From the UHGV virus genome UHGV-0151217: a stretch of DNA of 32,488 nt; one strand, 5' to 3'. How positions within the stretch are numbered: position 1 is the first letter of the stretch; each line of letters begins with the position of its first letter. Origin of the DNA: a virus. Under the pieces are notes generated by a model, which worked only from the letters and a program-made list of their open reading frames with translations, ran no database searches and had not been told where the DNA came from. The position numbers and the translations under genes were made by a program. This document shows, one piece after another, positions 1 through 32,488 of the stretch.

Positions 1-66
1 TTTCGCCGAGAGTTTAACTGGTCACCGCGTGATATTCGTCAGGGACGGGATGGTTTTCTGCAATAA
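1..66 (+). CDS. rhaS: L-rhamnose operon activator RhaS, extreme 3' end (gene begins upstream of window)
   Basis: Frame 1 reads [21 protein letters not shown] then TAA. This matches my recollection of the RhaS C-terminus, and it is followed 73 nt later by an RhaR N-terminus, as in the rhaSR operon. Confidence 0.75.
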
Positions 67-139
67 CGCGAATCTTCTCAACGTATTTGTACGCCATATT
101 GCGAATAATCAACTTCGTTCTCTGGCCGAGGTAGCCACG

Positions 140-277
140 GTGGCGCATCAGTTAAAACTTCTCAAAGATGATTTTTTTGCCAGCGACCAGCAGGCAGTCG
201 CTGTGGCTGACCGTTATCCGCAAGATGTCTTTGCCGAACATACACATGATTTTTGTGAGCTGGTGATTGTGGGGTAG
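140..277 (+). pseudogene. rhaR: rhaR 5' fragment, truncated by prophage insertion
   Basis: From GTG at 140 the frame reads [44 protein letters not shown], the RhaR N-terminus as I recall it. After ...ELVIV the frame runs into unrelated sequence and stops at 275-277, where RhaR should continue for ~240 more residues. Confidence 0.75.
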
Positions 278-427
278 TGATCAATTCTGGGCGGAGTTCG
301 TGCAGCCTGGTAGAACCTGCAAGCCTTGTGTGGCGCGGGGTATGGTGATTTAGTGTGATTCTGGGCGGATTTGTGAGAAATGACCAAAAGTGCCTTTTTT
401 TACGCTTTATTCTGGGCGCTTTTGATC
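278..427. repeat. Left-end array of three direct repeats (candidate transposase-binding sites, attL-like)
   Basis: ATTCTGGGCGGAGTTCGTG (284-302), ATTCTGGGCGGATTTGTG (357-374) and ATTCTGGGCGCTTTTGATC (409-427) lie within 150 bp of the host junction, arranged like the L1-L3 sites of a transposable phage. The sequence is not the Mu consensus. Confidence 0.5.
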
Positions 428-569
428 TGGTGGTGTAAGAAAGCGATCTCCTTTTAAAAGATTTTAAAACTCGTTTAAAAGATTCTAAAGCCCGTTCTAA
501 TCTTGTCTGATTTATTCCTTTCTTATCAGTTGTCGGTATTGGTTTTGTTGGATGTCGCTAGTTAGTTGG

Positions 570-612
570 CAGCATACGCCTACCAAGTAGTAGGCGTTCA
601 TGCTGGTTTTTT
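570..612 (+). terminator. Intrinsic-terminator-like hairpin plus T-run at the 3' end of the repressor gene (+ strand orientation)
   Basis: Stem CAGCAT-ACGCCTAC / GTAGGCGT-ATGCTG (570-605) followed by GTTTTTT (606-612). The repressor stop codon lies inside the stem. Confidence 0.4.
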
Positions 613-1245
613 GCTTACAGGTTTCGTTTCTTGCTCCAGCGTGGCAATGGTCTCACCACCTGGCGACCCAGTCCGTGCACGAGATTCGATGCGTCGCAAA
701 ATCTCTTTATCAGTTTCTTCATTACCAGCCAATGCCATGCAAATAGCGTCTTTAAGCGATTCCCTGATGTTTAGGCTTCTGATGGCAGTCTCTTGTTCGT
801 CCAGGTCGCTGTCGGTCTGCTTAGTTTGCCTGGTTGGTTGCTGTAGGCGTTCCAAGATTCCTTTAATGCCCATATCGCATATTGCACTTATCAGTTGCTC
901 CTTAACTTCTGTGGACGCTCTTTTCAATAACTCGTTAACTAGCTCGTTTGTAATATCGGGAGAAGGCTGCGCTGTTTGATTTGATAGAGAACCTTCTTTG
1001 GTGGTGGGTTCCTTACCGTAAGCGAGCCAATTTAAGCTCACTTGCTCTTTATCTGAGATAAGGCAGGCTATTTTAAAAGAAGGCTCAGTTCCTTTATGAA
1101 TGTAGTTGTTTAAGGTTGAAGGGGGGATTCCCCAATCACTCGCAGCAGTTCTGACACTGCGATTACCTATCAGCTTTACTAAACGCTCTCTGAAACTTTC
1201 TTTTCCCCGGTCGACAAAAGAAAAAGCATCATCATTTCTGGTCAT
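598..1245 (-). CDS. Prophage repressor (Mu c-like position, predicted DNA-binding)
   Basis: 215-aa ORF on the minus strand, divergent from ner, with an RBS (GAGGAAAG) upstream of the ATG. The N-terminal segment DWGIPPSTLNNYIHKG looks like an HTH. Position immediately inside the phage left end matches a Mu-type repressor. Confidence 0.7.
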   Translation of the reverse strand: MTRNDDAFSFVDRGKESFRERLVKLIGNRSVRTAASDWGIPPSTLNNYIHKGTEPSFKIACLISDKEQVSLNWLAYGKEPTTKEGSLSNQTAQPSPDITNELVNELLKRASTEVKEQLISAICDMGIKGILERLQQPTRQTKQTDSDLDEQETAIRSLNIRESLKDAICMALAGNEETDKEILRRIESRARTGSPGGETIATLEQETKPVSKKPA

Positions 1246-1378
1246 TTTTTCTTTCCTCTATAACTAGTTGATTTTAATTGCAAAAACCACATAAAGACCA
1301 AAATCAAAAAGAAAATACAAAGAAAGGGCTATTTTTGCTTTACATGGGCTACATATGGATCAATACTTGTATCCGAAG

Positions 1379-1400
1379 GGATAACACGGCGGTGTTATCC
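1379..1400. promoter_or_regulatory. Perfect inverted repeat in the repressor/ner divergent control region (candidate operator)
   Basis: GGATAACAC-GGCG-GTGTTATCC, a perfect 9-bp dyad, sits 28 bp upstream of the ner start and downstream of a TTTACA (1339-1344) candidate -35. Confidence 0.4.
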
Positions 1401-1427
1401 GCACGGATAATTTTTAAGGGTAACCTA

Positions 1428-1664
1428 ATGATGGTTAGAAATGAAGTAATGAACAAAGACTGGCACCGCGAGTACATCGTTGCCGCTGTGCACACCAAAG
1501 GTTTTACATTGCGTGAACTTTCTGAACGCGCTGGTCTAAAAAAAGACTCTTTAAAAAATGCACTGTATCGCTCATGCCCTAAATATGAACGCATCATAGC
1601 CGATGCTATTGGTGTGGAACCTGCGGAGATCTGGCCAAGCCGGTATGCCAGTAAGGCGGCGTAA
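1428..1664 (+). CDS. ner: Ner-like DNA-binding early regulator
   Basis: The 78-aa product contains DWHREYIVAAVHTKGFTLRELSERAGL...IIADAIGVEPAEIWPSRY, closely resembling the Mu Ner family. RBS AAGGGTAA. The stop overlaps the transposase start. Start may instead be 1449 (MNKDW...). Confidence 0.8.
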   Translation: MMVRNEVMNKDWHREYIVAAVHTKGFTLRELSERAGLKKDSLKNALYRSCPKYERIIADAIGVEPAEIWPSRYASKAA

Positions 1665-3706
1665 TGTTTTATTCAGCCAATGAGCTGGCCGGTCTTCCTC
1701 GTTTGCCCGGTACAGTTCAGGGGGTGCGATGGACGCTCAATCGGATCACAGAGACGCACCCGGAATGGAAGCGCAAGCGTGAAGGCACAAAAGCATTCGA
1801 GTATCACATCGACAGCCTGCCCGCTGAAGCGCAGAAAGTTTTACGTAAGCGCCTGACTCATCAGGTCCTGGAAGATGCACAACTGCCCGCCGTGGTTGAG
1901 CAGAAGGCAGTTAAAAACGTCGCCGTTCGCGATGAACTGGAAGTGATGGTCAAATGCCCGGAACTGGCATTACGCGAAGTCCAGGCACTGACCGACAAGC
2001 AAAAGGCCATTGCTGATGCGCGGATATTGCTGGCTACTGAAGTGCATAAACTGCGTGAATACGCCGGAATGACCAGGAAGGCCGCGTTAAAGCACATCGT
2101 TGATGGTGTGCGCATGGGGGCGTTACCTGACCGCATTATCGAAGCAGCGAATACTGCAAATGCACGTCAGGGAAAGCGAACCGGTGTCAGCACCGGCAGC
2201 CTGGATAGCTGGTACTCCAGCTGGGTGATGGCGCGCGGTGATGCCAATCAGTTACTGGCGTTACTGGCTCCCGGTCATCATAAGGGAACTCCGTGGGAGC
2301 AGGTCTGGTGGCTGAGCGATTTCTTTATGTTCTATCGCTCATGGAAGCGCCCGACCGTTGAATACGCTTATCGCGAGTTTTCAGCCTGGTGGCATGAGAA
2401 ACACGCGAATGATGCGGGAATGCTGGCGGCACTGCCTTCAGTTCACGCAGTAAGACGAGTGTTAAGCAGCGTCCCGGTGATTGTTAAGGAGCGTTTCCGC
2501 TCCACAGGTTCAGCCTGGCGTTCGCTCAATCCCTTTGTGCGGCGCGAGTGGACATCATTACCGGTTAATGCGGTATGGGTCGGGGATGGTCACTGTATGA
2601 AAATGACCGCGTTTAACCCCCTGACCGGCAATATTTTCCGGCCAGAAGTGACGCTGGTTATGGATGCGGGGCAGCGCTTTGTTGTGGGCTGGTCACTGTC
2701 CCTGTCGGAAAACGTGATAGCCGTTGCTGATGCGTTGCGTTACGGCATGGCACAGCACGGGATACCGCTGATTTATTATTCCGATAACGGGGGCGGCGAA
2801 AAAAACCGGGTGCTTGATGCCGATATTACCGGGATTCTGCCCCGGCTGGGTGTGGAGCATCACACGGGGATACCGGGTAACCCGCAGGGGCGCGGGGTAA
2901 TAGAACGGGCAAACAAAGGAATACCCAAAGACGTGGCACTGAGTTTCCAGACGTACTGCGCAAAGGATGCAGACAAGGAAACCGTAATGATGCAGCAACG
3001 GATTATGCAGTCGGCCATTAAGGCCACCCACAAAGGGAAAGAACTGACAAAACGGCAGGTTAAGGCGAGGGATGAAATCCCCACCTTTGAGCAACTGATG
3101 GCCGCCATAGAGCTGGAGGTCAGACGCTATAACAACCGGCCACACAGCAGCCTTCCCCGCAAAGAGGATGGCGAATATTACAGCCCGGCAGCGTATCGCC
3201 GGAAACTGATAAAAGAGCAGAATGTTGAAATTGATTTTCTGTCGCAGGAAGAACTGCATGAAATGTTCAGGCCGGAAGTGACGCGCAAAACATTTCGCGG
3301 GGAAATTCAGTTATTCAACAATATTTATTACTCGTATGAACTGGCCGCAGAGCACGGGAATGAAGTCAGGGTCAGTTACGATATTCATGACGCAAACAGT
3401 GTCATTGTCCGTCGGGCTGATGGCTCTTATATCTGCGATGCCATCTGGAACGGCAATAAGGTTGATGCCTTCGCTAAACCAGTTATCGAGCAAAAACTGG
3501 AGAAACGCGTCAGAGGCCGCATTGCACGGGCCACGCAGAAAATCGAAGAGGCTAAACGCGAGCTTACCCCGGCTATTACGCAGAAATCTGAGTTTAATTT
3601 TGGATTTGGTCTGGAGCGCCCGGAGAAAAAGGAAAAAGAAGAACTTTATTTATTCGCATCTGAACGCGAGCGCAATTTAAAGAAAAACGGCACAAACAAC
3701 CGTTAA
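1664..3706 (+). CDS. DDE transposase (MuA-like)
   Basis: 680-aa ORF immediately after ner with a TAATG stop/start overlap. Size and position match phage Mu transposase A. Confidence 0.85.
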   Translation: MFYSANELAGLPRLPGTVQGVRWTLNRITETHPEWKRKREGTKAFEYHIDSLPAEAQKVLRKRLTHQVLEDAQLPAVVEQKAVKNVAVRDELEVMVKCPELALREVQALTDKQKAIADARILLATEVHKLREYAGMTRKAALKHIVDGVRMGALPDRIIEAANTANARQGKRTGVSTGSLDSWYSSWVMARGDANQLLALLAPGHHKGTPWEQVWWLSDFFMFYRSWKRPTVEYAYREFSAWWHEKHANDAGMLAALPSVHAVRRVLSSVPVIVKERFRSTGSAWRSLNPFVRREWTSLPVNAVWVGDGHCMKMTAFNPLTGNIFRPEVTLVMDAGQRFVVGWSLSLSENVIAVADALRYGMAQHGIPLIYYSDNGGGEKNRVLDADITGILPRLGVEHHTGIPGNPQGRGVIERANKGIPKDVALSFQTYCAKDADKETVMMQQRIMQSAIKATHKGKELTKRQVKARDEIPTFEQLMAAIELEVRRYNNRPHSSLPRKEDGEYYSPAAYRRKLIKEQNVEIDFLSQEELHEMFRPEVTRKTFRGEIQLFNNIYYSYELAAEHGNEVRVSYDIHDANSVIVRRADGSYICDAIWNGNKVDAFAKPVIEQKLEKRVRGRIARATQKIEEAKRELTPAITQKSEFNFGFGLERPEKKEKEELYLFASERERNLKKNGTNNR

Positions 3707-3724
3707 TTTAAAAGGTATTTAATT

Positions 3725-4618
3725 ATGAGTTTAATTACGCAATTAAATGACGTAATGGCCCGTCGCGGCTATACGCAGACCCACGTCGCCCGTGCAATTG
3801 GTCGTAGCAGCGCCGTTATCAACCAGTATTTGCAGGGTAAATATCAGGGCGATATGGCTGATATTGAAGAACGCATTTCTGCCTTTGTGACCCGTGAGCG
3901 GGAAAAGGAAAACAGCCGCCGTATTAAAGCAAAGTTTGTGACCACCGGTATGGCTGCCAAAGGACTGGAGGTGCTGGCCTACGCTCACCTGGAATGTGAA
4001 ATCTGTGTGCTGTATGGCGCAGCTGGCCTTGGCAAAACAATGATTCTGCGTGAATACGCCGCCAGAAACCGGGATGCGGTCCTGATTGAGGCTGACCCAG
4101 GCTATACAGCCAGGACACTGCTTGAGGAGTTGTGCCGCCAGCTGGGGGTAAAGGTTCGCGGCAACATTCACGAACTGATTGATGCCTGTGTGCGCGAACT
4201 GCGTGATTCCGGTCGTCTGCTGATGGTGGACGAAGCTGAACTGCTCCCCTATCGCGCACTGGAGGTTCTGCGCCGTCTGCATGATAAAGCGGGTATCGGG
4301 GTTGTCCTGGCGGGTATGCCTCGTCTTCTGATTAATCTCAAGGGGCGTCGTGGTGAATTTGCGCAGTTATACAGCCGCGTGGCGCTGGCGCTTAACCTGG
4401 GCGACACGCTGGCGCAGGAAGATTTTAACCAGATAGCCACCGGGCTGATGCCGGAAGCAGCAGAACCGGAAATCAGCGAGGCGCTTTACGCGCGCTCGCT
4501 GGGTAATGCCCGCCGCCTGTTCAAACTGGCGCGCGGTGTGTACCGGATTTGCGATATCAGCGATGCGCCGGTCAGTGTGCAGGCCATAGATAAATTCGCA
4601 GAAATGTTAATTCACTGA
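3725..4618 (+). CDS. Transposition ATPase (MuB-like, AAA+)
   Basis: 297 aa with a Walker A motif (GAAGLGKT), a Walker B-like LLMVDEAE, and an N-terminal HTH-like segment. Directly follows the transposase. Confidence 0.85.
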   Translation: MSLITQLNDVMARRGYTQTHVARAIGRSSAVINQYLQGKYQGDMADIEERISAFVTREREKENSRRIKAKFVTTGMAAKGLEVLAYAHLECEICVLYGAAGLGKTMILREYAARNRDAVLIEADPGYTARTLLEELCRQLGVKVRGNIHELIDACVRELRDSGRLLMVDEAELLPYRALEVLRRLHDKAGIGVVLAGMPRLLINLKGRRGEFAQLYSRVALALNLGDTLAQEDFNQIATGLMPEAAEPEISEALYARSLGNARRLFKLARGVYRICDISDAPVSVQAIDKFAEMLIH

Positions 4619-4631
4619 GTAAAGGTCAGGT

Positions 4632-4964
4632 ATGGAACAGATTGCCGTAAAAAAAGAAATTAAAGCACTACGGAATATCGGTCGTAATGGTTGTATTTAT
4701 TTTAATGGAACCCCCGGTGAAATTATTCCGTTTGTTGATTGCTTCGTGCCGGGTGAACTGCGTATTGATTTATATTCCCGTGAACGGGAAATCAATGGAA
4801 CCGGAAATACCAGCGACGACTGGGATGTTGATGAATGCTGTGCGCGATTAATGATTATTCCTTTTGAGCAGACTTTGCAGGGGTTTCGTCGGGCTTACCG
4901 CCTTGCACGCATGTGTGCCCACCTGCCCCGGTATCAGCCCCGACTGGCGTTTACGCTCAGATAA
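4632..4964 (+). CDS. Hypothetical protein (accessory early region)
   Basis: 110-aa ORF, 13 nt after the MuB-like stop. Bracketed by a 19-bp direct repeat (see findings). No family recognised. Confidence 0.5.
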   Translation: MEQIAVKKEIKALRNIGRNGCIYFNGTPGEIIPFVDCFVPGELRIDLYSREREINGTGNTSDDWDVDECCARLMIIPFEQTLQGFRRAYRLARMCAHLPRYQPRLAFTLR

Positions 4965-5002
4965 TACAGCAGAGAAATGTTAATTCACTGATGGAGAACA
5001 AA

Positions 5003-5230
5003 ATGATGGAAAAGCAGGCCATTAATGCCGTCCGTTCCCGTGCCCGTGTGGCTATCCATACCACTGGCGGTCGCGTAACGGGGCAGCATCACCGTTTACC
5101 TGTGGTTTATGCCTGCCCGCCTGTGGGTGGTCCTGTATGGCCGGTAACGGAAATCGTTCAGACATTCAGCGGCCTGCGCCGCGTGGTTAAAACGTCCTGT
5201 ATCGACGGCTGTACCGTCGTATGGCAATGA
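5003..5230 (+). CDS. Hypothetical protein
   Basis: In-frame ATGs at 4991, 5003 and 5006. GGAG at 4993-4996 favours 5003. No family recognised. Confidence 0.45.
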   Translation: MMEKQAINAVRSRARVAIHTTGGRVTGQHHRLPVVYACPPVGGPVWPVTEIVQTFSGLRRVVKTSCIDGCTVVWQ

Positions 5231-5242
5231 GAGGAAATCAGA

Positions 5243-5458
5243 ATGGCGGTGAAATTAGAAGTAATTATCTATACCAATGAAAAAGGCGCGACTCTTACCC
5301 GGATTACAGGGAGTTATTCGAAGGATGGCACTTCCAAAAGGGAGCTTCAGGTGGCAACAGGATTACATGATGTTATCAAGGAAACGCTTAGAAATGACTA
5401 TAACGGCGTGAATCTTTTTTCTGAAAACGTTGCGCCTCGCGCACATAACACACATTAA
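5243..5458 (+). CDS. Hypothetical protein
   Basis: 71-aa ORF with RBS GAGAGGAAA 6-8 nt upstream of the ATG. Confidence 0.5.
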   Translation: MAVKLEVIIYTNEKGATLTRITGSYSKDGTSKRELQVATGLHDVIKETLRNDYNGVNLFSENVAPRAHNTH

Positions 5459-5487
5459 TCTGTAAATATCACTGAGGTAATTTAATT

Positions 5488-6132
5488 ATGACGACTGAAA
5501 ATAAAGTTAAGCAATACACGAAAACTCAAGCGCCTGAAGGTTATTGGGTGGATGCACGTGGCGTAATGACACCTGAAAGCCTTATCAAAGATATTGACCG
5601 CGACCGCGAGCAGCTGGTCGGTGAGCTTGTGGAGATGGTGATTGCTGCCTCCGCCTCACTACGTGAACTGAAACTGCGTGCGTTTGGTGATATTCAGGCG
5701 TTTATTGACCTGTCGGCGGAGAAATACGGCGCTGTGAAAGGCGGCAAAAAAGGCAATATCACGCTTTACAGCTTTGACGGGCGATACAAGATTCAGCGCG
5801 CCATGCAGGACCGTATCGCGTTTGATGAACGCATTCAGACCGCGAAGTCGCTGATTGATGATTGCCTGGCTGACTGGACGGAAGGTGCGCGCCCTGAAAT
5901 TAAAGCCATCATTAGCGAGGCATTCAGCACGGACAAGGAAGGCAACATTAACACAGGGCGCGTTCTGGCCCTGCGTCGCCTCGAAATTGAGGACGAACGC
6001 TGGAATAACGCCATGATGCTGATTGGTGAAGCCGTCCAGGTGATTGGCAGCAAGAGCTATATTCGTGTGTATGAGCGCGTTGGTGATTCTGATGAATACC
6101 GCGCAATCCCGCTTGATATTGCAGGGGTTTAA
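5488..6132 (+). CDS. Hypothetical protein (possibly DUF3164-type, as found in Mu-like prophages)
   Basis: 214-aa ORF with RBS GAGGT upstream. The family assignment is from memory of the profile and is uncertain. It is not Gam-like by eye. Confidence 0.65.
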   Translation: MTTENKVKQYTKTQAPEGYWVDARGVMTPESLIKDIDRDREQLVGELVEMVIAASASLRELKLRAFGDIQAFIDLSAEKYGAVKGGKKGNITLYSFDGRYKIQRAMQDRIAFDERIQTAKSLIDDCLADWTEGARPEIKAIISEAFSTDKEGNINTGRVLALRRLEIEDERWNNAMMLIGEAVQVIGSKSYIRVYERVGDSDEYRAIPLDIAGV

Positions 6133-6133
6133 C

Positions 6134-6367
6134 ATGCATCAGGATATCAAAGAGTACAGAGCCGGAAATCGTTGCGCGGCGTATTCGCTGGGTGCATCCA
6201 GAGCAGAACAACGCGGCGATTATGATGAGGCAGAAAAACTGTGGCGCAAGGCAGCGCAAAGCCCGTGTAGCACCCTGCGCCGCATCTGGGCTGAACATCG
6301 TGCGGAGTTCTGCGCTAACGCTCACCTGAAGGGCTGGAGGCCACGCCATGAATGCGAAGAACTTTAA
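6134..6367 (+). CDS. Hypothetical small protein (possibly ANR-family-like regulator)
   Basis: 77 aa, RBS GCAGGGG, starts 2 nt after the preceding stop. Helical W/R/A-rich composition resembles small ANR-type proteins. Tentative. Confidence 0.55.
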   Translation: MHQDIKEYRAGNRCAAYSLGASRAEQRGDYDEAEKLWRKAAQSPCSTLRRIWAEHRAEFCANAHLKGWRPRHECEEL

Positions 6368-6539
6368 TAAGCAGTATCCGGTAGGGACTCGCTTCATGCA
6401 CACTGCACATCCGGCGTTGCGTGGTGGTCGTGTGGTGAAAACCGTTTCACCTGCCAGAGATTTTAAATGTGGTTGTGTGGTTGAAATTAATGTCGAGCCT
6501 TATTTCGTTAAAATCGAAACACTGAAAGCACCGCATTAA
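6348..6539 (+). CDS. Hypothetical protein
   Basis: 63-aa ORF overlapping the end of the previous gene, with GGAGG 9 nt upstream. Confidence 0.5.
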   Translation: MNAKNFNKQYPVGTRFMHTAHPALRGGRVVKTVSPARDFKCGCVVEINVEPYFVKIETLKAPH

Positions 6540-6619
6540 TTTAATTTGTTTTTAATTGTTATTTAAAACAGGCGTAAACCCGCCGGGCTGGCTTACGCCT
6601 GAATCAAGAGGATTTGTAT

Positions 6620-7165
6620 ATGAAAGATAAAGTCTGGGATTTTATTGTTACTCCTGAAGGTTTTGCCACCCGTTCATCTGAGAAGTTAACCAATGTAACG
6701 TTATGGGCGTCATCCTTGCTGGGCTGTCTGGGAGCACCGGGTAATTTTATGGATGTGGTGCTTGATGCCCAGATTGCCGGGAATGCTGTGGCCAGTAGCG
6801 GGGCGTATATTCAGGGGGATTTGTTCGCCATGATGGCGAATGACACAGCAGCGCTGTATATCGCCACACGGAACATACTGACAAGAATAACCATGCTGTC
6901 TGACTGTAAGGATATGGAAGACCTCGCATACATCCTTGAAGATGATTTGCTCACTATTTCAGGCGTGCAGGAATCCCTCCCGCGTCAGTTGCGGTTTATT
7001 GACCTGATGGAGTCATATAAAGATAAGCCTGATTTTTTTCAGATTCGATTCAGTGGAATGGAACTACTGGATGAATATTATCCGCTGGATTCGATTTCCC
7101 GTGATGTGAAGGCGTTCGTTAAATCTGTTGACCGTCATTACCGGAAAACTGAACGTCGTAGTTAA
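6620..7165 (+). CDS. Hypothetical protein, no recognisable family (candidate moron)
   Basis: 181 aa from ATG 6620 with RBS AAGAGGA 6 nt upstream (a TTG at 6614 is less likely). Preceded by one copy of the conserved stem-loop leader and followed by the second copy. Confidence 0.7.
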   Translation: MKDKVWDFIVTPEGFATRSSEKLTNVTLWASSLLGCLGAPGNFMDVVLDAQIAGNAVASSGAYIQGDLFAMMANDTAALYIATRNILTRITMLSDCKDMEDLAYILEDDLLTISGVQESLPRQLRFIDLMESYKDKPDFFQIRFSGMELLDEYYPLDSISRDVKAFVKSVDRHYRKTERRS

Positions 7166-7245
7166 TAAGTCTGTTTTTAATTTTATTTGTATATGGCGTA
7201 AACCCGCCGGGGCTGGCTTACGCCTGAGTCAGGGAGAGTTTATTT

Positions 7246-7428
7246 ATGAATATCGCAAAGCAAAAAAAGTTCGCCCGCGAAATTAATCTGACAATCGTTT
7301 GTTTTAATCGTCTTGCGACCAGTTCTCAATCGACAGCAGATGCTCATTCAGTACCGCAGCCAGAACGAACTCCCCACGTTCCTGAAGGCCGTGCCGGAAG
7401 TTGCGTAATTCAGAATTCAGGATGCTGA
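7246..7428 (+). CDS. Hypothetical small protein (weak)
   Basis: 60-aa ORF with RBS GGGAGAG, directly after the second leader copy. The C-terminal half is S/T/P-rich and not obviously protein-like. Confidence 0.35.
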   Translation: MNIAKQKKFAREINLTIVCFNRLATSSQSTADAHSVPQPERTPHVPEGRAGSCVIQNSGC

Positions 7429-7441
7429 GGTTCAGACGACC

Positions 7442-8152
7442 ATGAAAAATAAATACATCGCCAAAATTAAAAAGCTGTTACGCCTTGCAAGAGGGACATC
7501 AAGCCCGGAAGAAGCCGCTAACGCTATTGCAAAAGCCCAGGCTTATATGCGCCAGCATGGTATCAGCGAAAACGACGCGGAATTGTTCGACATTCAGGAC
7601 GCTGCCAGCGCGGGTGCGCCGAGTGATGCCAGTACACCGCCGCGTTATATGCACATCCTGTGTGACCTGGTCTGTAAAGCCTTCGGTGTCGAGTGTTACA
7701 TCTCCGGCGAATACCGGGCTTCTGGTTCACTCAAACGTTACGTTCGTTTTTATGGTCCTGACAGCCGCCCGGAAATCGCGGCCTACGCGTTTGATGTGCT
7801 TTCCCGTCAGATGATGGCAGAGCGCAAGAAATATCAGGATAAACACTGCAAACGTTGCGGTCCGTCCACGCGGGTGGCCCGTGGCGACCAGTTCTGCGAA
7901 GGCTGGGGCTTTGGTGCCCGTGATGTCATTGCGGTGTATGACGTCTCCCCGGAAGAAAAAAGCCGCCTTGAGCTTTACAGAAAGAACCTGCACAGCACCA
8001 AGGGACTGCGCGACGGGGATATGCGCACCGCTAAAGCGTGCCGGGGTGCAGAGTCTGCCGCTACAGCCGGTTTTATCGCCGGGAAAAACGCCAGACTGCA
8101 TCAGGGGGTTAATGGTCAGAGCAACAAAACGCTGGCACTGGGGAGGGTGTAA
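7442..8152 (+). CDS. DUF2786-like protein (phage accessory protein of unknown function)
   Basis: N-terminus KIKKLLRLARGTSSPEEAANAIAKAQAYMRQHGI matches my memory of the DUF2786 signature. Central cysteines (HCKRCG ... QFCEGWG) suggest a metal-binding module. Confidence 0.7.
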   Translation: MKNKYIAKIKKLLRLARGTSSPEEAANAIAKAQAYMRQHGISENDAELFDIQDAASAGAPSDASTPPRYMHILCDLVCKAFGVECYISGEYRASGSLKRYVRFYGPDSRPEIAAYAFDVLSRQMMAERKKYQDKHCKRCGPSTRVARGDQFCEGWGFGARDVIAVYDVSPEEKSRLELYRKNLHSTKGLRDGDMRTAKACRGAESAATAGFIAGKNARLHQGVNGQSNKTLALGRV

Positions 8153-8154
8153 CG

Positions 8155-8382
8155 ATGGCTTTTAAACTTCTCAGTGTTACCGAAGCAATATACCAGCCGC
8201 CCGGAGAACGCCACGAATACAGGATGAATGACGGTAGCGCGGCGGTTGAGTTCCCTGAATATCCGGGGGCTTCCCGGTGGCGGTTCTATGACAGTGCGGG
8301 ACGCCGGATTATTAAAAGAACCGTGCACAACGCCATGAAAGCTGCTGTAGAACGTCACAAAAGAAGGTTTAACTGCAAATGA
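8155..8382 (+). CDS. Hypothetical protein
   Basis: 75-aa ORF with RBS GGGAGGG. Packed tightly between neighbours. Confidence 0.55.
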   Translation: MAFKLLSVTEAIYQPPGERHEYRMNDGSAAVEFPEYPGASRWRFYDSAGRRIIKRTVHNAMKAAVERHKRRFNCK

Positions 8383-8609
8383 ATATTGAATTTTATGACT
8401 ACGGAGTCACCGCAAAAATCATTGTTACCTGCTGGTTCTGGGAGTTCCGCCGCTATCGCCGGGTTGTGGATGCGGCGCTGTTTGTTGCTCCTGAAGTGCG
8501 CCATGAGAGCGGTGGCGGTCTTTTAATGAGAACAGTCATCACCGGTAAAACGGTTCCGATGTTACGGGCGTTTAAGGTGGCAAAACAGGAGGCTGGCAAT
8601 GGTCATTGA
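8379..8609 (+). CDS. Hypothetical protein
   Basis: 76-aa ORF with ATGA overlap to the upstream stop. Confidence 0.5.
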   Translation: MNIEFYDYGVTAKIIVTCWFWEFRRYRRVVDAALFVAPEVRHESGGGLLMRTVITGKTVPMLRAFKVAKQEAGNGH

Positions 8610-8889
8610 TAAAACGATAACGATAGATGTAGCCATGAATACAGGTCTGGCGCTTATCGGTTATGGCTATATCATTTTTATGTCATTCAGGTGGTTGATT
8701 TCTTCGTTCTTTAAGCAATGTGAAAAACGTCGCCGCAAAGACAAGCGCGTGAAGGCGCTAAATGCGTTTAATGACGCTTTTGATATTGACCGTATGCAGC
8801 AGGGAGATCCGGCACGCGTAATTACCCTGGGAGATATCGTGATTTTGGTATACCGGAGTGAAAAAAATGAGCAGGAGGCGGCGCAGTGA
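8599..8889 (+). CDS. Hypothetical small membrane protein
   Basis: 96 aa, RBS AGGAGG 7 nt upstream. One predicted N-terminal transmembrane segment (LALIGYGYIIFMSFRWLISSFF) followed by a basic stretch. Confidence 0.55.
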   Translation: MVIDKTITIDVAMNTGLALIGYGYIIFMSFRWLISSFFKQCEKRRRKDKRVKALNAFNDAFDIDRMQQGDPARVITLGDIVILVYRSEKNEQEAAQ

Positions 8890-9194
8890 ACCAGCAAACC
8901 AGAATAAGCGATAAGAGCCTGACCAGACTGATTGCCGATGCTGACAAAATGCTTGATATGCGCGGGCCGATTGTAGACAGAGAGTGGTGGACGCTCTTAC
9001 GGCAGTCCCTGCTGGAGCTTCAGGAATACCGGAGAGCAGGAATCATTCCGGTGACACCGGGAGCAAAAGAGCATCAGCTCAGGGAGCTGGTTAATAAATT
9101 ACGCGATGTGGCAATCAAATACCACGGAACGCAGCAATTACGGGCGCATATTGCAAAAACAGTAATCCGTTCAGGACTGATTTCAGGGGAATAA
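8886..9194 (+). CDS. Hypothetical protein
   Basis: 102-aa ORF from a GTG start overlapping the upstream stop (GTGA), with AGGAGG upstream. Confidence 0.5.
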   Translation: MNQQTRISDKSLTRLIADADKMLDMRGPIVDREWWTLLRQSLLELQEYRRAGIIPVTPGAKEHQLRELVNKLRDVAIKYHGTQQLRAHIAKTVIRSGLISGE

Positions 9195-9198
9195 TCAG

Positions 9199-9381
9199 AT
9201 GAAAAACCGTAAAGCAAAAATTCTTTTGACCTGTAGAAACGCTCGCGGCGTCCAGCAATGGCTAAAACTCAGTAACCGCAGAATGGGTTTGTTCACAAAC
9301 ACAGCTGATATTGTGATGTGTTCCCTTAACAAGCCCAGCGCAGCCCAAAATCGCTGGAAGAATCACACTAACGCAAAGTAA
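9199..9381 (+). CDS. Hypothetical small basic protein
   Basis: 60-aa ORF with RBS CAGGGGAA. Confidence 0.45.
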   Translation: MKNRKAKILLTCRNARGVQQWLKLSNRRMGLFTNTADIVMCSLNKPSAAQNRWKNHTNAK

Positions 9382-9399
9382 TTAAATAATAACCAACAG

Positions 9400-9445
9400 C
9401 AGACCAAAACATATGTTTTGGTCTGCCAAAAATGATGTTTTGGTC
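9400..9445. promoter_or_regulatory. Operator-like site: 26-bp perfect palindrome plus a third half-site
   Basis: CAGACCAAAACAT|ATGTTTTGGTCTG (9400-9425) and a further GTTTTGGTC at 9437-9445, just downstream of an AT-rich -10-like stretch (TAATTAAATAAT) and directly upstream of ATG 9449. Confidence 0.4.
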
Positions 9446-9448
9446 ATT

Positions 9449-9727
9449 ATGAAGATTGAACAAATCGGAATGGCAGCTTTCAGGCAACAGGCTGAAAGCG
9501 GTGGCGTGGATGAGTTCGTCGTGCAGCGGTTCGGGGGTGTGTATCACCTCTTCGCTGTGAATCGCCGCGCCGGGGTGTCCTATTTTCTACAGGAACGCCG
9601 TGGCGATTACAAGACGTGGCTGTCTCTTGACCGTGCCGCCGCGTTCCTGTCGGGGATTGGTGTTTCACGTTTTACCGTGCGTTTTGAGGATAACAAACAT
9701 GCAGAAAAAGATGATCGGGGCCATTAA
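9449..9727 (+). CDS. Hypothetical protein (start uncertain)
   Basis: ORF open from 9413 with in-frame ATGs at 9413, 9449 and 9470 and no clear RBS. 3' end overlaps gemA by 29 nt. Confidence 0.4.
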   Translation: MKIEQIGMAAFRQQAESGGVDEFVVQRFGGVYHLFAVNRRAGVSYFLQERRGDYKTWLSLDRAAAFLSGIGVSRFTVRFEDNKHAEKDDRGH

Positions 9728-10112
9728 AGCCGGTCAGGCATATCTGGGGTGGGATGATGCTCTTTATCGCCAGACACTGATCCGCCTGACAGGTAAAACC
9801 AGCACCACACGCTGCAATCTCGATGAACTGCGCATCATCCGGGAATACATGCACGAACAGGGATTTCCGCGCAAGGCCCCCGCTGGTAAAGGTCGCCGCC
9901 CTCGTGTTGCAATGAGCAGAAAATCGGTATTATCCAAAATTGAAGCGTTACTGGCTGATGCCGGTCGTTCCTGGGCGTATGCGGAAGGACTGGCATCTCA
10001 CATGTATAAGCAACATGTGATCGAATGGCTGACGGATGAACAGCTTTTCGGGGTGATGGTGGCGCTGACAAAAGACGCCAGAAAACGAGTCAGAGCAGCA
10101 CGTAAACAATAA
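9699..10112 (+). CDS. gemA: GemA-like regulatory protein (DUF1018 family)
   Basis: 137 aa from ATG 9699 with RBS GAGGA. MIGAIKAGQAYLGWDDALYRQTLIRLTGKTS... matches the GemA/DUF1018 pattern, and the position before Mor/C matches Mu. Confidence 0.7.
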   Translation: MQKKMIGAIKAGQAYLGWDDALYRQTLIRLTGKTSTTRCNLDELRIIREYMHEQGFPRKAPAGKGRRPRVAMSRKSVLSKIEALLADAGRSWAYAEGLASHMYKQHVIEWLTDEQLFGVMVALTKDARKRVRAARKQ

Positions 10113-10118
10113 AGAATC

Positions 10119-10145
10119 AGCCCCTGCCTTGCAGGGGCTTTTTTG
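10119..10145 (+). terminator. Rho-independent terminator after gemA
   Basis: AGCCCCTGC-CTT-GCAGGGGCT hairpin followed by TTTTTT. Confidence 0.6.
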
Positions 10146-10150
10146 TGGTC

Positions 10151-10178
10151 TGTACAGGCGATCATGTATGGCTATAAT
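10151..10178 (+). promoter_or_regulatory. Candidate sigma70 promoter upstream of the Mor/C-family gene (possible middle promoter)
   Basis: Perfect TATAAT at 10173-10178 with TGTACA 16 bp upstream, 30 bp before ATG 10208. Confidence 0.35.
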
Positions 10179-10207
10179 AACAGTAAGTTACTACCGGAGA
10201 CGCCATC

Positions 10208-10675
10208 ATGCAGACCTTCAGTGAAACAGATCTTCGCGATGCGCAGGCACTGCTGCCCGATTCCGTGCAGCAACTGATTAGCGTGATTGGCTTCCCCGCC
10301 ATGACCCGGTTGATTCGTTCTTTTGGTGGCGTGACGTTAAGCGGTAAAACCGGCGCACACGCCGAACGTACTGGCGGTGTCCATGCCCTGTTACATGACG
10401 TGCTGACCGAAGACGAAATCAACAAACTGATCCGCTTTCTTGGCGGTGCTCCGTTTTACATTCCCCGTTGCGATCATGCGTTACGTGCTCTGCGTAACGC
10501 CCGTTTTATGGCTGATTTACAGCAGCATATCAGAGACGGATTTTCACACCGGCAGGCGCTGGCACTGCTTTGTCCCCGTTACGGGATTTCAGACCGGTAC
10601 GCATGGCAGCTGATACACCGACGACAAAAACAGACTTCGCTGAAAAGCCCCACCCAGGTGGGGCTTTTTGATTAA
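10208..10675 (+). CDS. Mor/C-family transcriptional activator of late (or middle) genes
   Basis: C-terminal LIRFLGGAPFYIPRCDHALRALRNARFMADL...YGISDRYAWQLIHRR aligns with the Mu Mor/C HTH region (...HLGGGQVYIPRG...). Which of Mor or C it corresponds to is unresolved. Confidence 0.8.
   Translation: MQTFSETDLRDAQALLPDSVQQLISVIGFPAMTRLIRSFGGVTLSGKTGAHAERTGGVHALLHDVLTEDEINKLIRFLGGAPFYIPRCDHALRALRNARFMADLQQHIRDGFSHRQALALLCPRYGISDRYAWQLIHRRQKQTSLKSPTQVGLFD
10646..10670 (+). terminator. Rho-independent terminator at the end of the Mor/C-family gene
   Basis: AGCCCCACC-CAG-GTGGGGCT hairpin followed by TTTTT, overlapping the last codons. Confidence 0.55.
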
Positions 10676-10701
10676 TGGGCCTCAGAAAAAAGGAGACACT
10701 T

Positions 10702-10980
10702 ATGACCAACTATACGGCACTTGGCGAGTATACAGCCTACTCAGAGCAGGCCCGGGATGCTGCCGGACGCCGCTTCGCTTATATGAAAAATCTGGCCAGC
10801 CAGCTAAACCGAATGGCCGAACAACCGGATATGGTTGTTCAGGAAGAAGCGTTGCAGTGTGCCATTGCTGACATCATCGCCAGCGAAAACGAGATGCGTG
10901 CAGCGATGGAAAAGGCGAACGCCTCTGCTCCGCTTTGTAATAAACCTCTTATTACGCCGGATTCTCTTTCCCGCTTCTGA
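10702..10980 (+). CDS. Hypothetical protein
   Basis: 92 aa from ATG 10702 with RBS AAGGAG. The ORF is open from 10675. Confidence 0.5.
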   Translation: MTNYTALGEYTAYSEQARDAAGRRFAYMKNLASQLNRMAEQPDMVVQEEALQCAIADIIASENEMRAAMEKANASAPLCNKPLITPDSLSRF

Positions 10981-11000
10981 TTTATCACCCCGCCGCCGCG

Positions 11001-11027
11001 GGGTGCTGAACTCCCTCAGCAGTACCC
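11001..11027 (+). promoter_or_regulatory. Conserved late-region motif, copy A (candidate activator-dependent late promoter element)
   Basis: GGGTGCTGAACTCCCTCAGCAGTACCC, 24/27 identical to copy B at 19005-19031. Lies upstream of the lysis cassette. Confidence 0.4.
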
Positions 11028-11162
11028 ACCACACCAGACCGTTTACCCTGTCCACTCAGACCACAAGGCACCTTAAGGGATAGCGCCCTGCAAAAGGCTT
11101 CTGTGCCTTTGACAGGGTGTTATTTACGGGCCGTCAGTGGCTCAGATTTACAGGAGAAACTC

Positions 11163-11555
11163 ATGTCTGAACCCTTATCAGGCGGTGGAGCTGTGGCAGT
11201 CACCATTGGTGGTGCCAGTGTGTTTGGTCTTCTCACCAATACCGATTTCGGGGTTGTGGTGGGCGCGTTTGCCGGGGCGCTTTTTGTTGTCACGCAGCAG
11301 AAAGAAATCCCGGTCTGGCGAATGGCCATCCACCTGCTCGTCGCATTTGTGGTTGGCGTTCTGGGGGCTGGCGTGGCTGCGTCACTGATGCAGTGGCTGA
11401 CCCACTACAACGACAAGCCGCTCGATGCATTGTGTGCGGTCGGTGTCTCGGCGTTATCCATCAAGATACTGACCTTTCTTTATCAACAGGAAATTTCATC
11501 GCTGTTCGGCCTGTTTTCCAGACTGCGCGGCGGAGGGGGTGGAAATGGAAAGTAG
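11163..11555 (+). CDS. Putative holin / lysis membrane protein
   Basis: 130 aa with RBS CAGGAGAAA, about three hydrophobic segments and a Gly-rich C-terminus. First gene of the lysis block. Confidence 0.5.
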   Translation: MSEPLSGGGAVAVTIGGASVFGLLTNTDFGVVVGAFAGALFVVTQQKEIPVWRMAIHLLVAFVVGVLGAGVAASLMQWLTHYNDKPLDALCAVGVSALSIKILTFLYQQEISSLFGLFSRLRGGGGGNGK

Positions 11556-11823
11556 CCTTGCCGGTATCGTGAACGTCTGGCTGTGTCTCACCATTGTTCT
11601 GGGGTTGTTTGTGTATCGCCGCCACGGTGCGGCGCACAAACCGATGATTACCTGGCTGGCGTACTGGCTGATGCTCGGCTACGTCATCATCCCGTTCCGC
11701 TGGCTGTCCGGTACATACACGCAATCCAGCTGGCTGGTTGTGGCGCTGAATCTGGTTTTCTGTGCGCTTATCGTGTGGGCGCACGGGAATTTGTCAAAAA
11801 TCCTTTCGTTATTGCGGAGGTGA
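11545..11823 (+). CDS. Small membrane protein (lysis-associated)
   Basis: About 92 aa, strongly hydrophobic, with GGAGGGGG upstream. Start may be GTG 11539 instead of ATG 11545. Confidence 0.5.
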   Translation: MESSLAGIVNVWLCLTIVLGLFVYRRHGAAHKPMITWLAYWLMLGYVIIPFRWLSGTYTQSSWLVVALNLVFCALIVWAHGNLSKILSLLRR

Positions 11824-11825
11824 AT

Positions 11826-12203
11826 ATGTCGGGAAAATTCCGTTTCAGTCAACGTAGCGAGAAAAATCTGGCTGACGTAAAGCCACAACTGGTGGCAGTT
11901 GTACGCCGTGCGCTGGCGTTGTCGGACGTCGATTTTGGTATTACCGAAGGTTTACGCACGAAAGAACGTCAGAAACAACTTGTCGCTGAAGGCAAGAGCC
12001 AGACCATGAACAGCCGTCACCTTACTGGCGATGCCGTTGATGTCGTGGCTTACGTTGGTAGCACTATTTCATGGGACTGGCCGTTATACGAAAAAATCGC
12101 CCGTGCCTTTAAACAGGCTGCCGCAGAGCTGGGTGTCGCCATCGAATGGGGCGGAGACTGGAAAACGCTGAAAGACGGGCCTCATTTCCAGTTAAAACGC
12201 TGA
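11826..12203 (+). CDS. Endolysin, peptidase M15-type (L-alanyl-D-glutamate / D-Ala-D-Ala peptidase family)
   Basis: 125 aa with RBS GGAGGTGA. DVDFGITEGLRTKERQKQLVAEGKSQTMNSRHLTGDAVDV matches the zinc-peptidase (VanY/M15-like) endolysin signature. Confidence 0.8.
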   Translation: MSGKFRFSQRSEKNLADVKPQLVAVVRRALALSDVDFGITEGLRTKERQKQLVAEGKSQTMNSRHLTGDAVDVVAYVGSTISWDWPLYEKIARAFKQAAAELGVAIEWGGDWKTLKDGPHFQLKR

Positions 12204-12216
12204 TGCGGGACGGGTT

Positions 12217-12399
12217 ATGAACAGAAGTCGCTGGCCCCACAGAACGCCACGTAAAGCCGCGCGCTGTGTTCTGGCCCTGTTTCTGATGATGTTGCTTCCG
12301 GTGGGATGCTCAGACATTAACAGAGCGGGCCAGCTGTTTGACGCGGCGGCGCAGGTCTGCCGGATTATTGACGGTATCCGGCAGTGTTCGCAGAACTGA
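12217..12399 (+). CDS. Putative lipoprotein (o-spanin-like)
   Basis: 60 aa with a signal peptide and lipobox (LLPVGC), immediately downstream of the endolysin. Confidence 0.55.
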   Translation: MNRSRWPHRTPRKAARCVLALFLMMLLPVGCSDINRAGQLFDAAAQVCRIIDGIRQCSQN

Positions 12400-12419
12400 T
12401 TTTTTGAAGGTCTGACACA

Positions 12420-12626
12420 GTGAGCATTATCAGATTTACAGAATACACAGGTTCAGGAGGTGCTGGCGCTGTCATGGTGCTCGCTGAACGAATCACCCAT
12501 TTTTACCGTCAGTACGGTACACATGATGGCACGGTCATTGAACTGGATACCGGGAAAAACGTATTTGTTCTTGAAAATCCCGACGAAGTTCAGCGCAGGA
12601 TTGAACAGGCTCAGAAGGACACTTAA
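12420..12626 (+). CDS. Hypothetical protein
   Basis: 68-aa ORF from a GTG start. Its stop overlaps the next start (TAATG). Confidence 0.4.
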   Translation: MSIIRFTEYTGSGGAGAVMVLAERITHFYRQYGTHDGTVIELDTGKNVFVLENPDEVQRRIEQAQKDT

Positions 12627-13126
12627 TGGCGTGGTCACAGGATATCAGGGACAAAGTCCGTAACGGGTACATCTTTGACCAGCTTCCGCTGGATATCGTC
12701 GCCATGAAGTACGCCGTGCCGCACGACACCGCGCGGCGCTGGAAAACGCAGGCGATGAAGAACGGCGACGACTGGGACAAGCTGCGGGCCGCGCACGCGC
12801 TCGCCGGTGACGGGCTGGAAAGTGTCGCCCGCACCGTGCTTATCAGTCTGGTGGTGAAGTGTCAGACGACGCTTGAACGGCTGAACCAGAACCCGGACAT
12901 CCCGCCGCAGGAGTCCGTCGAACTGCTGGCGAGTCTGTCCGACAGTCTCAGTAAGGCGGTGGCCAGCAGTAAAAAAATCCTGCCGGAAACCGACCGGCTC
13001 GCCACGGCACTGGAAGTGGTGCAGCGGCTCGGCGCGTTCATCAAGGAGCGTCACCCGACGCAGTATGCCCCGTTTCTTGAGGTGCTCGAAGGCTTCGCTA
13101 AAGAGCTTGAGGATAATTTCAGTTAA
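12626..13126 (+). CDS. Mu gp27-like protein (putative small terminase / DNA-binding packaging protein)
   Basis: 166 aa with RBS GAAGGA, an N-terminal HTH-like segment, and a position upstream of the large terminase. Confidence 0.55.
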   Translation: MAWSQDIRDKVRNGYIFDQLPLDIVAMKYAVPHDTARRWKTQAMKNGDDWDKLRAAHALAGDGLESVARTVLISLVVKCQTTLERLNQNPDIPPQESVELLASLSDSLSKAVASSKKILPETDRLATALEVVQRLGAFIKERHPTQYAPFLEVLEGFAKELEDNFS

Positions 13127-13172
13127 CCACAGCGGCCCGGTTTTCCGGGTCGTCTGATATTCGGGATTTGTA

Positions 13173-13913
13173 ATGCAAAAACAGATTATTGGTAACGCAA
13201 CGTTGTATTGCGGTGATGTTCTTGATGTGCTGCCGGCGTTATCCGAACGTTTTGATGCCGTCATTACCGACCCGCCTTACAGCAGTGGTGGTACACACAA
13301 ATCAGACCGCAGCATGGCCCCTTCGGACAAGTATATCGGTCACACCCAGTATGCCGAGTTCACCGGCGATAACCGCGACCAGCGCAGCTGGGCGTTCTGG
13401 TGTTCCATGTGGATATCTCATGCATTGCACAGGCTGAATTCCGGCGGTTATTTCATGGTGTTCAGTGACTGGCGACAACTACCGGCGCTTACAGATGCAT
13501 TTCAGGCCGGTGGTGTGCTGTGGCGTGGTCTGGTTGTCTGGGATAAAACGCAGGCTTCCCGTGCGCCACACACTGGCTATTTTCGGCATCAGGCCGAGTA
13601 TGTGGTCTGGGGCAGCAACGGAAAACTCGACAAATGCCCGCACGGTGGCCCGTTCCCGGGTGTGATTACGCAGCGTGTCGTCCCGTCCGAAAAACTGCAC
13701 ATGACCGCAAAGCCGGTTCAGCTGATGGCTGAGCTGGTTAAACCGCTGACACCGGATGCGCACGTCCTTGATCCGTTTATGGGAAGCGGCACTACCGCCA
13801 TCCCTGTACTTGCCCGTGGCGGACGGTTTACCGGCATTGAAATGACTAACCAGTATTTTGATATCGCCTGCGCACGAATCGAAAAAGCCCAGACAGAAGC
13901 AGTGCAGGTGTGA
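13173..13913 (+). CDS. DNA methyltransferase (amino-MTase, beta-class: N6-adenine or N4-cytosine)
   Basis: Catalytic motif IV DPPY (ITDPPYSSGG) near the N-terminus and AdoMet motif I (DPFMGSGTT) near the C-terminus. This order is typical of beta-class enzymes such as the CcrM/HinfI type. No adjacent restriction gene. Confidence 0.85.
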   Translation: MQKQIIGNATLYCGDVLDVLPALSERFDAVITDPPYSSGGTHKSDRSMAPSDKYIGHTQYAEFTGDNRDQRSWAFWCSMWISHALHRLNSGGYFMVFSDWRQLPALTDAFQAGGVLWRGLVVWDKTQASRAPHTGYFRHQAEYVVWGSNGKLDKCPHGGPFPGVITQRVVPSEKLHMTAKPVQLMAELVKPLTPDAHVLDPFMGSGTTAIPVLARGGRFTGIEMTNQYFDIACARIEKAQTEAVQV

Positions 13914-13914
13914 C

Positions 13915-15555
13915 GTGGCAAAACGTAAACTTTCCATTAAAGAGTTTCAGAGAAGCCTGCAGGAGTACATCGCCAACCTCCGCCAGACCATCGAGGCTGA
14001 ATGTCTGGGGTTCGATGTTAACCCGCAGGCCACACAGGCCCGCCGGGCGGCAGTCTGCGACCCGGTGACGGGCTACGATTATTTTGTCGAAAATTATTTC
14101 CCGCACTACGTCCGCAACCCGGCAAAAAGTGAGCTGCATAAATACCTGTTCAGCCGTCTGCCACAGGTTGTGGCAAGCCCGGACCCGGAGAACGACGCCA
14201 TCGCCGCGCCCCGTGGTGAAGCAAAATCCACGCTGGTGACTCAGCTGTTTACCCTGTGGACCATTATCCGGGCCATTAAGCATTACCCGGTCATCATTAT
14301 GGACAGTATCGACCAGGCTTATCCGATGCTGGAAGCCATCAAGGCTGAACTGGAGTTTAACCCCCGTTTAAAAAACGATTTCCCGGAAGTGTGCGGGCAG
14401 GGTCGCGTCTGGCGTATGGGGACCATCGTCACGGCCAACAATATCAAGGTGACCGTTGCCGGTAGTGGTAAAAAACTGCGTGGTCTGCGCCACGGCCCGT
14501 ACCGTCCTGACCTGGTTATCCTCGACGATATCGAGAACGACGAGATGGTGCGTAACCCGGAGCAGCGCGACAAGCTGCATGACTGGCTCACCAAAACCGT
14601 GATGCCGCTGGGCGAGGCTGGCGGTAAAACCGATATTATTTATATCGGAACCATCCTGCATTACGACTCCGTACTGTCGCGCACGCTGAATAATCCGATG
14701 TGGAAAACGGCCCGCTTTAAGGCCGTTATTCAGTGGCCTGCCAACATGAAGCTGTGGGACGAGTGGGAAGAACTCATCCGCAACAAACAGCCGGAAGCAG
14801 CGGAGGCACTTTACCGGCAGAACGAAGCCGACATGCTCGCCGGGTCGGTGGTGTCATGGGCGGCGCGTCCCCTGCTGGCGCTGATGAAAATCCGTGTCCG
14901 TGACGGTCACGACACCTTTGATTCTGAATACCAGAACGACCCGGTCAGCGGTGAAGATGCGCTGTTTGCGGGCTGCATTAAGTTCTGGGTTAACCGTCTT
15001 GATGAATGGGTGTTCTACGGCGCTGTTGACCCCAGTCTCGGGAAGAAGAATAAAAACCGCGACCCGTCGGCCATTCTCGTGGGGGGCTTTAACCGTTTTA
15101 CCGGCATACTGGATGTGGTTGAAGCCGATATCCGCCGGCGTCTGCCAGATAAACTTATCGAAGACGTGATTAAGTATCAGCGGGAATATCACTGCCTGTG
15201 CTGGTCGTTTGAGTCCGTTCAGTTTCAGGAGTTTCTGCGTACCGTGCTGGTTGAGCGTTCGGCGGCGCTGGGTGTGCCGGTTCCGGCGCTGCCGGTCATC
15301 CCGCTGGAGGATAAAGCGCTGCGTATCGAATCCCTTCAGCCGCATATGGCCAACGGCCTGATTCGTATCAGCCACACACATCAGACGCTGATTGACCAGC
15401 TGCGCCACTACCCCAAAGCCGACCACGATGATGGCCCGGACTGTCTGCACATGCTGTGGACGCTGGCGGTATCGCGCAGCGCAAAATTTCAGATACACAC
15501 CCCACGCAGCACCGGGCGTGACCGTGGCGGGCGTTTTGGTTCAGGAGGATGGTAA
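13915..15555 (+). CDS. Terminase large subunit (Mu gp28-like)
   Basis: About 546 aa from GTG 13915, immediately after the methylase stop (the ORF is open from TTG 13858). Walker A-like APRGEAKST and acidic nuclease-type motifs. Confidence 0.8.
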   Translation: MAKRKLSIKEFQRSLQEYIANLRQTIEAECLGFDVNPQATQARRAAVCDPVTGYDYFVENYFPHYVRNPAKSELHKYLFSRLPQVVASPDPENDAIAAPRGEAKSTLVTQLFTLWTIIRAIKHYPVIIMDSIDQAYPMLEAIKAELEFNPRLKNDFPEVCGQGRVWRMGTIVTANNIKVTVAGSGKKLRGLRHGPYRPDLVILDDIENDEMVRNPEQRDKLHDWLTKTVMPLGEAGGKTDIIYIGTILHYDSVLSRTLNNPMWKTARFKAVIQWPANMKLWDEWEELIRNKQPEAAEALYRQNEADMLAGSVVSWAARPLLALMKIRVRDGHDTFDSEYQNDPVSGEDALFAGCIKFWVNRLDEWVFYGAVDPSLGKKNKNRDPSAILVGGFNRFTGILDVVEADIRRRLPDKLIEDVIKYQREYHCLCWSFESVQFQEFLRTVLVERSAALGVPVPALPVIPLEDKALRIESLQPHMANGLIRISHTHQTLIDQLRHYPKADHDDGPDCLHMLWTLAVSRSAKFQIHTPRSTGRDRGGRFGSGGW

Positions 15556-17150
15556 TGGCACAGCTTGTTGATATTTACGGACGCCCGCTGAAACGTGAGG
15601 CACTCAAAACCACGCAGTCGGTCCGGGTGGCGGAACGGCTGCGCATTTATCCCGACCACCCGTCGCGTGGTCTGAACATCAGAAAACTGCCGCGCATTCT
15701 GGAAGCAGCCGAACGCGGTTATCTTCCGGCGCAGGCGATGCTGTTTGCGGATATGGAAGAACGTGACGGCCATCTGTTCGCCGAGATGGAAAAGCGCAAA
15801 AAAGCGTTGCTGACGCTGGACTGGTCGGTGGAGCCACCCCGCAATGCCTCGAAGGCTGAAAAGGAGCTGGCCGCCGCCGTGGATGAGTGGCTGCACGGTA
15901 TCCCGGATATGGAGGACATCATCCTCAACGGGATGAGCAGTGTCGGTTACGGTTTCAGCTGTCAGGAAATCAGCTGGGCGTTCGTGGACAAAACGTGGCT
16001 ACCGGATGCGGTAACGCTGCGACCGCATAACTGGTTTATTACCCTGCCGGAACACAATGACGAACTCCGGCTGGATGACGGCAACTGTGGGGAAGATGGT
16101 AAAGACGGTTCCGCGCTGTGGCCGTTCGGCTGGCTGGTTCATCGTTACAACGCCCGGTCGGGGTTCCTGGGTTCATCCGGCCTGTTCCGCGTACTGGTCT
16201 GGCCGTATCTGTTTAAAAACTTTGCGCTGCGTGATATGGCGGAATTTCTGGAGATTTACGGTCTTCCGGCGCGCATTGCCTACTATGCACAGGGCACCAG
16301 TGATGCTGACCGGGACAACATTCTCGAAGCCCTGGTCAATCTGGGCCATGAAGCGGTGGCAGCACTCCCTCAGGGTAACGAGATTGAATTCAAGGAGGCC
16401 GCCTCCGGCGGGCCGGAGGCGTTCATGTCGATGGTGGAATGGGCGGAGCGTACCACCTCAAAAGTGATCCTGGGCAGTACACTGACCAGTCAGGCCGACG
16501 GCAAATCCTCCACCAACGCGCTGGGTAATGTGCATAACGAGGTCCGGCACGACATTCTGACCGCCGATGCTCGCCAGCTGTCCGGCATGTTCAGTAGTCT
16601 GATACAGATGATGGCCAATCTCAACGGCTGGCAGGATATCCCACCGCGTCGCCTGCCACGTCTGGTGTTTGATGTGCAGCAGGAAGCCGACATTAAGAGT
16701 GTGGCAGAAGCCGTCAGCGTGCTGGTTAACAATGTGGGGATGAAGGATATCCCGGTGTCGTGGGTACGCCAAAAAACCGGTATTCCCACCCCGAAAGACG
16801 GCGAAGAGGTACTGGTGCCGGTAGCTCAGCGTCTCCCTGTGCAGGCTGGTCTCAGCCAGCTGCGTGAACGGCTGAATATTGCCGTGCTCAGTCAGCAGGA
16901 CAACGGGGAGGACGACCCGGCACAGCGCGCCATTGACCGGGCAGAACTTCCGGCAGAGGCCATTGCGCAGGGGATGAACGAACTGGTGGCACCTCTGGTG
17001 CAGGCCATACAGGAAGGTCGTGATGCAGATGAGGCCATGAACGTACTGGCGGAAGCCTGGCCGGAACTGCCGGATGACACGCTGCGGCAGTTGCTGACAC
17101 AGGCGTTCTTTGTGGCGGATATCTGGGGGAGACTGAATGCCGACAGCTGA
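15555..17150 (+). CDS. Portal protein (Mu gp29-like, DUF935)
   Basis: About 531 aa with RBS CAGGAGGA. Start overlaps the terminase stop. Alternative start 15549. Confidence 0.85.
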   Translation: MAQLVDIYGRPLKREALKTTQSVRVAERLRIYPDHPSRGLNIRKLPRILEAAERGYLPAQAMLFADMEERDGHLFAEMEKRKKALLTLDWSVEPPRNASKAEKELAAAVDEWLHGIPDMEDIILNGMSSVGYGFSCQEISWAFVDKTWLPDAVTLRPHNWFITLPEHNDELRLDDGNCGEDGKDGSALWPFGWLVHRYNARSGFLGSSGLFRVLVWPYLFKNFALRDMAEFLEIYGLPARIAYYAQGTSDADRDNILEALVNLGHEAVAALPQGNEIEFKEAASGGPEAFMSMVEWAERTTSKVILGSTLTSQADGKSSTNALGNVHNEVRHDILTADARQLSGMFSSLIQMMANLNGWQDIPPRRLPRLVFDVQQEADIKSVAEAVSVLVNNVGMKDIPVSWVRQKTGIPTPKDGEEVLVPVAQRLPVQAGLSQLRERLNIAVLSQQDNGEDDPAQRAIDRAELPAEAIAQGMNELVAPLVQAIQEGRDADEAMNVLAEAWPELPDDTLRQLLTQAFFVADIWGRLNADS

Positions 17151-18303
17151 CGATGTTGACCTGGGTTATGCGTACACCCTGAAACCGGAAGAAGCGATTA
17201 GGTATTTCGAAAGCAAGGGATACGTTATCGGCTTCCGCTGGCACGATGTGAGGGACATCGCCAGTGCCCGGGCGTTCACGGTGGCAGGCGTGCTGAAACT
17301 GGATGTTCTGAAGGATATCCGTGATGGCCTGACGACGGCACTGGCTGATGGCGGGACGTTCCGGGAGTTTGCAGCACAACTGGAACCACTGCTGGAATCA
17401 AAAGGCTGGCTGGGTAAAAAGCTGATTGTGGACGAGGACACCGGCGAACTGCACGGCAGACAGCTGACGCCGCGCCGGTTGCGCACGATATTTGATACCA
17501 ACATTCAGTCGTCCTACAACGCCGGACGTTATCAGCAGCAGATGGCGAACGTGGCTGACCGGCCTTATTTTGAGCGCGTGGCGGTGATGGACCTTCACAC
17601 CCGCCCGAAACACGCCGCCCTGAACGGTTTTACCGCCCGGGCGGATGATCCGGTCTGGGAGTATCTCTACGCGCCGGACGGGTACGGATGCCGCTGCCGT
17701 ATCCGGGCGCGTTCGGCGTCGGATGTGGAGAAATATGGCCTGACGGTGCAGAGCAGCGAGGGGCGGCTGGTTGAGGTTGAGCAGGAATATGGCCAGCCGG
17801 GCCAGACCATCAGAACGATGGGGCTGAAAATGCCGGACGGATCCGTGTATACCGCCGACCCGGGCTTTGGATTTAATCCCGGTCGGGTGGCATGGCAGCC
17901 GGAACTGGAAAAATATGATTACCGCAGCGCCCGCCAGTATGTCACCGGCACGCTGACCGGGCCGGATTTTGCCCGGGGACTGGCGAACGTCAGCGAACTG
18001 GATGCGCGCCAGCGATATCCGCTGGCCATCCGTTCACCGGAACAGGTCGCCGCCACGGGCGCTGCACGGCAGACGGTAAACCTTACGGCTGACGTCATGC
18101 AGCGCCTCAGCGCAGCAGACACGCCCCCGACCGCCGCCGACTATGCGCTGATGCAGCAGACCATCGAACGGGCGGAGCATGTCACGCAGGACGGTAACGC
18201 GTGGCGGTATGCGTTACAGTCAGGCGACCGCTGGTCGGTGGTGACGGTTGAGGATGGCACGCTGACAGACTGGGTGATGCAGGACACCCCGGAGGCATCA
18301 TGA
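17137..18303 (+). CDS. Head morphogenesis protein (Mu F-like)
   Basis: 388 aa with RBS GGGGAGA, overlapping the portal 3' end. Sequence is typical of the Mu F / SPP1 gp7 head morphogenesis family. Confidence 0.8.
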   Translation: MPTADDVDLGYAYTLKPEEAIRYFESKGYVIGFRWHDVRDIASARAFTVAGVLKLDVLKDIRDGLTTALADGGTFREFAAQLEPLLESKGWLGKKLIVDEDTGELHGRQLTPRRLRTIFDTNIQSSYNAGRYQQQMANVADRPYFERVAVMDLHTRPKHAALNGFTARADDPVWEYLYAPDGYGCRCRIRARSASDVEKYGLTVQSSEGRLVEVEQEYGQPGQTIRTMGLKMPDGSVYTADPGFGFNPGRVAWQPELEKYDYRSARQYVTGTLTGPDFARGLANVSELDARQRYPLAIRSPEQVAATGAARQTVNLTADVMQRLSAADTPPTAADYALMQQTIERAEHVTQDGNAWRYALQSGDRWSVVTVEDGTLTDWVMQDTPEAS

Positions 18304-18851
18304 GCACCGGTAAACTGGATATTAAGATTGATTTAAGCGCGTATAACACCACGCTGGGGAAACTGATTCGTTCCGTGAAGGACCGGCGCGACCTGATGAC
18401 GGCACTTGCAGGCTCCATGCTGGATGCGGTTGAAACTAACTTTGAACAACAGGGTCGCCCGAAATGGATGGGCTGGAGTCCGGCCTATGCGAAACGGCGC
18501 GGCCCCGGGCAAATCCTTCAGAAGTCCGGGCGACTGGCTGCCAGTATCCGCTCTGCGGTTAACAATAACGAGGCCACGGTCGGGACAAACGTCCGTTATG
18601 CCCGTATCCACAACGAAGGCGGCGAAATACGCCATCAGGCACGGACGCAGAACCTGTATTTTAAGCAGTACAGGAACGGCAGCGTCAGCACCCGCTTTGT
18701 GAAGAAGCGCAACAGTAATTTTGTACAGAGCGCAACGGTCGGAGCGTATACGGTCAACATGCCCGCGCGCCCCTTCCTTCAGCTTGTACAGGACGACATC
18801 GACGAGCTGGAGAACACCGCAAACCGCTATTTTGCGCGTGTGATTGACTGA
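18300..18851 (+). CDS. Virion morphogenesis protein (Mu G-like)
   Basis: 183 aa with RBS GGAGG and an ATGA overlap with F. Position and size match Mu gpG. Confidence 0.7.
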   Translation: MSTGKLDIKIDLSAYNTTLGKLIRSVKDRRDLMTALAGSMLDAVETNFEQQGRPKWMGWSPAYAKRRGPGQILQKSGRLAASIRSAVNNNEATVGTNVRYARIHNEGGEIRHQARTQNLYFKQYRNGSVSTRFVKKRNSNFVQSATVGAYTVNMPARPFLQLVQDDIDELENTANRYFARVID

Positions 18852-19004
18852 ATGACCAGAAGCGCGCTGTAATCGCTTCTGACGACATAAACGCCTCACG
18901 GATGAGGCATTGCAGCACCGCACCCCATAAATGCCGCCAGAATCGTTTTTAAAAGGGTTTTAAAAACGGTTTTATTTCCCCTTTTATCCTTTCCCGTTAT
19001 GGCA

Positions 19005-19031
19005 GGGTGCTGAACACCCTCCACAGTACCC
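19005..19031 (+). promoter_or_regulatory. Conserved late-region motif, copy B
   Basis: GGGTGCTGAACACCCTCCACAGTACCC, 21 bp upstream of the first in-frame ATG of the I-like gene. Confidence 0.4.
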
Positions 19032-19051
19032 CGTGTTCCCCTTCCGTCATC

Positions 19052-20176
19052 ATGCCGCGCATGAAGATGAACATTGCGGCGTTAAGCCTCGAAATTACTA
19101 AAGCAACCCACAGCGAAATCCAGCTGTTTCCGGCAGGCGAGTTCAGCGCGGTGGATGGTCGCCCGTATACCGATGAAGTCGAAAGCGGTAAATGGGTGCT
19201 GACTGCCGGACTGGCCGCGCAGCTTGTCGCACAGGTGGCAGCCCGTACCACGCCTTTTGTCATTGATTACGAACATCAGACGCTGCGCGCCGTAAACAAC
19301 GGCAAGCCTGCCCCGGCGGCGGGCTGGTTCAGCCAGGTGGAATGGCGTGAAGGTTCGGGCCTGTATGCCATCGGTGTGGAGTGGACGGAGAACGCGGCGG
19401 CCATGATTGCCGCCGGAGAGTACAAATTTATTTCCCCGGTATTTGGATACAACCGGCGCGGCGAAGTCATCGAACTGTTACACGCCGCACTGACCAATAC
19501 CCCGGCGCTGGACGGTATGGACGCGGTCATGCTGGCTGCGGCCAGCCGTCTGGCGAGTCTGTCAACTGAAACGGAGACCACAACAGTGGATGAAGAACTG
19601 TTAAACGATTTGCTGTCCAGTCTGCGCTGGATGCTTAACCTCCCGGTTACCTCAACGGCGGAAGATATCAAAAACGAGCTGCAAAAGGTCGTTGACATGA
19701 TTTCGAACGGTCAGGGAACGGCGGCGGCATCCGTCAGCCTGCTGGCCCTGCTGAATCAGAAAGATGAGCAAATCGCCAGCCTGTCAGCCAGTGCCTATGA
19801 CCCGTCAAAACACATTTCCCTTGCTGCCTTCGAAGAACTTCAGGGGCGTTATGCCGCACTGGCGCAACAGTCCGGTGAGGCCGAAGCCGGGGCACTGATT
19901 CAGGCGGCGCTGTCTGACGGGCGACTGCTTCCGGCACAGGAAGACTGGGCGAAAGATTACGCCAGCCGCGATATCAACGGCTTTAAGTCCTGGCTGGATA
20001 ACGCACCGAAACTTGTTGCGCTCAGTCAGACCCAGACGGGCGGCAAACCACCCCAAACGCCGTCACCGGCCCCGGCGCAGATTAAAACCGGCGATGACGT
20101 CGATATCGATATCGCCATTTGTTCAATGATGGGCGTTGATCCAGAAGATATCGCCCGTTACGCAGGAGAAAAGTAA
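19052..20176 (+). CDS. Mu I-like protein (head protease / scaffold)
   Basis: About 374 aa. Start is uncertain (in-frame ATGs at 19052, 19061, 19067; no clear SD). Ala-rich C-terminal half. Lies between G and the capsid gene as in Mu. Confidence 0.75.
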   Translation: MPRMKMNIAALSLEITKATHSEIQLFPAGEFSAVDGRPYTDEVESGKWVLTAGLAAQLVAQVAARTTPFVIDYEHQTLRAVNNGKPAPAAGWFSQVEWREGSGLYAIGVEWTENAAAMIAAGEYKFISPVFGYNRRGEVIELLHAALTNTPALDGMDAVMLAAASRLASLSTETETTTVDEELLNDLLSSLRWMLNLPVTSTAEDIKNELQKVVDMISNGQGTAAASVSLLALLNQKDEQIASLSASAYDPSKHISLAAFEELQGRYAALAQQSGEAEAGALIQAALSDGRLLPAQEDWAKDYASRDINGFKSWLDNAPKLVALSQTQTGGKPPQTPSPAPAQIKTGDDVDIDIAICSMMGVDPEDIARYAGEK

Positions 20177-20572
20177 ATGGATCGTAATACCCCCTATCGT
20201 GACGGCGAACTGAACCCGGTGCCGGTTGCCGCTGCGACCGAAATTTTTGGCGGTCATATGGTGGCCGTTAACGCATCCGGTTATGCCGTTCCGGCCAGTG
20301 CCACGGCCTCACAGATTACGCTGGGCGTGTCTGATGGCTGGGTGGATAACAGCAAGGGCAGCGATGGCGACGCCACCGTTCTGGTGCGTTGCGGCAAAGC
20401 CTTTCTGATGGCGAACAGCACCTCAGATCCGGTCACGCAATCGCAGGTCGGCAAGCTGTGCTACGTGGAAGACAGCGTGACCGTGGCAAAAACCGACAAC
20501 AGCAGCGCCCGCCCTGTCGCCGGGAAAGTGATCGGCATCGGTGACGATGGCGTCTGGGTTCATTTCAGTTAA
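20177..20572 (+). CDS. Small head protein (Mu Z position; possibly DUF2190-like structural/decoration protein)
   Basis: 131 aa with RBS AGGAGA, beta-rich Gly/Val/Ala composition, directly before the major capsid gene. Confidence 0.55.
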   Translation: MDRNTPYRDGELNPVPVAAATEIFGGHMVAVNASGYAVPASATASQITLGVSDGWVDNSKGSDGDATVLVRCGKAFLMANSTSDPVTQSQVGKLCYVEDSVTVAKTDNSSARPVAGKVIGIGDDGVWVHFS

Positions 20573-20582
20573 GGAGCGAAAC

Positions 20583-21491
20583 GTGTTAGTTAACGCTAAA
20601 AACCTCAACCAGATTTTTATCAATCTTAAGACCACCTATCAGAAAGCCTTCGACCAGACCCCCACTGACTGGCAAAAAGTGGCAATGGAAGTGCCATCAG
20701 GCAGCAAGGAGAACGACTACAGCTGGTTGAGTCGTTTCCCGAAAATGCGCGAGTGGGTCGGTGATAAAAACGTTAAATCTCTGGAAGCCTTCAACTACAC
20801 CATCCGCAACAAGGACTGGGAAGCCACGGTTGAAGTCGATCGTAACGACATCGAGGACGACCAGATTATGGGCTATGCCCTTCAGGCCAGAGACGCGGGC
20901 CAGTCAGCGGCAGAACTCCCGGCAGATATTGTGGCGTCCCTTATCAATAACGGTTTTACCAGTCCCTGTTACGACGGCCAGATGTTCTTTGATACCGACC
21001 ACCTGGTCGCCGGTAAATCGGTGTCCAACAAAGGCACCAAAAAACTCAAAGTGGGGTCGCTTGCTGAAGCAAAAGCCTCCTACGGTGCTGCCCGTACGGC
21101 CATGCGCAGTCTGAAAGATGACGAAGGCGCGTCTCTCAGAATCCGTCCGAATCTGCTGGTTGTGCCACCTGCGCTGGAAGATGACGCGAACTACCTGATG
21201 ACCGCCGAGAAGTTCCCGGACGGTACGCCGAACCCGTACCGCAACACCGCTGAAGTGCTGGTGATGCCGGAGCTGACGTCGGATTCTGCGTGGTTCCTGT
21301 TCGACACCTCCCGCTCGGTCAAGCCGCTGATCTTCCAGCAGCGTAAGAAACCGGTTTTTGTGGAGCAGACGGACTACAACAGCGACAACGTATTCATGCG
21401 TAAGAAGTTTCGGTTTGGTGCCGAAGCGCGCTGTAACGGCGGTTACGGCTTCTGGCAGATGGCATTTGGTTCTGATGGTACGACGGAGTAA
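20583..21491 (+). CDS. Major capsid protein (Mu T-like)
   Basis: About 302 aa from GTG 20583 with a strong RBS (AAGGAG, 6-nt spacing). The ORF is open from 20541. Position and size match the Mu major head subunit. Confidence 0.8.
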   Translation: MLVNAKNLNQIFINLKTTYQKAFDQTPTDWQKVAMEVPSGSKENDYSWLSRFPKMREWVGDKNVKSLEAFNYTIRNKDWEATVEVDRNDIEDDQIMGYALQARDAGQSAAELPADIVASLINNGFTSPCYDGQMFFDTDHLVAGKSVSNKGTKKLKVGSLAEAKASYGAARTAMRSLKDDEGASLRIRPNLLVVPPALEDDANYLMTAEKFPDGTPNPYRNTAEVLVMPELTSDSAWFLFDTSRSVKPLIFQQRKKPVFVEQTDYNSDNVFMRKKFRFGAEARCNGGYGFWQMAFGSDGTTE

Positions 21492-21494
21492 TGC

Positions 21495-21836
21495 ATGGAA
21501 AAGGTGATTGAAATTACCGCCCGCCGTGAGGGTTTTCGCCGCTGCGGTGTGGCACACAGCGCAACCACGAAGGCATGGCCTGCGGATGCGTTCACCCCGG
21601 AACAGCTGGCGGTGCTGAAGGCTGACCCCATGCTGATTGTGGTGGAGCGCGATAAAGCATCCGGCCAGAACGACGCGGCCCGGGGGGATGAACTGGCCGC
21701 ACAGCTGGATGCCGAGCGTCAGAAAGTCAGCGAACTGACAGCGCAGCTGGAAGAAGAACGCCAGAAAGTCAGTGAACTGACCGCACAGTTGAACGCCGCA
21801 CAGAAAACACAAAAAGCGGACAAAAAGGAGAAGTAA
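21495..21836 (+). CDS. Hypothetical coiled-coil protein with internal tandem repeat
   Basis: 113 aa with RBS GGAG. Contains QLDAERQKVSELTAQLEEERQKVSELTAQL, a duplicated heptad-like unit. Confidence 0.55.
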   Translation: MEKVIEITARREGFRRCGVAHSATTKAWPADAFTPEQLAVLKADPMLIVVERDKASGQNDAARGDELAAQLDAERQKVSELTAQLEEERQKVSELTAQLNAAQKTQKADKKEK

Positions 21837-21839
21837 CCC

Positions 21840-22271
21840 ATGTCTTACGCCACACCGGAACAGTTCATCAGGGCATTCAGTGAACGCGAGGCACGCACAC
21901 TGACGGATGAAGACATGACGGGATTCATCGACGAAGAAAAACTGGCCTCCGCGCTTGCACGCGCCAGTGCCCAGATTGATGGCTATCTGGTGGGGCGTTA
22001 CCGGACCCCGTGGCCTGACAGCCCGGGGAGTCTGGTGGGTTACTGCTGCGATATCGCCCGTTATCACCTGGCGACCGATTACCGTATCTGCTCAGAAGAA
22101 ATTCAGATGCGCTACCGGGATGCCATCCGCTTTCTGGAGAAAGTTGCGGCAGGACAAATCAACCTCGGACGGGATACGTCCGGCAGCGTGATCCAGTCAT
22201 CGTCACAGGTGCGTATCCGCTCCGGCTCCCGTCAGTTCGGGCGTGAGTCCACACGGGGAGGTGCATTCTGA
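21840..22271 (+). CDS. Mu gp36-like protein (DUF1320; head-tail joining region)
   Basis: 143 aa with RBS AAGGAGAAG. Position after the capsid gene. Confidence 0.65.
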   Translation: MSYATPEQFIRAFSEREARTLTDEDMTGFIDEEKLASALARASAQIDGYLVGRYRTPWPDSPGSLVGYCCDIARYHLATDYRICSEEIQMRYRDAIRFLEKVAAGQINLGRDTSGSVIQSSSQVRIRSGSRQFGRESTRGGAF

Positions 22272-22324
22272 TTACTGAAATTGAACGGGCGCTGGTTGAG
22301 CGTCTGCGCTGTGGTCTGGGGCAT

Positions 22325-22921
22325 ATGGTGCAGGAGGTCCGCACCTATGCCGGTGAACTGGATGAAGACCCGGGCCGGATTGTTCGCAGCCTTCCGGCAG
22401 CCTGGGTGACGTTCGGCGGCATCGTGAAAACCGAACGCTATTCCACGTCACGCCGGAAATACATTGCCACCGGACGCTTTGTGGTTGTGGTGGGTGATTA
22501 CAACACCCGCAGCGAACAGAGCGCCAGACAGGGAGGCACCGTCCGGGATGAAGTCGGGGCAAACCAGCTGGTTGAATCCGTCCGCCGCCTGCTGACCGGT
22601 CAGGATTTGGGGCTGGAGATTGATTATTTCGAACCCGGGCGGGTCAGAACGCTGTTTAACACCGGCGTGGCAGAGCGGGCAATGTCCGTATTTGCCTGTG
22701 AGTTCGATACCCGCTGGGTGGAGCACGCGCTGGCGAACGGCAAATGGCCGGAGCGCGGCGCAGAAGCGGATCGCCTCTTCAACCGCTACCACGGCAGGCT
22801 GTCAGACCCTGACCCGGAACTGCTGAACCTTGGCATCCGGTACCAGGTGCAGGACAGCGACGCTGAAATATCAGGGCTGACTGAATTAAGAGAGCAACAG
22901 CATGAACAAAATGAAGGTTAA
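22325..22921 (+). CDS. Mu gp37-like protein (DUF1834); true start probably upstream at a non-canonical codon
   Basis: First ATG is at 22325, but the frame is open and protein-like from 22271 (ITEIERALVERLRCGLGH) with no ATG, GTG or TTG. Confidence 0.6.
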   Translation: MVQEVRTYAGELDEDPGRIVRSLPAAWVTFGGIVKTERYSTSRRKYIATGRFVVVVGDYNTRSEQSARQGGTVRDEVGANQLVESVRRLLTGQDLGLEIDYFEPGRVRTLFNTGVAERAMSVFACEFDTRWVEHALANGKWPERGAEADRLFNRYHGRLSDPDPELLNLGIRYQVQDSDAEISGLTELREQQHEQNEG

Positions 22922-23144
22922 GGCGGCTCCCGGGATGAAGTTCCCGATGGAGGATAACGCCCGGAAATACATCACTACGGAAGCGGTGACCGTTGAGAAC
23001 ACCGCTTATTACCGGCGCGCCGTTCAGGACGGTGACCTGATTCTGGTGAAGGATGAGTCTGAAGCCACCGTGACGGCTGAACAGGACGCCGTGCAGGTAA
23101 AAGCGAAGGTGAAGAAAGAGAAACAGGTGGGTTCCGATGAGTGA
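22902..23144 (+). CDS. Mu gp38-like small protein (DUF2635-like)
   Basis: 80-aa ORF overlapping its neighbours, with a Lys-rich C-terminus. Confidence 0.5.
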   Translation: MNKMKVKAAPGMKFPMEDNARKYITTEAVTVENTAYYRRAVQDGDLILVKDESEATVTAEQDAVQVKAKVKKEKQVGSDE

Positions 23145-24558
23145 AATTCAGTTTGACACCATTTCGGGCGGCATCCGTAAGCCCGGTGTGCATTTTGAAT
23201 TCAATACCCGGCTGGCCGTTAACACGCTGCCGGGTAATGAACAGCGTGTTCTGGTGATTGGTCCAATGCTGTCAGGCGGCACCGCCACGCCCCTGAATGC
23301 CGTTTCCGTGTATTCCGAAGACGAAGCGGATTTGTATTTCGGGGCCGGTTCGCTGGCCGCTGCAATGGCGCGCGCGGCCATTAATGCCAACAGCTATCTG
23401 CAACTGGATGTTATCGGTATTGCAGACACTGGCGCAGGAAAGGCAGCAACCGGCGCGGTTACCATCAACGGTACAGCAATCAGCAGCGGCACACTGTCGG
23501 TATGGGTTGCCGGTGAGCAGGTCACGGTGGATGTGGAAACCGGTGATGAACCGTCGAAAATCATTCCGGCACTGGTGGAAGCAATGGCGCAGACGCCCTC
23601 TCTTCTGGTGACGGGGGAATACAAATCAGAAACCTCTCAGCTGACGGTGACCACCCGGACCAAAGGTGCCTGGGGGAATGACATCACCCTGTCAGCGTCC
23701 ACCACGGCAGGTGGTCTGACCGTGAGCGCCACACCGATGGCGAACGGCGAAATGGACCCGGATATTCAGCCCGCACTGGATGCGGTCTTTGCCGCCGGTC
23801 ACAACATTCTGATTTGTCCGTTCAGTACCACGCCAGCCCTCGCCGCCCTGAAGCAGCATCTGGAGAAAACCGGGAACGCGATGGAACAGCGCGGCGCGAT
23901 TGGCTGTGCGGGCTGGACGGGCAGTCTCGGAAACGGGATCACCCTGGCAGCCGGTGTGAACAGCGGGCGCATGTCCGTCCCCTGGTATCGCGGCTCCGTG
24001 AAGCTGCCAGCAGTACTGGCTGCCATCTACGGCGCTGTGATGGCGGGCGAGGAAGACCCGGCACGTCCGCTGAACTCGCTGGCGCTGTCCGGGCTGGATG
24101 TGGTCGCCATGTCACAGCGTGAAAGCCGTAACGAGCAGGAAAACGCTCTGCATAACGGCCTGACGCCGGTTGAGGTTGGCCCGGGTAACACGGTGCAGAT
24201 TGTGCGTGCGGTCAGTACATACACGGTTAACGCACAGGGTGTGACTGACGTCTCGTTACTGGATATCACGTCCATCAGAACGCTGGACTACACCCGCAAG
24301 GCGTGCCGCGAACGCATCAGCCTTCGCTTCCCGCGCGAAAAACTCAGCACACGCACTATCGCAAAAGTGGAAAGCGAACTGTATGACGTGCTGATCAAGC
24401 TGGAGGAAGCGGAGATTCTGGAGAACGTGGAAGCGAATAAGGCAAAGCTGCGCGTTCAGCGAAACGGGAAAGATGCAAACCGTCTCGACTGCGTGGTTCC
24501 GGCGGATGTGGTTAACGGCCTGCATGTGTTTGCCGGTCGCATCGACATGATTTTGTAA
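23137..24558 (+). CDS. Tail sheath protein (Mu L-like)
   Basis: 473 aa. N-terminus ...RKPGVHFEF... and overall size are typical of contractile tail sheath proteins. Followed by the tube gene. Confidence 0.85.
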   Translation: MSEIQFDTISGGIRKPGVHFEFNTRLAVNTLPGNEQRVLVIGPMLSGGTATPLNAVSVYSEDEADLYFGAGSLAAAMARAAINANSYLQLDVIGIADTGAGKAATGAVTINGTAISSGTLSVWVAGEQVTVDVETGDEPSKIIPALVEAMAQTPSLLVTGEYKSETSQLTVTTRTKGAWGNDITLSASTTAGGLTVSATPMANGEMDPDIQPALDAVFAAGHNILICPFSTTPALAALKQHLEKTGNAMEQRGAIGCAGWTGSLGNGITLAAGVNSGRMSVPWYRGSVKLPAVLAAIYGAVMAGEEDPARPLNSLALSGLDVVAMSQRESRNEQENALHNGLTPVEVGPGNTVQIVRAVSTYTVNAQGVTDVSLLDITSIRTLDYTRKACRERISLRFPREKLSTRTIAKVESELYDVLIKLEEAEILENVEANKAKLRVQRNGKDANRLDCVVPADVVNGLHVFAGRIDMIL

Positions 24559-24570
24559 GGAGCCTGATAA

Positions 24571-24945
24571 ATGTCTCTGCATGAATACATTGGCTCGATT
24601 GTGCTGGAGGTGGACAGCCAGGAAATCGAGATCACCGACCTTGATGTTCAGATCAACACCGGGCGAAAACTGGTCAAGACCATGAACAAAACCGGCAGAG
24701 CCAAAGGCTTTGCCCGGGGCATTGGCACCTACGAATTGTCCGTTTCGGCGGTAATCCCTGATACCAACGAGCCGGACTGGGAAAACCTTGAAGGTGTGAA
24801 AATCTCGTTGTACCCGCTCAGTAAAAGCGGCAAGCGCACCTCCTATCTGGACTGCTTCACAACCGAAGTGGGTGAGAAATACACCGTCGATAATGAAGCG
24901 AAAATTGATATCAAACTGGCTGCACTCAGGAAGGTGACAGGATGA
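24571..24945 (+). CDS. Tail tube protein (Mu M-like)
   Basis: 124 aa with RBS AAGGAG, directly after the sheath gene. Confidence 0.75.
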   Translation: MSLHEYIGSIVLEVDSQEIEITDLDVQINTGRKLVKTMNKTGRAKGFARGIGTYELSVSAVIPDTNEPDWENLEGVKISLYPLSKSGKRTSYLDCFTTEVGEKYTVDNEAKIDIKLAALRKVTG

Positions 24946-25325
24946 CTTTGATTAATACACAGACCGGTGAACTGTCTGATGGCGTGGTGTTTAACGGCAC
25001 CGTTCATAAAAACTTTGAGCTGCGTCTGCCGGTCATGCGTGATAACGGGCAGGCACTGGAAGAAACTGAAGAACGCTTTCAGACAGTGGACGGCTTCGCG
25101 GCGGATTATTACTACCGCTGTGCAGTGATGGCGGCAACGCTGGTCCGTCTGGGGGATATCCCGCAGGAAGAACTGACGGCGGATTTGTTGCACGACAACA
25201 TGACGCCGGACGATTTTAATATTCTGCTGGCATCACGTAACGTCCTGAAGGTAAAGCGGAACGGCGGGAATCCCGGCTCGCCGGACTCCGGCTCGCAGTC
25301 CTTATCCTCGGGCGCTACGGAATAA
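24942..25325 (+). CDS. Tail assembly chaperone-like protein
   Basis: 127 aa with RBS AGGTGA. Acidic, and positioned between tube and tape measure as for lambda G / P2 E-type chaperones. Confidence 0.55.
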   Translation: MTLINTQTGELSDGVVFNGTVHKNFELRLPVMRDNGQALEETEERFQTVDGFAADYYYRCAVMAATLVRLGDIPQEELTADLLHDNMTPDDFNILLASRNVLKVKRNGGNPGSPDSGSQSLSSGATE

Positions 25326-25339
25326 CCGAAGATCAAATC

Positions 25340-25498
25340 ATGACCATGAGCCGTCCCGAGCTGGACGGCTGGCTTGCTGCCGTTGACAGGCTGAGCGGCG
25401 GCGGCTCAGGAAGGAAGGACACCTCACAGACCACCCGCCAGTCATTTAAATCCCTCAGGAAGAAACGCAGAAAAGGTAAGCAGAAAAATGGCCGGTAA
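25340..25498 (+). CDS. Small basic GpE-like tail protein (possible second part of a chaperone pair)
   Basis: 52-aa ORF, too short for the supplied ORF track: MTMSRPELDGWLAAVDRLSGG...KKRRKGKQKNGR. Overlaps the tape measure start. Confidence 0.35.
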   Translation: MTMSRPELDGWLAAVDRLSGGGSGRKDTSQTTRQSFKSLRKKRRKGKQKNGR

Positions 25499-27761
25499 TT
25501 TCAAAGTTGGCATGACCCTGACTGCGAAGGATGAAGCCTCGCAGGTTCTGGAAAAGGGACAAAAACAGGTTATCAAAGCCACCGAAGATGTAACAAAGGC
25601 AACACGGAAGGCAGGCGCAGAGCAGAGGCGTACCGGACAGGAAAGCGTTAACAGCACGAAAAAGGCCGCAAAAGAGATACAGCGTGCCGCCCGTGCCCGG
25701 GAAACGCTCGGTATTCGTGCAGAGCGTGAGATCCGGCGTGAAATTTATCTGACGGTTGCCAGTTATAACCGTCTGGCTCGTGCCGGTTTTGAATCTGCGC
25801 AGGAGCAGGAACGCGCCATGCAGGCCACCCGGGAAAAAGCCCGGGCACTCAAGCGTGAACTGGATGGCGTCACTCAGGCACAGATGAAGATGGCGAAAAC
25901 GCCTGTTATCCCCGAACCGGGGCGTTTTGCCCGTGCGGCTGCATTTGGCGGGAATGCCGTGACAACAGGCGCTGGTATCGCAGCAGGTGCTGCCATTATG
26001 GCGCAGCCGGTCAAAAAGCAGATGAGCTACGAACGCCAGCTGGCAATGATGGCCAATACCGCCTTCAGTGATAGCGGGCTGGAGGGGCGCAGGGCTGGTC
26101 TTGAGCAGATGAAAAACAGCATCCGTAACGCGGTGACCTGGGGTGGCGGCACGAAAGAAGACGCCGCCGAAACGCTGGATGCCCTGCTGAAAGATGGCGG
26201 TATTTCATTTGAAACAGCCAGTAAGTGGCTGCCTGAACTGATGAAATACGCCACGGCTTCCGGTGCATCAGCGACAGACCTGGCTAATGTGATGCTTAAG
26301 GGTAAAAAGACCTTTGGATTCAGGGATGAAGATATTTCCACCGTTCTGAATATGGCAATTGCAGCGGGCAAAGAAGGTAGCTTTGAACTGAGCGACATGG
26401 CCCGCTGGTTATCTTCGCAACTGGGGTCAGCGTCAGCTGCGGGGATGAGAGGCAAGGATGATTTTGTCAAGATTCTGGCGCTGAATGAAGCTGCCGCCAT
26501 CACGGCGGGAAGCAGTGATGAGGCCGGAAATAACGTGTTTAACCTGCTGGCTAAACTGACCAGCCACGATATTGAAACAGCGGCAAAGAGCATTGATTAC
26601 AACGGTAAAGGAATTGATTTTTCCGGCACGCTGGTTCAGGCGCGCGAACATGGGCTTGATCCGATAGATGCGCTGTCCAGTCTGATAGACAAAATCGTTG
26701 CCAGCGATAAACGCTTTCAGGAGTTGCAAAAGAAACTGGCCTCCGCCCGGGATAAAGGCGAGCAGACAGCTGTTTATGATTCGATGGCAAAACTCCTTGA
26801 AGGCTTTGGTGTCGGGAAACTGGTTGCAGACCAACAGGCGTTAAAAGCGTTGCTGGCTTACCGTAACAACCCTGAATACCGGAAAAAGGTTGAAGACGCG
26901 ATTAATCAGCAGCGCACCCTGCCGGAAGGTCAGCGCGCGGGTGATGTGGATTTTAAATTCATATCCGGCCTCAATGACTTTAAAACCGAACAGGCCAAAA
27001 ACACGCTTGAATTTTCACAAATGGACAGCATGAAAAAGCTGGCTGATGCGTCCGGTACTGTGGCCGATGCCATAAGCTGGGCGGGTGAAAAGTTTCCGGG
27101 ACTGACCACGGCAGTGGTGGGTGCCACGACCGCCATTGAAGCGATGACCGCAGCGGCTCTGACATGGGCCGGGATCAAAATCCTGACCGGGGGTAAAACC
27201 GGTGGCAAGGCTGGCGAGGTTGTCGGTGATGTAATTGAAAACACGGTCAAAAAAGGCAAAGGATTTAAATTCCCCGGCATTGCCGGTAGCCTGCTTTCTT
27301 TCGGTGGCACCGTTACGGCACTGGCCACCGCAACCAGCCCGGAAGAAGACGCCGCCGTCGAAGGAAGCGAGGAACGCTGGAAGCGCATCCGCGCCCGATA
27401 TCCCCAGGAAATCATCGATGCTGCCCGCAAAAAATACCAGCCGTGGTGGCAGTTTGGGGAAGGCTACTCCACCGAAAACGAAGAGTGGTTGAGGCGCTGG
27501 GAGGAAGACAGGAAAAAAGCCGCAGCTGATGCCCTGCCATCACCGGCGCAGGTCAACAAAGCCGCCGGAAACACAACGCCTGAATCAGTATCAACGCAAC
27601 CCGGACGCATCACCCAGCCGGGATACCTCACGCACTGGGGGCCACCTGCCAGCCCCATTAATTTCACCACACAACTGGTGCTCGATGGTCAGATTGTGGC
27701 GGAAGCAGTGAACAAATACAACCTTCAGGACGGTAACAGAGGCACGGGAGGAACTTACTGA
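25488..27761 (+). CDS. Tail tape measure protein
   Basis: 757 aa. Alpha-helical, Ala/Lys-rich N-terminus, Gly-rich segments, downstream of the chaperone genes. Confidence 0.85.
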   Translation: MAGNFKVGMTLTAKDEASQVLEKGQKQVIKATEDVTKATRKAGAEQRRTGQESVNSTKKAAKEIQRAARARETLGIRAEREIRREIYLTVASYNRLARAGFESAQEQERAMQATREKARALKRELDGVTQAQMKMAKTPVIPEPGRFARAAAFGGNAVTTGAGIAAGAAIMAQPVKKQMSYERQLAMMANTAFSDSGLEGRRAGLEQMKNSIRNAVTWGGGTKEDAAETLDALLKDGGISFETASKWLPELMKYATASGASATDLANVMLKGKKTFGFRDEDISTVLNMAIAAGKEGSFELSDMARWLSSQLGSASAAGMRGKDDFVKILALNEAAAITAGSSDEAGNNVFNLLAKLTSHDIETAAKSIDYNGKGIDFSGTLVQAREHGLDPIDALSSLIDKIVASDKRFQELQKKLASARDKGEQTAVYDSMAKLLEGFGVGKLVADQQALKALLAYRNNPEYRKKVEDAINQQRTLPEGQRAGDVDFKFISGLNDFKTEQAKNTLEFSQMDSMKKLADASGTVADAISWAGEKFPGLTTAVVGATTAIEAMTAAALTWAGIKILTGGKTGGKAGEVVGDVIENTVKKGKGFKFPGIAGSLLSFGGTVTALATATSPEEDAAVEGSEERWKRIRARYPQEIIDAARKKYQPWWQFGEGYSTENEEWLRRWEEDRKKAAADALPSPAQVNKAAGNTTPESVSTQPGRITQPGYLTHWGPPASPINFTTQLVLDGQIVAEAVNKYNLQDGNRGTGGTY

Positions 27762-29110
27762 TGGGCTGGGCTGAAAACCTGCAAAACGCCTCCTTTCGTG
27801 GCGTGCAGTTTGATGTACTGAACACGGATGAACAAATCAGCCGCGACCATGCGGTCTATGAATACCCGTTTGTTGACGGGGCAGATTTGCACGACCTCGG
27901 ACGCAAGGCGCGACCGTTCCGCATGACGGCGTTCCTGTGGGGGGAGTATTACGAATATAAACTTGAAAAGCTGATCGCTGCCCTGGACGAAGGCGGCGAT
28001 GGTGAGCTGATTCACCCGGTTTACGGCTCCGTACCGTCGGTGATTGTGACCGGCTACAGCATTCGCCATGACGCAGAAAGCCCGGACAGCTGCACCATCG
28101 ACATGAGCTTTCTGGAGAGCCGCACCGGCAGTGCGTTGTTCTGCACCCCGTTACCAGAGCTGTTTGCACAGCAGTTATTTGAAGAACTGGATAAGTTACT
28201 GGCACAGTTAAGCGAATTTTTTGACGCTGTTACGCCCCCTTTAAAGACCATTAACAGCGTGATTAAAAAAATCCAGGCAGTGCGTGCCACGCTGGTAAAT
28301 ACCCTGCTGACGTTCAAAAGTGATTCATTCTCCACAGTCGAAAATGTTGTGTCACTGACCAGCGAACCCGGAAAGTTTATCGGCGGGCTGGCAGAGGTGC
28401 TGGAAATCCACACGTCAGATGTCGGGCACGCGGTGCCGGTTCTGGCGCGTAGTGATTCCGCCACCACGACCGGACTGACCGGGGAAGACAACGTCGCCAG
28501 TTCTGCGACAGTGATGACCTGCTGGAATGAGGTGATGGCAGATATGGATGAGCTGGTCGCGCTGCCGGTCGCACTGGTCAGCGGTGATAAAACGCCGTCT
28601 GTGGCACTTCCGCCGGATGCGTCCGTGGAAGACGTGCACGACGTGAAAGCGGCTTATGCGGTTCTGGCAGCCTCAGAGCTGGCCAGCGTGGCGACGGCGA
28701 TACTGTCAGATGAGGCCCAGTCAGAGCAGCTTATACCGGCGGATATCGGGCGACTGGTCGGGGATGTGCGCACCCGCTTACAGGCAGCCATCACGCTGTT
28801 CCGTGAACGCTATGAAGGCGAACGCGAACGGATAACCGAAACCGCATCACCGCTGGGGCTGATGTACCCGGAAATCATTCAGAGCATGAAGAACGTGGCG
28901 GCATCCGTGCAGGATGTCGGCCTGCTGACTCTGTCACGCCGCCCACCGCTGACGCAGAAACAGGTGCAGGCGGACGGTTGCCTGCTGTTGCTGGCGTGGC
29001 AGTGGTACGGTGATTACAGCCGTGCGGCAGAGCTGCAACGTCTGAACCCGCAGCTGCGTGACCCGAACAACATAACCGTCGGGATGGTGATTAATGCCTA
29101 TGCAAAATAA
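27761..29110 (+). CDS. DNA circularisation protein (Mu N-like)
   Basis: 449 aa with RBS GGGAGGAA. N-terminus NASFRGVQFDV...YPFVDGADLHDLGRKARPF matches the DNA_circ_N signature. Confidence 0.75.
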   Translation: MGWAENLQNASFRGVQFDVLNTDEQISRDHAVYEYPFVDGADLHDLGRKARPFRMTAFLWGEYYEYKLEKLIAALDEGGDGELIHPVYGSVPSVIVTGYSIRHDAESPDSCTIDMSFLESRTGSALFCTPLPELFAQQLFEELDKLLAQLSEFFDAVTPPLKTINSVIKKIQAVRATLVNTLLTFKSDSFSTVENVVSLTSEPGKFIGGLAEVLEIHTSDVGHAVPVLARSDSATTTGLTGEDNVASSATVMTCWNEVMADMDELVALPVALVSGDKTPSVALPPDASVEDVHDVKAAYAVLAASELASVATAILSDEAQSEQLIPADIGRLVGDVRTRLQAAITLFRERYEGERERITETASPLGLMYPEIIQSMKNVAASVQDVGLLTLSRRPPLTQKQVQADGCLLLLAWQWYGDYSRAAELQRLNPQLRDPNNITVGMVINAYAK

Positions 29111-30305
29111 CGACGACAAAATCAGCCTGGTCATTGCCGGAAGATCGCATTCTGACTGGAGCAGTTATCGTATTGACAGCGATTTCCTGAAAGCAGCCGA
29201 CGGGTGGCAGCTTCAGCTGGGACTGCCTGAAAAGGTGTTCCCGGCGGATATCGTCCGGGGTGCGCCAGTCCGTTTGCAGGTGGGAGATGAGACGGTCCTT
29301 AGTGGTCGCGTGGACAGCGTGCGCCGCAGTGTATCCCGTCAGAGCTGCGCGCTGACCCTGTCCGGGCGTGATGATGCCGCCATTCTGGTGGACTGTGCCG
29401 CGCCGGTGTTCAGCGCCAATCAGCTGACACTGGACGAGGTCATCGACAGGATAGTCAGACCGCTGGGGATACAGCGCATCCGTATTCAGGCGTCTGGTGT
29501 GTCACGTAATGACAAGGTCGTTATAGAGCCGGGGATGCGTGCGTGGGATGCACTGGCTAAAGCTGCCGCCGGTCGCGGCTTATGGCCGTGGTTTGAGCCT
29601 GACGGTACGCTGGTTGTGGGTGGCCCTGACTACACCACCACGCCGGTGGACACGCTGATTCTGAAGCTGGACGGTACCGGGAACAACGTGATGGAGCTGG
29701 ACGATACCAGGTCCATTAACGGCTGTTTCTCCGAACTGACAGTACTGGCTCAGAGCCACGCCCGCCGCGCAGACAGCAAGAAACAGGTAGCCGTGGTGCC
29801 ACTGGACATCTGGAACGAGGACGGCAGCGTGCGCACATTATCCGGGCAGGGCAGCGGTAATGCAGGTGGTGGTCAGACAGGCATTCATAACATGAAAGCC
29901 GTGGCCACCGACCCCACCGTGGATTATTACCGCCCGCAGATAATCACCCAGGGCGACACCAGTAACATGGAGCAGGTGAACTGGCGCGCAAAAAAAATGA
30001 TGAGTGATGCCCGTCTGTCGGGGCTGGATATCGTTGCACTGGTTGCAGGCCATCGCACGGCGGACGGTGTCCTGTGGCAGCCCGGCCAGCGTGTGCGGAT
30101 TGTCAGCGAACTCCACGGCATTGATGCCATCTTTTTCCTGATGGGGCGTGAGTTCAGCGGAGGCCGGAACGGGCAGACAACCCGGCTTCGCTTTAAGGAG
30201 GACGGCGTGTGGATACCTGACGCCTTCCCGCGTGAGAAGAAACGCCATCACCGCAGGGGCAAAAAGAAAAAAGAGGTCGCCATTGTTAAGGTCTGGGAGA
30301 AATGA
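29094..30305 (+). CDS. Tail/baseplate hub protein (Mu P-like, phage late control D family)
   Basis: 403 aa overlapping the N-like gene, with a basic C-terminal tail (KKRHHRRGKKKK). Confidence 0.7.
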   Translation: MPMQNNDDKISLVIAGRSHSDWSSYRIDSDFLKAADGWQLQLGLPEKVFPADIVRGAPVRLQVGDETVLSGRVDSVRRSVSRQSCALTLSGRDDAAILVDCAAPVFSANQLTLDEVIDRIVRPLGIQRIRIQASGVSRNDKVVIEPGMRAWDALAKAAAGRGLWPWFEPDGTLVVGGPDYTTTPVDTLILKLDGTGNNVMELDDTRSINGCFSELTVLAQSHARRADSKKQVAVVPLDIWNEDGSVRTLSGQGSGNAGGGQTGIHNMKAVATDPTVDYYRPQIITQGDTSNMEQVNWRAKKMMSDARLSGLDIVALVAGHRTADGVLWQPGQRVRIVSELHGIDAIFFLMGREFSGGRNGQTTRLRFKEDGVWIPDAFPREKKRHHRRGKKKKEVAIVKVWEK

Positions 30306-30955
30306 TGTGGGACAAGGTTAATCAGCGCATACAGCAGGCACTGGCCACCGTTCGCCAGGCATTCAGGGTGGTGACCGGTACGGTGGACAGTTCGACCAAA
30401 GTACAGCTTCTCCAGCTGAACGGGCTGGCAGGCGAGCAGCTGGACGGTGCGGAGTATTTTCAGCATTACGGCCTCACCACATCCCCGCCGCCCGGCTCTA
30501 TGGGTATTGCCGTTCCGCTGAACGGTAATACCTCCCATACCGTCATCGTGGCCACAGAGCACGGCGCATATCGCCTGACGGAACTGAAACCCGGCGAGGT
30601 GGCCCTGTATACCGATGAAGGCGCGAAAATCGTACTGAAGCGCGGGCGGATTGTTGAAACCGAATGTGACGTTTACCGGGTGAAATGCAAACGCTATGAG
30701 GTTGAGGCAGAGGAGAACGCCGCATTCACGACACCGTTACTGACGGCCAGCGATAAGCTGACAGTGGAAGGTAAAATCACCGGCAGTGGTGGCATGGCCA
30801 TCAGTGGGGGCAAGAAATATGCCGCCACCTTTGAAGGCAACATCAACCATGTGGGTGGTGTGATTACCTCCGTTGACGTCACCGTTAATGGCATTAAAAT
30901 CGGAACGCACAAACACCCGACCCCACACGGCATGTCTGACACGCCGGTTAATTAA
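30302..30955 (+). CDS. Baseplate assembly protein V-like (spike; Mu gp45-like)
   Basis: 217 aa with RBS GGAGA and an ATGA overlap. OB-fold-like N-terminal region typical of gpV spikes. Confidence 0.7.
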   Translation: MMWDKVNQRIQQALATVRQAFRVVTGTVDSSTKVQLLQLNGLAGEQLDGAEYFQHYGLTTSPPPGSMGIAVPLNGNTSHTVIVATEHGAYRLTELKPGEVALYTDEGAKIVLKRGRIVETECDVYRVKCKRYEVEAEENAAFTTPLLTASDKLTVEGKITGSGGMAISGGKKYAATFEGNINHVGGVITSVDVTVNGIKIGTHKHPTPHGMSDTPVN

Positions 30956-30970
30956 GTGCTGAACACCCTC
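30956..30970 (+). promoter_or_regulatory. Conserved late-region motif, copy C (core GTGCTGAACACCCTC)
   Basis: The 15-mer is identical to the core of copy B. It lies 39 bp upstream of the gp46-like gene. Confidence 0.35.
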
Positions 30971-31008
30971 ACCTGATTCTGACCTGTCCATGCTGCCAGA
31001 CTGGCGGC

Positions 31009-31359
31009 ATGGACCAGACGATTTCACCTGCAACCGGCGACTACGAACGCCGCCGGATTTATACACTTCATAACGCGGTTTATCTGCGACTGGCGACGCC
31101 GCTTGGCAGTTACTGGGCGGATGCGTCGCTGGGGTCACGCCTGCACGAACTGAAGCGGGAAAAAGACGTTTCCCGTGTTCACAGGCTGGCGGCGCAGTAT
31201 GCCAGTCAGGCGCTTCAGCCCCTGCTTGATGACGGGCGGGCAAAATCCATTACCGTTGACACGAAAGCGGGCCAGCGCGGCTGGTTGTTGCTGTTAATCA
31301 CCGTCACGGATAACGCGGGCACACCGCAGACGTTTGAACACCCTGTGAGGATTATGTAA
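31009..31359 (+). CDS. GP46-family baseplate protein
   Basis: 116-aa ORF whose size and position before the J-like gene match Mu gp46. The start has a weak RBS. Confidence 0.6.
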   Translation: MDQTISPATGDYERRRIYTLHNAVYLRLATPLGSYWADASLGSRLHELKREKDVSRVHRLAAQYASQALQPLLDDGRAKSITVDTKAGQRGWLLLLITVTDNAGTPQTFEHPVRIM

Positions 31360-32438
31360 TGCCGTTTCCAGTTCCGGGCGTTGCTGAAAACACAGAACGC
31401 CAGCTACGTGATATCGCTAACGCCCTGCCGGGAGAAACCATCGACACCGGCGCTGACAGCGATTACCGCATTCGTGCAAATGCCGTATCTGGCGTGGCTG
31501 ACGGGCTTTATATGCATCAGGGGTGGATACTCCGTCAGGTGTTTCCTGACACGGCAGACCCTGAATATCTGGAGCTGCACTGCCGCGCGCGCAATGTTTT
31601 TCGTAAAAAAGCAACGGCCTCATCCGGCCCGGCAGTGATTACCGGTACACCCGGTAAGATGCTGCCAGCCGGTGCGGAAATTCGTGGTGAAGGTGTCAGC
31701 GTGGCCACCACCGCAGACTGCACCATCGGTGATGAAGGCAGCGCGGAGGTGACGGCAAAAAGCACCACCACGGGCGCACATACGAACGCATCCACAACGC
31801 AGACGGCAACGCTGGTCAGTCCGCCGGAAGGCATCAACAGCACGGTGACGATTAAATCCCTGACCGGCGGAACGGACAGGGAAAGTGACGCCGACCTGCT
31901 GGCGCGTTATCTGGATATTCTGCGCAGGCCGCCCGCTGGCGGTAACAAATATGATTACAAACGCTGGGCGCTGGAAGTGGATGGCGTTACCTCGGCATAT
32001 GTGGAGTCATTGCGTCGTGGGCTGGGAACGGTTGATGTGGCCATTACGTCAGCCAATGACCTTCCCTCACAGGAACTGATTAATGCCGTGCTGGCACATA
32101 TTGAGGAAGTCCGCCCGGTCACAGCGAAGGACACGATGGTGCTGGCCCCGACGAAAAAAGCCGTTGATTTCGTTGTCCGGGTAAAAACCAGCGGCCTGAC
32201 CGTTGAGCAGATAAAACCGCAAATAACTGACGTTATCACGGATTTTATGAACCGGCTGGAGCCGGGGCAGGAATTAATAATTTCACAACTGGAAACCCAG
32301 ATTTCATTAATTTCCGGTGTCAGTGACCGGCGAATCATTACGCCAGCGGACAACGTAAAAGCCATTATTAACGCGTCAACGTGGGAATGGTTGCGCCCGG
32401 GAAATATTGATATTCAGCCTTTTCCGCGCGAGGGGTGA
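31359..32438 (+). CDS. Baseplate J-like protein (Mu gp47-like)
   Basis: 359 aa with RBS GAGGA and an ATG overlapping the preceding stop. Confidence 0.75.
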   Translation: MPFPVPGVAENTERQLRDIANALPGETIDTGADSDYRIRANAVSGVADGLYMHQGWILRQVFPDTADPEYLELHCRARNVFRKKATASSGPAVITGTPGKMLPAGAEIRGEGVSVATTADCTIGDEGSAEVTAKSTTTGAHTNASTTQTATLVSPPEGINSTVTIKSLTGGTDRESDADLLARYLDILRRPPAGGNKYDYKRWALEVDGVTSAYVESLRRGLGTVDVAITSANDLPSQELINAVLAHIEEVRPVTAKDTMVLAPTKKAVDFVVRVKTSGLTVEQIKPQITDVITDFMNRLEPGQELIISQLETQISLISGVSDRRIITPADNVKAIINASTWEWLRPGNIDIQPFPREG

Positions 32439-32442
32439 TTTT

Positions 32443-32488
32443 ATGAATATGGTCGATTTATTTCGCGCCATGCTGCCACCTGTCAGTT
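32443..32488 (+). CDS. Tail protein, 5' partial (Mu gp48-like position; continues beyond window)
   Basis: ATG at 32443 with RBS GAGGGGTGA. The frame is open to the end of the window. Confidence 0.4.
   Translation, partial: MNMVDLFRAMLPPVS

Follow-up and report, generated by a model that had tools for sequence, protein, structure and literature searches.

The 32,488-nt stretch of DNA analysed here (UHGV virus genome UHGV-0151217; hereafter the window) begins in the Escherichia coli rhaSR locus and passes, inside the reading frame of rhaR, into phage-like sequence. The locus raises two questions, namely whether a Mu-like prophage transposed into rhaR, and whether this event deprived the host of its rhamnose response. 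In all likelihood, a complete or near-complete Mu-like prophage of ~35.7 kb transposed into codon 43 of E. coli rhaR, and the insertion was probably near neutral, with rhaS presumably already broken.

The two junctions in rhaR

The left part of the window contains the following features. L023 and L024 denote two complete E. coli genomes with intact rhaR, the former being that of strain WP8-S18-ESBL-07.

1-66, plus strand: 3' end of rhaS, last 21 codons and stop codon (64-66), aligned to K-12 rhaS; 100% identical to L023/L024
140-267, plus strand: 5' part of rhaR, GTG start at 140-142, codons 1-42 and 2 nt of codon 43, from the mapped K-12 annotation
264-267, no strand: TGAT, left copy of a 4-bp target-site duplication; the right junction reads ...GTTACA, TGAT, TGTCTGG, and the empty site (L023) has one TGAT
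268-283, plus strand: left phage terminus TGTGGGGTAGTGATCA (TG end), conserved at 11 insertion sites

As far as the junction, the rhaR 5' part matches the intact L023 gene at every position (100% identity), and positions 1-270 as a whole are 100% identical to L023 at rhaSR. The two sequences diverge at position 271, where L023 continues with CTGGCGCGG and the window with GGGGTAGTG; in the window the interrupted frame reads ...CELVIV, Gly and a TAG stop codon (275-277; ORF 29-277). Because the phage left end at unrelated loci of other genomes always starts with TGTGGGGTAGTG, the true host/phage junction lies between 267 and 268, and bases 268-270 (TGT) are coincidentally alike in host rhaR and phage. 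An earlier, sequence-only reading of this DNA had the host part reading cleanly to ~271. Its rhaS and rhaR assignments are borne out (100% identity to L023), but its boundary is three nucleotides late, because TGT at 268-270 is the same in host and phage. The alignment to a reference rhaSR locus that it proposed places the divergence of uninterrupted L023 rhaR at the junction, with no unbroken continuation past 272.

The right junction was found outside the window. An exact-protein look-up with a 75-residue rhaR stub ORF (ATG at position 50) returned contig NODE_33 (71,166 nt) of ENA assembly ERZ773421 and Logan assembly SRR5091543, while look-ups with 45-aa and 82-aa versions of the stub gave no matches. 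The window and NODE_33 have 0 mismatches over their 10,277-nt overlap. The insertion model was then used to predict the protein at the right junction, a 241-aa truncated RhaR, and this protein (starting MIVWRGNG) was found in the same two sources, on contigs ERZ773421 NODE_27 and SRR5091543_18119, both of which begin inside the phage. On NODE_27 the junction reads GAAGTTACA, TGAT, TGTCTGGCGCGG, corresponding to the phage right end, the duplicated TGAT and the rest of rhaR. In a longer read of both contigs, ...CAGCCCAGAAAAAATCGCGAAGTTACA is followed by TGAT and TGTCTGGCGCGGTAATGG, then by the rest of rhaR, rhaT and sodA, and in both the phage right end ...CCCAGAAAAAATCGCGAAGTTACA precedes TGAT. 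The rhaR 3' part and a target duplication, which the sequence-only reading had expected at the right prophage end, are thus present in the same assembly as the left junction. Together with the divergence of the reference at the left junction, this places the prophage inside rhaR.

L023 and L024 match every base of the 3,178-nt left flank and the 1,870-nt right flank (100% identity), and the locus is restored exactly once the phage and one copy of TGAT are taken out. The rhaSR synteny is likewise preserved, with rhaBAD upstream on NODE_33 and rhaT and sodA downstream on NODE_27. NODE_33 ends and NODE_27 starts inside the last phage gene, and no one contig spans the prophage. Comparison with a 35,217-bp copy in strain 54214 gives a gap of ~0.6 kb and a prophage length of ~35.7 kb. 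The last phage gene (351 aa, hypothetical; 20840-21895 in L004, 1-381 in NODE_27/L025) is partly repeated, at up to four places per E. coli genome, and this repetition accounts for the assembly gap. The two junctions are probably adjacent on one molecule, since the target site reconstitutes exactly. ERZ773421 and SRR5091543 may both have been assembled from one set of reads. The source material may be a metagenome, in which case a subpopulation with intact rhaR is possible.

The rhaR-phage junction occurs in 0 of 5,426 complete E. coli genomes. A 34-mer across the left junction had no match in the viral_contigs or genome_contigs collections, and a flexible right-junction pattern had none in genome_contigs, so the source is neither an IMG/VR contig nor the representative of a GTDB species. 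No description of a phage in rhaR was found in the literature.

The rhamnose regulon before and after the insertion

Cleavage of rhaR in codon 43 leaves a 45-codon 5' stub (44 native residues and Gly) followed by a stop codon. On the other side, the ...ACA/TGAT junction creates an in-frame ATG by chance, which opens a 241-codon ORF consisting of Met and RhaR residues 43-282 (NODE_27/L025 483-1213). The effector-binding domain is incomplete at its start in this ORF, no promoter is evident, and RhaR is thus probably inactivated.

In the rhamnose cascade, RhaR activates rhaSR, and RhaS directly activates rhaBAD and rhaT. The source carries a second lesion in this cascade. Specifically, rhaS contains a frameshifting 25-bp tandem duplication (GTTGCACAGATGGAACAGCAGGAAG twice) at NODE_33/L021 9538-9587, upstream of the window, which puts translation out of frame from about residue 135 onwards and leads to a stop at about residue 146 of 278. 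The duplication is present in both source assemblies and in three complete genomes, the latter counted by a search with a 44-mer specific to the duplication junction. In the two of these that were inspected (L023 and L024), the RefSeq annotation gives an intact rhaR and a 'frameshifted' rhaS. To our knowledge, Mu-type prophages essentially never excise precisely. Because the duplication is found with intact rhaR and such prophages do not excise precisely, the most likely order, on grounds of parsimony, is rhaS duplication first and phage insertion second. The phage thus most likely entered an already disabled rhamnose regulon, and its insertion was probably close to neutral, as rhaBAD and rhaT are activated directly by RhaS, the frameshifted regulator. 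Over the RhaS C-terminal domain a 148-aa ORF is called, and a restart product from this region might keep some activity.

It is unlikely that the insertion was instead the primary cause of a rhamnose-negative phenotype, with the rhaS lesion a later decay or harmless. RhaR is required for rhaSR induction, and a rhaR frameshift alone makes rhamnose fermentation delayed and weak (PMC10132054). However, the same rhaS duplication occurs in three complete genomes whereas the rhaR-phage junction occurs in none of the 5,426, L023 and L024 combine intact rhaR with flanks identical to those of the source, the imprecise excision of Mu-type prophages makes the duplication most likely the earlier event, and the frameshift by itself truncates RhaS at about half its length. 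The sequence-only reading had proposed that the host would lose the normal rhamnose cascade through this insertion. Its premise, a split rhaR, is correct, but the phenotypic inference is weakened, with rhaS probably frameshifted beforehand.

Loss of RhaR or RhaS is also known from other wild E. coli lineages, namely STEC CC119 and O26:H11, in which the fermentation of rhamnose is delayed or absent, and a rhaS frameshift was identified in rhamnose-negative O26:H11 (PMC10132054). The lesions there are 1-bp indels, in contrast to the 25-bp rhaS tandem duplication and the rhaR prophage found here.

Ends, gene content and kinship of the prophage

The phage part of the window contains the following features, identified by a repeat search (L1-L3) or by Pfam, PHROG and comparison with relatives.

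268-32488, plus strand: Mu-like transposable prophage, from the left terminus to the baseplate genes; same element at other E. coli loci, Pfam, PHROG
284-298, plus strand: repeat L1 (ATTCTGGGCGGAGTT), presumed transposase-binding site
358-372, plus strand: repeat L2
409-423, plus strand: repeat L3
598-1245, minus strand: repressor with CI-type HTH, 215 aa (PF07022, phrog_3037)
1428-1664, plus strand: Ner-like early regulator, 78 aa (PF13693, phrog_769)
1664-3706, plus strand: MuA-type DDE transposase, 680 aa (PF02316, rve, PF09299; phrog_310, E=3e-193)
3725-4618, plus strand: MuB-like AAA+ transposition ATPase, 297 aa (AAA_22, TniB; phrog_296 'DNA transposition protein')
10208-10675, plus strand: Mor-type late activator (phrog_836; Mor annotated in relatives)
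13858-18303, plus strand: terminase large subunit, Mu-type portal (DUF935) and Mu F-like head morphogenesis protein (Pfam, PHROG, relatives)
20541-21491, plus strand: Mu gpT-type major head protein (phrog_371; RefSeq annotation of relatives)
23137-32438, plus strand: contractile tail, with sheath, tape measure, DNA circularization protein and baseplate proteins (Pfam, PHROG, relatives)

Because the window stops inside the baseplate genes, it does not contain the phage right end, and the right-hand ~3.5 kb of the prophage lies outside it. Rfam and tRNA scans of the window gave no matches.

The arrangement of three direct repeats followed by a repressor, noted from the letters alone, is confirmed. 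Exact copies of ATTCTGGGCG begin at 284, 358 and 409, with no other exact copy in 32.5 kb (0.08 expected by chance; three copies reached in 0 of 100 shuffles), and the repeats can be extended to 15 nt. They are followed by the CI-type repressor ORF on the minus strand. The right end carries two inverted copies of the repeat and one in the opposite orientation, and the motif TTCTGGG begins at nt 18 from the terminus at both phage ends (L1 and R1). The termini, TGTGGGG... and ...GTTACA, are thus TG...CA ends with repeated putative transposase-binding sites at both ends. At 453-496, between L3 and the repressor gene, whose 3' end faces L3, a 21-nt unit (TTTAAAAGATTYTAAARCYCG) is repeated in tandem (2.1 copies). 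The repeat contains palindromes and is overlapped by two weak minus-strand promoter-like matches.

The transposase contains a Mu N-terminal DNA-binding domain, an integrase core (PF00665, below its cut-off) and a Mu transposase C-terminal domain. Residues D308 and D374 align with MuA D269 and D336, and the third catalytic residue is probably E414 in the motif GVIER. The MuB-type ATPase gene lies directly downstream. The morphogenesis module is also of Mu type, comprising the portal (gp29/DUF935; Portal_Mu, E=2e-95), F (Phage_Mu_F matched), a protease-scaffold protein and gpT, and is accompanied by the Mor-type late activator. With the transposase, ATPase, Ner, Mor, portal, F and gpT genes all present, the identification of this DNA as a transposable phage holds.

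Several smaller features were also observed. A DNA methyltransferase gene at 13173-13913, between a DUF1804 gene and terL, is present in the relatives in 160-11H1 and E2348/69 and absent from those in STEC346 and tcmA_3, so it is a variable cargo gene. A 22-nt unit (1.9 copies) with palindrome CCAAAACATATGTTTTGG is located at 9404-9445, at the start of ORF 9413-9727, and could be a regulator binding site. ORF 21495-21836, immediately after the major head gene, encodes an HI1506-related protein and contains a 42-nt in-frame tandem repeat (2.4 copies) at 21690-21788.

The phage shares with Mu (Muvirus mu, NC_000929) the layout of leftward repressor, Ner, A and B, the TG...CA termini, three transposase-site repeats at the left end, a right end with two inverted copies and one of opposite orientation, Mor, portal/F/gpT heads, a contractile tail and near-random insertion. 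Unlike Mu, it has a CI-type repressor, a 4-bp rather than 5-bp target duplication and no DNA similarity. Specifically, identity to the Mu counterparts is 23% for the transposase (MuA) and 32% for the ATPase (MuB), the repressor has no similarity to Mu c, and a megablast search of 50,697 phage records with a 23.7-kb query detected no similarity to Mu DNA, its sole matches being two (169 nt) to two other Escherichia phages. A Mu-type com/mom module was not found; the methyltransferase gene before terL is present instead. The earlier view that the phage is not Mu itself is therefore upheld by the transposase, the repressor and the DNA comparison, and phage Mu or any member of the genus Muvirus was rejected because of the missing nucleotide match, the 23% identity of A and the 4-bp duplication.

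A B3-like phage (Tn552-type transposase) was rejected as well, on the basis of the 4-bp duplication and the MuA-specific Pfam domains; the closest transposases of B3/D3112-type Pseudomonas phages are ~30% identical, and B3-like phages have a 6-bp target duplication according to PMC8705779. The nearest phage transposases are those of Pseudomonas phage VW-6B (49%), Klebsiella phage ST405-OXA48phi1.1 (46.5%) and Yersinia phage Tongde (45%), followed by Sp18-like STEC phages (43%) and by Mannheimia phage 3927AP2 and Haemophilus phage SuMu (40%). The prophage belongs to a family without a close relative among sequenced phage isolates.

The Sp18-like Mu-like phages of STEC (LC727881, in an Stx2c phage; Nakamura et al. 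2023, PMC10132054) are also transposable prophages of E. coli and likewise insert into genes and other prophages. They differ from the phage described here in the transposase (43% identical), in the end sequences and in one terminus, ...TATA instead of ...ACA. Within the depositors' limits of LC727881, the terminus opposite the transposase reads ...GCTATA, not CA (L036 1678-1690), and the Sp18-like phage of this record would be a TG...TA element.

Within E. coli the family is common. The tail region was matched in 59 of 5,426 complete genomes (~1%), and the exact repressor protein was found in 514 data blocks with varied neighbours. In other genomes the element is also located at caiF/carB, yfcC, uspA/dtpB, eutC, rhs and other sites, including the trg-ydcA, melR-melA and agaF-agaE intervals. 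Insertion is seen at many unrelated sites, 11 of them with both ends read and many more as left-flank contexts. The left 1 kb is 99.9-100% identical in strains 54214, 160-11H1 and RIVM_C036569. The prophage at ~2715944-2751670 of EPEC O127:H6 E2348/69 (NC_011601.1), which splits eutC, belongs to the same family; it is alike in the left 1 kb (~86% identity), the TGTGGGGTAGTG...GAAGTTACA termini, the gene order, the length (35.7 kb), a 4-bp duplication (CACT) and the inactivation of a catabolic gene by insertion, and differs in the insertion site and in mosaic accessory early genes and tail-fibre region. In JNE21-009 (NZ_AP041814.1, ~1143500-1178770), a family member is nested in another Mu-like prophage, between the DNA circularization and baseplate genes of the latter.

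Target duplication and mode of entry

The target duplication of phage Mu is 5 bp, and a 5-bp duplication had been expected at the rhaR insertion. The duplication is instead 4 bp. We read 11 end pairs of the family with termini TGT...ACA, and all 11 have a 4-bp duplication together with these constant termini:

window (rhaR): TGAT
54214: ACTT
RIVM_C036569: CGGT
JNE21-009: CGAA
48956: CCCT
160-11H1: GACA
E2348/69: CACT
GPEC349-628: TTTG
tcmA_3: GAGA
STEC346: AGTA
STEC316: CCCT

Under a 5-bp model, in which the phage would end in ...GTTAC, the fifth base matches in 5 of the 11 pairs and fails in 6, because this base is always A on the right and variable on the left. Only when this A is assigned to the phage do the ends line up in register, giving the termini TGT...ACA. 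A left end shifted by one base and a 6-bp duplication of the form ANNNNT were both ruled out by the junctions of 54214 and the window. As a control, the Mu prophage in E. coli W was read in the same way and gave 5 bp (GCCGC).

The insertion into rhaR would have proceeded by the Mu-type pathway. Specifically, the MuA-type DDE transposase and the MuB-type ATPase would have joined the TG...CA termini to target cuts staggered by 4 bp, and repair of the staggered cuts would then have duplicated TGAT. The insertion split rhaR into the 5' stub and the 3' part, in a host in which the rhamnose regulon was presumably already disabled by the rhaS duplication when the phage arrived.

We consider it unlikely that the element is a defective, immobile remnant, or that it entered by site-specific or homologous recombination. 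The last ~3.5 kb lies beyond the window and some relatives have pseudogenised tail-fibre genes, but the early and structural ORFs of the window are all intact and of full length compared with relatives, near-identical copies are present in unrelated strains, and a 4-bp duplication accompanies each of at least 11 different insertion sites. Against site-specific entry, no tyrosine integrase or att-type site was found; a few ORFs of the tail-fibre region are labelled 'integrase' by RefSeq in relatives. Although the source is a short-read, SPAdes-style contig of ~17x coverage and the junction is in no complete RefSeq E. coli genome, an assembly chimera, in which the rhaSR-phage junction would be a mis-join and rhaR intact in the organism, is very unlikely, given that both junctions occur in two differently built assemblies, that the reciprocal right junction carries the expected duplicated TGAT, that joining the flanks restores every base of the empty site, and that the position of the junction coincides exactly with the conserved terminus of the phage.

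Transposition of a Mu-like prophage into rhaR, with a 4-bp scar, thus remains by far the preferred explanation. According to PMC8705779, the recognisable scar measures 5 bp in the case of Mu and 6 bp in that of B3, and no discussion of a 4-bp duplication for Mu-like phages was found in the literature. The 4-bp scar is nevertheless not wholly new, because GenBank LC727881, the Sp18-like phage, already carries a depositors' annotation of a 4-bp 'duplication due to insertion of Mu' (GATG), with which its junctions agree. We tentatively suggest that E. coli has at least two MuA-related transposable prophage lineages with 4-bp duplications, the E2348/69 type and the Sp18 type, and that these are natural shorter-stagger variants of the Mu transpososome; this is quite possible, if somewhat less than probable.

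For rhamnose metabolism the significance of the insertion is small. The locus is a case of natural gene disruption by a transposable phage documented by recovery of the empty site, the target duplication and the junctions on either side, and it illustrates that a phage insertion can seem to be the cause of the loss of a pathway already broken by an earlier mutation. It is also relevant to annotation, as it represents a common E. coli prophage family with a 4-bp rather than 5-bp scar and no close sequenced isolate. If the two 4-bp lineages are real, prophage finders that seek 5- or 6-bp scars would misplace their ends, and such prophages could help explain target-cut spacing in DDE transposases and integrases.

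Follow-up and report, generated by a model that had tools for sequence, protein, structure and literature searches.

Putative transposase-binding sites unlike those of Mu at the left end of a Mu-like prophage in Escherichia coli rhaR

Our analysis of the virus genome UHGV-0151217, a stretch of 32 488 nt referred to here as the window, indicates that three direct repeats near its left end very probably serve as left-end transposase docking sites in a Mu-like prophage that lies within the Escherichia coli gene rhaR, with a recognition sequence unlike that of Mu. We hold it to be highly probable that the region from position 268 to ~430 is the attL of an intact Mu-like transposable prophage and that the repeats are its L1, L2 and L3 transposase sites. 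Sites of this kind are an ordinary feature of such viruses and would not surprise a specialist, although the particular site, with the core TTCTGGGC, appears to be undescribed so far. The more interesting by-products of the study are a target duplication of 4 bp and the diversification of the core sequence within one and the same register.

Insertion site and left boundary

Positions 1–270 of the window correspond to the rhaS-rhaR region of E. coli, at 100 % identity in thousands of genomes. Prophage sequence matching the window from 267/268 onwards was found in 34 complete E. coli genomes, at chromosomal sites that are unrelated; the annotation of the matching prophage includes a 'Mu transposase C-terminal domain-containing protein', one AAA ATPase and a pair of HTH proteins. 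In these other genomes prophage identity starts at 267/268, and identity to host rhaR extends to 270. We compared 15 left junctions at distinct, unrelated chromosomal sites (the window, together with locus L070, and loci L001–L007, L064–L069 and L071), and all of them begin TGTGGGGTAG, so that the left terminus of the prophage reads 5'-TGT at positions 268–270 on the plus strand, including the terminal TG. The left termini of relatives in Pantoea, Sodalis and Serratia likewise read TGTGGGG. Judged from these junctions, the prophage starts at window position 268 with the canonical 5'-TG. The original prediction, which had assumed the same terminal dinucleotide, set the junction at 270/271 and has to be corrected to 267/268, as all independent insertions begin T268-G269-T270. 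It was misplaced because TGT is shared by rhaR and the phage terminus, and the junction at 270/271 was rejected in view of this microhomology at 268–270. Exact termini at 15 insertion sites are what would be expected if the terminal sites of the two ends, L1 and R1, position the cleavage.

Other E. coli genomes carry copies with 99.8–100 % identity over window positions 267–4700 elsewhere in the chromosome, and the occurrence of such near-identical copies at different sites suggests recent mobility. The last four host bases, TGAT (rhaR, 264–267), are predicted to be one copy of the target duplication, on the evidence of the ten paired insertions of the prophage family described below. The window ends ~3 kb short of the right end of the prophage, and its own right junction is predicted to read ...CGCGAAGTTACA followed by TGATTGTCTGGCGCGG. 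A metagenome-assembly contig (L070; ENA ERZ773421, NODE_33, 71 kb), probably the source of the window, shares its rhaR/prophage junction and, judged by prophage length, should stop short of the right end. This insertion in rhaR was not found among the complete E. coli genomes of the collection.

Repeats of the left end

A repeat search returned a family of direct repeats at the left end of the window, at 284–298, 358–372 and 409–423, with spacings of 74 and 51 nt. Within it, the exact 10-mer ATTCTGGGCG occurs in three copies, the only ones in the 32.5 kb window, all on the plus strand with starts at 284, 358 and 409 and all inside 135 nt; the second copy had previously been placed at 357, whereas the coordinates given for the other two were right. 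Allowing one mismatch produced no extra match to ATTCTGGGCG anywhere in the window. It is also the sole exact 10-mer present three times inside 150 nt in the whole window, and when the window was simulated 100 times with a first-order Markov model, no 10-mer triple cluster within that distance arose. Elsewhere the 7 nt core, TTCTGGG/CCCAGAA, is found at about background frequency: the prophage portion of the window contains four more matches, and the host flanks of the loci that we fetched contain a handful. Recurrence of the motif throughout the host genome had been named in advance as an observation that would speak against end sites, and in these host flanks the motif was at roughly background frequency and not enriched. 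Neither was it found in the repressor–ner intergenic region at 1246–1427.

Alignment of the six sites of the two ends revealed conserved positions over a stretch of about -11 to +13, counted from the first T of TTCTGGG, with the consensus ..tT...G.t..ATTCTGGGCg..TTt. A site of ~22–25 bp would be consistent with the 22 bp spacing of R1 and R2 and with a bipartite contact. We place L1, the terminal putative transposase-binding site, at 274–298 on the plus strand, with the core ATTCTGGGCG at 284–293; TTCTGGGC lies 18–25 nt from the terminus, the offset is equal to that of R1, and the core is kept in relatives. The second and third putative sites, L2 at 348–372 (core 358–367) and L3 at 399–423 (core 409–418), are on the same strand and were delimited by the repeat search and the left-end alignment.

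The spacer between L1 and L2 contains a conserved block, CCTGCAAGCCTTGTGTGGCGCGGGG (316–340, plus strand), in which the columns TG.CG.GG are constant in 11 left ends while the rest of the spacer has diverged, and which could be a pac or host-factor element. The first part of this block, TGCAAGCCT, is also present in the L1–L2 spacer of Mu, at Mu position 84, a 9-mer match that may be due to chance. Between L2 and L3, an A-tract/T-tract block (AAATGA...TTTTTTT; 378–408, plus strand) is kept across genera in the left-end alignment of relatives, and may aid L2–L3 geometry, either as intrinsically bent DNA or as a host-factor site. Immediately inside L3, at 453–494, are two tandem 21 bp units, TTTAAAAGATTTTAAAACTCG and TTTAAAAGATTCTAAAGCCCG; this left-end-only element, with its TTTAAAAG repeats, is a candidate pac or regulatory site. 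TTTAAA-type motifs also come after L3 in the TTCTGGAC and TTTGATAC lineages described below.

Right end and comparison with Mu

The right end, which lies outside the window, was read from near-identical prophages, seven of which were fetched complete from E. coli genomes (L001–L007); for most of its length, L001 shows 99.6–99.8 % identity to the window. In all seven, each end has three copies of TTCTGGG, oriented (+,+,+) at the left and (+,-,-) at the right, and the spacing is constant, the cores being offset from the termini by 18, 92 and 143 nt at the left and by 18, 40 (inverted) and 69 nt (flipped) at the right. R1 is inverted and sits 18–25 nt from the terminus like L1, R2 lies 22 bp further in, and R3 has the opposite orientation. 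L1 and R1 are mirror images at equal distance from the termini (TGTGGGGTAGTGATCAATTCTGGGC at the left and, as the reverse complement, TGTAACTTCGCGATTTTTTCTGGGC at the right). Every right end read terminates CGCGAAGTTACA and the independent right junctions all finish GAAGTTACA; the element termini are 5'-TG...CA-3', with TGTGGGG... at the 15 left junctions and ...GAAGTTACA at the right junctions read. Eight more right-end loci share the same terminal sequence, one of them with a GGAC variant, and among the right ends of E. coli copies variation is found in the spacers and none in the cores. Inverted copies of the motif at the other prophage end, on which the original prediction was to stand or fall, are present in all seven full prophages and in the eight additional loci.

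Mu carries three MuA sites at each end, with spacings that differ (Craigie, Mizuuchi and Mizuuchi 1984, summarised in PMC3145075). Using a MuA-site pattern on the Mu ends (L008, L009), we recovered L1, L2 and L3 as direct copies at 7, 112 and 152, R2 at 29 and R3 at 57–76 on the opposite strand. Mu R1, which adjoins the terminus, is too degenerate for this pattern. Compared directly with the Mu ends, the prophage displays the same asymmetric 3+3 layout, as both have a terminal 5'-TG...CA-3', three sites per end with end-specific spacing, an L1 that lies by the terminus apart from L2 and L3, contiguous R1 and R2 with a periodicity of ~22 bp and a flipped R3. The Mu-like spacing that had been recognized in the three left-end repeats therefore holds and extends to the right end.

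The site sequences are unrelated, with the core TTCTGGGC in our prophage and a CGAAA-type core (...RCGAAA) in Mu. The MuA-site pattern gave no match at the six sites, with weak off-register ones only, which bears out the earlier remark that the repeats are unlike the Mu consensus. The two elements further differ in the gap between L1 and L2 (74 nt here versus 105 in Mu), in the repressor (CI-type versus Mu c-type) and in the target duplication (4 bp versus 5). No nucleotide similarity to Mu was detected, and the blastn matches included neither Mu nor D108.

Conservation among relatives

Forty loci were retrieved from other genomes using the transposase as a probe. A group from Pantoea, Sodalis and Serratia, with transposases 41–61 % identical, has three (A/T)TTCTGGAC cores per left end at the same offsets, and in an alignment of 11 left ends the invariant or nearly invariant columns were those of the terminus, the three cores, the L1–L2 spacer block and the A/T-tract block, the rest having diverged. 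In a sister group, comprising Klebsiella, Raoultella, Pluralibacter, Limnobaculum and an Sp18-like E. coli phage (LC727895.1), the core is TTTGATAC, situated 18–25 nt from the TGT terminus and present three times per left end. Across the wider family the register is thus conserved and the sequence in that register lineage-specific, which is the pattern expected of sites co-evolving with a DNA-binding protein. In the remaining relatives, among them Serratia PL17, Pectobacterium, Morganella, Klebsiella MISC125, Erwinia, P. stewartii, Yersinia pekkanenii and Vibrio, a strict de novo search for TG followed by 15 nt and a triple core gave no convincing result.

Where the core changes from G to A, the change occurs at all sites of one end together. 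At the right end of locus L061 (10550–10643), three sites all read GGAC and not GGGC, and the baseplate J protein is identical to that of the window; at the left end of L073 (1260–1420; E. coli strain C5), all three sites read GGAC and the transposase is 91 % identical to that of the window. These E. coli GGAC copies point to a mosaic exchange of ends, or to a tolerated G/A at this core position. The position is possibly not discriminated, because strain C5 pairs GGAC left sites with so similar a transposase. The distinct specificity is established against Mu and the TTTGATAC lineage, and not between close variants.

PMC2628397, citing earlier work that compared Mu-like prophages, lists six putative transposase sites for Sp18. 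The Sp18-type element of LC727895.1, a Mu-like phage inside a Stx1a phage, has the same host species as our prophage, the same TGT terminus, an 8 bp core at nt 18–25 of both ends, three direct left copies and an annotated 4 bp duplication, but its core is TTTGATAC in place of TTCTGGGC, and its transposase is 43 % identical overall and 33–36 % identical in the I-beta/I-gamma-equivalent region. The right terminus of this phage (L052, 41400–41434) reads ...GCGCTATA in place of an expected ...TACA (reverse complement TATAGCGCGG; phage VW-6B has TGTAGCGCGG); here the terminal CA has changed to TA, a mutation that may have immobilized this copy. The closest sequenced phage by transposase is Pseudomonas phage VW-6B (MF975721.1; 49 % identical), and none of the isolated phages in the collection had a transposase above that identity. 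Its right end, TGTAGCGCGGCGAAAAATTCTGGAC, resembles ours in carrying a core (TTCTGGAC) at 18–25 with further copies inside, but differs in the GGAC variant of that core; the deposited record is without a left end, and the annotated tape-measure gene is much longer than that of the window. The record of Klebsiella phage ST405-OXA48phi1.1 is trimmed at both ends, and of the sequenced relatives only the VW-6B right end was usable.

To call lineage-specific repeats at the ends of Mu-like prophages transposase sites is standard practice, followed before for FluMu, Pnm1, Sp18, BcepMu and KS10 (PMC2628397). The putative TnpA-binding repeats of BcepMu and of the Burkholderia phage KS10 were recognized by reasoning like ours: they are short and imperfect, stand at both ends with inverted orientation between them, and are unlike the Mu consensus, matching a divergent transposase (PMC2628397). 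KS10 differs in having four sites, without TG...CA termini and without a flanking duplication, compared with the six sites, TG...CA termini and 4 bp duplication described here. The papers on SfMu and SuMu contained no att-site description.

Transposase and early genes

The early genes follow the order of Mu, namely repressor (reverse strand), ner, A and B. A CI-type HTH repressor of 215 aa (598–1245, minus strand; Pfam PF07022) is in the position of Mu c, and the plus strand encodes a Ner-like small DNA-binding protein of 78 aa (1428–1664; PF13693 HTH_35, E 9e-26), a MuA-family DDE transposase of 680 aa (1664–3706; Mu-transpos_C and HTH_Tnp_Mu_1), which is the proposed binder of L1–L3, and a MuB-like AAA+ ATPase of 297 aa (3725–4618; AAA_22 and TniB). 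The remainder of the window carries Mor, lysis, head and contractile-tail genes and reaches baseplate J, matching the annotated copy L001.

A transposase profile of 17 family members was aligned with MuA by hhalign at 98.2 % probability (E 4e-14, ~23 % identity), and the alignment was collinear, residues 1–598 corresponding to MuA 1–558 with the N-terminal DNA-binding part included. A phmmer comparison of the transposase with MuA structures was marginal (E ~6e-4). D308, D374 and E414 are invariant in 17 transposase relatives and align with the catalytic residues D269, D336 and E392 of MuA. Because the transposase is only ~23 % identical to MuA and the Mu consensus is absent from the repeats, the distinct end specificity suggested in the original prediction is plausible and indeed to be expected.

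The Mu end-binding domains of MuA are I-beta and I-gamma. The equivalent region of the transposase is 99–100 % conserved among E. coli copies that share TTCTGGGC sites, even where the C-terminal part falls to 82 %, and it is the most diverged part of the protein in lineages with other sites (28–48 % versus 48–74 % in the catalytic core). This pattern fits the proposed binding by the transposase, although it is no proof of it.

The transposase retains a Mu I-alpha-type N-terminal domain (PF02316), whereas the repressor is a CI-type HTH protein (PF07022). In Mu, the repressor and MuA share an I-alpha-type domain and compete for the operator/enhancer, and competition of this style may not be applicable to our prophage. 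A perfect inverted repeat, GGATAACACGGCGGTGTTATCC, is present at 1379–1400 in the repressor–ner intergenic region and is followed by GGATAA; it is probably an operator, and its sequence is unrelated to the end repeats.

Target duplication

All ten paired insertions (L001–L007, L054/L064, L057/L067 and L058/L068) were flanked by 4 bp direct repeats, which read ACTT, CGGT, CACT, GACA, AAAT, CATT, GAGA, CACC, GTAC and TTTG. We rejected a 5 bp duplication, in which either the terminal A of ...ACA or the initial T of TGT would be assigned to the target, because the fifth base is mismatched in five of the ten and because empty sites in cirA and yfcC-pta, rebuilt on the assumption of 4 bp, matched the wild-type sequence at 400/400 positions, unbroken, in many genomes. 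A 4 bp duplication is also annotated for the Sp18-like phage by the depositors of LC727895.1. That this prophage family duplicates four target bases, and not the five of Mu, is strongly supported by comparison of the insertions. A 2021 study of transposable phages puts the duplication at 5 bp in Mu and at 6 bp in B3, and relies on a '5/6 bp' scar to find such prophages (PMC8705779). Among the searchable papers, we found none mentioning a 4 bp duplication for Mu-like phages.

Discussion

We infer the binding of the transposase to L1–L3 from the architecture of the ends and their conservation. In the mechanism that we propose, L1–L3 would be sites of ~22–25 bp with the core (A/T)TTCTGG(G/A)C, each occupied by one monomer of the transposase encoded at 1664–3706, and contact would be made, by analogy with MuA, through the I-beta/I-gamma-equivalent region; that the core is read by this region is an assumption, the alignment with MuA being of low confidence there. 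Together with the contiguous R1 and R2, inverted relative to L1, and the flipped R3, these sites would assemble a synaptic complex, of which L1, R1 and R2 would form the core, with L2, L3 and R3 accessory, if the Mu arrangement applies. The complex would nick the DNA at the terminal 5'-TG...CA-3', which lies 17 nt beyond the cores of L1 and R1, with cleavage at CA-3' expected from Mu to precede strand transfer, and the ends would then be joined to target DNA with a 4 bp stagger.

Other roles for the repeats have to be weighed against this. Operator or regulatory sites at the left end, bound by the repressor or by the Ner-like protein, might be expected where the repeats are found, ~170 nt past the 3' end of the repressor gene, and the Mu repressor has some affinity for the Mu ends. 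However, the motif is absent from the expected divergent-promoter region at 1246–1427, where a separate inverted repeat is present at 1379, and inverted copies are found 35 kb away at the right end, at the same distance from the terminus, where they would be needless for a local operator. A CI-type HTH repressor also has no detected domain in common with the transposase, and we regard a regulatory role as very unlikely. It is just as improbable that the repeats are a pac signal for terminase, even though Mu-type packaging begins at the left end, the Mu pac sits within the Mu left end and small-terminase sites are often direct-repeat arrays. One end would suffice for packaging, yet three more copies are present at the right end, where R1 mirrors the register of L1 relative to the cleavage site, and the left-end-only blocks at 316–340 and 453–494 (TTTAAAAG repeats) are better candidates for pac.

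The probability that the repeats are a chance cluster, or the functionless relic of a local duplication, is close to negligible. The raw count is unimpressive alone, since a 10-mer with at most one mismatch is expected about three times per window, but the three copies are exact and are crowded into a span for which the simulations gave no parallel. Their position, number, spacing and orientation are moreover kept across genera in which the spacers have diverged, and mirror copies stand at the right end. Recognition by the transposase is the reading that we prefer. The study provides a concrete and testable site definition for a transposase without a characterized close relative; it also fixes the left boundary at window position 268 and shows that the element has all the cis-acting parts expected in an active transposable phage.

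On balance, and with some reservation, we lean towards the view that this family and the Sp18 type form a branch of Mu-family transposable phages with a 4 bp stagger, in which end recognition has diversified within a fixed register (nt 18–25: TTCTGGGC, TTCTGGAC or TTTGATAC). If true, this would constitute a natural set of Mu-type transposition systems in one host species that are putatively orthogonal to one another. Lineages that differ in sequence at the same register offer material on how MuA-type specificity changes, and perhaps for orthogonal mini-Mu tools. A 4 bp duplication implies a slightly different spacing of active sites in the strand-transfer complex, and the 4 bp scar matters for prophage-boundary finders, which seek scars of 5 or 6 bp.

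Outside the left end, comparison of the window with L001 revealed that the semi-essential early region (6600–11000) is mosaic, with gaps and stretches of 94–96 % identity, which is typical of module exchange among these prophages.

Follow-up and report, generated by a model that had tools for sequence, protein, structure and literature searches.

Organization of the locus

The window, i.e. the whole 32,488-nucleotide stretch of the viral genome UHGV-0151217 that was analyzed, starts in a host gene. Positions 1-266 belong to rhaR, of which only the first 44 codons are left, and the sequence enters a Mu-like transposable prophage at ~267. Members of this prophage family are inserted at many chromosomal positions in E. 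coli, as is expected of a transposable phage; the copy in EPEC E2348/69 is 90% identical. The genes follow in the order repressor, ner, A and B, with the repressor transcribed leftward (Table 1). The spacer between repressor and ner had been described in a first-pass annotation as a Mu-type divergent early control region, and this description is supported.

The repressor contains a Phage_CI_repr helix-turn-helix (PF07022, residues 20-80) and matches phrog_3037, 'transcriptional repressor', with an E value of 2e-59. The Ner protein belongs to the HTH_35 family (PF13693, E 9e-26). Its matches in the PDB include EnrR (7f9h, E 6e-17) and Mu Ner (1ner, E 9e-13), and it is 43% identical to Mu Ner and 50% identical to D108 Ner. 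The same protein, WP_000989761.1, is encoded without change by all eight E. coli prophages compared. The early operon begins with ner, which the transposase genes follow, and an inverted repeat, the dyad, adjoins the upstream side of ner. The transposase of the window keeps the PF02316 Mu DNA-binding domain although the repressor of the window is without a Mu-type one. Closer to the left end, ATTCTGGGCG occurs in three exact direct copies, at 284-293, 358-367 and 409-418. The rest of the window has no copy, and the three probably serve the transposase as its binding sites at the left end.

Table 1. Positions of the genes and control elements discussed in the text
Feature	Position	Strand	Basis or remark
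Repressor gene, 215 aa	598-1245	-	CI-type N-terminal helix-turn-helix, not Mu c type; ORF listing
Putative IHF site, core consensus AATCAACTAGTTA (WATCAANNNNTTR)	1261-1273	-	Only perfect match in the 32.5-kb window
Predicted early promoter Pe, -35 hexamer TTTACA	1339-1344	+	Sole promoter-like match in 500-1800
Predicted Pe, -10 hexamer AATACT	1362-1367	+	TTTACA-17-AATACT match; identical in 8/8 aligned E. coli prophages, both repressor types
Imperfect 40-bp palindrome around the core	1370-1409	.	Four alternating half-sites; repeat finder
Core dyad GGATAACAC-GGCG-GTGTTATCC, candidate Ner operator	1379-1400	.	Perfect 9-4-9 inverted repeat
ner Shine-Dalgarno-like AAGGG	1416-1420	+	Read from sequence; 7 nt before the ATG at 1428
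ner gene, 78 aa	1428-1664	+	Ner/SfsB family helix-turn-helix
Mu-type transposase (MuA-like), 680 aa	1664-3706	+	PF09299, PF02316, rve; first early-operon gene after ner
MuB-like ATPase	3725-4618		Early operon, behind the transposase

The predicted early promoter and the position of the dyad

The only sigma-70-like match between 500 and 1800 is TTTACA-17-AATACT on the + strand. E. coli prophages with a second type of repressor have TTGTAA in place of TTTACA, at the same 17-bp spacing to the same AATACT, and this unchanged spacing supports the promoter assignment. More distant relatives, too, have a -10-like hexamer about as far from the dyad. From these positions we infer that early transcription starts at ~1374-1376. 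The core dyad begins 11 bp past the -10 hexamer and ends 27 bp before ner. It would thus occupy approximately +4 to +26 of the predicted early transcript, and the extended palindrome approximately -5 to +35. The dyad had been placed just downstream of a TTTACA -35-like hexamer. The hexamer is present, but the dyad does not lie between the two promoter hexamers; it is found beyond the -10 hexamer and the predicted start, in the transcribed leader.

A nested palindrome

The sequence and the coordinates of the perfect 9-bp dyad are exactly as first annotated, with GGATAACAC at 1379-1387, GTGTTATCC at 1392-1400 and GGCG between the arms. Even with up to 3 mismatches allowed, the full pattern occurs once in 32.5 kb and in none of 100 dinucleotide shuffles. 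Perfect inverted repeats whose arms measure 9 bp or more and are separated by 10 bp or less number just 7 in the window, the core dyad included. When the 182-bp spacer between the repressor and ner was shuffled, an arm of at least 9 bp arose 48 times in 5000 (~1%).

The dyad was also said to be a single clean palindrome, and this part of the description does not hold. It is actually the core of a 40-bp imperfect palindrome, whose 18-nt arms (1370-1387 and 1392-1409) are 83% complementary. The palindrome is built from alternating half-sites, namely TATCC at 1370-1374, GGATA at 1379-1383, TATCC at 1396-1400 and GGATA at 1405-1409. These form three overlapping dyads: TATCC-GAAG-GGATA (1370-1383), the 9-4-9 core, and TTATCCG-CA-CGGATAA (1395-1410). 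The sequence TATCCNNNNGGATA occurs exactly twice in the window, both times inside the 40-bp palindrome. With one mismatch allowed it has 5 matches, a number that no shuffle reached.

Conservation of the dyad among related leaders

Relatives were collected through Ner scans of genomes, viral contigs and metagenomes, together with E. coli and phage records. The comparison set consists of 13 distinct leaders whose Ner proteins are 70-100% identical to that of the window. They come from E. coli, Edwardsiella hoshinae, E. anguillarum, two Sodalis assemblies, the Yersinia phage vB_YpM_5 and metagenomic contigs. Nine of these leaders have the core GATAACAC-N4-GTGTTATC intact; in a tenth, L163, the left arm shows 2 mismatches. 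The mean majority fraction across the 13 leaders is 0.95 for the right arm, 0.85 for the left arm and 0.62 for the 4-bp spacer, which exists in 7 variants. Four of the nine arm positions (pairs) are invariant. Arms that are kept while the spacer drifts are the kind of conservation that appears typical of a protein site.

The outer TATCC/GGATA half-sites are kept in most relatives, the Sodalis loci being the exception. There, the flanks cannot be aligned and the outer half-sites are lost, yet a perfect core is left (CCGATAACAC-ATCC-GTGTTATCGG). Divergence of the left arm to AGATTATCC in the vB_YpM_5 group leaves 5/9 positions symmetric; perfect symmetry is therefore not essential. In E. anguillarum the right arm has become GGATTATCC, bringing the symmetry back to 7/9.

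An unbiased scan of IMG/VR for GATAACAC-N4-GTGTTATC found 10 Mu-like contigs, and the site is upstream of ner in all 10. The same scan gave 5 unrelated matches without ner or repressor homologues, a number at or below chance by a rough estimate, and so no new context for the motif was found in IMG/VR. A single unrelated 197-kb viral contig contains the core twice (L255 and L262). Each copy lies behind a terminator-like stretch with an ATG shortly downstream, and no ner or repressor homologue is nearby; the two copies may be an unrelated regulatory motif or due to chance. A strong dyad upstream of ner is not a rule of the wider family. Among 34 Ner-linked regions scanned (31 more distant loci together with L139, Mu and D108), such a dyad exceeded shuffles in 6, and the rule was rejected.

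A possible role of the repeat as RNA

The repeat is transcribed in the predicted leader, where its arms could pair into a stem of 9 bp, closed by a loop of 4 nt and placed ~4 nt behind the 5' end of the early RNA. It might then protect the mRNA from 5'-end-dependent decay or modulate the translation of ner, and such a role may coexist with that of an operator. We regard it as unlikely that the repeat works mainly in this way. In a computed fold of the leader RNA, the dyad hairpin is predicted to be dominant (-19.1 kcal/mol, z -2.8). The arms are complementary in 90.6% of the cells of the alignment, compared to 26-56% when the partner is slid, and the sequence of the loop is free. Three arm pairs have changed on both sides, and several G-U cells are present. 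Compensatory changes, however, are equally expected of a symmetric protein site. The sequence of the arms is itself conserved, with the invariant pairs mentioned above, even beside flanks that cannot be aligned. In the Yersinia-phage group the stem is broken (5-6/9 pairs) but the half-site motif is kept. The flanking half-sites give rise to competing hairpins that have no obvious purpose in RNA, and the ribosome-binding site of ner is not sequestered in the predicted fold. A search of Rfam gave no match, with sub-threshold noise alone and none of it over the dyad.

An attenuator or intrinsic terminator formed by the stem at 1395-1410 and the following U run was considered separately. It is unlikely, as relatives do not keep the U run and a terminator was not called at this site. 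The TTTTT that follows 1410 is CTTTT in most relatives and is absent in L011.

The dyad varies with Ner

Natural exchanges of modules among the relatives separate the repressor from Ner. The window and L092 have identical Ner proteins (100%), repressors that are 58% identical, and the same dyad. Phage vB_YpM_5 and L110 also have identical Ner proteins (100%) and share the same variant dyad, with repressors that are 56% identical. Three Sodalis-type loci with Ner proteins at least 99% identical and repressors 42-53% identical have the same core. In L166, the repressor is nearest to the Yersinia-phage type, yet the Ner and the dyad are of the Sodalis type. Operator distance correlates with Ner distance with a Mantel r of 0.78, and with repressor distance with an r of 0.34. 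Judged from the sequences compared, the dyad variant tracks the class of Ner and not the CI-type repressor across these natural swaps. Linkage contributes to the pattern, since a dyad 27 bp from ner would be inherited together with it by linkage alone.

These exchanges bear directly on the leftward repressor, a dimer of which could use the dyad as its operator and block the early promoter in the lysogen. A CI-type helix-turn-helix protein would typically bind a dyad, and the position of the site over the start suits repression. The motif STLNNY is common to the presumed recognition helices of all related repressors, which makes a shared site conceivable. Against this stand the identical dyads found with repressors that are 42-58% identical, and the switch of the variant together with Ner in L166 and L110. 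Within the spacer, it is the left ~100 bp and not the dyad that differ from one repressor type to the other. The dyad is also present as a single copy, and there is no second or third operator of that sequence in the window. A repressor operator is thus improbable, even more so than a role mainly as RNA.

A search with the repressor for nearly identical proteins that stand next to another Ner gave domain-swapped relatives only. In L243 (979-1557), and also in L242, the C-terminal half of the repressor is 70% identical to residues 97-215 of the window repressor. The N-terminus of these repressors resembles the Mu c / MuA N-terminal type and not the CI-type helix-turn-helix. The two prophages have a different Ner, of 67 aa, and TTTAAAC-type repeats in the spacer. 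Their sequences suggest that DNA-binding domains have been swapped on a shared C-terminal module of the repressor.

That the dyad serves some other protein, such as the N-terminal enhancer-binding domain of the transposase or the host proteins DnaA or LacI, or that it is a chance palindrome, is very improbable. The transposase has a PF02316 Mu DNA-binding domain, and in Mu the transpositional enhancer lies in this control region. In L243, however, the N-terminal domain of the transposase is 72% identical, the Ner is different and the dyad is missing, and in the Sodalis loci the domain is 46-47% identical and the dyad is kept. As far as the sequences can tell, the dyad does not track the N-terminal DNA-binding domain of the transposase, and an element of the Mu-type transpositional enhancer was rejected on the same comparison. 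A DnaA box was considered because TTATCCGCA at 1395-1403 fits 8/9 positions of TTATCCACA. It was rejected because positions 7-9, which are conserved in the box (TTATNCACA), vary in the relatives (GCA, GCG, GTC, GCC, GTA). The sequence GGATAACA equals a part of lacO1; a site for a LacI dimer was rejected because the orientation and the spacing of the half-sites, as read from the sequence, do not fit. The retention of the dyad across genera, together with the results of the shuffles, excludes a chance palindrome.

Comparison with Mu, D108, EnrR and lambda

In Mu, Ner is a Cro-like negative regulator of early transcription that also represses the repressor promoter. Inverted repeats are present at the corresponding position in both Mu and D108. 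D108 has a perfect repeat, CCGTGAGCTAC-TTTATAGC-GTAGCTCACGG, with an N8 spacer at 996-1025, 24 nt before ner, and this repeat comes after a TTGATT-17-TACATT promoter match. Mu has AGCTAGCTAAGT-TTTTAC-ACTTAGTTAAAT at 1029-1058, right behind TTTACA-17-TATCTT. We take these two repeats to be the Ner operators footprinted by Tolias, Kukolj and DuBow and by Goosen and van de Putte. A complex of D108 Ner with a 61-bp operator has reportedly been studied as well. In both phages, an inverted repeat lies 24-40 bp before ner, immediately after the early promoter, and the window is laid out alike relative to its predicted promoter. The single palindrome had been presented as a contrast with the O1-O3 operators of Mu. 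This contrast compares different elements, because Mu and D108 also carry a dyad at this place.

The likeness to D108 consists of a perfect inverted repeat right after the early -10, at 24 nt before ner in D108 and 27 nt in the window. The arm sequences are unrelated, and the architecture is 11-8-11 in D108 versus 9-4-9 in the window. The core of the window has extra flanking half-sites that extend it to 40 bp, and the repressor of the window is of the CI type instead of the Mu c type. Ner binding is demonstrated for D108; for the window, it is proposed by comparison. The likeness to Mu consists of a repeat that starts at ~+2 of Pe and of a -35 hexamer that is likewise TTTACA. The Mu operator has two 12-bp ANYTARCTAAGT repeats, inverted and separated by 6 bp (12-6-12), as opposed to 9-4-9. 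The Mu repeats are imperfect with a 6-bp perfect core, and their sequence is unrelated to that of the dyad of the window.

A structural precedent comes from EnrR, a xenogeneic silencing antagonist of Edwardsiella (7f9h/7f9i) and the closest solved structure to the window Ner (E 6e-17). In the crystal structure of EnrR with DNA, two Ner-family molecules occupy one self-complementary duplex through their helix-turn-helix motifs (PMC9023278). By analogy, a dyad could be bound by a pair of Ner-family molecules. EnrR differs in recognizing a compact CTATAG core in AT-rich DNA and in acting genome-wide. In our reading of the alignment, the base-contacting Arg47 of EnrR aligns with Asp40 of the window Ner, so the DNA specificity of the window Ner must differ from that of EnrR. 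The stretch around the recognition helix reads KKDSLKNALYR in the window, AARTLSNAMER in EnrR and APTTLANALER in Mu, as taken from the alignments, and these differences are compatible with another DNA specificity.

The arrangement also resembles that of Cro and OR in lambda, with a small lytic-side repressor as the first rightward early gene, a dyad at its own promoter and a divergent CI-type gene opposite. In lambda, Cro and CI share three operators, whereas the dyad of the window is single and seemingly private to Ner.

A candidate Ner operator

The dyad is probably an operator for Ner, of a new specificity, through which the early promoter is repressed. The first-pass annotation had left the choice between a dimeric repressor and a Ner of different specificity. 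Ner is favored, as the dyad follows the Ner class and is positioned as in Mu and D108. The repressor is not, since repressors that differ as much as those compared above accompany the same dyad and since L166 combines the dyad with the Ner and not with the repressor.

According to this model, Pe, with its -35 at 1339 and its -10 at 1362, would start transcription at ~1375, and Ner would be the first product. Two Ner molecules would bind the arms GATAACAC and GTGTTATC, and further copies could possibly bind to the flanking TATCC/GGATA half-sites. Bound at approximately -5 to +35, Ner would block the binding of RNA polymerase or its escape from the promoter. As a result, Ner would lower its own synthesis and the expression of the transposase operon, like the Ner proteins of Mu and D108. 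This is most likely an expected control element with a new sequence and not a new kind of switch, and the understanding of Mu-type switches is unchanged.

A more elaborate proposal is possible, and we consider it doubtful. The four or five alternating GGATA/TATCC half-sites have three overlapping dyad axes that are 13 bp apart. The 40-bp palindrome might be a cooperative array for several Ner molecules that extends from the -10 hexamer to +35. Its transcribed copy could double as a stabilizing hairpin at the 5' end, in which case a single sequence would work both as DNA and as RNA, and the boundary between the exchanged modules would run through Pe.

The Ner operator proposed here provides a concrete candidate site and half-site (GATAACAC) for an uncharacterised Ner clade. 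Members of this clade occur in a Yersinia pestis phage and in Mu-like prophages of Edwardsiella, Sodalis and E. coli, where EPEC E2348/69 is one of the carriers. In these phages the site of the lytic-side regulator is retained when the module of the lysogenic repressor is exchanged. A candidate site of this kind could be used for annotation, for predicting immunity and induction, and when transposable prophages are employed as tools.

The repressor-proximal half of the spacer

The IHF-type match at 1261-1273 precedes the start codon of the repressor by 16-28 nt. Of 15 related loci, 13 have it in the corresponding position with at most 1 mismatch, and its four N positions vary. It is probably the counterpart of the IHF site in the operator region of Mu, and IHF may bind to it. 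Part of the match could alternatively be read as a leftward -10. A second IHF match over the -10 of Pe (GATCAATACTTG) was rejected because it has 2 mismatches, the real consensus match being the one at 1261-1273. A scan of both strands for the leftward promoter of the repressor, with relaxed -35/-10 criteria, gave weak candidates alone (TTGGTC-19-TAAAAT, with the -10 at 1271-1276). The same scan gave no leftward promoter candidate in prophages with the second repressor type.

In the E. coli alignment, the sequence to the left of ~1350 (1246-1350) differs completely between the two repressor types. From 1354 to ner the types differ by single-base substitutions alone, with no change in the dyad or in the Ner protein. 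This pattern places a likely module boundary of the E. coli prophages inside the early promoter, just before the -10, so that the -10, the adjacent GATC and the Ner site would go with ner. If true, a boundary through Pe would let these phages exchange immunity and leave the Ner circuit intact. The -35 block does not go along with the repressor in every one of the more distant loci, L110 being a case in point.

AAAGAAA/TTTCTTT repeats are present upstream of the -35 in all loci and are candidate repressor operators. The operators of the repressor itself are probably located in the variable, repressor-proximal half of the spacer. The left ~100 bp also contain other repeats and the conserved IHF-type site; the control region is thus composite, and the dyad is a single element of it and not the whole operator.

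A GATC (Dam site) at 1358-1361 abuts the upstream edge of the predicted -10 of Pe. GATC is found at -68 to -70 from the ATG of ner in 12 of 15 related loci, where the neighboring bases vary; Mu and D108 have no GATC at the corresponding position. By analogy with IS10, this site may couple early transcription to the state of methylation.

Other inverted repeats in the window

Three other inverted repeats of the window are also perfect. A 28-bp palindrome without a spacer, GCAGACCAAAACAT followed directly by ATGTTTTGGTCTGC, is present at 9399-9426. A third copy of its half-site lies at 9435-9445, 9 bp downstream of the palindrome. The palindrome is located in the gap behind an ORF ending at 9194 and extends with its right half into the start of the ORF listed at 9413-9727. 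It looks like a strong operator for some regulator. The perfect inverted repeat AAAAGCCCCACC-CA-GGTGGGGCTTTT at 10643-10668, at the end of the ORF at 10208-10675, looks like a bidirectional terminator. A further perfect inverted repeat, CGTTTTTAAAA-GGG-TTTTAAAAACG, is found at 18944-18968, ~18.7 kb from the left end of the prophage.

Follow-up and report, generated by a model that had tools for sequence, protein, structure and literature searches.

The junctions of phage mosaics have been explained by illegitimate recombination or by recombination at short conserved flanking sequences, both established proposals (PMC2327257), and homologies of 5–13 bp are recombined by RecET (PMC2327257). In the lambdoid mosaic junctions described by Martinsohn, Radman and Petit (2008, PMC2327257), relatedness changes sharply at gene boundaries, the join falls at a microhomology of a few bases or where the end of a gene is conserved over a short stretch, and recombination of two related temperate phages yields a hybrid that is viable. 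Lambdoid morons, in the Hendrix/Juhala definition quoted in PMC4378225, are single extra ORFs of deviating GC content between genes that are adjacent in relatives. In the Pseudomonas phages D3112/DMS3, short ORFs of lower GC content are present or absent at fixed sites of the left (early) arm, between core genes, in what have been called 'regions of genomic plasticity' (PMC4378225); the flanks of Mu-like accessory ORFs were stated there to be as yet unanalysed for mechanism. In the 'semi-essential' early region of phage Mu, genes A and B are followed by kil and by other small accessory genes, and kil comes directly after B.

We compared these systems with one locus in a window of 32,488 nucleotides, the whole stretch of DNA that was analyzed (UHGV virus genome UHGV-0151217). 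The window carries the left arm of a Mu-like transposable prophage, with an early operon that holds a MuA-type transposase, a MuB-type ATPase and a kil-type gene. At its left end, the frame of an ORF at 29–277 breaks at about 272–280, where prophage sequence starts, and a repressor-like gene lies on the minus strand at 598–1245. The translation of ORF 29–277 is presumably the N-terminus of E. coli RhaR, and the prophage appears to be inserted in rhaR. The features of the early operon around the locus are listed below; ORF110 denotes the 110-aa ORF between B and kil, and the donor and recipient phages are defined further on.

1664-3706: MuA-like transposase gene (Pfam Mu-transpos_C, HTH_Tnp_Mu_1 and rve).
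3725-4618, plus strand: MuB-like AAA+ transposition ATPase gene (B), 297 aa, C-terminus ...FAEMLIH before the stop (Pfam AAA_22, 9e-23; PHROG 296 'DNA transposition protein', 5e-104).
4600-4618, plus strand: repeat copy 1, coding; (A)EMLIH, the last five codons of B, and the TGA stop.
4619-4631, plus strand: B-ORF110 intergenic spacer with a Shine-Dalgarno-like AAGG, resembling the Salmonella-type spacer (GTAAGG...).
4632-4964, plus strand: ORF110, 110 aa, a putative accessory early gene of a small unnamed family.
4965-4972, plus strand: 8-nt spacer TACAGCAG, the probable remnant of the donor ORF110-kil spacer (the donor TGCAGCGG held the donor kil Shine-Dalgarno GGAG).
4973-4978, plus strand: AGAAAT, the candidate crossover microhomology, present in the donor spacer and in the recipient B 3' end.
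4973-4991, plus strand: repeat copy 2, non-coding; its positions 4979-4991 (GTTAATTCACTGA) are a probable relic of a recipient-type B 3' end.
4992-5005, plus strand: kil ribosome-binding region TGGAGAACAAAATG, positioned identically to the B-kil spacer of relatives without ORF110.
5006-5230, plus strand: kil-like gene, 74 aa (PHROG 2679 'Kil protein for bacterial septation inhibition', 2.6e-34).
5243-5458: gene for a 71-aa protein.
5488-6132: DUF3164 gene.

The kil assignment is made because of the PHROG profile match. The window's kil has no Pfam or NCBIfam match, and its protein found no match in the phage collection by tblastn. In locus L065, a 74-aa gene at the kil position matches PF26843 Kil_protein; the two genes were not compared directly.

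The locus shares with phage Mu the succession of A, B, kil and further small accessory genes, but ORF110 stands between B and kil, and the window has a DUF3164 gene where some relatives have Gam. One such module swap is seen at positions 4418–4942 of locus L015, where a Mu Gam gene (PF07352) takes the place that DUF3164 has in the window and in most relatives. Like the Pseudomonas plasticity regions (PMC4378225), the locus has a short ORF of lower GC content (46.5%, versus 55.0% for B and 57.8% for kil) that is present or absent at a fixed early-arm site between core genes; the phage group is a different one, however, the ORF is unrelated and in the window one junction is resolved. As a single extra ORF of deviating GC between genes that are adjacent in relatives, ORF110 also resembles a moron, but with neither a promoter nor a terminator of its own found, it falls outside the strict definition; it lies within the early operon. 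A consensus scan of positions 4326–5396 found no sigma-70-like promoter and no intrinsic-terminator-like site, with counts equal to those in shuffles. ORF110 has its own Shine-Dalgarno sequence, and we read it as an accessory early-operon gene that would be transcribed with B and kil. The three properties of lambdoid mosaic junctions named above recur here. Unlike those junctions, the one in the window can be read base by base from both parents, it contains a 13–19-bp duplicate of a gene's 3' end, a signal that most reported junctions do not have, and the phage is a transposable, Mu-like one.

The initial annotation had pointed out a 19-bp direct repeat that brackets ORF110, with one copy encoding the last residues and stop of the MuB-like gene and the other non-coding, and both descriptions hold as written. 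The 19-mer, AGAAATGTTAATTCACTGA, has two exact copies on the plus strand, at 4600–4618 and 4973–4991; no third copy occurs in the window at up to three mismatches, and matches were found in 0 of 100 dinucleotide-preserving shuffles of the window. It is the longest exact repeat within 4400–5300. Copy 2 is separated from the ORF110 stop by 8 nt and from the kil ATG (5006) by 14 nt. The borders of the two copies differ on both sides, with C versus G at −1 and G versus T at +1. In the haplotype of loci L003, L039 and L040, the repeat is 22 bp long, CGC plus the 19-mer, and in L008 and L040 the B end differs (CGAAATGTTAATTAAGTGA), so that the repeat is imperfect there.

The same annotation had proposed to look for relatives with a single 19-mer and no intervening ORF, and such empty loci were found in quantity. 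Using the B-kil region (4200–5500) as a megablast query, we obtained matches in 58 of 5426 complete E. coli genomes, 10 of which cover the whole query. Most of the other matches come in pieces that span 928 bp rather than 1301 bp, which is 373 bp less and exactly the repeat period. With ORF110 alone as the query, 10 of the 5426 genomes match. We read eight empty loci from E. coli (L001, L002, L004, which is EPEC E2348/69, L005–L007, L009 and L010) and 13 from IMG/VR (L025–L037). Each has a single 19-mer at the B end, followed directly by TGGAGAAC...ATG of kil, and the window has the same TGGAGAAC string after copy 2. Filled loci are outnumbered about fivefold by empty ones, whose B proteins are 84–100% identical to the window's. 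The best empty match is 93.9% identical, the filled ones 98–100%, and no near-isogenic filled/empty pair was seen among the E. coli genome matches. An arrangement common to all relatives, with diverged repeats, which the initial annotation had named as speaking against its own reading, was not seen.

We collected filled loci from four sources: complete genomes, draft assemblies, IMG/VR and metagenomes. Every E. coli-type locus among them has the same right junction, in which an 8-nt spacer is followed by the 19-mer and then by TGGAGAACAA. Their left side is variable, with three B-ORF110 spacers and two ORF110 N-termini (MEQIAV... and MEKMAL...). The base to the left of the repeat is C, recipient-like, in the L003-type haplotypes and G, donor-like, in the window-type ones. 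Segment by segment, the window's nucleotide identities form a mosaic: to empty-type phages B is 94–99% identical; to L008, positions 4681–5242 are 99–100% identical and the sequence upstream of 4681 is 71–91% identical; and to the Salmonella type (L011), the values are 52–62% for B, 95% for the 19-mer, 77–86% for ORF110 and 64–69% for kil. Relatedness to the donor lineage, as represented by L011, thus shifts abruptly at the borders of the insert, and ORF110 therefore moved between lineages independently of its neighbors.

Individual relatives show further changes in this region. In L024 (IMGVR_UViG_2529292908_000014), the A7 run in codons 7–9 of ORF110 is A6, which causes a frameshift; the copy is either a pseudogene or the product of a homopolymer sequencing error. 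L008 (E. coli RM9088) carries two IS1A copies, one at 1–614 in the A gene region and one at 2690–3387 in the region of the 71-aa gene, and its prophage is therefore defective. Between kil and the 71-aa gene (window 5231–5242), the relatives L002, L005–L007, L009 and L010 have between none and two additional small ORFs (83 aa and 63 aa). No long repeat was found at these kil/71-aa-gene ORF junctions, which leaves the 19-mer scar without a second case in the region. Shine-Dalgarno-like strings, AACGAGGARYTRAAA and AAAGGAGAAAAAC, are present there, and the pattern suggests that ribosome-binding sites may themselves act as recombination microhomologies.

The gene order B-ORF110-kil also exists without any repeat, in L011–L015 and L069, which we call donor-type loci; the empty E. 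coli type is correspondingly called the recipient type. L011–L014 were found via the Salmonella protein P0004 (serovar Give), L011 and L014 being NCBI assemblies, and the repeat-less loci carry ORF110 homologues of 78% (Salmonella serovar Give) and 74% identity. The donor-type spacer between ORF110 and kil is 18 nt long and reads TAA TGCAGCGGAGAAATCATC ATG, with the consensus TGCAGCGGAGAAAT[CT]AT[CT]ATG across L011–L015 and L069. The Salmonella-type spacer ends in ...GCGGAGAAAT followed by CATCATG (in L011–L015 and L069, ...TAATGCAGCGGAGAAAT followed by CATCATG), and the E. coli recipient B ends in ...CGCAGAAAT followed by GTTAATTCACTGA, or in a longer reading TTCGCAGAAATGTTAATTCACTGA TGGAG. 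The window junction reads TAA TACAGCAG AGAAAT GTTAATTCACTGA TGGAG, which is donor sequence through AGAAAT and recipient sequence afterwards. AGAAAT is contained in both the donor ...GCGGAGAAATCATCATG and the recipient ...CGCAGAAATGTTAATT, and in the donor it lies 3' of the kil Shine-Dalgarno; over nine positions, donor CGGAGAAAT and recipient CGCAGAAAT agree at eight. Both parental arrangements, the un-duplicated empty junction and ORF110 without the repeat, are therefore in existence, and the window junction can be derived from them. To look for independent events, we also scanned IMG/VR and the metagenome collection by pattern for donor-type loci that have the spacer variants TACAGCAG and TGCGGCAG; known arrangements and chance matches were all that came up.

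We consider it likely that the repeat was left behind when two Mu-like phage lineages recombined by an unequal (out-of-register) crossover. The donor parent would be the type still seen in Salmonella, with ORF110 and the 18-nt spacer between B and kil, and the recipient parent would be the E. coli majority type, in which kil directly follows B. Donor CGGAGAAAT, from the kil Shine-Dalgarno region, would pair with recipient CGCAGAAAT, the Ala-Glu-Met codons near the B end, and a crossover there would leave donor DNA to the left of the join and recipient DNA to its right. Such a recombinant would carry a complete B, ORF110, the now non-coding last 13–19 nt of a second B, and then the recipient's kil with its own ribosome-binding site. 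The mosaics of today, the window with its E. coli-type B among them, would have arisen by later homologous exchanges in B and in ORF110; we infer the order of these events, their number and the recombination enzymes. The initial annotation's claim that ORF110 was inserted or exchanged at this point, and that the repeat is the scar, would thus stand as far as an acquisition scar is concerned, with the refinement that the event was probably an unequal crossover, introgressing the gene into a lineage that did not have it, and not the insertion of a free cassette.

Three findings count against the crossover model. The donor-type loci found have a B that is just 52–62% identical in DNA to the window's, and therefore a second exchange near the conserved B terminus is needed, or an unsampled E. 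coli donor. In addition, the invariance of copy 2, described below, is not predicted for a purely neutral scar. The C/G difference to the left of the repeat calls for later mutation, heteroduplex segregation or two independent events.

An insert with an exact direct target repeat on both sides is the formal signature of a mobile cassette, and ORF110 could in that case have entered by site-specific or transpositional insertion, with the 19-mer as a target-site duplication or attachment site. We find this scarcely credible. The 354-bp insert has no inverted repeats at its ends, and its sole ORF bears no transposase signature; neither a recombinase nor a transposase lies within the insert, and all family members examined lie at one position, just after B in Mu-like phages. 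There is no integron attC-like palindrome in or beside the 19-mer, whose neighbors are A, B and kil. A length of 19 bp exceeds that of typical transposon target duplications, and the repeat-less donor explains the junction base by base. Because the first 6 nt of copy 2 (AGAAAT) pre-existed in the donor spacer, the 19-mer would not be a 19-bp target duplication at all, and only the 13 nt of GTTAATTCACTGA would have to come from B. Alternatively, the filled arrangement could be ancestral in this clade and the empty B-kil junctions the result of repeated precise deletion between the 19-mers. Direct repeats of about 19 bp can mediate precise deletion, the empty junction is the exact product of such an event, and ORF110 may well be lost now and then by repeat-mediated deletion. 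Such deletion cannot explain where the repeat came from, however: copy 2 is part of a B-kil junction, and a B-kil arrangement must therefore have existed before the repeat did. The abundance of empty loci, the 84–100% protein identity of their B to the window's, the lack of a near-isogenic filled/empty pair among the matches and the gap between the best empty match and the filled ones also speak against the filled arrangement being ancestral, and we judge it improbable.

A further proposal concerns the maintenance of copy 2 and complements the scar left by an unequal crossover: the last ~19 nt of B, together with the next 10 nt, might be a cis-acting element for kil expression, so that only recombinants that brought a copy of the B end were viable or fit. 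Lying upstream of the kil Shine-Dalgarno, the element could for example be an A/U-rich enhancer of translation, or it could be a mini-ORF, AUG-UUA-AUU-CAC-UGA, whose stop overlaps an in-frame AUG (UGAUG). Across the six filled haplotypes, 0 of the 19 sites of copy 2 are variable (0/29 with the next 10 nt), whereas the adjacent spacer varies at 4 of its 8 sites and the third codon positions of the flanks at 30 of 59 (Fisher p ~2e-5); the kil variable-site count is inflated by a frameshift in L003, and with kil left out the contrast is 18/37 (spacer and ORF110 third positions) versus 0/19. These haplotypes are few and related, however, and the diversity of the flanks was possibly imported by recombination. 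The neighboring former donor Shine-Dalgarno GCGGAG (window 4965–4972 versus L011 3331–3338), which would be functionless after the crossover, is decaying to GCAGAG or GCGCAG depending on the filled lineage, and copy 2 is not. At empty loci, an in-frame ATG that some have annotated as the kil start overlaps the stop codon of B (TGATG), and copy 2 retains a four-codon mini-ORF that ends at the same TGA; yet RNA structure near copy 2 and the kil start is not above that of shuffles (z 0.4 to 0.6), and donor-type and distant phages express kil without such an element. Conservation of the B end across genera is also explained by protein constraint. We hold a cis-acting role for copy 2 to be unlikely. 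If it were true, ordinary B-kil phages would hide a cis element in the last codons of B, and no gene could settle between B and kil unless it brought a copy of the B 3' end along or regenerated one. It would then explain both the invariance of copy 2 and why the sole ORF110 junction that has spread in E. coli-type phages is the duplicating one.

The B terminus itself varies as a coding sequence does. B genes that are 62–66% identical keep FAEMLI[NH] before the stop but use other codons (CTG/CTC, ATC/ATA, AAC/AAT) and the stops TAG or TAA, and over B genes of 62–100% identity the C-terminal motif is kept at the protein level with synonymous variation. Because of these synonymous changes in diverged B genes, ordinary protein constraint would suffice to account for the conservation of copy 1. 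We also considered the 19-mer as a recombination 'linker' at the B end; this seems unnecessary, as diverged B genes keep the peptide and change the codons, although the non-coding copy 2 is invariant all the same. The tail F[AS]EMLI[HNK] is kept across MuB-like proteins of 62–66% identity from Edwardsiella, Kosakonia, Erwinia, Pantoea and Phytobacter (loci L018–L064), and this suggests that the C-terminal tail of the MuB-like ATPase may be functional.

We now turn to ORF110 itself. Pairwise dN/dS values against five homologues are 0.09–0.33, with dS of up to 1.3, and ORF110 is a real, old accessory gene under purifying selection. It has no match in Pfam, PHROGs or NCBIfam. In a collection of 5.8 billion proteins its relatives form eight clusters, the named ones being from E. 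coli and Salmonella, and a profile search of 1.8 billion representatives yielded 21 family members of 86–111 aa with the conserved motifs D.YS, DWDVD and F[RK]RAYRLARL. An AlphaFold2 model built on a 24-sequence alignment has a confident alpha/beta core, and the model had no meaningful structural match in the PDB or BFVD. Distant members of 53% and 38% identity, for which two genomic contexts were fetched, also lie directly 3' of B in Mu-like phages and have no repeat. The post-B position is therefore ancestral for the family, and the E. coli B-kil lineage would have been without ORF110 and then regained it. Because ORF110 sits in what is the 'semi-essential' early region of Mu, our guess is that it has a host-directed or anti-defence role.

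The locus is a case of ordinary phage mosaicism with an unusually legible junction, and it leaves current understanding unchanged. Mosaic junctions are common and seldom show how they were made; here the parents, the microhomology and the product can all be read. The locus raises the question of whether kil expression depends on sequence inside the B end, and it brings to light a small, conserved protein family, the 'first gene after B' proteins. If the crossover reading is right, it would also show concretely how a transposable phage can gain a gene through a misaligned crossover.

Follow-up and report, generated by a model that had tools for sequence, protein, structure and literature searches.

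Between a MuB-like gene and gemA in the viral genome UHGV-0151217, analysed here as a single window of 32,488 nucleotides, the ORF listing places 15 tightly packed open reading frames at positions 4632-9727, all on the plus strand, in agreement with the first-pass annotation of this DNA. They are referred to below as g1 to g15, with starts set under the guidance of RefSeq annotation on near-identical prophages, and lie among the following neighbours, repeats and hairpins:

3725-4618: MuB-like gene, left neighbour of the region
4600..4618, plus strand: perfect 19-bp direct repeat, left copy, AGAAATGTTAATTCACTGA, which forms the end of the MuB-like gene including its stop codon
4632-4964, plus strand: g1, 110 aa, small unannotated family, a cassette inserted at the B/kil junction
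4973..4991, plus strand: 19-bp direct repeat, right copy, bounding a 354-bp g1 insert
5003-5230 (alternative start 4991), plus strand: g2, 75 aa, homologue of Kil-type septation inhibitors
5243-5458, plus strand: g3, 71 aa, rapidly evolving, its position occupied by divergent alleles in relatives; phrog_7438 at 1e-46
5488-6132, plus strand: g4, 214 aa, DUF3164 (PF11363 at 5.5e-81), in the slot held by Gam elsewhere
6134-6367, plus strand: g5, 77 aa, Rnr orthologue, ANR-family anti-activator
6348-6539, plus strand: g6, 63 aa, conserved DUF3164 partner; phrog_5591 at 4.7e-40
6550..6601, plus strand: repeated element, copy 1, about 52 nt, an AT-rich run and hairpin CAGGCGTAAACCCGCCGGGCTGGCUUACGCCUG, with a Shine-Dalgarno-like sequence and the g7 ATG next
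6620-7165, plus strand: g7, 181 aa, acidic, a cassette bracketed by the hairpin element; phrog_7741 at 1.3e-117
7174..7226, plus strand: repeated element, copy 2, followed by a Shine-Dalgarno-like sequence and then the g8 ATG
7246-7428, plus strand: g8, 60 aa, probable small gene
7442-8152, plus strand: g9, 236 aa, DUF2786 at 5e-13 and DUF7168 at 6e-28
8155-8382, plus strand: g10, 75 aa, basic, widely conserved backbone gene; phrog_9400 at 4e-40
8379-8609, plus strand: g11, 76 aa; phrog_1001 at 4.6e-35
8599-8889, plus strand: g12, 96 aa, DUF4752 (PF15944 at 2.5e-39), hydrophobic N-terminal segment, swappable cassette
8886-9194, plus strand: g13, 102 aa, chimeric cassette gene whose N-terminal half is phrog_14672
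9199-9381, plus strand: g14, 60 aa, very basic (pI 11.7), cassette gene; phrog_1380 at 1.3e-23
9399..9426: perfect 28-bp palindrome, GCAGACCAAAACAT/ATGTTTTGGTCTGC, with the first g15 ATG at its centre
9413-9727, plus strand: g15, 104 aa (92 aa if the start is 9449); phrog_7844 at 2.5e-70
9699-10112, plus strand: gemA (PF06252 at 2.9e-18), right boundary of the region
10119..10139, plus strand: intrinsic-terminator-like hairpin with T-run, 3' of gemA (-17.7 kcal/mol, z -3.75)

Coding sequence takes up about 4,806 of the 5,096 bases (94%) on this one strand: five junctions overlap (g5/g6 by 20 nt, g10/g11 at ATGA, g11/g12 by 11 nt, g12/g13 at GTGA and g15/gemA by 29 nt), the remaining intergenic gaps are mostly 1-38 nt, and Shine-Dalgarno-like sequences precede most of the starts. 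PHROG families are matched by 13 of the 15 ORFs (E 1e-22 to 1e-117) and Pfam or NCBIfam families by five, so that the earlier impression of almost no recognisable families was overstated, having missed the Kil homologue and DUF4752; public protein collections also contain every ORF's sequence, each from tens to hundreds of contigs. Computed against six related prophages, pN/pS is 0.01-0.27 (mostly 0.02-0.2) across g2, g4, g5, g9, g10, g11 and g15 (0.05-0.09 for g2, 0.01-0.15 for g4, 0.02-0.07 for g5, 0.03-0.27 for g10 and 0.06-0.25 for g15) and 0.2-0.5 for g3, g6 and g7 (0.37-0.42 for g3, about 0.28 for g7). The set is under purifying selection, with 14 ORFs well supported and g8 a probable gene. 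No family was found for g8 in Pfam or PHROG, and RefSeq leaves it unannotated; it is annotated in other records, on up to about 1,000 contigs, the stretch that holds it (7166-7441) is more conserved than its flanks, and against the relative L006 it has six synonymous and five non-synonymous substitutions (pN/pS 0.25).

These genes form the distal portion of an early operon, that of a Mu-like transposable prophage lineage of Escherichia and Citrobacter, which bears out the initial assignment of the region as Mu-type early ("semi-essential"). The gene order repressor, ner, MuA-like, MuB-like, gemA, mor is that of Mu. The relationship to Mu itself is only distant: identity to the Mu counterparts is 23% for A and 32% for B, the closest phage transposases reach 43-49% identity, and further Mu protein matches are limited to Kil, GemA and Mor rather than extending to all ORFs. 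The same region was found in 75 of 5,426 complete E. coli genomes, EPEC E2348/69 among them. A single rightward transcript, starting at an early promoter and ending at a terminator 3' of gemA, would take in ner, A, B and all the genes of the region, probably with frequent translational coupling along its length, and the hairpin at 10119..10139 is likely where this early transcript ends. The locus is of an ordinary kind, with two useful specifics, and the explanation that fits it best as a whole, a Mu-like early operon built of backbone and cassettes with the roles proposed below, is in our judgement likely to be correct.

How unevenly the genes are retained can be read from 42 prophage loci chosen solely by their B protein, where g4 and g6 occur in 41 each, g10 in 34, g9 in 32 and g5 in 31, followed by g2 and g3 (17 each), g11 and g15 (16 each), g13 (14), g12 (13), g8 (12), g14 (nine), g7 (five) and g1 (four). 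The conserved backbone consists of DUF3164-g6, DUF2786/DUF7168 and g10, with cassette hot spots at g1, g3, g7/g8 and g12-g14; the label "accessory" given in the first-pass annotation therefore suits the variable slots but not the several conserved genes, DUF3164 and g6 above all. We propose a backbone layer that would accompany the A and B transposition genes (Kil, DUF3164 with g6, g9, g10, g11 and g15) and a cassette layer of small genes that would be gained, lost or swapped at fixed junctions, namely g1 after B, g3, rnr (g5) between DUF3164 and g6, g7/g8, and g12-g14, with some cassettes apparently exchanged with lambdoid phages and direct repeats marking some of the junctions.

At the B/kil junction, relatives without g1 carry a single copy of the 19-bp repeat and then the kil leader directly. 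The inserted gene is present in one of six compared E. coli prophages, a search of 1.84 billion proteins yields no more than 17 cluster representatives for it, and searches of Pfam, PHROG, NCBIfam, PADLOC and the PDB matched nothing. Alleles of g3 in relatives L005-L007 are only 45-49% identical. The g7 cassette is Escherichia-restricted, with only relatives at least 85% identical among 5.8 billion proteins, and is absent from L006 and L007; copy 1 of the element that brackets it folds at -18.4 kcal/mol (z -3.3), the copy number of this element tracks cassette content among relatives, and the leaders of g7 and g8 are paralogous. Further downstream, g12 is missing or 57-60% diverged in several relatives, and in most of them the N-terminal half of g13 alone is conserved, its C-terminal motif being common to several larger phage proteins (PHROGs without assigned function). 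g14 is common to lambdoid and P22-like phages, with a 169-bp stretch 92% identical in phages Bas106 and Dewey, and its homologue in the early-left region of Bas106, a lambdoid phage, is flanked by abc2/exonuclease on one side and excisionase on the other. As to the backbone, g10 is found in all six compared prophages, often unannotated, and g11 and g15 are 77-93% and 94-99% identical across relatives, respectively. A ParC-like profile scores g15 below threshold (16.9 bits vs. a cut-off of 95), and the palindrome at its start, exact in five relatives, folds at -22.8 kcal/mol (z -5.6) with the AUG in the loop.

Two of the small genes point to the host. g2 matches phrog_2679 at 3.3e-35 and Mu Kil with 34% identity over 44 aa (BLASTP, E 7e-4); like Mu kil, which adjoins B, it directly follows B in relatives without g1, and by homology it would block host cell division. 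DUF2786, together with possible DUF3164 and ANR proteins, had been recognised from the outset, and all three are present (5e-13, 5e-81 and, for g5 against ANR model NF033650, 57.9 bits vs. a cut-off of 32), yet "possibly ANR-like" undersells g5: it is the orthologue of an experimentally studied protein, 94% identical to the product of CDS 2,721,409-2,721,642 at the same locus of E2348/69, which is named rnr, locus E2348C_2635 (PMC10148876). Experiments with lysogens and over-expression have established that Rnr of EPEC binds H-NS and Ler, represses the LEE and alters the expression of more than 500 host genes; they addressed no phage phenotype, and the paper makes no mention of a phage (PMC10148876). 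Because of these activities of the orthologue, this part of the region, at least, is a host-reprogramming function, and the phage would use Rnr to lift H-NS silencing from its own DNA or that of the host.

The slot filled by Gam in Mu, D3112 and DMS3 is filled here by DUF3164, whose partner g6 abuts it in 26 loci, the ANR gene alone standing between the two in 25 others. That the region lacks Gam, as first suggested, is confirmed by the lack of any Pfam match to it among the region's ORFs and by a Gam HMM (57 distinct Gam sequences) with zero matches in all frames of the whole window at E <= 10. Gam occurs in none of 80 DUF3164 loci and DUF3164 in none of 80 Gam loci, none of the 42 B-selected loci carries Gam, in all no IMG/VR locus out of 202 combines the two, and phage records (209 for DUF3164, 139 for Gam) have none in common among the matches listed (60 + 60). 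In Pseudomonas phages Ab30 and DMS3, which are 98% identical, DUF3164 cleanly replaces Gam with 98% identical DNA on both sides, its gene standing for two DMS3 genes, Gam and DMS3-12, while between H71 and H72 the replacement takes the form of a block of six genes. This exclusivity is partly phylogenetic, because whole modules are inherited together. Gam protects linear phage DNA ends from host exonuclease, and DUF3164 would do the same job by means of an unrelated protein. Such a Gam-like role is only inferred, since neither sequence homology (hhalign probability 0.3%) nor fold similarity to Gam was detected. Roseophages without Gam also carry DUF3164 (PMC5488378).

The rival reading, to which we give slightly less than an even chance, is that DUF3164 is unrelated to Gam's function and serves another early function within an alternative early-gene module; a transposition/replication accessory factor or a virion-associated protein would be examples. 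It is favoured by the missing homology and by a predicted structure without match to the Gam or Ku fold, the model being only moderately confident (pLDDT 77, pTM 0.49) and the structural result therefore weak both ways, as well as by the number of genes exchanged in H71 vs. H72 and in Ab30, and by a dedicated partner, g6, that always travels with DUF3164. The protein is moreover acidic (pI 5.1), by itself no pointer to DNA binding, and its peptides have been reported from purified roseophage particles (PMC5488378), unexpected for a Gam-like early protein. What speaks for the Gam-like role instead is that exclusivity holds strictly across the 202 loci and is seen again in no fewer than four separate phage groups where both states occur (Casadabanvirus, B3-like phages, enterobacterial Mu-likes and Rhodobacter phages), that the Ab30/DMS3 exchange is limited to the Gam position, and that Ab30, which has no Gam, is viable and lysogenises (PMC4482731).

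For the region as a whole, it is very improbable that we are looking at decaying cargo of a defective prophage in which many short ORFs are chance frames or functionless pseudogenes: several are just 60-76 aa, g8, g14 and often g10 are missing from RefSeq annotation, g8 has no family and a strong hairpin buries the first ATG of g15, but nearly all ORFs have pN/pS well under 1, one-strand coding density is high, the PHROG families matched are built from phage genomes, backbone gene order is kept in other genera at identities down to 56-65%, and complete late genes lie downstream in the prophage. The first-pass annotation had expected anti-defence or host-takeover functions here; takeover stands, through Kil by homology and Rnr by the published experiments on its orthologue, whereas anti-defence found no direct support. 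That the variable genes g1, g3, g7, g8 and g12-g14 are inhibitors of restriction-modification or other host immunity appears unlikely to us. It would agree with the divergent alleles of g3 and its relaxed or diversifying evolution, with the nearness of the g14 homologue in a lambdoid phage to the anti-RecBCD gene abc2, and with early expression, presumed from position, when counter-defence is needed; phage "accessory regions", for which an abundance of counter-defence genes has been reported (bioRxiv 10.1101/2023.04.06.535777), are furthermore defined operationally by just such variable slots between conserved genes. Against it, no ORF of the region matches a PADLOC family or an anti-defence-annotated PHROG, and the ten alternative cassette genes sampled from relatives all lack an assigned function and match no known defence or anti-defence family. 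The best-known small early genes of Mu-like phages, Kil, Rnr and Aqs1 of DMS3, target host physiology or superinfection rather than immunity (PMC13436744 for Aqs1), and the remaining cassette genes would most likely target the host or competing phages.

The element in the window is a transposable, Mu-like prophage with the gene order listed here; close kinship to Mu is excluded (its A and B proteins are 23% and 32% identical to their Mu counterparts), and the nearest transposases of sequenced phages, those of Pseudomonas VW-6B, Klebsiella ST405-OXA48phi1.1 and Yersinia Tongde, are 43-49% identical.

Layout of the prophage
598-1245, minus strand: repressor
Between repressor and transposase: ner-like gene
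1664-3706: MuA-like transposase
3725-4618: MuB-like ATPase
4632-9727, plus strand: 15 small ORFs, g1 to g15
9699-10112: gemA
10208-10675: mor
After mor: lysis, terminase, head and tail genes

The segment between the MuB-like gene and gemA is a real but ordinary Mu-type early region, already present in many genomes and annotated there mostly as hypothetical proteins: 75 of the 5,426 complete E. coli genomes, the prototype EPEC strain E2348/69 among them, contain it with a nucleotide identity of 92-99%. A rhaR-like fragment adjoins the prophage of the window and uspA that of RIVM_C036569, a variation in insertion site that fits the expectation for transposition. The RhaR-like fragment, at 29-277 of the window's left end, is host DNA, and the prophage thus apparently sits in or beside the rhamnose regulon of this host.

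A run of about 15 packed plus-strand ORFs, many with overlapping stop and start codons, had been described in the first-pass annotation, and both features hold: the 15 ORFs, of 60-236 aa, cover 94% of 4632-9727, with five overlapping junctions and other gaps mostly of 1-38 nt. Against six related prophages, pN/pS is 0.02-0.2 for g2, g4, g5, g9, g10, g11 and g15 and 0.2-0.5 for g3, g6 and g7, and the exact sequences of all 15 are held in public collections, every one under the name "hypothetical protein". The same annotation saw almost no recognisable families, a statement that is too strong for the families themselves, with g2, g4, g5, g9 and g12 assigned by name and PHROG matches for 13 of the 15 ORFs (E 1e-22 to 1e-117), but that stands for functions, almost none of which are known. 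Its suggested DUF2786-, DUF3164- and ANR-like proteins were all recovered, as g9, g4 and g5, each above the model cut-off.

The 15 early-region ORFs (all plus strand), with family matches and occurrence among 42 IMG/VR loci chosen on similarity to the phage's B protein alone
g1, 4632-4964: no family match (Pfam, PHROG and NCBIfam profiles); 4 of 42, rare cassette
g2, 5003-5230: Kil (phrog_2679), E 3.3e-35; 16-17 of 42, E. coli/Citrobacter lineage-specific
g3, 5243-5458: PHROG without known function; 16-17 of 42, lineage-specific as g2
g4, 5488-6132: DUF3164 (PF11363), E 5.5e-81, 271 bits (cut-off 23.7), profile positions 1-193 of 194; 41 of 42, backbone
g5, 6134-6367: ANR (NF033650), 57.9 bits (cut-off 32), 52 of 54 profile positions, 77 aa; 31 of 42, listed as backbone
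g6, 6348-6539: PHROG without known function; 41 of 42, backbone
g7, 6620-7165: PHROG without known function; 5 of 42, rare cassette
g8, 7246-7428: no family match (same profile searches as g1); 12 of 42, rare cassette
g9, 7442-8152: DUF2786, E 5e-13, 49.1 bits (cut-off 23.9), and DUF7168, E 6e-28, 97.6 bits (cut-off 25.5); 32 of 42, listed as backbone
g10, 8155-8382: PHROG without known function; 34 of 42, listed as backbone
g11, 8379-8609: PHROG without known function; 16-17 of 42, lineage-specific as g2
g12, 8599-8889: DUF4752, E 2.5e-39; 13 of 42, rare cassette
g13, 8886-9194: PHROG without known function; 14 of 42, rare cassette
g14, 9199-9381: PHROG without known function; 9 of 42, rare cassette
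g15, 9413-9727: PHROG without known function; 16-17 of 42, lineage-specific as g2

Judged on conservation and family membership, the ORFs are genes rather than chance frames, g8 being the weakest case: it belongs to no family and is called by other annotations and not by RefSeq, its substitutions are few and biased to synonymous ones, and its leader is a duplicate of the g7 leader. At the g8 position E2348/69 carries a minus-strand 72-aa RefSeq CDS in place of the plus-strand ORF of the window. The g7-g9 gap around it (7166-7441) is 98.5% conserved vs. 95-96% for the flanking genes, and on its minus strand a hairpin followed by a T-run resembles a leftward-acting terminator; the stretch might conceivably encode an antisense or small RNA. 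Rfam gave no match in 7166-7441, and over 1-12000 at E ≤ 1 it returned just two sub-threshold chance matches, both outside 4632-9727.

For g5, the family match leads directly to a protein already studied experimentally. Its orthologue in E2348/69, with 94% amino-acid identity and the same place between DUF3164 and g6, has its CDS at 2,721,409-2,721,642 of the chromosome, and identical coordinates are given for the rnr gene (locus tag E2348C_2635) deleted by Rodriguez-Valverde et al., whose recombineering primer for rnr includes the 3′ end of the DUF3164 gene (PMC10148876). The sequence and coordinate matches identify g5 as the orthologue of EPEC rnr, so that one gene of the "uncharacterised" region is already known as a host-regulator-binding protein: a two-hybrid assay showed EPEC Rnr to bind both H-NS and Ler, and the protein alters how more than 500 genes are expressed, lowers adherence and represses the LEE type III secretion system (PMC10148876). 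With Aar of EAEC and the Rnr proteins of C. rodentium and EPEC, g5 shares both the match to the ANR model and the small size (<10 kDa); TPR matches of g5 were weak and sub-threshold, and were rejected. In the ANR literature consulted, Rnr is treated as a chromosomal virulence regulator (PMC10148876), whereas here it is an early gene of a transposable prophage, a location that the same paper does not mention, the word "phage" being absent from it.

The E2348/69 element, a Mu-like prophage at about 2.717-2.727 Mb of NC_011601, belongs to the same lineage as that of the window, with B, kil, DUF3164, rnr, g6, DUF2786, g10, g15, gemA and mor 86-99% identical and in the same order; it lacks g1 and g7, has a diverged g3 allele and, unlike the window, carries an Ead/Ea22-like cassette and an additional gene that separates gemA from mor. 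Among related phages, ANR is a cassette gene, located between DUF3164 and g6 in about half: among 53 IMG/VR loci with g6, the latter abuts DUF3164 in 26, an ANR gene intervenes in 25 and lies elsewhere in two. Rnr, a protein studied for its part in regulating EPEC and Citrobacter virulence and colonisation, is an early-operon product of a mobile transposable prophage, a location that changes how its distribution, its expression (repressed lysogen vs. induced cells) and its evolutionary purpose are to be read.

The gene just 5′ of rnr poses a different question. The reported lack of a Gam homologue is borne out, in that a Gam HMM built from 57 sequences found nothing at E ≤ 10 when ORFs from all six frames of the window were searched, and no ORF matched Gam (PF07352) in Pfam. 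DUF3164 lies in the same early-operon slot as the host-nuclease inhibitor Gam (PF07352) of Mu, D3112 and DMS3, and the two never co-occurred in our samples: Gam is present in 0 of 80 IMG/VR loci selected by DUF3164 (flanks up to 10 kb each side), DUF3164 in 0 of 80 selected by Gam, and the 42 B-selected loci hold DUF3164 in 41 and Gam in none, the sole exception to the former being a 1.2-kb fragment. Sequenced phages with DUF3164 or Gam number 209 and 139 records, with none in common among the 60 + 60 listed. Both states are found inside single phage groups. The cleanest example is in Pseudomonas Casadabanvirus, where Ab30, which forms plaques and lysogenises (PMC4482731), shares 98% identity with DMS3 over 3.5 kb on the left side and 3.2 kb on the right side of a site where 600 bp with a DUF3164 gene in Ab30 correspond to 787 bp with Gam and a 93-aa ORF in DMS3; B3-like H71 and H72 similarly differ by a swapped block of 2.5-2.9 kb, which includes DUF3164 in one phage and Gam in its counterpart. 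DUF3164 is also carried by Roseobacter Mu-like phages for which the absence of Gam has been reported (PMC5488378). hhalign detects no homology between the families (probability 0.3%), and a moderately confident AlphaFold model of DUF3164 (pLDDT 77, pTM 0.49, built with homologues of ≥65% identity only) gave no match to Ku or any Gam, a result of little weight in either direction. We conclude from these comparisons that DUF3164 occupies the Gam slot without being homologous to Gam.

Whether DUF3164 also performs Gam's function is a closely balanced matter on which we stay slightly on the sceptical side. The hypothesis arises because mutual exclusivity is strict and replacement between near-identical phages is clean; against it stand the inheritance of modules in whole blocks, the acidic nature of the protein, its dedicated partner g6 and the report of its peptides in roseophage virions, namely in the purified-particle proteomes of vB_ThpS-P1 and vB_PeaS-P1 (PMC5488378). 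If not contamination, these peptides would mean that the protein could be packaged and injected, which would in turn fit a role in protecting incoming DNA ends. The conserved 63-aa g6 sets DUF3164 apart from Gam of Mu, D3112 and DMS3. Just 3′ of Gam in DMS3 the 93-aa DMS3-12 (4015-4296 of L169, our DMS3 comparison sequence) is also annotated as "host nuclease inhibitor", and the replacement by DUF3164 in Ab30 removes it along with Gam; by analogy, Gam may have a small partner, as DUF3164 may have g6. A wider proposal, that DUF3164, possibly with g6, forms a new non-Ku family that protects DNA ends or neutralises RecBCD and has repeatedly displaced Gam in transposable phages, and that Rnr, a phage early gene by origin, has its real role in relieving H-NS silencing during Mu-like development, is a tentative one that we consider less likely than not. 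We found no functional study of DUF3164, PF11363 or DUF2786 in the literature, and the present comparison supplies a concrete, cheaply testable hypothesis for an unknown-function family of hundreds of transposable phages (at least 209 sequenced ones, and more than 3,000 protein clusters).

The semi-essential early region of Mu itself, kil to gemA (AF083977), likewise lies between B and gemA/mor on the same strand; in both phages it is made up of at least 12 small packed genes, with Kil beside B and the pair GemA and Mor closing it. These three are also the only Mu early proteins with homologues here (BLASTP E 1e-4 to 1e-3), whereas gp6-gp9, Gam and gp11-gp14 are without counterpart in the window, and DUF3164, Rnr, DUF2786/DUF7168 and DUF4752 are missing from Mu. 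In homologues, Kil blocks cell division. With its match to Mu Kil (BLASTP E 7e-4) and its place directly 3′ of B in relatives that lack g1, g2 qualifies by family and position as a Kil homologue, with division inhibition as its predicted activity.

The earlier interpretation proved partly right. Gene content varies between close relatives at fixed junctions in the slots B/kil, g3, DUF3164/g6, g6/g9 and g11/g15, whereas g4, g6, g9 and g10 are backbone genes. A 354-bp insert carries g1, and on either side of it stands a perfect 19-bp direct repeat that corresponds to the end of the B gene; relatives without g1 have a single 19-bp copy followed straight by the kil leader. g7 is flanked by two copies of an element of about 52 nt that combines an AT-rich run with a GC-rich hairpin and precedes a ribosome-binding site; relatives have one copy of the element if the slot is empty and two if DUF7448 and g7 are present. 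The g3 alleles are only 45-49% identical, and g12-g14 are exchanged in relatives for other cassettes, such as Ead/Ea22-like genes. Ten alternative cassette genes were sampled from relatives, and none has a known function. g14 has 92% nucleotide identity with lambdoid or P22-like phages, where it lies between abc2/exonuclease and excisionase; its family also occurs in a lambdoid early-left region, and the lambdoid exo-xis region likewise consists of small early temperate-phage genes that modify host physiology. An equation of g10-g15 with the lambda exo-xis ORFs (orf60a, orf61, orf63, ea22) was nonetheless rejected, tblastn being empty at E ≤ 1.

Some of these genes are narrowly distributed. 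g7 has relatives in Escherichia only, all at ≥85% identity, and the g1 family comprises 17 representatives among 1.84 billion proteins, with no Pfam, PHROG or PDB match, the last also for a family profile; a scan for related loci with the single g1 protein found five close copies only. PDB sequence searches with g1, g4, g7 and g9 gave no meaningful match, and a ParC-like assignment of g15 was discarded as sub-threshold (16.9 bits vs. a cut-off of 95). The 75-aa g10 falls in a 90%-identity cluster represented by, and mostly made up of, 236-238-aa DUF2786 proteins of the g9 family, to which it has no evident similarity, probably through a clustering artefact or a fused gene call somewhere.

The first-pass expectation of anti-defence functions found no support for any specific activity: the ORFs matched neither PADLOC models, apart from one 15.7-bit chance match across all ORFs, nor anti-defence-annotated PHROGs. 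The remaining cassette genes are reasonable, unranked candidates for host takeover or counter-defence, and by role the window genes can be likened to the host-modifying early-region proteins of Pseudomonas Mu-like phages, products of small early temperate-phage genes that modify host physiology, such as Aqs1 of DMS3 (PMC13436744). Between the DUF1804 gene and the large terminase, a 246-aa ORF (13173-13913) has a counterpart in L001 (14158-14898), the near-identical prophage, where the gene is called a DNA methyltransferase; by this annotation it would be a more conventional anti-restriction candidate, through self-methylation, than any early-region gene.

The comparisons show the gene order, conservation, selection, families, Rnr identity, Gam/DUF3164 exclusivity and cassette boundaries; beyond this, we propose that the genes would be co-transcribed from the early promoter to a terminator at 10119-10139, that DUF3164, perhaps with g6, could protect phage DNA ends, that Rnr may benefit the phage by opposing H-NS silencing, and that the rare cassettes may target the host or rival phages. 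The useful outcomes are the recognition of Rnr as a prophage early gene, the testable DUF3164 hypothesis, and a map of ORFs into backbone and swappable cargo.

The 10119-10139 site, directly 3′ of gemA, is a strong intrinsic-terminator-like hairpin (9-bp GC-rich stem and T-run, z -3.75), followed within 10119-10178 and 5′ of mor by a good promoter-like site (TGTACA-16-TATAAT, 10 of 12). Mu expresses mor as part of the early transcript, whereas here the hairpin and promoter-like site suggest that mor may have its own control. Some relatives have one added gene (112 or 158 aa) between gemA and mor. A consensus promoter scan found fewer sites than in shuffled sequence, and we claim no internal promoter. 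The first ATG of g15 (9413) is located in the loop of a very stable hairpin, so that the true start may instead be 9449, as in most annotations. This ATG also marks the centre of a perfect 28-bp palindrome within 9399-9445, with an imperfect second copy at 9426-9445; the palindrome recurs unchanged in five related prophages and might serve as a protein-binding site, as a hairpin for RNA processing or translation control, or as a recombination boundary of the g12-g14 slot.

Follow-up and report, generated by a model that had tools for sequence, protein, structure and literature searches.

A conserved RNA hairpin marks a site of accessory-gene exchange in the early operon of phage Mu and its enterobacterial relatives

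Here we describe a conserved RNA hairpin of phage Mu and its enterobacterial relatives. The element is undescribed, and it marks the one place in the early operon at which accessory genes are exchanged. It is present twice in the window, the stretch of 32,488 nucleotides analysed here (virus genome UHGV-0151217), which is an E. coli Mu-like prophage. The most plausible account, which we hold tentatively and draw from the anatomy of the element, is that it may act as mRNA punctuation, either a processing site for a host RNase or a stability site, and double as the recombination joint of the cassettes. The relevant features of the window are listed below.

6348..6539, plus strand: conserved 63-aa gene (PHROG 5591, function unknown), which precedes the element in most relatives
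6540..6619, plus strand: element copy 1, an 80-nt unit that fills the intergenic gap (covariance model 73.9 bits)
6571..6599, plus strand: hairpin of copy 1, GGCGTAA-ACCCGCCGGGCTGGC-TTACGCC, 29 nt
6620..7165, plus strand: 181-aa accessory cassette gene (PHROG 7741, function unknown)
7166..7245, plus strand: element copy 2, the 80-nt intergenic unit trailing the cassette (covariance model 73.8 bits)
7195..7224, plus strand: hairpin of copy 2, GGCGTAA-ACCCGCCGGGGCTGGC-TTACGCC, 30 nt
7246..7428, plus strand: 60-aa ORF, doubtful as a coding sequence, that separates copy 2 from the DUF2786 gene
7442..8152, plus strand: DUF2786/DUF7168 gene, the next solid gene after copy 2

The initial annotation had reported two homologous stem-loop copies in this region, and both lie where it put them. 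Positions 6536-6625 and 7160-7251 align with 88% mean column identity and three one-base gaps (MAFFT), the pair was picked up independently by a repeat finder, and the chance expectation for the 30-nt core pattern is 0.00 (100 shuffles). Copy 1 reads, from 5' to 3', as an AU-rich tract with TTAA boxes, the hairpin, a TGAATC tail and a Shine-Dalgarno sequence. The hairpins begin at the positions first given for them and end at 6599 and 7224 rather than at 6600 and 7225. What had been taken for a GC-rich loop of about 15 nt is mostly paired: the window hairpins consist of a 7-bp lower stem, an A.C mismatch, 2 bp, a C.U mismatch, 2 bp and a true loop of 3-4 nt that is rich in G. The copy 1 hairpin is one G shorter than that of copy 2, which is the commonest variant of the element family, and it can be extended by two pairs (CAGGCG...CGCCTG, 6569-6601).

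The operon is tightly packed, and the element occupies its main gap of any size. The 3' tails of the two copies are TGAATCAAG and TGAGTCAGG, and a T-run is absent from both. An intrinsic terminator is a GC-rich hairpin followed immediately by a T/U-run; neither copy has this combination, and a consensus scan of both strands found no terminator and no sigma-70 promoter at either copy. This agrees with the earlier view that the structure, having no T-run, is not a terminator.

Across the family the unit is about 75-80 nt long and comprises an AU-rich tract, an imperfect hairpin of 29-31 nt, an A-rich tail (WAAAUC) and the ribosome-binding site of the next gene. The AU-rich tract is untranslated, with TAA stops in all three frames. 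Programmed -1 frameshifting at U UUA AAN, next to the hairpin, was considered and rejected: this sequence comes 3' of the stop codon and has an in-frame TAA behind it, with a spacer of only 2 nt. The length of 29-31 nt is kept in 43 of 44 hairpin variants, which have 12-13 stacked pairs (10-12 pairs in the predicted folds), two internal mismatches and an (A/C)GGG loop. A covariance-model alignment of 66 sequences has 85% of its cells paired, against 16-49% with slid partners, and contains double-sided changes at 6 of 13 pairs (41 cells); the count from a MAFFT alignment agrees with it. The observed covariation score was unmatched in 500 shuffles, a significance that is overstated since the sequences are kin by descent. 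The GGCG/CGCC of the lower stem is invariant, as is the G1-C pair. Lower-stem pairs 5-7 switch from U-A to C-G and from A-U to G-C in several variant groups, among them the Mu group, E. coli C5, Pantoea rodasii and Erwinia tracheiphila.

The two strands differ in how well the fold is maintained. Several variants have two or three G-U pairs on the plus strand, which are A.C mismatches on the minus strand. Stabilities on the plus strand cluster tightly (mean -14.4, sd 2.4 kcal/mol), whereas those on the minus strand are scattered (sd 3.9, down to -7.5 kcal/mol; Levene p=0.003). As read from these alignments, the compensatory changes and the G-U pairs favour a sense-strand RNA hairpin of fixed length. 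The initial annotation had suggested a shared structured element, to be checked by covariation across related prophages; that covariation supports a hairpin on the transcribed strand.

A role for the minus strand, as an antisense terminator or insulator that stops leftward transcription into the transposition genes, would suit the commonest variants. These fold better on that strand (-18 to -22 against -13 to -15 kcal/mol) because the conserved A.C mismatch becomes a G-U pair. More of the cells are also paired there (90.8% vs 85.8%), and (A/U)UUUUAAA follows the hairpin in copy 1 and several relatives. However, the advantage hangs on one conserved position, and other variants lose 5-8 kcal/mol on the minus strand with plus-strand stability kept. 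Copy 2, the C5 variant and many relatives have no minus-strand T-tract, the terminator scan was negative at both copies, and the vicinity has no minus-strand genes or promoters. We regard a minus-strand function as very improbable.

The 79-nt unit was found at 90 places in 59 of 5426 E. coli genomes (blastn, word size 11), with 1-4 per genome, and all E. coli loci examined are Mu-like prophages. REP/BIME sequences resemble the element in being GC-rich imperfect palindromes without a T-run between operon genes, and we take the string GGCGTAAAC to resemble the tip of some REP sequences. REPs, however, are present in hundreds of copies per chromosome. The low copy number of the element and its confinement to Mu-like prophages dispose of a host repeat of the REP/ERIC type, an alternative weighed earlier. 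Beyond E. coli the hairpin is conserved among Mu-like phages of the Enterobacterales and is spread over more than 120 IMG/VR contigs and 21 enterobacterial genomes. It is also carried by D108, SfMu, Yersinia Mu-type phages, Klebsiella phage ST405-OXA48phi1.1, phage VW-6B and Mu itself, where its position is as follows.

Phage Mu, 6367-6396: unannotated hairpin between gam and gene 11

A gathering-level Rfam search gave no match in the window, in 12 further enterobacterial loci or in the left 11 kb of Mu. The relaxed search (E<=10) of positions 4500-10000 returned chance-level matches only, of which the best was Lnt RNA on the minus strand (26.5 bits against a threshold of 55, E=1), so that the element matches no family of Rfam 15. 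Literature searches, exact sequence strings included, found no earlier description, and a mention in the 2002 Mu genome paper is possible.

The normal state is one copy of the element after the 63-aa gene (137 of 153 retained instances). The product of this gene is predicted to be a small SH3/Tudor/KOW-like beta barrel. Mu is without the gene, and the hairpin there follows gam. The distance from the upstream stop codon to the hairpin is 31-32 nt in 96 of the 153 instances, and the next start codon lies 12-28 nt beyond the hairpin. A DUF2786 gene directly after the element is the commonest arrangement (44/149 instances), and the downstream slot holds 25 gene families. The element, first described as a leader of two particular genes, is rather a boundary element of one early-operon slot and is normally single-copy.

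In the window the 181-aa gene runs with the early-operon flow, between two hairpins. By sequence comparison it is an orphan accessory cassette restricted to E. coli prophages. It had been noted as having no recognisable family, and its protein indeed has none in Pfam. An exhaustive HMMER search found close E. coli relatives and one weak match to a mucin-binding protein, which is repeat-driven and regarded as spurious, and the AlphaFold model (pLDDT 47) is too low to use. The low GC content ascribed to the gene is real relative to the window (0.46 vs 0.544), but the conserved 63-aa gene is equally low (0.44). Its proposed identity as a moron does not hold. Morons have their own promoter and terminator, which allow expression from a repressed prophage; no promoter or terminator consensus flanks 6620-7165, and the gene is not a classical moron because both are absent. 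The second of the supposed genes, at ATG 7246, is doubtful. This 60-aa ORF has no family and no excess of changes at the third codon position, its 21 variable sites being split 9/6/6.

Additional copies of the hairpin are confined to the 3' side of inserted single-gene cassettes, of which the 181-aa orphan gene is one. Six loci (L088, L056, L101, L169, L123 and L057) show gene-hairpin-gene-hairpin arrays, and one cassette gene is Lar-like. Relatives without the 181-aa cassette carry one hybrid element, in which the homology switches inside the hairpin. Exchange seems to proceed by ordinary homologous recombination inside the repeat. The element would serve as the joint because no other non-coding sequence in the tightly packed operon is both long and conserved, and the 181-aa gene would be bracketed by two copies because the element is the cassette joint.

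Comparable units are known from other systems. T4-type PeSL (early promoter plus stem-loop) and integron attC are repeated hairpin-containing units that bracket single variable ORFs, and like the element they are intergenic recombination joints in a hyperplastic region. The element shares with PeSL the character of a repeated unit that brackets variable ORFs and acts as a recombination joint, as seen in its arrays and in the hybrid elements of cassette-less relatives. Unlike PeSL, it has no promoter consensus by the sigma-70 scan of both copies. It does not appear to have the site organisation of attC, and no integrase, the tyrosine-type partner of attC, is found among the annotated genes of the prophage region, which include a Mu transposase.

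The cassette breakpoints within the hairpin, and arrays that recall the T4-type promoter/stem-loop cassettes, could also mean that the element acts on DNA or merely recombines. It would then be a conserved linker that persists through its part in cassette exchange, a site where a nucleoid or phage protein binds the phased TTAA boxes, or an internal promoter, weak and with a -10-like sequence abutting GGCG. The TTAA boxes recur every 11 nt, close to one turn of the helix, and NANNAT lies directly 5' of the hairpin in most copies. However, the phasing is lost in Mu, no sigma-70 promoter was detected at either copy, and the T at -1 is missing in E. coli copy 1 and in the cassette-less hybrids. 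Transcription from the -10-like sequence would start in the 5' arm and leave the covariation of the lower stem unexplained. The G-U pairs and the narrow plus-strand stability favour selection on RNA over a DNA cruciform. No recombinase is associated with the element, and second-order selection for recombination only would hardly preserve a 30-nt structure in both Mu-type lineages, whose flanking genes are unrelated. A DNA-level or purely recombinational role is thus, in our estimation, quite unlikely.

A further reading is a mini-ORF. The last two flank bases and the 5' arm could form AUG-GCG-UAA, whose translation would open the hairpin or tune re-initiation. GCG-TAA is preceded by ATG or TTG in nearly all copies, and the sole A-to-G substitution in that stop, found in Pantoea rodasii, turns it into another stop codon, TGA. 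However, a Shine-Dalgarno sequence is absent, the start codon abuts a hairpin of -14 kcal/mol, and ACA replaces the start codon in E. coli copy 1 and in the cassette-less hybrid element. The frame extends to 15 codons in Mu and 18 in the C5 variant, with neither peptide nor length conserved. We give this translated mini-ORF hardly any credence.

More distant relatives carry a self-cleaving ribozyme in the corresponding region. Type II hammerheads (Rfam RF02276) gave 26 matches in 19 non-enterobacterial relatives, with scores of 56-83 bits against a gathering score of 37. All 26 are on the sense strand of the early region, downstream of DUF3164. The hairpin is absent from all 19 of these loci, and 15 hairpin-bearing sources that were scanned gave no Rfam match. 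At three loci (L025, L027 and L046) the ribozyme is directly 5' of a DUF2786 homologue, the same place as the hairpin of the Enterobacterales. Prophage hammerheads flank single variable genes, including ardA (Perreault et al. 2011, PMC3088659), and it has been proposed that they process long phage transcripts down to mRNAs of one gene each (PMC3088659).

Like the element, type II hammerheads are intergenic on the sense strand of a phage polycistronic operon, where 1-3 copies flank single variable genes; this setting, which the element shares, is typical of the hammerhead family and not defining for it. A cleaved hammerhead mRNA would begin with a hairpin about 10 nt before the Shine-Dalgarno sequence, and the element has an equal layout. 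Unlike the hammerhead, whose three helices surround a conserved core (CUGANGA...GAAA...NUH), the element has one helix only and is without the CUGANGA/GAAA catalytic core, and it gave no match to the RF02276 model even at E<=10. Any cleavage would need a host enzyme. By eye there is a suggestive likeness between the hairpin and the hammerhead's 5' half (GCGAAAC plus stem III against GCGUAAAC plus the inner stem), but the Rfam model detects no such homology, and the idea was set aside.

From the anatomy of the element and the ribozyme analogy we infer cleavage or stabilisation, and a nuclease responsible for it. In the punctuation reading that we prefer, Mu-type phages would use the element in cis in their polycistronic early mRNA, on the sense strand. 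The single-stranded AU-rich sequence beside the hairpin would be cut by a host endoribonuclease, and the hairpin would then cap the new mRNA end. The cap would uncouple the stability and translation of the conserved transposition and replication genes upstream from those of the variable accessory genes downstream. The same sequence would also be the homologous joint for the gain, loss and exchange of single-gene cassettes.

The closest precedents for such a cut differ in detail. The RNase III sites among the early genes of T7 are intercistronic hairpins, and a hairpin at the new end stabilises the mRNA. Like them, the element is an intercistronic hairpin without a T-run in a host-transcribed phage early operon. 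Each T7 site, however, is a two-part helix of roughly 20 bp that contains an internal loop, whereas the element has only 12-13 stacked pairs and its cleavage is putative. A hairpin this short, compared with the ~20 bp (about two turns) of a T7-type site, argues against RNase III. RNase E would be a generic candidate, and its motif at the element is too weak to be diagnostic. RNase P is a further candidate. It would suit several features of a minihelix substrate that are present here: the invariant G1-C start, the 7-bp stem, a coaxial helix of about 12 bp and fixed length, and a U at -1. Flanking positions T-8, T-1 and A+3 are conserved in 50-51 of 52 non-redundant copies, and the U at -1 in 51 of the 52, the exception being window copy 1. 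That copy and the single hybrid element of the cassette-less relatives have A instead, which speaks against the punctuation reading. The 3' RCCA that aids RNase P is absent, the tail of the element being WAAAUC. It is unlikely, in our judgement, that the element is a new phage mRNA-cleavage module, either an RNase P-recruiting tRNA-like minihelix or a tiny self-cleaving motif, that is swapped with hammerheads in an integrase-free, integron-like array of accessory and anti-defence genes.

The conservation of stem, loop and flanks goes beyond what an exonuclease barrier needs and could point to a sequence-specific binding factor. The hairpin might accordingly be a sense-RNA operator for a trans-acting factor, either a translational repressor or activator or a nut/put-like antitermination site. 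Sequence is conserved in the lower stem, the G-rich loop, the two mismatches and the flanks, and the untranslated tract with its three-frame stops would keep the hairpin free of ribosomes. As in lambda nut, an untranslated AU-rich box is followed by a hairpin in an early operon, possibly in two copies, an order with a loose likeness to boxA plus boxB. Further down the early region, ahead of mor, there is a strong intrinsic terminator at 10119-10139. In detail the likeness fades. The boxA core GCUCUUUA is unconserved: in a logo of 52 non-redundant copies, the GCUC positions of the consensus (C/U)GCUCUUUAACAA vary and UUUAAAWAU alone is kept, with UUUAA as its share of the core. BoxB has a 5-bp stem and a purine-rich pentaloop bound by N protein, unlike the longer, twice-mismatched stem and (A/C)GGG loop of the element. 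The element is also about 5 kb from the promoter, unlike lambda nut. No candidate N-like protein was found, and we know of none for the element. The obvious partner, the adjacent 63-aa SH3-like protein, is missing in Mu despite the Mu hairpin. A translational operator would fit the distance of 6-8 nt from hairpin to Shine-Dalgarno sequence in most instances, but this distance reaches 19 nt, and the predicted folds leave the Shine-Dalgarno sequence unpaired. Relatives, moreover, place a self-cleaving ribozyme and not a binding site in the slot. Taken together we see an operator as unlikely.

Mu is a classic model phage, yet the element is unannotated in its early operon and is without an Rfam family. 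The element marks a precise hotspot, with 25 gene families so far, for new phage accessory and anti-defence genes. If it is a processing or stability site, as the punctuation reading holds, it would explain how the essential transposition genes are uncoupled from the variable 'semi-essential' genes. It would also be the first host-RNase counterpart of the prophage hammerheads, and the two, if this is true, could be compared side by side in one tractable system.

Two copies of a hairpin-bearing intergenic unit lie in the early operon of this Mu-like prophage of E. coli, whose 6536-7260 segment is 99.9% identical to a prophage adjoining uspA in strain RIVM_C036569. The operon is on the plus strand and runs in the order Ner-like protein, Mu transposase, MuB-type ATPase, small genes, DUF3164, an ANR-like gene, the 63-aa gene, copy 1, the 181-aa gene, copy 2, DUF2786/DUF7168, further genes, GemA and Mor.

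Intergenic units of the window and their hairpins
6540-6619: copy 1, gap of 80 nt; hairpin at 6571-6599, 29 nt
7166-7245: copy 2, gap of 80 nt; hairpin at 7195-7224, 30 nt

The initial annotation held that the two regions are homologous, and this is borne out. Segments 6536-6625 and 7160-7251 align with 88% column identity and three one-base gaps, the pair was recovered independently by a repeat finder (D12), and the 30-nt core gave 0.00 chance matches in 100 shuffles. The 7-bp stem described there also stands, but its 15-nt loop is mostly paired in the predicted fold, which has a lower stem GGCGUAA/UUACGCC, an A.C mismatch, two pairs, a C.U mismatch, two pairs and a G-rich loop of 3-4 nt. The structure was correctly judged not to be a terminator: a T-run is absent 3' of both hairpins, and a consensus scan of both strands found 0 terminators and 0 sigma-70 promoters at either copy. 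A minus-strand terminator is likewise not supported.

Elsewhere in the window, at 10119-10178, a strong intrinsic terminator (AGCCCCTGC-CTT-GCAGGGGCT, then TTTTTT) directly follows gemA, and a sigma-70-like promoter, TGTACA-16-TATAAT (10-of-12), lies between it and mor; together they suggest that transcription of mor is more than simple read-through of the early promoter. At 9399-9445, a perfect 14+14-nt palindrome (GCAGACCAAAACAT/ATGTTTTGGTCTGC) shares bases with an imperfect one of 20 nt located where an ORF starts, and these could be an operator. Near the prophage left end, two tandem 21-nt repeats, TTTAAAAGATT(T/C)TAAA(A/G)C(T/C)CG (453-494), may be repressor or transposase binding sites. 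Inside a late gene, three tandem 42-nt repeats (21690-21815) encode a repeated 14-residue ELAAQLDAERQKVS-type motif.

The 79-nt unit is present in 59 of 5426 complete E. coli genomes at 1-4 copies per genome, and all examined loci are Mu-like prophages of the window's kind. Rare among E. coli genomes and located in prophages, the element is therefore not the common host repeat considered at the outset. Loci fetched via the DUF3164 protein carry the same hairpin in Photorhabdus, Xenorhabdus, Yersinia, Serratia, Pantoea, Erwinia, Kosakonia, Mixta, Trabulsiella, Phytobacter and Lonsdalea, and a degenerate copy in Morganella. A scan of IMG/VR found it in at least 120 contigs, with variants under-sampled because the pattern was fixed. 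Isolated phages with the element include Klebsiella phage ST405-OXA48phi1.1 and phage VW-6B. In phage Mu (AF083977) gam and gene 11 are 98 nt apart, and this gap (6326-6423) contains the unit, with the hairpin GGCGCGA-UACGUCAGGAGAUUGC-UCGCGCC, as a match of 43.6 bits to the covariance model (E about 2e-6). The unit recurs in D108, SfMu and Yersinia Mu-type phages. The hairpin is annotated in none of these records; the sole annotation in the AF083977 gap is a ribosome-binding site.

Compensatory changes were found in both the lower and the inner stem when covariation was analyzed across related prophages, as had been proposed. Among 44 distinct hairpins, pairs 1-4 are essentially invariant, with one G-U at pair 2. 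In pairs 5-7, U-A is replaced by C-G in 7 variants and A-U by G-C in 5 and 1 variants. In a 66-sequence alignment, pair cells are paired in 85% of cases versus 16-49% with the partners slid, 6 of 13 pairs change on both sides, and the observed covariation score was reached by 0 of 500 shuffles; these figures are generous because the alignment was model-fitted and the sequences are kin by descent. A MAFFT-based count gave the same picture.

The commonest variants have a more stable fold on the minus strand because one conserved position is A.C on the plus strand and G-U on the minus. However, several variants have two or three G-U pairs on the plus strand that are equivalent to A.C mismatches on the minus. 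Plus-strand energy is narrow across the 44 variants (mean -14.4, sd 2.4 kcal/mol) and minus-strand energy is scattered (sd 3.9, weakest -7.5 kcal/mol; Levene p=0.003). Hairpin length is 29-31 nt in 43 of the 44. From the plus-strand G-U pairs, the narrow plus-strand energy and the plus-strand orientation of all genes at the locus, we conclude that selection has acted on an RNA hairpin of the sense-strand early mRNA.

A flank logo built on 52 non-redundant copies has TTAA(A) boxes near -29, -18 and -7, an 11-nt period that places a TAA stop in every reading frame. A strongly conserved UUUAAAWAU abuts the hairpin on its 5' side (T at -1 in 51/52 copies), and a WAAAUC tail follows on the 3' side (A at +3 in 50/52). 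An AUG-GCG-UAA mini-ORF is dispensable. The phased boxes could be read as a protein site, and the element as a recombination linker or weak promoter, acting purely as DNA. Such a role is weakened by the plus-strand G-U pairs, the absence of a promoter consensus and the loss of box phasing in Mu.

Genes of the operon are otherwise tightly packed, and the unit fills the main gap of any size between them. In 96 of 153 instances the hairpin begins 31-32 nt after the stop codon; the start codon follows the hairpin at 12-28 nt, and the next Shine-Dalgarno (SD) usually lies 6-8 nt beyond the hairpin (maximum 19 nt). Conservation at the sequence level would fit an operator for a trans-acting factor, in translational control or nut-like antitermination, but the SD stays free in the predicted fold, the element lacks the features of boxA and boxB, and the candidate partner, the 63-aa protein, is missing from Mu. 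That protein is predicted with confidence to be a small SH3-like barrel; no informative relatives were found.

The 63-aa gene precedes the element in 137 of 153 retained instances, and the gene on the 3' side is highly variable (25 families among 149 instances). DUF2786 is the commonest (44/149); one family is Lar-like (restriction alleviation), with a score slightly under the Pfam threshold. Another, C2 (22 instances; at locus L124 from 2225 onward), begins with a segment resembling the 63-aa protein (…FNAAFPLGSSFTYHS…), a hint that this domain has been duplicated or fused. Extra hairpins occur exclusively 3' of inserted single-gene cassettes and form arrays, such as 63aa - hairpin - DUF7448 - hairpin - 125aa - hairpin - DUF2786 in locus L088. 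In E. coli C5 and locus L056, a DUF7448 cassette is followed by a diverged hairpin, GGCGCAG...CUGCGCC, with compensatory stem changes. Four loci that lack the 181-aa gene (L064, L066, L113, L173) have a single hybrid element, whose left flank is that of copy 1 and whose right flank is that of copy 2; homology passes from one copy to the other inside the hairpin. Copies 1 and 2 are therefore direct repeats that bracket a cassette, gained or lost by recombination within them.

The bracketed 181-aa gene had been described as consistent with a moron, having no recognizable family and lower GC than the late genes. Exhaustive HMMER searches found, beyond close relatives, one repeat-driven match regarded as spurious. 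The protein is an orphan found solely in E. coli prophages (relatives at least 85% identical) and belongs to a PHROG of unknown function; its all-helical predicted model is unreliable (pLDDT 47). Its GC is low (0.46; window mean 0.544), but that of the conserved 63-aa gene is just as low (0.44). In the consensus scan it had neither its own promoter nor its own terminator, and it is therefore better described as an early-operon cassette than a moron. In 7246-7441, the 60-aa ORF that follows copy 2 and is annotated in some RefSeq records has no family, third-codon-position bias or coding signature. The minus strand there holds a start-less protein-like frame (...NFRHGLQERGEFVLAAVLNEHLLSIENWSQDD*), and the segment may be a gene remnant.

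Inspection of intergenic gaps in distant DUF3164-bearing relatives revealed a second motif. Type II hammerhead ribozymes (Rfam RF02276) gave 26 matches in 19 such loci, every match scoring 56-83 bits where the gathering score is 37. They all lie in the early operon in sense orientation, 1-2 per locus, in non-enterobacterial Mu-like prophages of hosts including Pseudomonas, Stutzerimonas, Vreelandella, Acinetobacter, Marinomonas, Undibacterium and Desulfovibrionaceae.

Examples of RF02276 hammerheads among relatives' loci L021-L050
L039: 6620-6685, sense strand
L025: 7859-7925 and 8604-8677, sense strand
L027: 7645-7709 and 8382-8453, sense strand

The hairpin and the 63-aa gene were found in 0 of the 19 hammerhead loci, and an Rfam match of any family in 0 of 15 hairpin-bearing sources scanned (the window, 12 enterobacterial genome loci, ST405-OXA48phi1.1 and the left 11 kb of Mu). 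Within the scanned loci, each of the two elements excludes the other. They are also syntenic. The DUF2786 homologue is often flanked by hammerheads in non-enterobacterial loci; a ribozyme lies directly upstream of it in L025, L027 and L046, with a second directly after it in L025 and L027. In Enterobacterales the hairpin takes exactly that upstream slot. Phage VW-6B, reported from Pseudomonas fluorescens, carries an enterobacterial-type hairpin (5091-5168) and the 63-aa gene with no hammerhead, unlike the sampled Pseudomonas prophages. In three loci without either element, the intergenic gaps of this early region contain different strong hairpins (L037:7013-7090 and 7367-7430; L042:8673-8806; L051:7194-7296), unrelated in sequence and with no T-run seen directly after.

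The hairpin element has no Rfam family. A prior description was not found in the literature, and an earlier mention in older Mu literature is possible. Its kind is already known: structured sequences between cistrons punctuate phage operons and flank variable genes. The hairpin motif itself appears to be new, as do its occurrence in Mu and its one-for-one exchange with hammerhead ribozymes. For hammerheads, Perreault et al. (PMC3088659) suggested that they process long phage transcripts into mRNAs of single genes; in one of the cases described there, the flanked gene is the anti-restriction gene ardA.

Judging from anatomy and synteny, we tentatively propose that the hairpin element is an mRNA processing or stability site, a reading on which doubt slightly outweighs belief. 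After hammerhead cleavage the upstream RNA would end in stem III; the downstream RNA would start with the stem I hairpin, separated from the ribosome-binding site by a few nucleotides. The layout of the enterobacterial unit matches that downstream product (hairpin, ~7 nt, SD), and the unit's single-stranded AU-rich flanks are of a type that RNase E cuts. Because of this shared layout and these flanks, the hairpin is proposed as a host-nuclease version of the hammerhead punctuation. RNase III is unlikely to be the enzyme because the helix is short. RNase P hairpin substrates have a U at -1, a G1-C pair, a 7-bp stem, a fixed helix length and a 3' RCCA. The element fits several of these rules (U at -1, invariant G1-C, a lower stem of exactly 7 bp, fixed helix length) but lacks the 3' RCCA and has A at -1 in E. 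coli copy 1. A cut adjoining the hairpin would give one product a structured, shielding end. Conserved transposition and replication genes would thereby be uncoupled from the variable accessory genes.

Follow-up and report, generated by a model that had tools for sequence, protein, structure and literature searches.

The late activator C of bacteriophage Mu binds a 16-bp imperfect dyad centered at -43.5, and the four late promoters of Mu have a -10 hexamer and no -35 hexamer (PMC2582627). The consensus for C binding is TTAT-N5-6-ATAA (PMC12867686). In cryo-EM, the DNA covered by the C tetramer is about 26 bp long and lies upstream of the -35 position (bioRxiv 10.1101/2025.05.02.651988).

Here, we analyzed a stretch of 32,488 nucleotides (virus genome UHGV-0151217), referred to as the window. 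It is the left and central part of an uncharacterized Mu-like Escherichia coli prophage, which is not Mu itself. A motif in three copies, named A, B, and C, had been noticed upstream of late gene blocks in a sequence-only reading of this DNA.

Results

Three motif copies in a Mu-like prophage

A megablast search of 50,697 genomes of isolated phages gave no match to the window. Prophages that are 95-99.7% identical to it are carried by about 55 complete E. coli genomes, including that of EPEC E2348/69. In E. coli strain RIVM_C036569 (locus L001), the complete element lies between uspA and dtpB.

The window has the gene order of Mu: a repressor, a ner-like gene, transposase A, B, early genes, GemA (9600-10112), and a Mor-family gene (10208-10675). 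These are followed by a small ORF (10675-10980), two holins, an endolysin, terminase, portal, F, and G (18300-18851). After G come the I protease, the T capsid protein, tail genes, N, P, gp45 (30302-30955), gp46 (31009-31359), and gp47/J. A DNA methyltransferase gene is located at 13173-13913, within the lysis/packaging operon. The features used in the analysis are as follows:

10208-10675, + strand: Mor/C-family activator gene (155 aa), which follows gemA like Mu mor and precedes the lysis genes like Mu C
11001-11027, + strand: site A, GGGTGCTGAACTCCCTCAGCAGTACCC, matrix score 33.9; predicted activator-binding site of the lysis-operon late promoter
11005-11020, + strand: core dyad of site A, GCTGAACTCCCTCAGC
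11044-11049, + strand: predicted -10 hexamer of site A, TACCCT, with a predicted transcription start at about 11056
11163-11555, + strand: holin gene, the first gene of the lysis/packaging operon, with a normal Shine-Dalgarno sequence, AGGAG
19005-19031, + strand: site B, GGGTGCTGAACACCCTCCACAGTACCC, matrix score 28.6; predicted activator-binding site of the head (I protease/T capsid) operon promoter
19009-19024, + strand: core dyad of site B, GCTGAACACCCTCCAC
19048-19053, + strand: predicted -10 hexamer of site B, CATCAT, overlapped by the first in-frame ATG (19052)
19061-20176, + strand: I protease/scaffold gene, with its ATG (19061) at offset 56; the PGAP start is identical
30954-30980, + strand: site C, matrix score 28.3; predicted activator-binding site of the baseplate/tail-fiber operon promoter
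30958-30973, + strand: core dyad of site C, GCTGAACACCCTCACC
30997-31002, + strand: predicted -10 hexamer of site C, CAGACT
31009-31359, + strand: gp46, a Mu V-like baseplate protein gene, with its ATG at offset 55, the predicted transcription start

Copies A and B had been described as identical at 24 of 27 positions, with a core that is common to copy C, and the sequences agreed with this description when they were checked. The 15 bp at site C (30956-30970) are GTGCTGAACACCCTC, which match copy B at 15/15 and copy A at 14/15 positions. The 27-mer pattern occurred twice in the window, compared to 0.00 expected occurrences from 100 shuffles. The 15-mer, with three or fewer mismatches allowed, gave four matches vs. 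0.92 expected; the three real ones had zero or one mismatch and were all on the + strand.

Site A begins 21 bp past the stop codon of ORF 10675-10980, 3' of the Mor-family gene and 5' of the holin gene. Site B is located between the G-like gene, which ends at 18851, and the I protease gene. Site C adjoins the TAA of gp45 (30953-30955), and the gp46 ATG (31009) lies 53 nt further on. Thus, the gene context bears out the original statement that the copies precede the lysis, I, and gp46 blocks. A fourth copy near the right end had also been suggested, and none was present in the part of the L001 prophage beyond the window. Neither a com/mom module nor a fourth late promoter was found in the prophage.

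Architecture of the predicted promoters

Positions at each site are given as offsets, where offset 0 is the first base of the 27-mer (A, 11001; B, 19005; C, 30954). Offsets 4-19 form a 16-bp imperfect dyad, GCTGA-N6-TCAGC, with its center at 11.5. The dyad is perfect in A, whereas the right arm departs from this in B (TCCAC) and in C (TCACC). A longer, 27-bp dyad, GGGTGCTG-N11-CAGTACCC, was considered and set aside: the bases on its right are restricted to the E. coli lineage, with no counterpart in copy C or in the relatives, and the conserved dyad is the inner 16 bp.

All three sites have a -10-like hexamer at offsets 43-48, which starts 31.5 bp downstream of the dyad center. The hexamers follow the pattern TAnnCT/CAnnAT, or [TC]Ann[CA]T, and are often followed directly by G-n-C. 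No -35 hexamer was found between the dyad and the -10-like hexamer; the bases at offsets 20-25 (AGTACC, TGATTC) match TTGACA at two or fewer of six positions. A scan for sigma-70 consensus promoters returned nothing at any of the three sites.

The Mu late promoters were taken from the annotation of AF083977 for comparison. At Pmom, the center of TTAT-N6-ATAA is at index 10.5 and the -10 hexamer (TAAGAT) starts at index 42, a distance of 31.5 bp. This dyad-to-hexamer geometry is shared by Mu Plys, PI, PP, and Pmom and equals that of the sites described here. The Mu -10 hexamers are TAGACT, CAAACT, TATCCT, and TAAGAT, compared to TACCCT, CATCAT, and CAGACT in the window, and several of the two sets share a CTG-n-C continuation. 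The Mu -10 regions TAGACTGCC and CAAACTGAC resemble TACCCTGTC and CAGACTGGC of the prophage. Also, the footprint of the Mu C tetramer (~26 bp) is close to the length of the 27-bp block that A and B have in common. The shared geometry, the -10 regions, and the lack of a -35 hexamer therefore indicate that the sites have the architecture of Mu late promoters with different half-sites.

The motif first described is real; however, the leading GG of its GGGTG is not conserved in relatives, where its information content is approximately zero. The conserved unit is also longer than had been described, as it takes in the hexamer at offset 43 of each copy.

Instead of acting as promoters, these short, GC-rich, partly palindromic intergenic sequences could be repetitive elements of the host, duplication relics, or intrinsic terminators. 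In an unrelated AT-rich phage family in IMG/VR, the reverse complement of GGGGGTGCTGAACACCCCC does serve as a terminator, a hairpin with a T-run after it: L025, L028, L032, L042, and about 15 other loci carry GGGGGTGCTGAACACCCCC, and the opposite strand reads as a hairpin followed by TTTTGTTT. We regard this occurrence as coincidental. At the sites in the window, an intrinsic terminator scan of both strands made no call at any site, there is no T-run, and the stem is not conserved. A host repeat had been named in the sequence-only reading as a finding that would speak against the promoter proposal. All copies found lie within the prophage: about 14 kb of host DNA flanking L001 and the host sequence flanking 40 other loci contained none, and the high-scoring matches were all on the + strand. 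The motif travels with the prophage across Enterobacterales, Pasteurellales, Oceanospirillales, and Pseudomonadales, and conservation is limited to the motif and the hexamer, with drift in the spacer between them. A repeat, relic, or terminator is, in light of these results, an extremely improbable account of the three copies.

Conservation of the sites in related prophages

The close relatives in IMG/VR retain sites A and B. Around site B, E. coli genomes yielded only close relatives, which were at least 94% identical. At site A, the upstream ORF comes in two very different alleles and homology restarts exactly at the motif. These are the alleles of the small ORF 10675-10980, which has no assigned function; their products are only ~45% identical in otherwise near-identical E. 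coli prophages, and the recombination boundary falls exactly at the motif.

More distant prophages were collected with the activator protein. A search of genome contigs with a single Mor protein found no loci, and an alignment query was needed. With an alignment of 22 activator homologs as the query and one genome per species, 41 loci were obtained. In L142, where the activator is 85% identical, the site reads GGGTGCTGAACCCCCCCAGCAGTACC, followed by a diverged spacer and TATTCT at offset 43. In a Salmonella prophage whose activator is 66% identical, AAGTGCTGAACCCCGTC adjoins a stop codon and has TACACT at offset 43. Before I, this prophage has GGGTGCTGAACCCGGTC, with TACGCT at offset 43. The hexamers found at offset 43 of orthologous sites with diverged spacers include TATTCT, TATCTT, TATCCT, TACACT, CAGAAT, and CACAAT.

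Units of motif, spacer, and hexamer were found on the + strand just after the Mor gene and just before I in Salmonella, Trabulsiella, Xenorhabdus, Photorhabdus, Intestinirhabdus, Buttiauxella, several Pasteurellaceae, Neptunomonas, Pseudomonas, and phage MP22. Orthologous sites were present where the activator was only 31-66% identical. Site C was seen in four enterobacterial relatives with 73-79% identical gp46; there, nnGCTGAAC...TCAnC follows the gp45 stop codon and CA[GC]ACT is at offset 43. The gap from the gp45 stop to the gp46 ATG is exactly 53 nt in the window and in these four relatives.

The association of motif and hexamer was also counted with no selection for the hexamer. In 30 loci, GCTGAA-N5-[TC]C located after Mor or before I was accompanied by.A...T at offset 43 in 25/25 cases, compared to 10/67 for the same pattern elsewhere. 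The information profile of 34 distinct sites showed conservation at offsets 2-19, none across the spacer (20-42), and conserved A44 and T48. Distant lineages have the left-arm variants ACTGAAC, GTTGAAG, GTGGAAC, and GAGGAAG, and both sites of one genome carry the same variant, as is expected for targets that co-evolve with a phage-encoded protein.

A weight matrix was then trained on the relatives only. It scored sites A, B, and C at 33.9, 28.6, and 28.3 bits, respectively; the next match in the window scored 12.7 and the maximum among shuffled sequences was 16.3. Exactly three sites were found in the complete L001 prophage, and a scan of Mu with the matrix found no site. Over 812 kb of loci, there were 50 matches above 17 bits, all on the + strand. 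These sit at the expected positions except for an extra site in Xenorhabdus and Photorhabdus and two low scorers, at 2923 in L170 (17.3 bits) and at 9177 in L172 (19.5 bits). An IMG/VR scan for GGTGCTGAACNCCCNC gave mostly chance matches: one fell within a portal gene, that of a distant Mu-like phage, and others belonged to the AT-rich phage family with the terminator on the other strand.

We conclude with good confidence that the three copies are the operator parts of activator-dependent sigma-70 late promoters. The original proposal of several activator-dependent late promoters that resemble those of Mu C and differ in sequence agrees with all the sequence-level and comparative tests.

The predicted activator

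The product of the Mor-family gene matches Pfam Mor (PF08765) with 28.9 bits, above the GA cutoff of 24.9. When a profile of 22 homologs was searched against the PDB, the sole match was the Mu 'late transcription activator C' (E=0.002). BLASTP against Mu C gave E=1e-5, with 18/41 identical residues across the GGxxFYIP linker, and the alignment of the two proteins is confined to short segments. This linker is common to the activator, Mu C, and Mor, and GGxxFYIPR is conserved. The activator subfamily has an insertion of ~10 aa before the HTH and an SDRxxW recognition helix in which SDR is invariant. Structure prediction produced a confident helical model, and the matches of the fold search were not specific.

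The C-terminus of the activator is QVGLFD (10654-10672), and the 22 homologs share QxGLF/QxxLF at this end. In sequence, QVGLFD/QxGLF resembles the beta-clamp-binding motif QL[SD]LF. The latter motif was recently shown to be necessary for Mu C-dependent transcription.

We infer that the dyad is bound by the 10208-10675 protein. Another possibility is that the promoter architecture is the same and the dyad is recognized by a different factor, either the product of ORF 10675-10980 or a host protein. The small ORF does lie between the Mor gene and site A, and the residues of the recognition helix showed no clean pattern of covariation with the motif variants. The ORF is nevertheless missing from many relatives that bear the motif, and its two ~45%-identical alleles are found beside the same motif. 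A host factor is at odds with the motif tracking the Mor subfamily across four bacterial orders and different hosts. Since the geometry also equals that of Mu C sites, recognition by some other factor is improbable, and we retain the Mor/C-family protein as the predicted activator.

No second Mor-like ORF was found in 7442-10980, and neither a Pm-like site nor a second Mor paralog was found in the window. Two Mor paralogs are present in Xenorhabdus ehlersii (L147) and Photorhabdus cinerea (L150), with a further variant site, AACCACTGAACCCCTTCAAC...AATACT, between the two (at 9907 and 9897, respectively). This site resembles a middle promoter of the Mu Pm type, and the second paralog together with the inter-paralog site (CACTGAAC) looks like the Mu arrangement of Mor to Pm to C.

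Gene starts and predicted leaderless mRNAs

In Mu, transcription starts 7 nt past the last base of the -10 hexamer, and this rule gives offset 55 for the sites described here. The predicted +1 is thus the A of the gp46 ATG (31009) and, for I, position 19060, next to the ATG at 19061. The gp46 ATG is the first start codon in its frame, and synonymous variation directly after it marks the sequence as coding.

Copy B had raised a concern because it lies so close to the first ATG of the I gene, and it had been proposed that either the gene starts further downstream or the motif acts differently there. The first of these holds: ATG 19052 is part of the predicted -10 hexamer, and the start that orthologs share is the second ATG, 19061, which coincides with the predicted transcription start. 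The motif therefore does not act differently at copy B. Offset 55-56 is also where the I gene has its ATG in Salmonella, Trabulsiella, Xenorhabdus, Photorhabdus, Intestinirhabdus, Buttiauxella, Neptunomonas, and Pseudomonas, with a matching N-terminus, MK..IA. More generally, an ATG follows the hexamer by 7-8 nt at I and gp46 in many genera.

Anti-Shine-Dalgarno pairing was compared across 51 prophage genes. I had the weakest pairing (0.0 kcal/mol) and gp46 the third weakest (-1.5 kcal/mol). Since their ATGs are at the predicted +1 or 1 nt past it and they have no Shine-Dalgarno sequence, we lean slightly toward I and gp46 being translated from leaderless mRNAs, with the transcription starts themselves being predictions.

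The fixed spacing could, on the other hand, reflect a function in RNA, where the motif would act as a hairpin (GGGTG-CTGAA-CACCC or GCTGA...TCAGC) or a protein site, serving as a translation enhancer of the Com/mom kind or in processing. At B and C, the motif is indeed fixed at 55 nt from an ATG that lacks a Shine-Dalgarno sequence, and copy B and the L001 copy of A can form a GC stem of 5-7 bp. The GGGTG/CACCC stem is, however, missing from copy C and most relatives, and this hairpin was rejected as it is not conserved. For the other pairing, GCTGA is invariant while the right arm is TCAGC, TCAAC, TCCAC, TCACC, TCCTC, or TCATC, and nothing in the left arm compensates for these changes. At the A sites and the Pasteurellaceae I sites, the motif is also at variable distances from the ATG (80 to 160 nt), with the hexamer constant at offset 43. 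The Pasteurellaceae I genes have leaders of ~25-30 nt and still keep this hexamer position, which shows that the fixed partner of the motif is the hexamer and not the ATG. An RNA-level function is, therefore, very improbable, and a DNA site of a promoter remains our reading of the motif.

The Pseudomonas aeruginosa phages D3112, MP22, and JBD (Casadabanvirus) encode a 'late transcriptional activator' that is 32% identical to the activator described here. In MP22 (NC_009818), a GTTGAA-variant motif at 9571, after the activator gene, is followed by a hexamer and, at offset 56, by ATG 9627, the annotated start of orf19a. A second GTTGAA-variant motif, at 18596 before the protease gene, is followed by a hexamer and ATG 18652, again at offset 56. 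The RefSeq start of the MP22 protease (18778) is probably 42 codons too far downstream: ATG 18652 has no Shine-Dalgarno sequence and is at the predicted +1, and the protein sequence read from it resembles I. The known acr promoter region of MP22, upstream of orf29a, has a TAATCT hexamer 6 nt before the ATG, and this mRNA may also be leaderless. These two MP22 observations concern 10597-10655 and 9395-9445 of locus L191.

Elements near the predicted promoters

The predicted leader of the lysis operon (11056-11162) contains a long, very stable hairpin at 11078-11125, GGATAGCGCCCTG...(AAGGC...GCCTT)...CAGGGTGTTATTT. RNA folding of 11056-11170 gave -46.6 kcal/mol (z = -4.6). The hairpin is present in L011, L012, and L014 with a compensatory change from CCCTG/CAGGG to CCCGG/CCGGG. 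It could be an attenuator, a terminator, or a stabilizing 5' structure.

Several Pasteurellaceae loci (L154, L160-L167, L171, L174, L175, L178, and L182-L184) have a perfect terminator, a GC stem plus T7-8, after the Mor-like gene. It sits between the after-Mor hexamer and the ATG of the lysis gene, with the T-run adjoining the ATG and the predicted +1 within the 5' arm of the stem. Because of this position, read-through RNA would terminate, and RNA initiated at the promoter could not form the hairpin.

Upstream of site B, in the intergenic region between G and I, there is an AT-rich palindromic phased element at 18935-18975, CGTTTTTAAAAGGGTTTTAAAAACGGTTTTATTT, which is also found at 452-490 and 3707. 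Salmonella, Trabulsiella, and Xenorhabdus have similar TTTAAAA repeats in the equivalent position, as do Pasteurellaceae, in which the copies are in tandem with an 11-bp period. Mu has TTTAAAA repeats at 17890-17935, beside the annotated gyrase cut site at 17879. The 18935-18975 element is a candidate analogue of the Mu strong gyrase site.

Discussion

Taken together, the comparisons suggest a model for late transcription in this prophage. Each promoter would consist of a dyad with an invariant left arm, a C-rich center, a degenerate right arm, and a few lineage-specific promoter-proximal bases. A non-conserved spacer with no -35 hexamer would come next, and then a weak -10 hexamer, so that the dyad is centered near -43.5. 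In the manner of Mu C, the Mor/C-family protein would bind the dyad as an oligomer, overlap the -35 region, and recruit or activate the RNA polymerase holoenzyme. The three promoters would head the lysis/packaging, head (I-T...), and baseplate/tail-fiber (gp46-J...) operons. The activator itself is presumably made from the early transcript, like Mu mor, which would give an early-to-late cascade with no middle step. This two-tier cascade is suggested by the single family member and by its place after gemA and before the lysis genes. I and gp46 would be expressed efficiently only from activator-dependent initiation.

The model may extend well beyond E. coli. In a broad Mu-like clade, which comprises Enterobacterales, Neptunomonas, and Pseudomonas (including D3112/MP22/JBD), late transcription may start on the AUG of the first gene of the operon, which is I or gp46; in Pseudomonas, the gene that follows the activator gene would be a further case. 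Lacking a Shine-Dalgarno sequence, such genes would then be translatable only from activator-initiated leaderless mRNA and not from read-through transcripts, and one activator would take the place of the Mor-to-C relay in the E. coli prophage analyzed here. We consider this combined proposal to be evenly balanced between holding and failing. If it is true, the translation of the first late genes is inherently coupled to the firing of the late promoters.

The promoter class and the protein family are known from Mu, and what is new is the DNA specificity. In the searchable, non-subscription literature, we found no earlier description of the motif or the promoters, and none of Mu-like phages with leaderless late genes. 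A description of late promoters of the D3112/MP22/JBD type was likewise not found in the literature searched.

The analysis provides a testable promoter model, with a consensus, a spacing, and a predicted +1, for the late genes of a widespread group of Mu-like prophages. This group includes prophages of pathogenic E. coli (E2348/69, STEC), Salmonella, Haemophilus, and Pseudomonas. The Mor/C paradigm gains a second DNA specificity with the same geometry, which should be useful for structural work on Mu C and for work on clamp coupling. Two gene starts are also corrected: I starts at 19061, and the MP22 protease probably starts 42 codons before its RefSeq start. Should the leaderless reading be true, these would be phage structural operons in which leaderless translation is tied to an activator-dependent promoter.

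The cI mRNA that phage lambda makes from PRM is a leaderless phage mRNA. The predicted I and gp46 mRNAs would be like it in that the predicted start is at the A of the AUG and no Shine-Dalgarno sequence is present. Unlike cI, however, I and gp46 each head a late operon of structural genes and would be made from an activator-dependent promoter, with starts that are predicted here. The D3112/MP22/JBD group, which has the related activator, consists of siphoviruses with a different tail module.

Mu itself is the closest described system. Like the prophage, Mu has several late-operon promoters, one after the activator gene and before lysis and one between G and I. Both have a small Mor/C-family activator and a 16-bp dyad with two half-sites of 4-5 bp that are 6 bp apart. 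The half-sites are GCTGA/TCAGC and not TTAT/ATAA; therefore, these are not Mu C sites, and they represent a different specificity within the family. There are three promoters rather than four, and no mom. The third promoter lies between gp45 and gp46, whereas PP of Mu is inside N, upstream of P. The predicted +1 falls at the ATG for two of the promoters, in contrast to the leader of ~26 nt at Mu PI. Mor and Pm of Mu provide a further parallel, as they belong to the same protein family and promoter class, with a dyad upstream of the -35 region and overlapping it, and the activator gene follows gemA as mor does. The sites described here, however, head late genes, while Pm of Mu heads middle genes, and one activator gene stands where Mu has both Mor and C.

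Follow-up and report, generated by a model that had tools for sequence, protein, structure and literature searches.

A solitary beta-class DNA methyltransferase gene before the terminase gene of Mu-like prophages of Escherichia coli

An optional accessory gene in a Mu-like prophage lineage of Escherichia coli is predicted, from its sequence and a structural model, to encode a solitary DNA amino-methyltransferase of the beta class, whose product is most likely N6-methyladenine. The gene directly precedes that for the large terminase subunit, and we consider it probable, with moderate confidence, that the enzyme performs a late, self-protective methylation of phage DNA before headful packaging, directed against restriction. 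The window, the whole stretch of viral DNA that was analysed (UHGV virus genome UHGV-0151217), is 32,488 nucleotides long, and its locus is 100% identical to a Mu-like prophage that E. coli strain 54214 carries between caiF and carB. The features on which the argument draws are the following.

10208 to 10675, + strand: gene for a Mor/C-family transcription activator, 5' of the lysis and packaging genes and presumed to be the late switch (PF08765 Mor, 1.2e-06; PGAP 'Mor transcription activator family protein')
12626 to 13126, + strand: gene for a gp27-like DUF1804 DNA-binding protein, candidate small terminase subunit (PF08822, 2.4e-52; phrog_756, 2.6e-67)
13133 to 13152, + strand: GC-rich hairpin (CGGCCCGG-TTTT-CCGGGTCG), 7 nt past the DUF1804 stop (fold of 13115-13200: -26.5 kcal/mol, z = -3.1)
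13162 to 13904, + strand: segment present in some prophages and absent from others, made up of an 11-nt leader with a weak GGGA ribosome-binding site and nearly the whole methylase ORF (comparison with UMNF18)
13173 to 13913, + strand: gene for the solitary beta-class DNA amino-methyltransferase, 246 aa, probably N6-adenine (ORF; PF01555; PHROG 67; PADLOC MTase_II; AF2 model with Foldseek; dN/dS)
13269 to 13280, + strand: catalytic motif IV, DPPY (residues 33-36), inside the stretch TDPPYSSG (homologue alignments)
13776 to 13790, + strand: AdoMet-binding motif I, FMGSG (residues 202-206), inside DPFMGSGTT (homologue alignments)
13906 to 13917, + strand: methylase-terL junction, with AGGTG, the ribosome-binding site of terL, in the final codons of the methylase gene, TGA at 13911-13913, one base, and the terL GTG at 13915 (sequence; PGAP terL start)
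13915 to 15555, + strand: gene for the large terminase subunit, terL (phrog_38, 2.7e-144; TIGR01630, 2.1e-25; 64-69% identical to the TerL of SuMu and ST405-OXA48phi1.1)

Family assignment, conservation and predicted structure

The original prediction, made from the letters alone, had placed a 246-aa amino-methyltransferase gene at 13173-13913, and an ORF of that length runs exactly there on the + strand, from an ATG at 13173 to the TGA at 13911-13913. DPPY was said to stand before the FxGxG AdoMet motif, which is what the residue numbers give (33-36 versus 202-206), and the enzyme is assigned to the beta class because motif IV precedes motif I. The predicted class is also recovered by every family model that matches well, namely Pfam PF01555 N6_N4_Mtase (1.7e-24, 87.5 bits against a cut-off of 26.7), PHROG 67 'DNA methyltransferase' (1.4e-53) and the PADLOC MTase_II type II methyltransferase model PDLC03321 (2.4e-65, covering almost the whole protein). 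Among the window ORFs of at least 100 aa, a [DNS]PP[YFW] motif occurs in this one only. RefSeq already carries the protein as 'DNA-methyltransferase' (WP_001171799.1), and it is thus an uncharacterised protein of a well-known kind that is publicly annotated as a methyltransferase. N6-methyladenine is favoured as the product because DPPY and the closest matches are those of adenine enzymes; DPPY is compatible with N4-cytosine as well, and the N4C enzyme 8s9m is among the fold matches.

The family is large, with about 7,500 proteins matching at E <=1e-10, and the catalytic residues are strongly conserved within it. In 40 homologues of 54-91% identity the blocks TDPPYSSG, DPFxGSG, HxTxKP and RxPHxGYFRHQxE are invariant, the invariant positions being T32-DPPY-SSG39, F97/D99-W-R101, W123/K125, R130/P132-H/G135-YFRHQ/E142, K174/H176/T178/K180-P181 and D200-PF/G204-S, so that D200, P201, F202, G204 and S205 of motif I are all included. 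DPPY is likewise invariant in 15 homologues taken from their loci (46-95% identity), two of which have Cys in place of S37, and the motif I stretch aligns with motif I of M1.HpyAVI, M.BceJIV, CcrM and M.MboIIA. The prediction had named catalytic motifs not conserved on proper alignment as evidence against it, and both DPPY and motif I prove to be conserved. The exact protein occurs on 512 contigs and belongs to a 90%-identity cluster of 440 sequences, nearly all of which, among those listed, are full length. Against the E2348/69 allele, the methylase gene has a dN/dS of 0.21 (dS 0.23), compared with 0.10 (dS 0.05) for the DUF1804 gene and 0.04 (dS 0.12) for TerL; it is under purifying selection, yet is the most diverged part of the region.

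In the confident AF2 model (pLDDT 84.7, pTM 0.84) the protein folds into one Rossmann-type domain, lacks a recognition domain of its own and has two loops of low order, residues 37-70 and 126-140. The PDB structures that match it best, every one a beta-class DNA amino-methyltransferase, are CcrM, M1.HpyAVI, M.BceJIV, a rotifer N4-cytosine methylase, TTHA0409, M.MboIIA, M.RsrI and M.PvuII, at 17-23% identity. In Foldseek, CcrM, M1.HpyAVI and M.BceJIV match at E of about 1e-15, and these three together with MboIIA, RsrI and PvuII span E values of 1e-10 to 1e-16 and TM scores of 0.62-0.77 when normalised by query length. M1.HpyAVI is also found at the sequence level (phmmer E 5.6e-14, residues 24-236).

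The resemblance to solved enzymes is one of class. M1.HpyAVI (5hfj), M.BceJIV (8urk) and CcrM (6pbd) share with the window enzyme the motif order, the fold and the lack of a large separate recognition domain, and M1.HpyAVI and M.BceJIV, at 232-283 aa, are also near it in size, but identity to the three is only 21-23%. The description as CcrM/HinfI-like therefore holds for the class and not beyond it: the CcrM equivalog model NF050803, which would indicate a GANTC methylase, scores 51.6 bits against a cut-off of 830 and covers residues 172-241 only, and the C-terminal domain of CcrM, whose solved chains have 350-366 aa, is absent from the 246-aa protein. It likewise falls far below the cut-offs of the YhdJ model and of the model for the plasmid single-strand-specific PRK13699/M.EcoGIX type (NF010253, 76.7 bits against 244). 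M.EcoGII resembles it in being beta-class, prophage-borne, solitary and presumably silent in lysogens (PMC5778455), but has 349 aa and belongs to a different subfamily, with likeness limited to motifs IV, X and I; BLASTP aligns the two in two short segments of 30.8 bits (28% over 64 residues) and 26.9 bits. The window methylase is an orthologue of none of CcrM, HinfI, M.EcoGII or Hia5 (the last is compared below).

Because of the CcrM equivalog score and the 17-23% identity to solved enzymes, neither GANTC nor any other specificity is transferable from a solved enzyme. No characterised close homologue from which a recognition sequence could be taken was found among 120 homologues, whose names are generic throughout, and our literature search returned no activity, target sequence or protection phenotype for the methylase or for any homologue closer than about 23% identity. 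Two other routes to a specificity were tried and set aside. In Burkholderia and Ralstonia the methylase for GTWWAC is encoded on the chromosome, in the trp cluster, and its solved structure, M.BceJIV, shares only some 22% identity with the window protein; simple counts of GATC, GANTC, GTWWAC and other motifs along the window were judged to say nothing about specificity.

Gene order and the late operon

The prophage of strain 54214 carries genes for a repressor, a Ner-like protein, a Mu-type transposase with its AAA ATPase, GemA, a Mor-family activator, two holins and an M15 endolysin, followed by DUF1804, the methylase, TerL, a Mu-type portal, head genes and contractile-tail genes. DUF1804 is the family of Mu gp27. 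The predicted position between a gp27-like gene and the terminase was confirmed on both sides (DUF1804, 2.4e-52, on the 5' side; phrog_38, 2.7e-144, on the 3' side), and the portal gene 3' of terL matches Portal_Mu at 1.6e-95. All neighbours of the methylase gene are phage lysis or packaging genes. The absence of a restriction partner was also upheld, in that the PGAP annotation of the whole identical prophage of strain 54214 lists no restriction endonuclease or nuclease.

Late co-expression of the methylase, as originally proposed, can reasonably be read from the gene order, because the gene has no promoter of its own and stands among close-packed late genes. A strong terminator-like hairpin (10119-10139) precedes the Mor/C-family gene, no sigma-70-like promoter is predicted on the + strand from that gene to the portal gene, and the genes from the holins to the portal overlap or stand a few dozen bases apart at most. 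What is directly seen is thus the placement in a tight lysis-packaging string 3' of the activator, from which expression itself would follow. The spacer between DUF1804 and the methylase is 46 nt long and holds the GC-rich hairpin as well as the methylase ribosome-binding site, which is weak (GGGA, 6-nt spacer) and has the stable hairpin just 5' of it.

At the DNA level the locus had no match in a megablast search of 50,697 phage records, and the lineage is known from prophages only. By TerL, the closest sequenced phages are Klebsiella phage ST405-OXA48phi1.1 (69%), Haemophilus phage SuMu (64%) and the D3112/JBD30-like Pseudomonas phages (61%).

The window stops short of the prophage right end, where Mu carries mom. 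In strain 54214, tail-fibre genes and the gene for a single hypothetical protein of 351 aa, which has no match in Pfam, lie at the right end, and carB comes next, while the related prophage of E2348/69, inserted in eutC, ends after the tail-fibre assembly genes. Neither mom nor com was found at the right end of the complete related prophages, and no Com-like ORF or second methylase was found in the window or in the related Mu-like prophages, that of Serratia included.

An optional cassette in a general accessory site

Among 5,426 complete E. coli genomes, 55 have the locus. The arrangement DUF1804-methylase-terL is found in 35 of them, whereas another 19 have the same prophage minus the methylase, the flanks being about 98% identical and 736 bp closer together; in the remaining genome the match runs only from inside the methylase gene into terL. 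In E. coli UMNF18, a methylase-less case, about 8 nt (tgtatacc) stand in place of the segment 13162-13904 (about 743 nt), and the identity of the flanks is otherwise 98%. Because only this segment is exchanged, while the upstream hairpin and the junction AGGTGTGACGTG are unchanged in the UMNF18 allele, the cassette comprises the ORF and its 11-nt leader, without regulatory sequence of its own. For the same reason we rejected the ideas that the hairpin at 13133-13152 belongs to the cassette and that it acts as a translational switch of the Com type; its stem is also kept, with different loops, in Intestinirhabdus and Buttiauxella. Base composition gave no sign of a recent import, the methylase GC of 0.55-0.57 being the same as that of the flanks.

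The presence/absence pattern also bears on the suggestion that the methylase stands in for the mom gene of Mu. No mom or com lies at the right end of complete relatives, which agrees with it; the methylase is nevertheless not a required substitute, because 19 genomes do without it and the UMNF18 prophage, the one of these that was examined in full, has no mom, com or other methylase. A complementary distribution, with mom where the methylase is absent, was accordingly rejected. The lineage lacks mom with or without the methylase, which is an extra.

The slot between the DUF1804 gene and terL is a general site for accessory genes, since SuMu has nothing there and the Klebsiella phage has three small ORFs; in other genera too it is occupied by the methylase, at 74-80% identity. 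Across phage types, the homologues compared (46-80% identity) lie in the following contexts.

Intestinirhabdus and Buttiauxella Mu-like prophages, 74-78% (TerL 89-91%): order DUF1804-methylase-TerL-portal, with the layout of stop, 1 or 2 nt and GTG kept at the methylase-terL junction
Edwardsiella, 74%: terL about 90 nt downstream of the methylase
Salmonella Mu-like prophages, 61%: flanked by the holin and lysozyme genes
Serratia Mu-like prophage, 61%: final gene, occupying the place of mom at the extreme right end
E. coli HK97-like prophage, 59%: downstream of the lysis genes and immediately 5' of HNH-TerS-TerL
Escherichia phage Chuche and Yersinia and Acidovorax P2/HP1-like prophages, 53-58%: next gene downstream of one for a zinc ribbon of the Mu Com type (PF10122, 7.7e-20; phrog 'gpCom control of modification')
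Thiobacillaceae metagenomic genome with a Mu-type portal, 48%: between a TerS and a TerL of different, non-homologous families, overlapping terL

Each of these contexts is late or translationally gated, as would be expected for a function on progeny DNA.

Proposed function, precedents and alternatives

On the self-protection reading, the methylase would be transcribed during lytic growth only, on a Mor/C-dependent late transcript, and its translation, perhaps coupled to that of terL, would come immediately before that of the terminase. The enzyme would modify the replicated phage DNA, still embedded in the chromosome, before headful packaging, and the virions would carry methylated DNA and hence resist those restriction systems of the next host that recognise the methylated sequence. 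This role would be that of Mom in Mu and of Hia5 and Hin1523 in other Mu-like prophages. We infer anti-restriction protection, which the original prediction had also suggested, from context and precedent. Any benefit would be conditional, because the gene is dispensable and methylase-less siblings persist in 19 genomes.

Several precedents bear on this reading. Mu-like prophages without mom that encode adenine methyltransferases obtain broad protection from restriction enzymes (PMC3299994), and in this group Hia5, Hin1523 (FluMu) and Nma1821 (Pnme1) resemble the window enzyme in coming from a mom-less Mu-like prophage and in being AdoMet-dependent amino-methyltransferases that have DPPY and FxGxG motifs but lack a restriction partner (Drozdz et al. 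2012, PMC3299994). The presumed job, protection of phage DNA against restriction, is common to all of them. These three are, however, Dam-like, with FxGxG first and DPPY near residue 194, occupy the right-end position of mom behind com, and are nearly non-specific (PMC3299994), whereas the window methylase has the opposite motif order, the position between DUF1804 and terL and no Com-like ORF, and so lies outside the Hia5 type. True homologues, 45-58% identical over the full length, solitary and phage-borne, are the Com-coupled methylases of Escherichia phage Chuche, Stenotrophomonas phage Smp131 and the Yersinia and Acidovorax prophages, together with Bpm of Bordetella phage BPP-1. At the prophage end, the gene of each Com-coupled enzyme comes after that of a zinc-ribbon regulator of the Mu Com type, whereas the window copy has no Com and would rely on its late-operon position. 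We found no literature on Bpm, and no characterised member among the Com-coupled and Bpm homologues. As for position, methyltransferase genes are commonly found just 5' of terminase genes, according to the account of Iyer et al. 2013 in PMC6536676. The ParB-Tls locus described there likewise has a modification gene directly 5' of the large terminase gene, in the packaging module, but its 5' neighbour is ParB-like; for that of the window methylase, DUF1804 is the only match, and a ParB domain does not reach Pfam thresholds. The methylase itself carries no ParB fusion.

Two other readings deserve weight, and we regard both as unlikely. In the first, the enzyme would have an epigenetic or regulatory role for the phage itself instead of guarding against restriction: by marking the promoters of the phage, its transposase-binding ends or its packaging site, it would set the timing of late events, make lysogeny more stable or give the signal for packaging. 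The cleavage of the phage P1 pac site is under adenine-methylation control, and such a role for the window enzyme would suit its location immediately before terL, to which it is probably coupled. The layout TerS-methylase-TerL recurs in a distant Mu-like element; moreover, a prophage methylase of B. cenocepacia H111 is reportedly needed for lysogeny of its own phage (bioRxiv 10.1101/2020.03.09.983379). Against this stand the 19 E. coli genomes that have the same prophage and identical flanking regulatory sequence without the methylase, because of which the gene does not appear integral to packaging or lysogeny. The varied positions of the homologues (between holin and lysozyme, at the right end, after Com) speak against a role specific to packaging, and a late-operon gene is unlikely to be expressed in lysogens.

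Of comparably low probability is the second, in which the enzyme would methylate adenines broadly or without specificity, as a beta-class equivalent of Hia5 or M.EcoGII, and its toxicity would account for the consistent confinement of the family to late operons or to Com control. The model has a single catalytic domain, in which only the loops at 37-70 and 126-140 would be available for DNA contact, and Com-type regulators, by which Mu handles its toxic Mom, are coupled to the homologues of 53-58% identity. Non-specific methylases are, in addition, documented in Mu-like prophages and in an E. coli prophage (PMC3299994, PMC5778455). However, PDB descriptions and the literature present M1.HpyAVI (232 aa) and M.BceJIV, beta-class enzymes of similarly small size, as sequence-specific; the likeness to M.EcoGII, which is about 100 residues longer, is at motif level; and Hia5, with its DPPY at residue 194, is of a different class. 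It is a speculative extension, and in our view an improbable one, that this recognition-domain-less family represents a third, independent solution to the Mom problem, in the form of a low-specificity, toxic adenine methylase confined to late operons in Mu-like and HK97-like phages and to Com-type switches in P2-like phages. Where the gene lies between TerS and TerL, such an enzyme might, in addition, work together with the packaging motor.

Far less probable is a substrate other than DNA, either RNA (rRNA or tRNA) or protein. A Stx-prophage 'adenine DNA methyltransferase' has been reported as a 16S rRNA methyltransferase (PMC10810198), M.EcoGII methylates RNA too (PMC5778455), and the window protein gives weak, sub-threshold matches to PF03602, PF01170 and PrmC. 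Its significant family and fold matches, however, are all to DNA methyltransferases, with the RNA and protein families below their curated cut-offs, and the Stx enzyme requires a partner subunit, for which no candidate adjoins the methylase gene. Least credible of all is a decaying or inactive passenger of a defective prophage, a notion that draws on the truncated YmfQ-family gene near the right end of the identical strain 54214 prophage and on the dispensability of the methylase, and that the intact ORF, the invariant catalytic motifs, the purifying selection, the largely full-length 440-member cluster and the conserved slot in other genera contradict.

The general understanding of phage orphan methylases is left unchanged by this gene, which adds one tidy example to it. 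As a compact beta-class enzyme, it could become a reagent if its target proves new or relaxed. Lysogens such as E2348/69 may release phage DNA that bears a methylation mark absent from the methylome of the host. Most useful among the side results are the sibling prophages with and without the methylase, present in 35 and 19 E. coli genomes, respectively, which constitute a natural isogenic pair for measuring what the gene is worth. If the self-protection reading is true, a transposable phage without mom would gain restriction evasion by means of a promoterless methylase ORF set into the short gap before terL.

A variable slot between the DUF1804 gene and terL

In this phage group, the gap between the gp27-like DUF1804 gene and the large terminase gene (terL) is a variable slot for accessory genes, as seen when the gap of the window (13127-13914) is compared with those of Haemophilus phage SuMu (2889-3002 of its locus) and Klebsiella phage ST405-OXA48phi1.1 (2067-2972). 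The methylase-less prophage of E. coli UMNF18 has nothing in this slot, SuMu has a single tiny ORF, the Klebsiella phage has three small ORFs of unassigned function, and the window has the methylase. Both methylase-plus and methylase-less loci have a GC-rich hairpin downstream of the DUF1804 gene, which in the window lies 7 nt past the DUF1804 stop codon:

13133-13152 in the window, 3529-3548 in the UMNF18 locus L003, and also 5' of the methylase in the Intestinirhabdus and Buttiauxella loci: GC-rich hairpin, stem GGCCCGG/CCGGGCC

E. coli, Intestinirhabdus and Buttiauxella all retain the hairpin, and its loop varies (TTTT, ACTC and AACGT). In the latter two genera it is followed by a T-rich tail. 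A role in attenuation or mRNA stabilisation between the DUF1804 gene and terL is possible.

Possible exchange within the methylase and a swapped endolysin

Comparison of the window methylase with the allele of E. coli E2348/69 (L004) revealed a local patch of difference, reading WAFWCSMWISHALHRLNSGGYF in the window versus WAYWSTLWMSGAARLVRPGGYV in E2348/69:

13390-13500: divergent patch in the methylase, residues about 74-110

Synonymous divergence (dS) between the two alleles over the whole gene is 0.23, higher than the 0.05 and 0.12 of the flanking genes. This raised dS suggests mosaic exchange inside the methylase gene. The endolysin has been exchanged between near-identical prophages, being an M15 metallopeptidase in the window (11826-12203) versus a glycoside hydrolase family 108 enzyme in UMNF18 (L003, 2076-2621) and E2348/69 (L004, 19076-19621), and in each case the endolysin gene lies between identical neighbours, the holins on one side and the DUF1804 gene on the other. 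A short ORF lies directly 3' of the window endolysin:

12217-12399: 60-aa ORF, N-terminus MNRSRWPHRTPRKAARCVLALFLMMLLPVGCSD

A Pfam search with this ORF returned no match; it probably encodes a spanin-type lipoprotein, because it starts with a signal peptide bearing a lipobox-like LPVGC.

Right end, GATC content and insertion sites

The prophage of E. coli strain 54214 (L023), to which the window locus is 100% identical, ends on the right in a gene that lies outside the window:

8476-9531 of L023, minus strand: 351-aa hypothetical protein WP_033807280.1

This final prophage gene ahead of carB stands in roughly the same place as mom in Mu and may be an accessory gene; a Pfam search with its product gave no match. 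GATC avoidance is known in enterobacterial phages, and the low GATC content of the 32,488-nt window fits it (36 sites, in a crude count uncorrected for composition, versus about 127 expected from length alone).

The UMNF18 prophage has inserted among the tail genes of a P2-like prophage (L035 and L036): to its left are P2-type baseplate and tail genes, and to its right are genes for tail fibres and sheath. The related prophage of E2348/69 interrupts eutC. These insertion sites fit near-random transposition in the manner of Mu.

Follow-up and report, generated by a model that had tools for sequence, protein, structure and literature searches.

A probable Mu-type strong gyrase site between the G-like and I-like genes of a transposable prophage of Escherichia coli

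[quoted passage not shown] The window, which is the whole stretch of 32,488 nucleotides that was analysed (UHGV-0151217), covers the greater part of a Mu-like transposable prophage from E. coli. The predicted gyrase cut lies near 18908-18911, after a decayed terminator and before the equivalent of the Mu promoter P_I; this assignment is drawn from sequence comparison. An analogy with the Mu SGS had been proposed from the shared placement between G and I. In silico the analogy is supported, as gene context, a position at about 52% of the prophage, homology to the Mu right arm, phasing and sequence constraint all agree. Gyrase binding, the exact cut, DNA wrapping and a role in replication are steps carried over by analogy with Mu, where cleavage, processivity and the replication role have been demonstrated.

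The prophage and its central spacer

Pfam matches along the window identify a Mu-type transposase (1664-3706), a MuB-like AAA ATPase (3725-4618), a Mor/C-family activator gene (10208-10675), the portal (15549-17150), an F homologue (17137-18303) and the T capsid protein (20541-21491). The spacer is bordered upstream by the gene for a G-type virion morphogenesis protein on the + strand (18300-18851; PF05069, 2.4e-26). RefSeq relatives of this gene carry the annotation 'phage virion morphogenesis protein'. The downstream border is a Mu-like I protease/scaffold gene, also on the + strand (19052-20176, or from the ATG at 19061; PF10123, 9e-98). The spacer is 200 bp long to the ATG at 19052 and 209 bp long to the in-frame ATG at 19061, which is the PGAP start in relatives.

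Several complete E. coli genomes contain prophages that match the 1.2 kb around the spacer at 100% identity, and a prophage in E2348/69 matches it at 96%. The closest deposited phage has approximately 72% DNA identity over only a quarter of the query. The I protein of the window prophage is approximately 28-30% identical to the I proteins of Mu and the O157 prophage.

The left 267 bases of the window are host rhaR, in which the prophage is inserted. Homology to copies of this phage that are inserted independently in other strains begins at 267/268, and the left end of the prophage is at 268 (TGTGGGGTAGTG...). A left end at 152, which assumed collinearity with a related prophage in RIVM_C036569, was rejected since the window prophage sits in rhaR. 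The right end is outside the window. The RIVM_C036569 relative is 99.9% identical over 10995-32488, and two observations define its ends: a 5-bp target duplication, ACGGT, and an unoccupied uspA-dtpB site in 5,419 genomes. Transfer of its right end places that of the window prophage at approximately 36000 and gives a prophage of approximately 35.7 kb. With the right end transferred in this way, the predicted cut is at approximately 18.64 kb of approximately 35.7 kb, or about 52%, and the Mu site is at 48.7%. In complete Mu-like phages of Klebsiella, Pseudomonas, Mannheimia, Rhodovulum and Faecalibacterium, I likewise begins 50-53% of the way along the genome.

The location of the Mu central gyrase site between G and I, on which the original prediction relied, is correct according to GenBank AF083977. 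In this record, G ends at 17859, the gyrase cut is at 17879/17880, a terminator is at 17908-17953, P_I is at 17977-18043 and I starts at 18056. The cut is 20 bp past the G stop, in a G-I spacer of 196 bp. The 133-bp SGS fragment of Sutormin et al. yields a 4-bp stagger in Mu at 17876-17879, in agreement with the GenBank cut. Three TTTAA units, at 17894, 17915 and 17927, are +18, +39 and +51 from the first base of this stagger. A tandem of two TTTAAAnGGGG units spans 17915-17936, within the SGS right arm.

Central gyrase sites have been known since 1990 in Mu and since 2004 in several Mu-like prophages. The sites described by Oram and Pato in 2004 are said to be those of E. coli O157 Sakai Sp18, H. 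influenzae, S. Typhi and N. meningitidis. Gyrase reportedly cleaved the central sites of the Salmonella Typhi and H. influenzae prophages, yet these sites failed to sustain Mu replication. Cleavage by itself thus does not make a site a functional 'strong' one. The putative element in the window would be of the same class as these, with a gyrase site at the prophage centre, but the window prophage belongs to another lineage. The O157:H7 Mu-like prophage (L002) has the same phased units as the window in its G-I spacer (TCTAACCTGAA-TTTAACGGGC-TTTAAAATCTG). The Sakai O157 prophage site was the only heterologous site that promoted Mu replication (PMC10052514). Because no other site has substituted for that of Mu (PMC10052514), function of the window site in trans is not to be assumed.

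Register, phasing and constraint of the putative right arm

The spacer contains a tandem direct repeat, TTTAAAAGGGT-TTTAAAAACGG, on the + strand at 18948-18969, with a unit of approximately TTTAAAnGGGG and a period of 11. When position 0 is set at 18908 in the window and at 17876 in Mu, the repeat units are at +40 and +51 in the window and at +39 and +51 in Mu. In this register, the right arms are identical at 25 of 47 positions, the left arms at 15 of 47 and the cores at 6 of 36. Identity to the Mu SGS is limited to the right arm. The predicted right arm (18928-18990) has five phased A/T blocks between G/C blocks. These A/T blocks are at 18927-18932, 18941-18943, 18946-18954, 18958-18966 and 18970-18977, and Mu and the Topo-seq consensus have theirs in the same places.

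The same register would place the left arm, motif positions -63 to -17, at 18845-18891, which is hypervariable, and the G-segment core, positions -16 to +19, at 18892-18927. The 4-bp staggered cleavage, GAGG^CATT^GCAG, is predicted at 18908-18911, to within 2 bp at best. As the predicted core is unlike the Mu core, the cut position is an extrapolation only. A proposed homology between the Mu cut-site sequence CAGCCGCAC and CAGCACCGCAC in the window was dropped, since the cores are unrelated in the right-arm register.

The phasing was scored as AT/GC Fourier power at a period of 10.75 bp, which was fixed a priori from the Topo-seq paper (PMC6379681). The segment from 18922 (18922-18990) ranks first of 32,435 at W=54 and is among the top three at W=65. 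In the same test, the Mu right arm ranks 173 of 36,664, and the two sites differ in that the phasing is stronger in the window.

Similarity to the gyrase consensus was scored as a crude match to the 133-bp Topo-seq consensus string, not as a weight matrix, and is a weak proxy for a gyrase site. By identity to this string, a centre at 18910 ranks 3 of 32,356. By W/S match, the best centre in the window is 18891 and 18910 ranks 45. In the calibration of this proxy, the true Mu SGS ranks 48th by identity and 3rd by W/S match of 36,585, and it is identical to the consensus string at only 42 of 133 positions. The published weight matrix gives the Mu SGS a score of 14.3. The consensus proxy and the periodicity test both draw largely on the TTTAAA repeats and are not independent of each other.

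Evidence that is partly independent of the repeat comes from the left-arm-plus-core consensus, which was slid over 35 non-redundant lineages. The best repeat-free offset is -40, which is the geometry of Mu. Phased A/T peaks in these lineages, which are related and not phylogenetically independent, reach approximately 100 bp upstream of the repeat and beat 2000 of 2000 circular-shift permutations. The motif described by Topo-seq (Sutormin et al. 2019) has a 130-bp footprint with a core, two arms and a GC/AT periodicity of 10.75 bp. The A/T blocks of the window are in phase with it, and the phage repeat closely resembles its consensus arm unit, CCTTTAAGGGGG. Chromosomal and plasmid sites such as those of pSC101 and pBR322 differ from the window site in being degenerate and without a fixed gene context, and the plasmid sites do not promote Mu replication.

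Variation among 19 distinct close-clade alleles is unevenly distributed over the spacer. In 18941-18975, a single column of 35 is variable, whereas 18852-18940, the left half of the spacer, has 53 variable columns of 89. As judged from these alleles, the putative right arm is under strong purifying selection. The constrained right half and variable left half match the genetics of the Mu SGS, which requires its right arm but can do without its left arm (PMC10052514, PMC13284261). In the cryoEM structure of gyrase on the Mu SGS, the right arm wraps a GyrA beta-pinwheel, makes five sharp bends and presents the T-segment; the minor grooves of its AT repeats are turned toward the protein (PMC11626157).

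Features by which an SGS is recognised are found together in this spacer: the G-I gap, a near-central place, a phased right arm and homology to the Mu right arm in register. The window site and the Mu SGS share the near-central G-I gap followed by a late promoter (P_I in Mu), extended phased A/T-G/C right-arm bending signals with TTTAAAnGGnn tandem units, and a constrained right arm beside a free left arm.

Hairpins, terminators and the late promoter

Three hairpins are present on the + strand of the spacer. Hairpin 1 (CAGAAGCG/CGCTTCTG) has an 8-bp stem, a 9-nt loop and no U-tract, and is found exactly where it had been placed, at 18857-18881. Hairpin 2 (GCCTCA-CGGA-TGAGGC) has a 6-bp stem and a CGGA loop. 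It had been located at 18892-18907 and is present one base to the right, at 18893-18908, in the left half of the predicted G-segment. Hairpin 3 (18941-18977) consists of an inverted repeat over the tandem repeat followed by TTTTATTT, with an RNA dG of -12.3. The AT-rich stretch at 18944-18968 had been described as a perfect palindrome. Its 11-bp arms are perfect but its GGG centre is non-symmetric, and the inverted repeat extends to 14-nt arms at 18941-18971 with 93% complementarity.

The description of the spacer as hairpin-rich is accurate, as it is in the top 1% or so of 200-bp segments by perfect-hairpin density. Hairpins 1, 2 and 3 fold far better than their own shuffles (DNA z of -3.8, -4.3 and -5.4). 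The whole 146-nt stretch folds just modestly better than expected (z of -1.84). A search of Rfam gave no match at E<=1 across 18500-19300.

Across the 19 alleles, the dG of hairpin 1 ranges from -1.7 to -11. The outer stem of hairpin 1 is retained in approximately 12 of the 19, including one with a compensatory G-C to C-G swap (18859/18879), and the hairpin is mismatched in five. Hairpin 2 is retained in 16 of the 19 close alleles without covariation and is missing from more distant relatives. Conservation of the hairpins as a functional feature was rejected, since only the close clade has hairpins 1 and 2 and hairpin 3 is unformed in most lineages. Nor are the hairpins what gives the spacer its likeness to an SGS: hairpins 1 and 2 are lineage-limited, variable and located in the part that Mu can dispense with.

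The spacer may be read instead as transcriptional punctuation only. Hairpins 1-3 would then end the lysis-to-G transcript, a promoter for I would follow, and gyrase would have no special role. This reading is unlikely. It accords with the canonical terminators that are found just past G in relatives and with the late-promoter motif downstream. For example, five related loci (L004, L005, L006, L130 and L131) have a canonical terminator where the window has hairpin 1. Hairpin 1 aligns with the left half (AAACGCGCTGTAA) of the canonical terminator that is intact in L004-L006 and in a Klebsiella phage. On this alignment, hairpin 1 is best described as a decayed remnant of the G-gene terminator of relatives. 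The one compensatory swap among alleles of hairpin 1 is also in favour of punctuation, but neither hairpin 1 nor hairpin 2 has a U-tract.

Hairpin 3 with TTTTATTT is the remaining candidate for an intrinsic terminator. Its 16-bp stem is nearly all A-U, with two G-C pairs, and UUUUAUUU is directly 3' of the stem. A TransTermHP terminator is annotated over the same repeats in Mu (17908-17953). However, a scan with a consensus terminator found none on the + strand of the spacer, hairpin 3 included. A hairpin with a T-tract is present only in the close lineage of the window and, in different form, in Mu. The repeats of the window form a simple AT hairpin of 14-16 bp, whereas those of Mu are enclosed by an outer GC stem (ACGGGATT/AATCCCGT). 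In L005, L068 and L070, a hairpin forms over the repeat but has no T-tract. In approximately 30 lineages, the repeat is unable to pair and has no T-tract.

The repeat in most relatives is non-palindromic (for example, TTTAAAAGGGGTTTAACAGGGG), with no hairpin over both units and no T-tract; the conserved entity is therefore the direct repeat and not the stem-loop. The AT-rich palindrome of the original prediction is, on these comparisons, a conserved tandem direct repeat whose units lie on the same helical face. Terminators also occur apart from the repeat. In a Mannheimia phage, an annotated terminator is followed by a TTTAAA array of four to five units, and in L005 and L006 a separate canonical terminator is upstream of the repeat. 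Since a separate terminator precedes the repeat in these phages, the terminator and the repeat are distinct elements. Punctuation would also leave unexplained the phasing over at least six turns and the fixed geometry of approximately 40 bp to the Mu cut.

The suggestion that the hairpins terminate the upstream head-gene transcript is weakly supported and fits AU-rich hairpin 3 best, which alone is followed by UUUUAUUU. Hairpin 3 and its T-tract are possibly a weak intrinsic terminator specific to the lineage of the window. The window lineage differs from Mu in that its terminator after G is decayed. The predicted order of elements in the window (a terminator-like hairpin, a gyrase site, an activator-dependent late promoter and I) is that of the Mu lys-I terminator and P_I region. 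A terminator and a promoter are probably present alongside the putative gyrase site and not in its stead.

The late-promoter motif, GTGCTGAACACCCTCC, is on the + strand at 19007-19022 and is the putative P_I equivalent. A conserved late motif had been noted in this position, and it is real: GTGCTGAAC[A/T]CCCTC has three + strand copies, at 11003, 19007 and 30956, which precede the lysis, head and baseplate blocks, respectively. It is kept as GCTGAACCCCCTCA in L004-L008. A shared motif before three late gene blocks is also the arrangement of the lys, I and P promoters of Mu, but the late motif of the window, GTGCTGAACNCCCTC, is unrelated in sequence to the C-dependent promoters of Mu. Both a shared element before the late operons and a phage-encoded activator gene of the Mor/C family are present, as in an activator-dependent late system. 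No sigma-70 promoter was found in 18300-19500, which agrees with a late promoter that depends on an activator. The predicted late promoter of the I-T head operon is the motif at 19007-19022. The TTTAAAnGGGG motif is missing at the other two late promoters of the window, and the repeat was therefore rejected as a site for the late activator.

The tandem repeat among Mu-like phages and its meaning

G-I spacers were extracted from Mu, an O157:H7 strain, Intestinirhabdus, Buttiauxella, Trabulsiella, Photorhabdus, Xenorhabdus, Chitinimonas and several beta-, gamma- and deltaproteobacterial MAGs. In all of these (13 other Mu-like prophages), a tandem of approximately TTTAAAnGGGG with an 11-bp period is found in the middle of the spacer. 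Mu, the O157 prophage and approximately 70 of 130 related loci from several bacterial classes have the repeat among their central head genes, most often in the G-I gap. When an accessory gene is located between G and I, the repeat mostly remains directly after G. There is one strong copy of the repeat per genome.

In 65 of 125 loci, the best match of the locus to a 22-nt PWM of the repeat is on the gene strand, 50-350 nt upstream of I. A PWM made from non-enteric lineages only ranks 18948 first in the window, with 21.6 bits compared with a maximum of 18.8 bits in 200 shuffles. The best match of this PWM in Mu is at 17916, within the SGS right arm. Among exact matches in IMG/VR to the 17-mer TTTAAAMGGGKTTTAAA, 69 of 120 are in Mu-like head regions, and at least 23 of these 69 are exactly between G and I.

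In the Casadabanvirus phages of Pseudomonas, the repeat is inverted and is located between aca and the protease gene. In Ab30, a transposition-free stretch of 37 bp at 18736-18772 had been regarded as a 'candidate SGS' (PMC5977238). The tandem repeat is absent from this stretch, which contains instead a pair of inverted repeats directly upstream of the first inserted gene. This pair presumably resembles the Aca1 operators of the anti-CRISPR promoter.

The TTAA and GG of both units are near-invariant, with exact 11-bp spacing, in hosts of very different G+C content; the base-specific conservation is inflated, as the loci were chosen with the PWM itself. This pattern, together with the single strong copy per genome, could also be produced by a sequence-specific site for a protein other than gyrase, phage-encoded or nucleoid-associated, that binds as a tandem dimer on one face of the DNA. 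Such a protein could act on expression of the head operon or on domain organisation of the prophage, with or without gyrase. In Mu, generic strong gyrase sites, including plasmid sites, fail to replace the SGS (PMC10052514), and domain formation also requires MuB, the L end, IHF, Fis and HU (PMC3820752). Both of these observations are compatible with another protein. However, no candidate protein is known, inspection shows no fit of the repeat to the consensus of IHF or Fis, and no copy accompanies the other two late promoters of the window. The unit is near the optimal CTD-wrapping unit of the gyrase consensus, the phasing runs well past the two units, and the same bases in Mu are within the gyrase wrap that has been footprinted with DNase and resolved by cryoEM. 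The apparent base specificity is in part an artefact of the choice of loci. Binding by another protein is distinctly improbable.

That the spacer is chance AT-rich filler whose inverted repeats have no function is scarcely credible and is effectively refuted by the conservation data: intergenic DNA is AT-rich, TTTAAA is self-complementary and other phased TTTAA clusters are present in the window (453-500, 3707-3722 and 6540-6578), but the TTTAA-N6-TTTAA pattern has 18 matches compared with approximately one expected, and an invariant block amid hypervariable flanks recurs at one and the same genomic position in different bacterial classes.

If the spacer is a Mu-type SGS, host DNA gyrase would bind it with a G-segment at approximately 18892-18927 and cleave near 18908-18911. 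The segment from 18928 to 18990 would wrap one C-terminal beta-pinwheel of GyrA, with its A/T minor grooves toward the protein, and deliver the T-segment. In Mu, processive supercoiling from the central site aids synapsis of the ends at induction (PMC3820752, PMC10052514), and loss of the SGS by deletion causes a delay of roughly 40-100 min (PMC10052514). Highly processive supercoiling from the near-central site would likewise extrude the prophage of approximately 35.7 kb as a plectonemic loop, and this would place both prophage ends side by side for transpososome assembly on induction. Within the remaining 60 bp or so of the spacer, 19007-19022 would drive the I-T head operon as a late promoter. 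Upstream, hairpin 1 would be a decayed G-gene terminator, and hairpin 3 with its T-tract may add weak termination.

Two meanings of the repeat are compatible with a Mu-type SGS. There is a little better than an even chance that the repeat is no more than the right-arm signature that SGSs have kept throughout the Mu-like phages. It is doubtful that the repeat is a family-wide sequence-specific determinant, read by a dedicated phage or nucleoid protein that acts with gyrase, or needed for a special wrap around the GyrA CTD. If it were, this would explain the failure of generic gyrase sites to replace the Mu SGS, and it would provide a one-line signature for locating the SGS in transposable phages.

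A central gyrase site is expected in a Mu-like transposable phage and is a known kind of element. What may be new is an explicit short signature that is shared by the family. In a 2021 paper with Mu specialists among its authors, the conservation of gyrase sites among transposable phages was described as unclear (PMC8705779). The repeat signature makes this question directly testable and predicts where to look, for example in the Casadabanvirus phages. The natural variants of the repeat could help to work out how the wrapping and processivity of gyrase are controlled by DNA phasing.

Location of the repeat in related phages

The tandem TTTAAAnGGGG direct repeat of the G-I spacer (window 18948-18969) has a counterpart in the Pseudomonas Casadabanvirus phages. 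In Ab30 (L128 3136-3157, record 19635-19656) and DMS3 (L129 2345-2366, record 18896-18917), it takes the form TCTAACGGGGTTCTAACGGGGT on the minus strand. It is flanked on one side by genes inserted after the virion morphogenesis gene G and on the other by the protease gene. In DMS3, the annotation of these inserted genes names an anti-CRISPR gene and a winged-helix gene. The Ab30 repeat lies outside the 37-bp transposition-free segment that has been proposed as the strong gyrase site of that phage (18736-18772). This segment is found just after G and contains an inverted-repeat pair, GGCACATTGTGCC...GGCACAATGTGCC.

Other loci carry matches at different positions. Some lineages (L156 and L195) contain the exact 17-mer of the repeat approximately 1 kb downstream of the protease gene I and on the opposite strand, instead of in the G-I gap. 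Mu (L047) has a 17-bit match to the 22-nt matrix of the repeat on the minus strand at 20079-20100, just after the T gene and over an annotated terminator. Such a match may mark either an additional phased site or one that has moved. In a further relative (L027), the repeat is placed between the portal gene and an F-like gene. Within coding sequence of the window, two minus-strand matches score 18-19 bits, a level that equals or slightly exceeds the shuffle maximum: TTTAAACGGGGGTTAAAC (14351-14372) in the large terminase gene, and TTTAAAGGGGGCGTAACAGCGT (28224-28245) in the gene for the DNA circularization protein (27761-29110).

Phased motifs and repeats elsewhere in the phage

Just inside the left end of the prophage, there are three direct copies of ATTCTGGGCG[G/C] (window 284-294, 358-368 and 409-419). 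Near the right end of a relative (L127 37657-37690), inverted copies CCCAGAAT and CCCAGAAAA are present. By analogy with L1-L3 and R1-R3 of Mu, these end repeats look like transposase-binding sites. A second phased array, TTTAAAAGA-TTTTAAAACTCG-TTTAAAAGA-TTCTAAAGCCCG-TTCTAA, occupies window 453-500 with a period of approximately 11 bp, with the left-end repeats on one side and the 3' end of a repressor-like gene (598-1245, minus strand) on the other. This array scores 16-20 bits with the matrix of the repeat, approximately the shuffle maximum, and may be a bend or a nucleoid-protein site of the left end.

Phased TTTAA units are also found in the short gap between the stop of transposase gene A and the start of gene B, both in this phage (TTTAAAAGGTATTTAA, window 3707-3722) and in Mu (TTTAATTAACGTTTAAACAAAATTTAA, 3315-3341). 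To our knowledge, no function has been described for them.

The start of the I gene (window 19047-19067) is ambiguous, with candidate ATG codons at 19052, 19061 and 19067. The equivalent of 19061 is the start called by PGAP, and the surrounding ...GC(G/A)TATGAAA is kept in relatives. A TCATCATGC/GCATGAAGA inverted repeat spans the first two of these codons and could form a translation-control hairpin.

Insertion sites and strain differences

Window 1-267, the left flank of the prophage, encodes the N-terminus of the host protein RhaR (translation read by eye), so rhaR is interrupted by this prophage copy at the 267/268 boundary. The rhaR-prophage junction is absent from all complete E. coli genomes in the collection searched. 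In other strains, this phage is inserted in a PAAR gene, in yfcC, in aslB, in the uspA-dtpB spacer and at further sites, a scatter that is expected under random transposition. The prophage of E. coli RIVM_C036569 is 99.3-99.9% identical to the window outside the early/middle region (8597-10995). That region is the only substantially divergent part, with replaced segments and islands of 94-96% identity. The Mu-like prophage of O157:H7 strain Z887 (L002) has a RefSeq 'tRNA-OTHER' annotation between F and G (2150-2237, minus strand).

Possible recombination and cargo genes at the G-I junction

The G allele of one IMG/VR relative (L062) is unrelated to that of the window, and homology restarts at window ~18890-18900, approximately 10 bp to the left of the predicted gyrase cut. 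According to one suggestion (PMC8705779), illegitimate recombination and the gain of genes at this position may be promoted by a gyrase cleavage site. The L062 breakpoint, together with the hypervariability of the spacer's left half, is consistent with this suggestion. [quoted passage not shown]

In several lineages, one gene of 190-310 aa without a Pfam match separates the repeat from I (L012 1798-2409, L021 1414-2334, L024 1594-2412, L111 678-1418, L115 718-1455, L100 833-1417 and L018 1764-2372). These single genes are moron-like cargo of the G-I junction.
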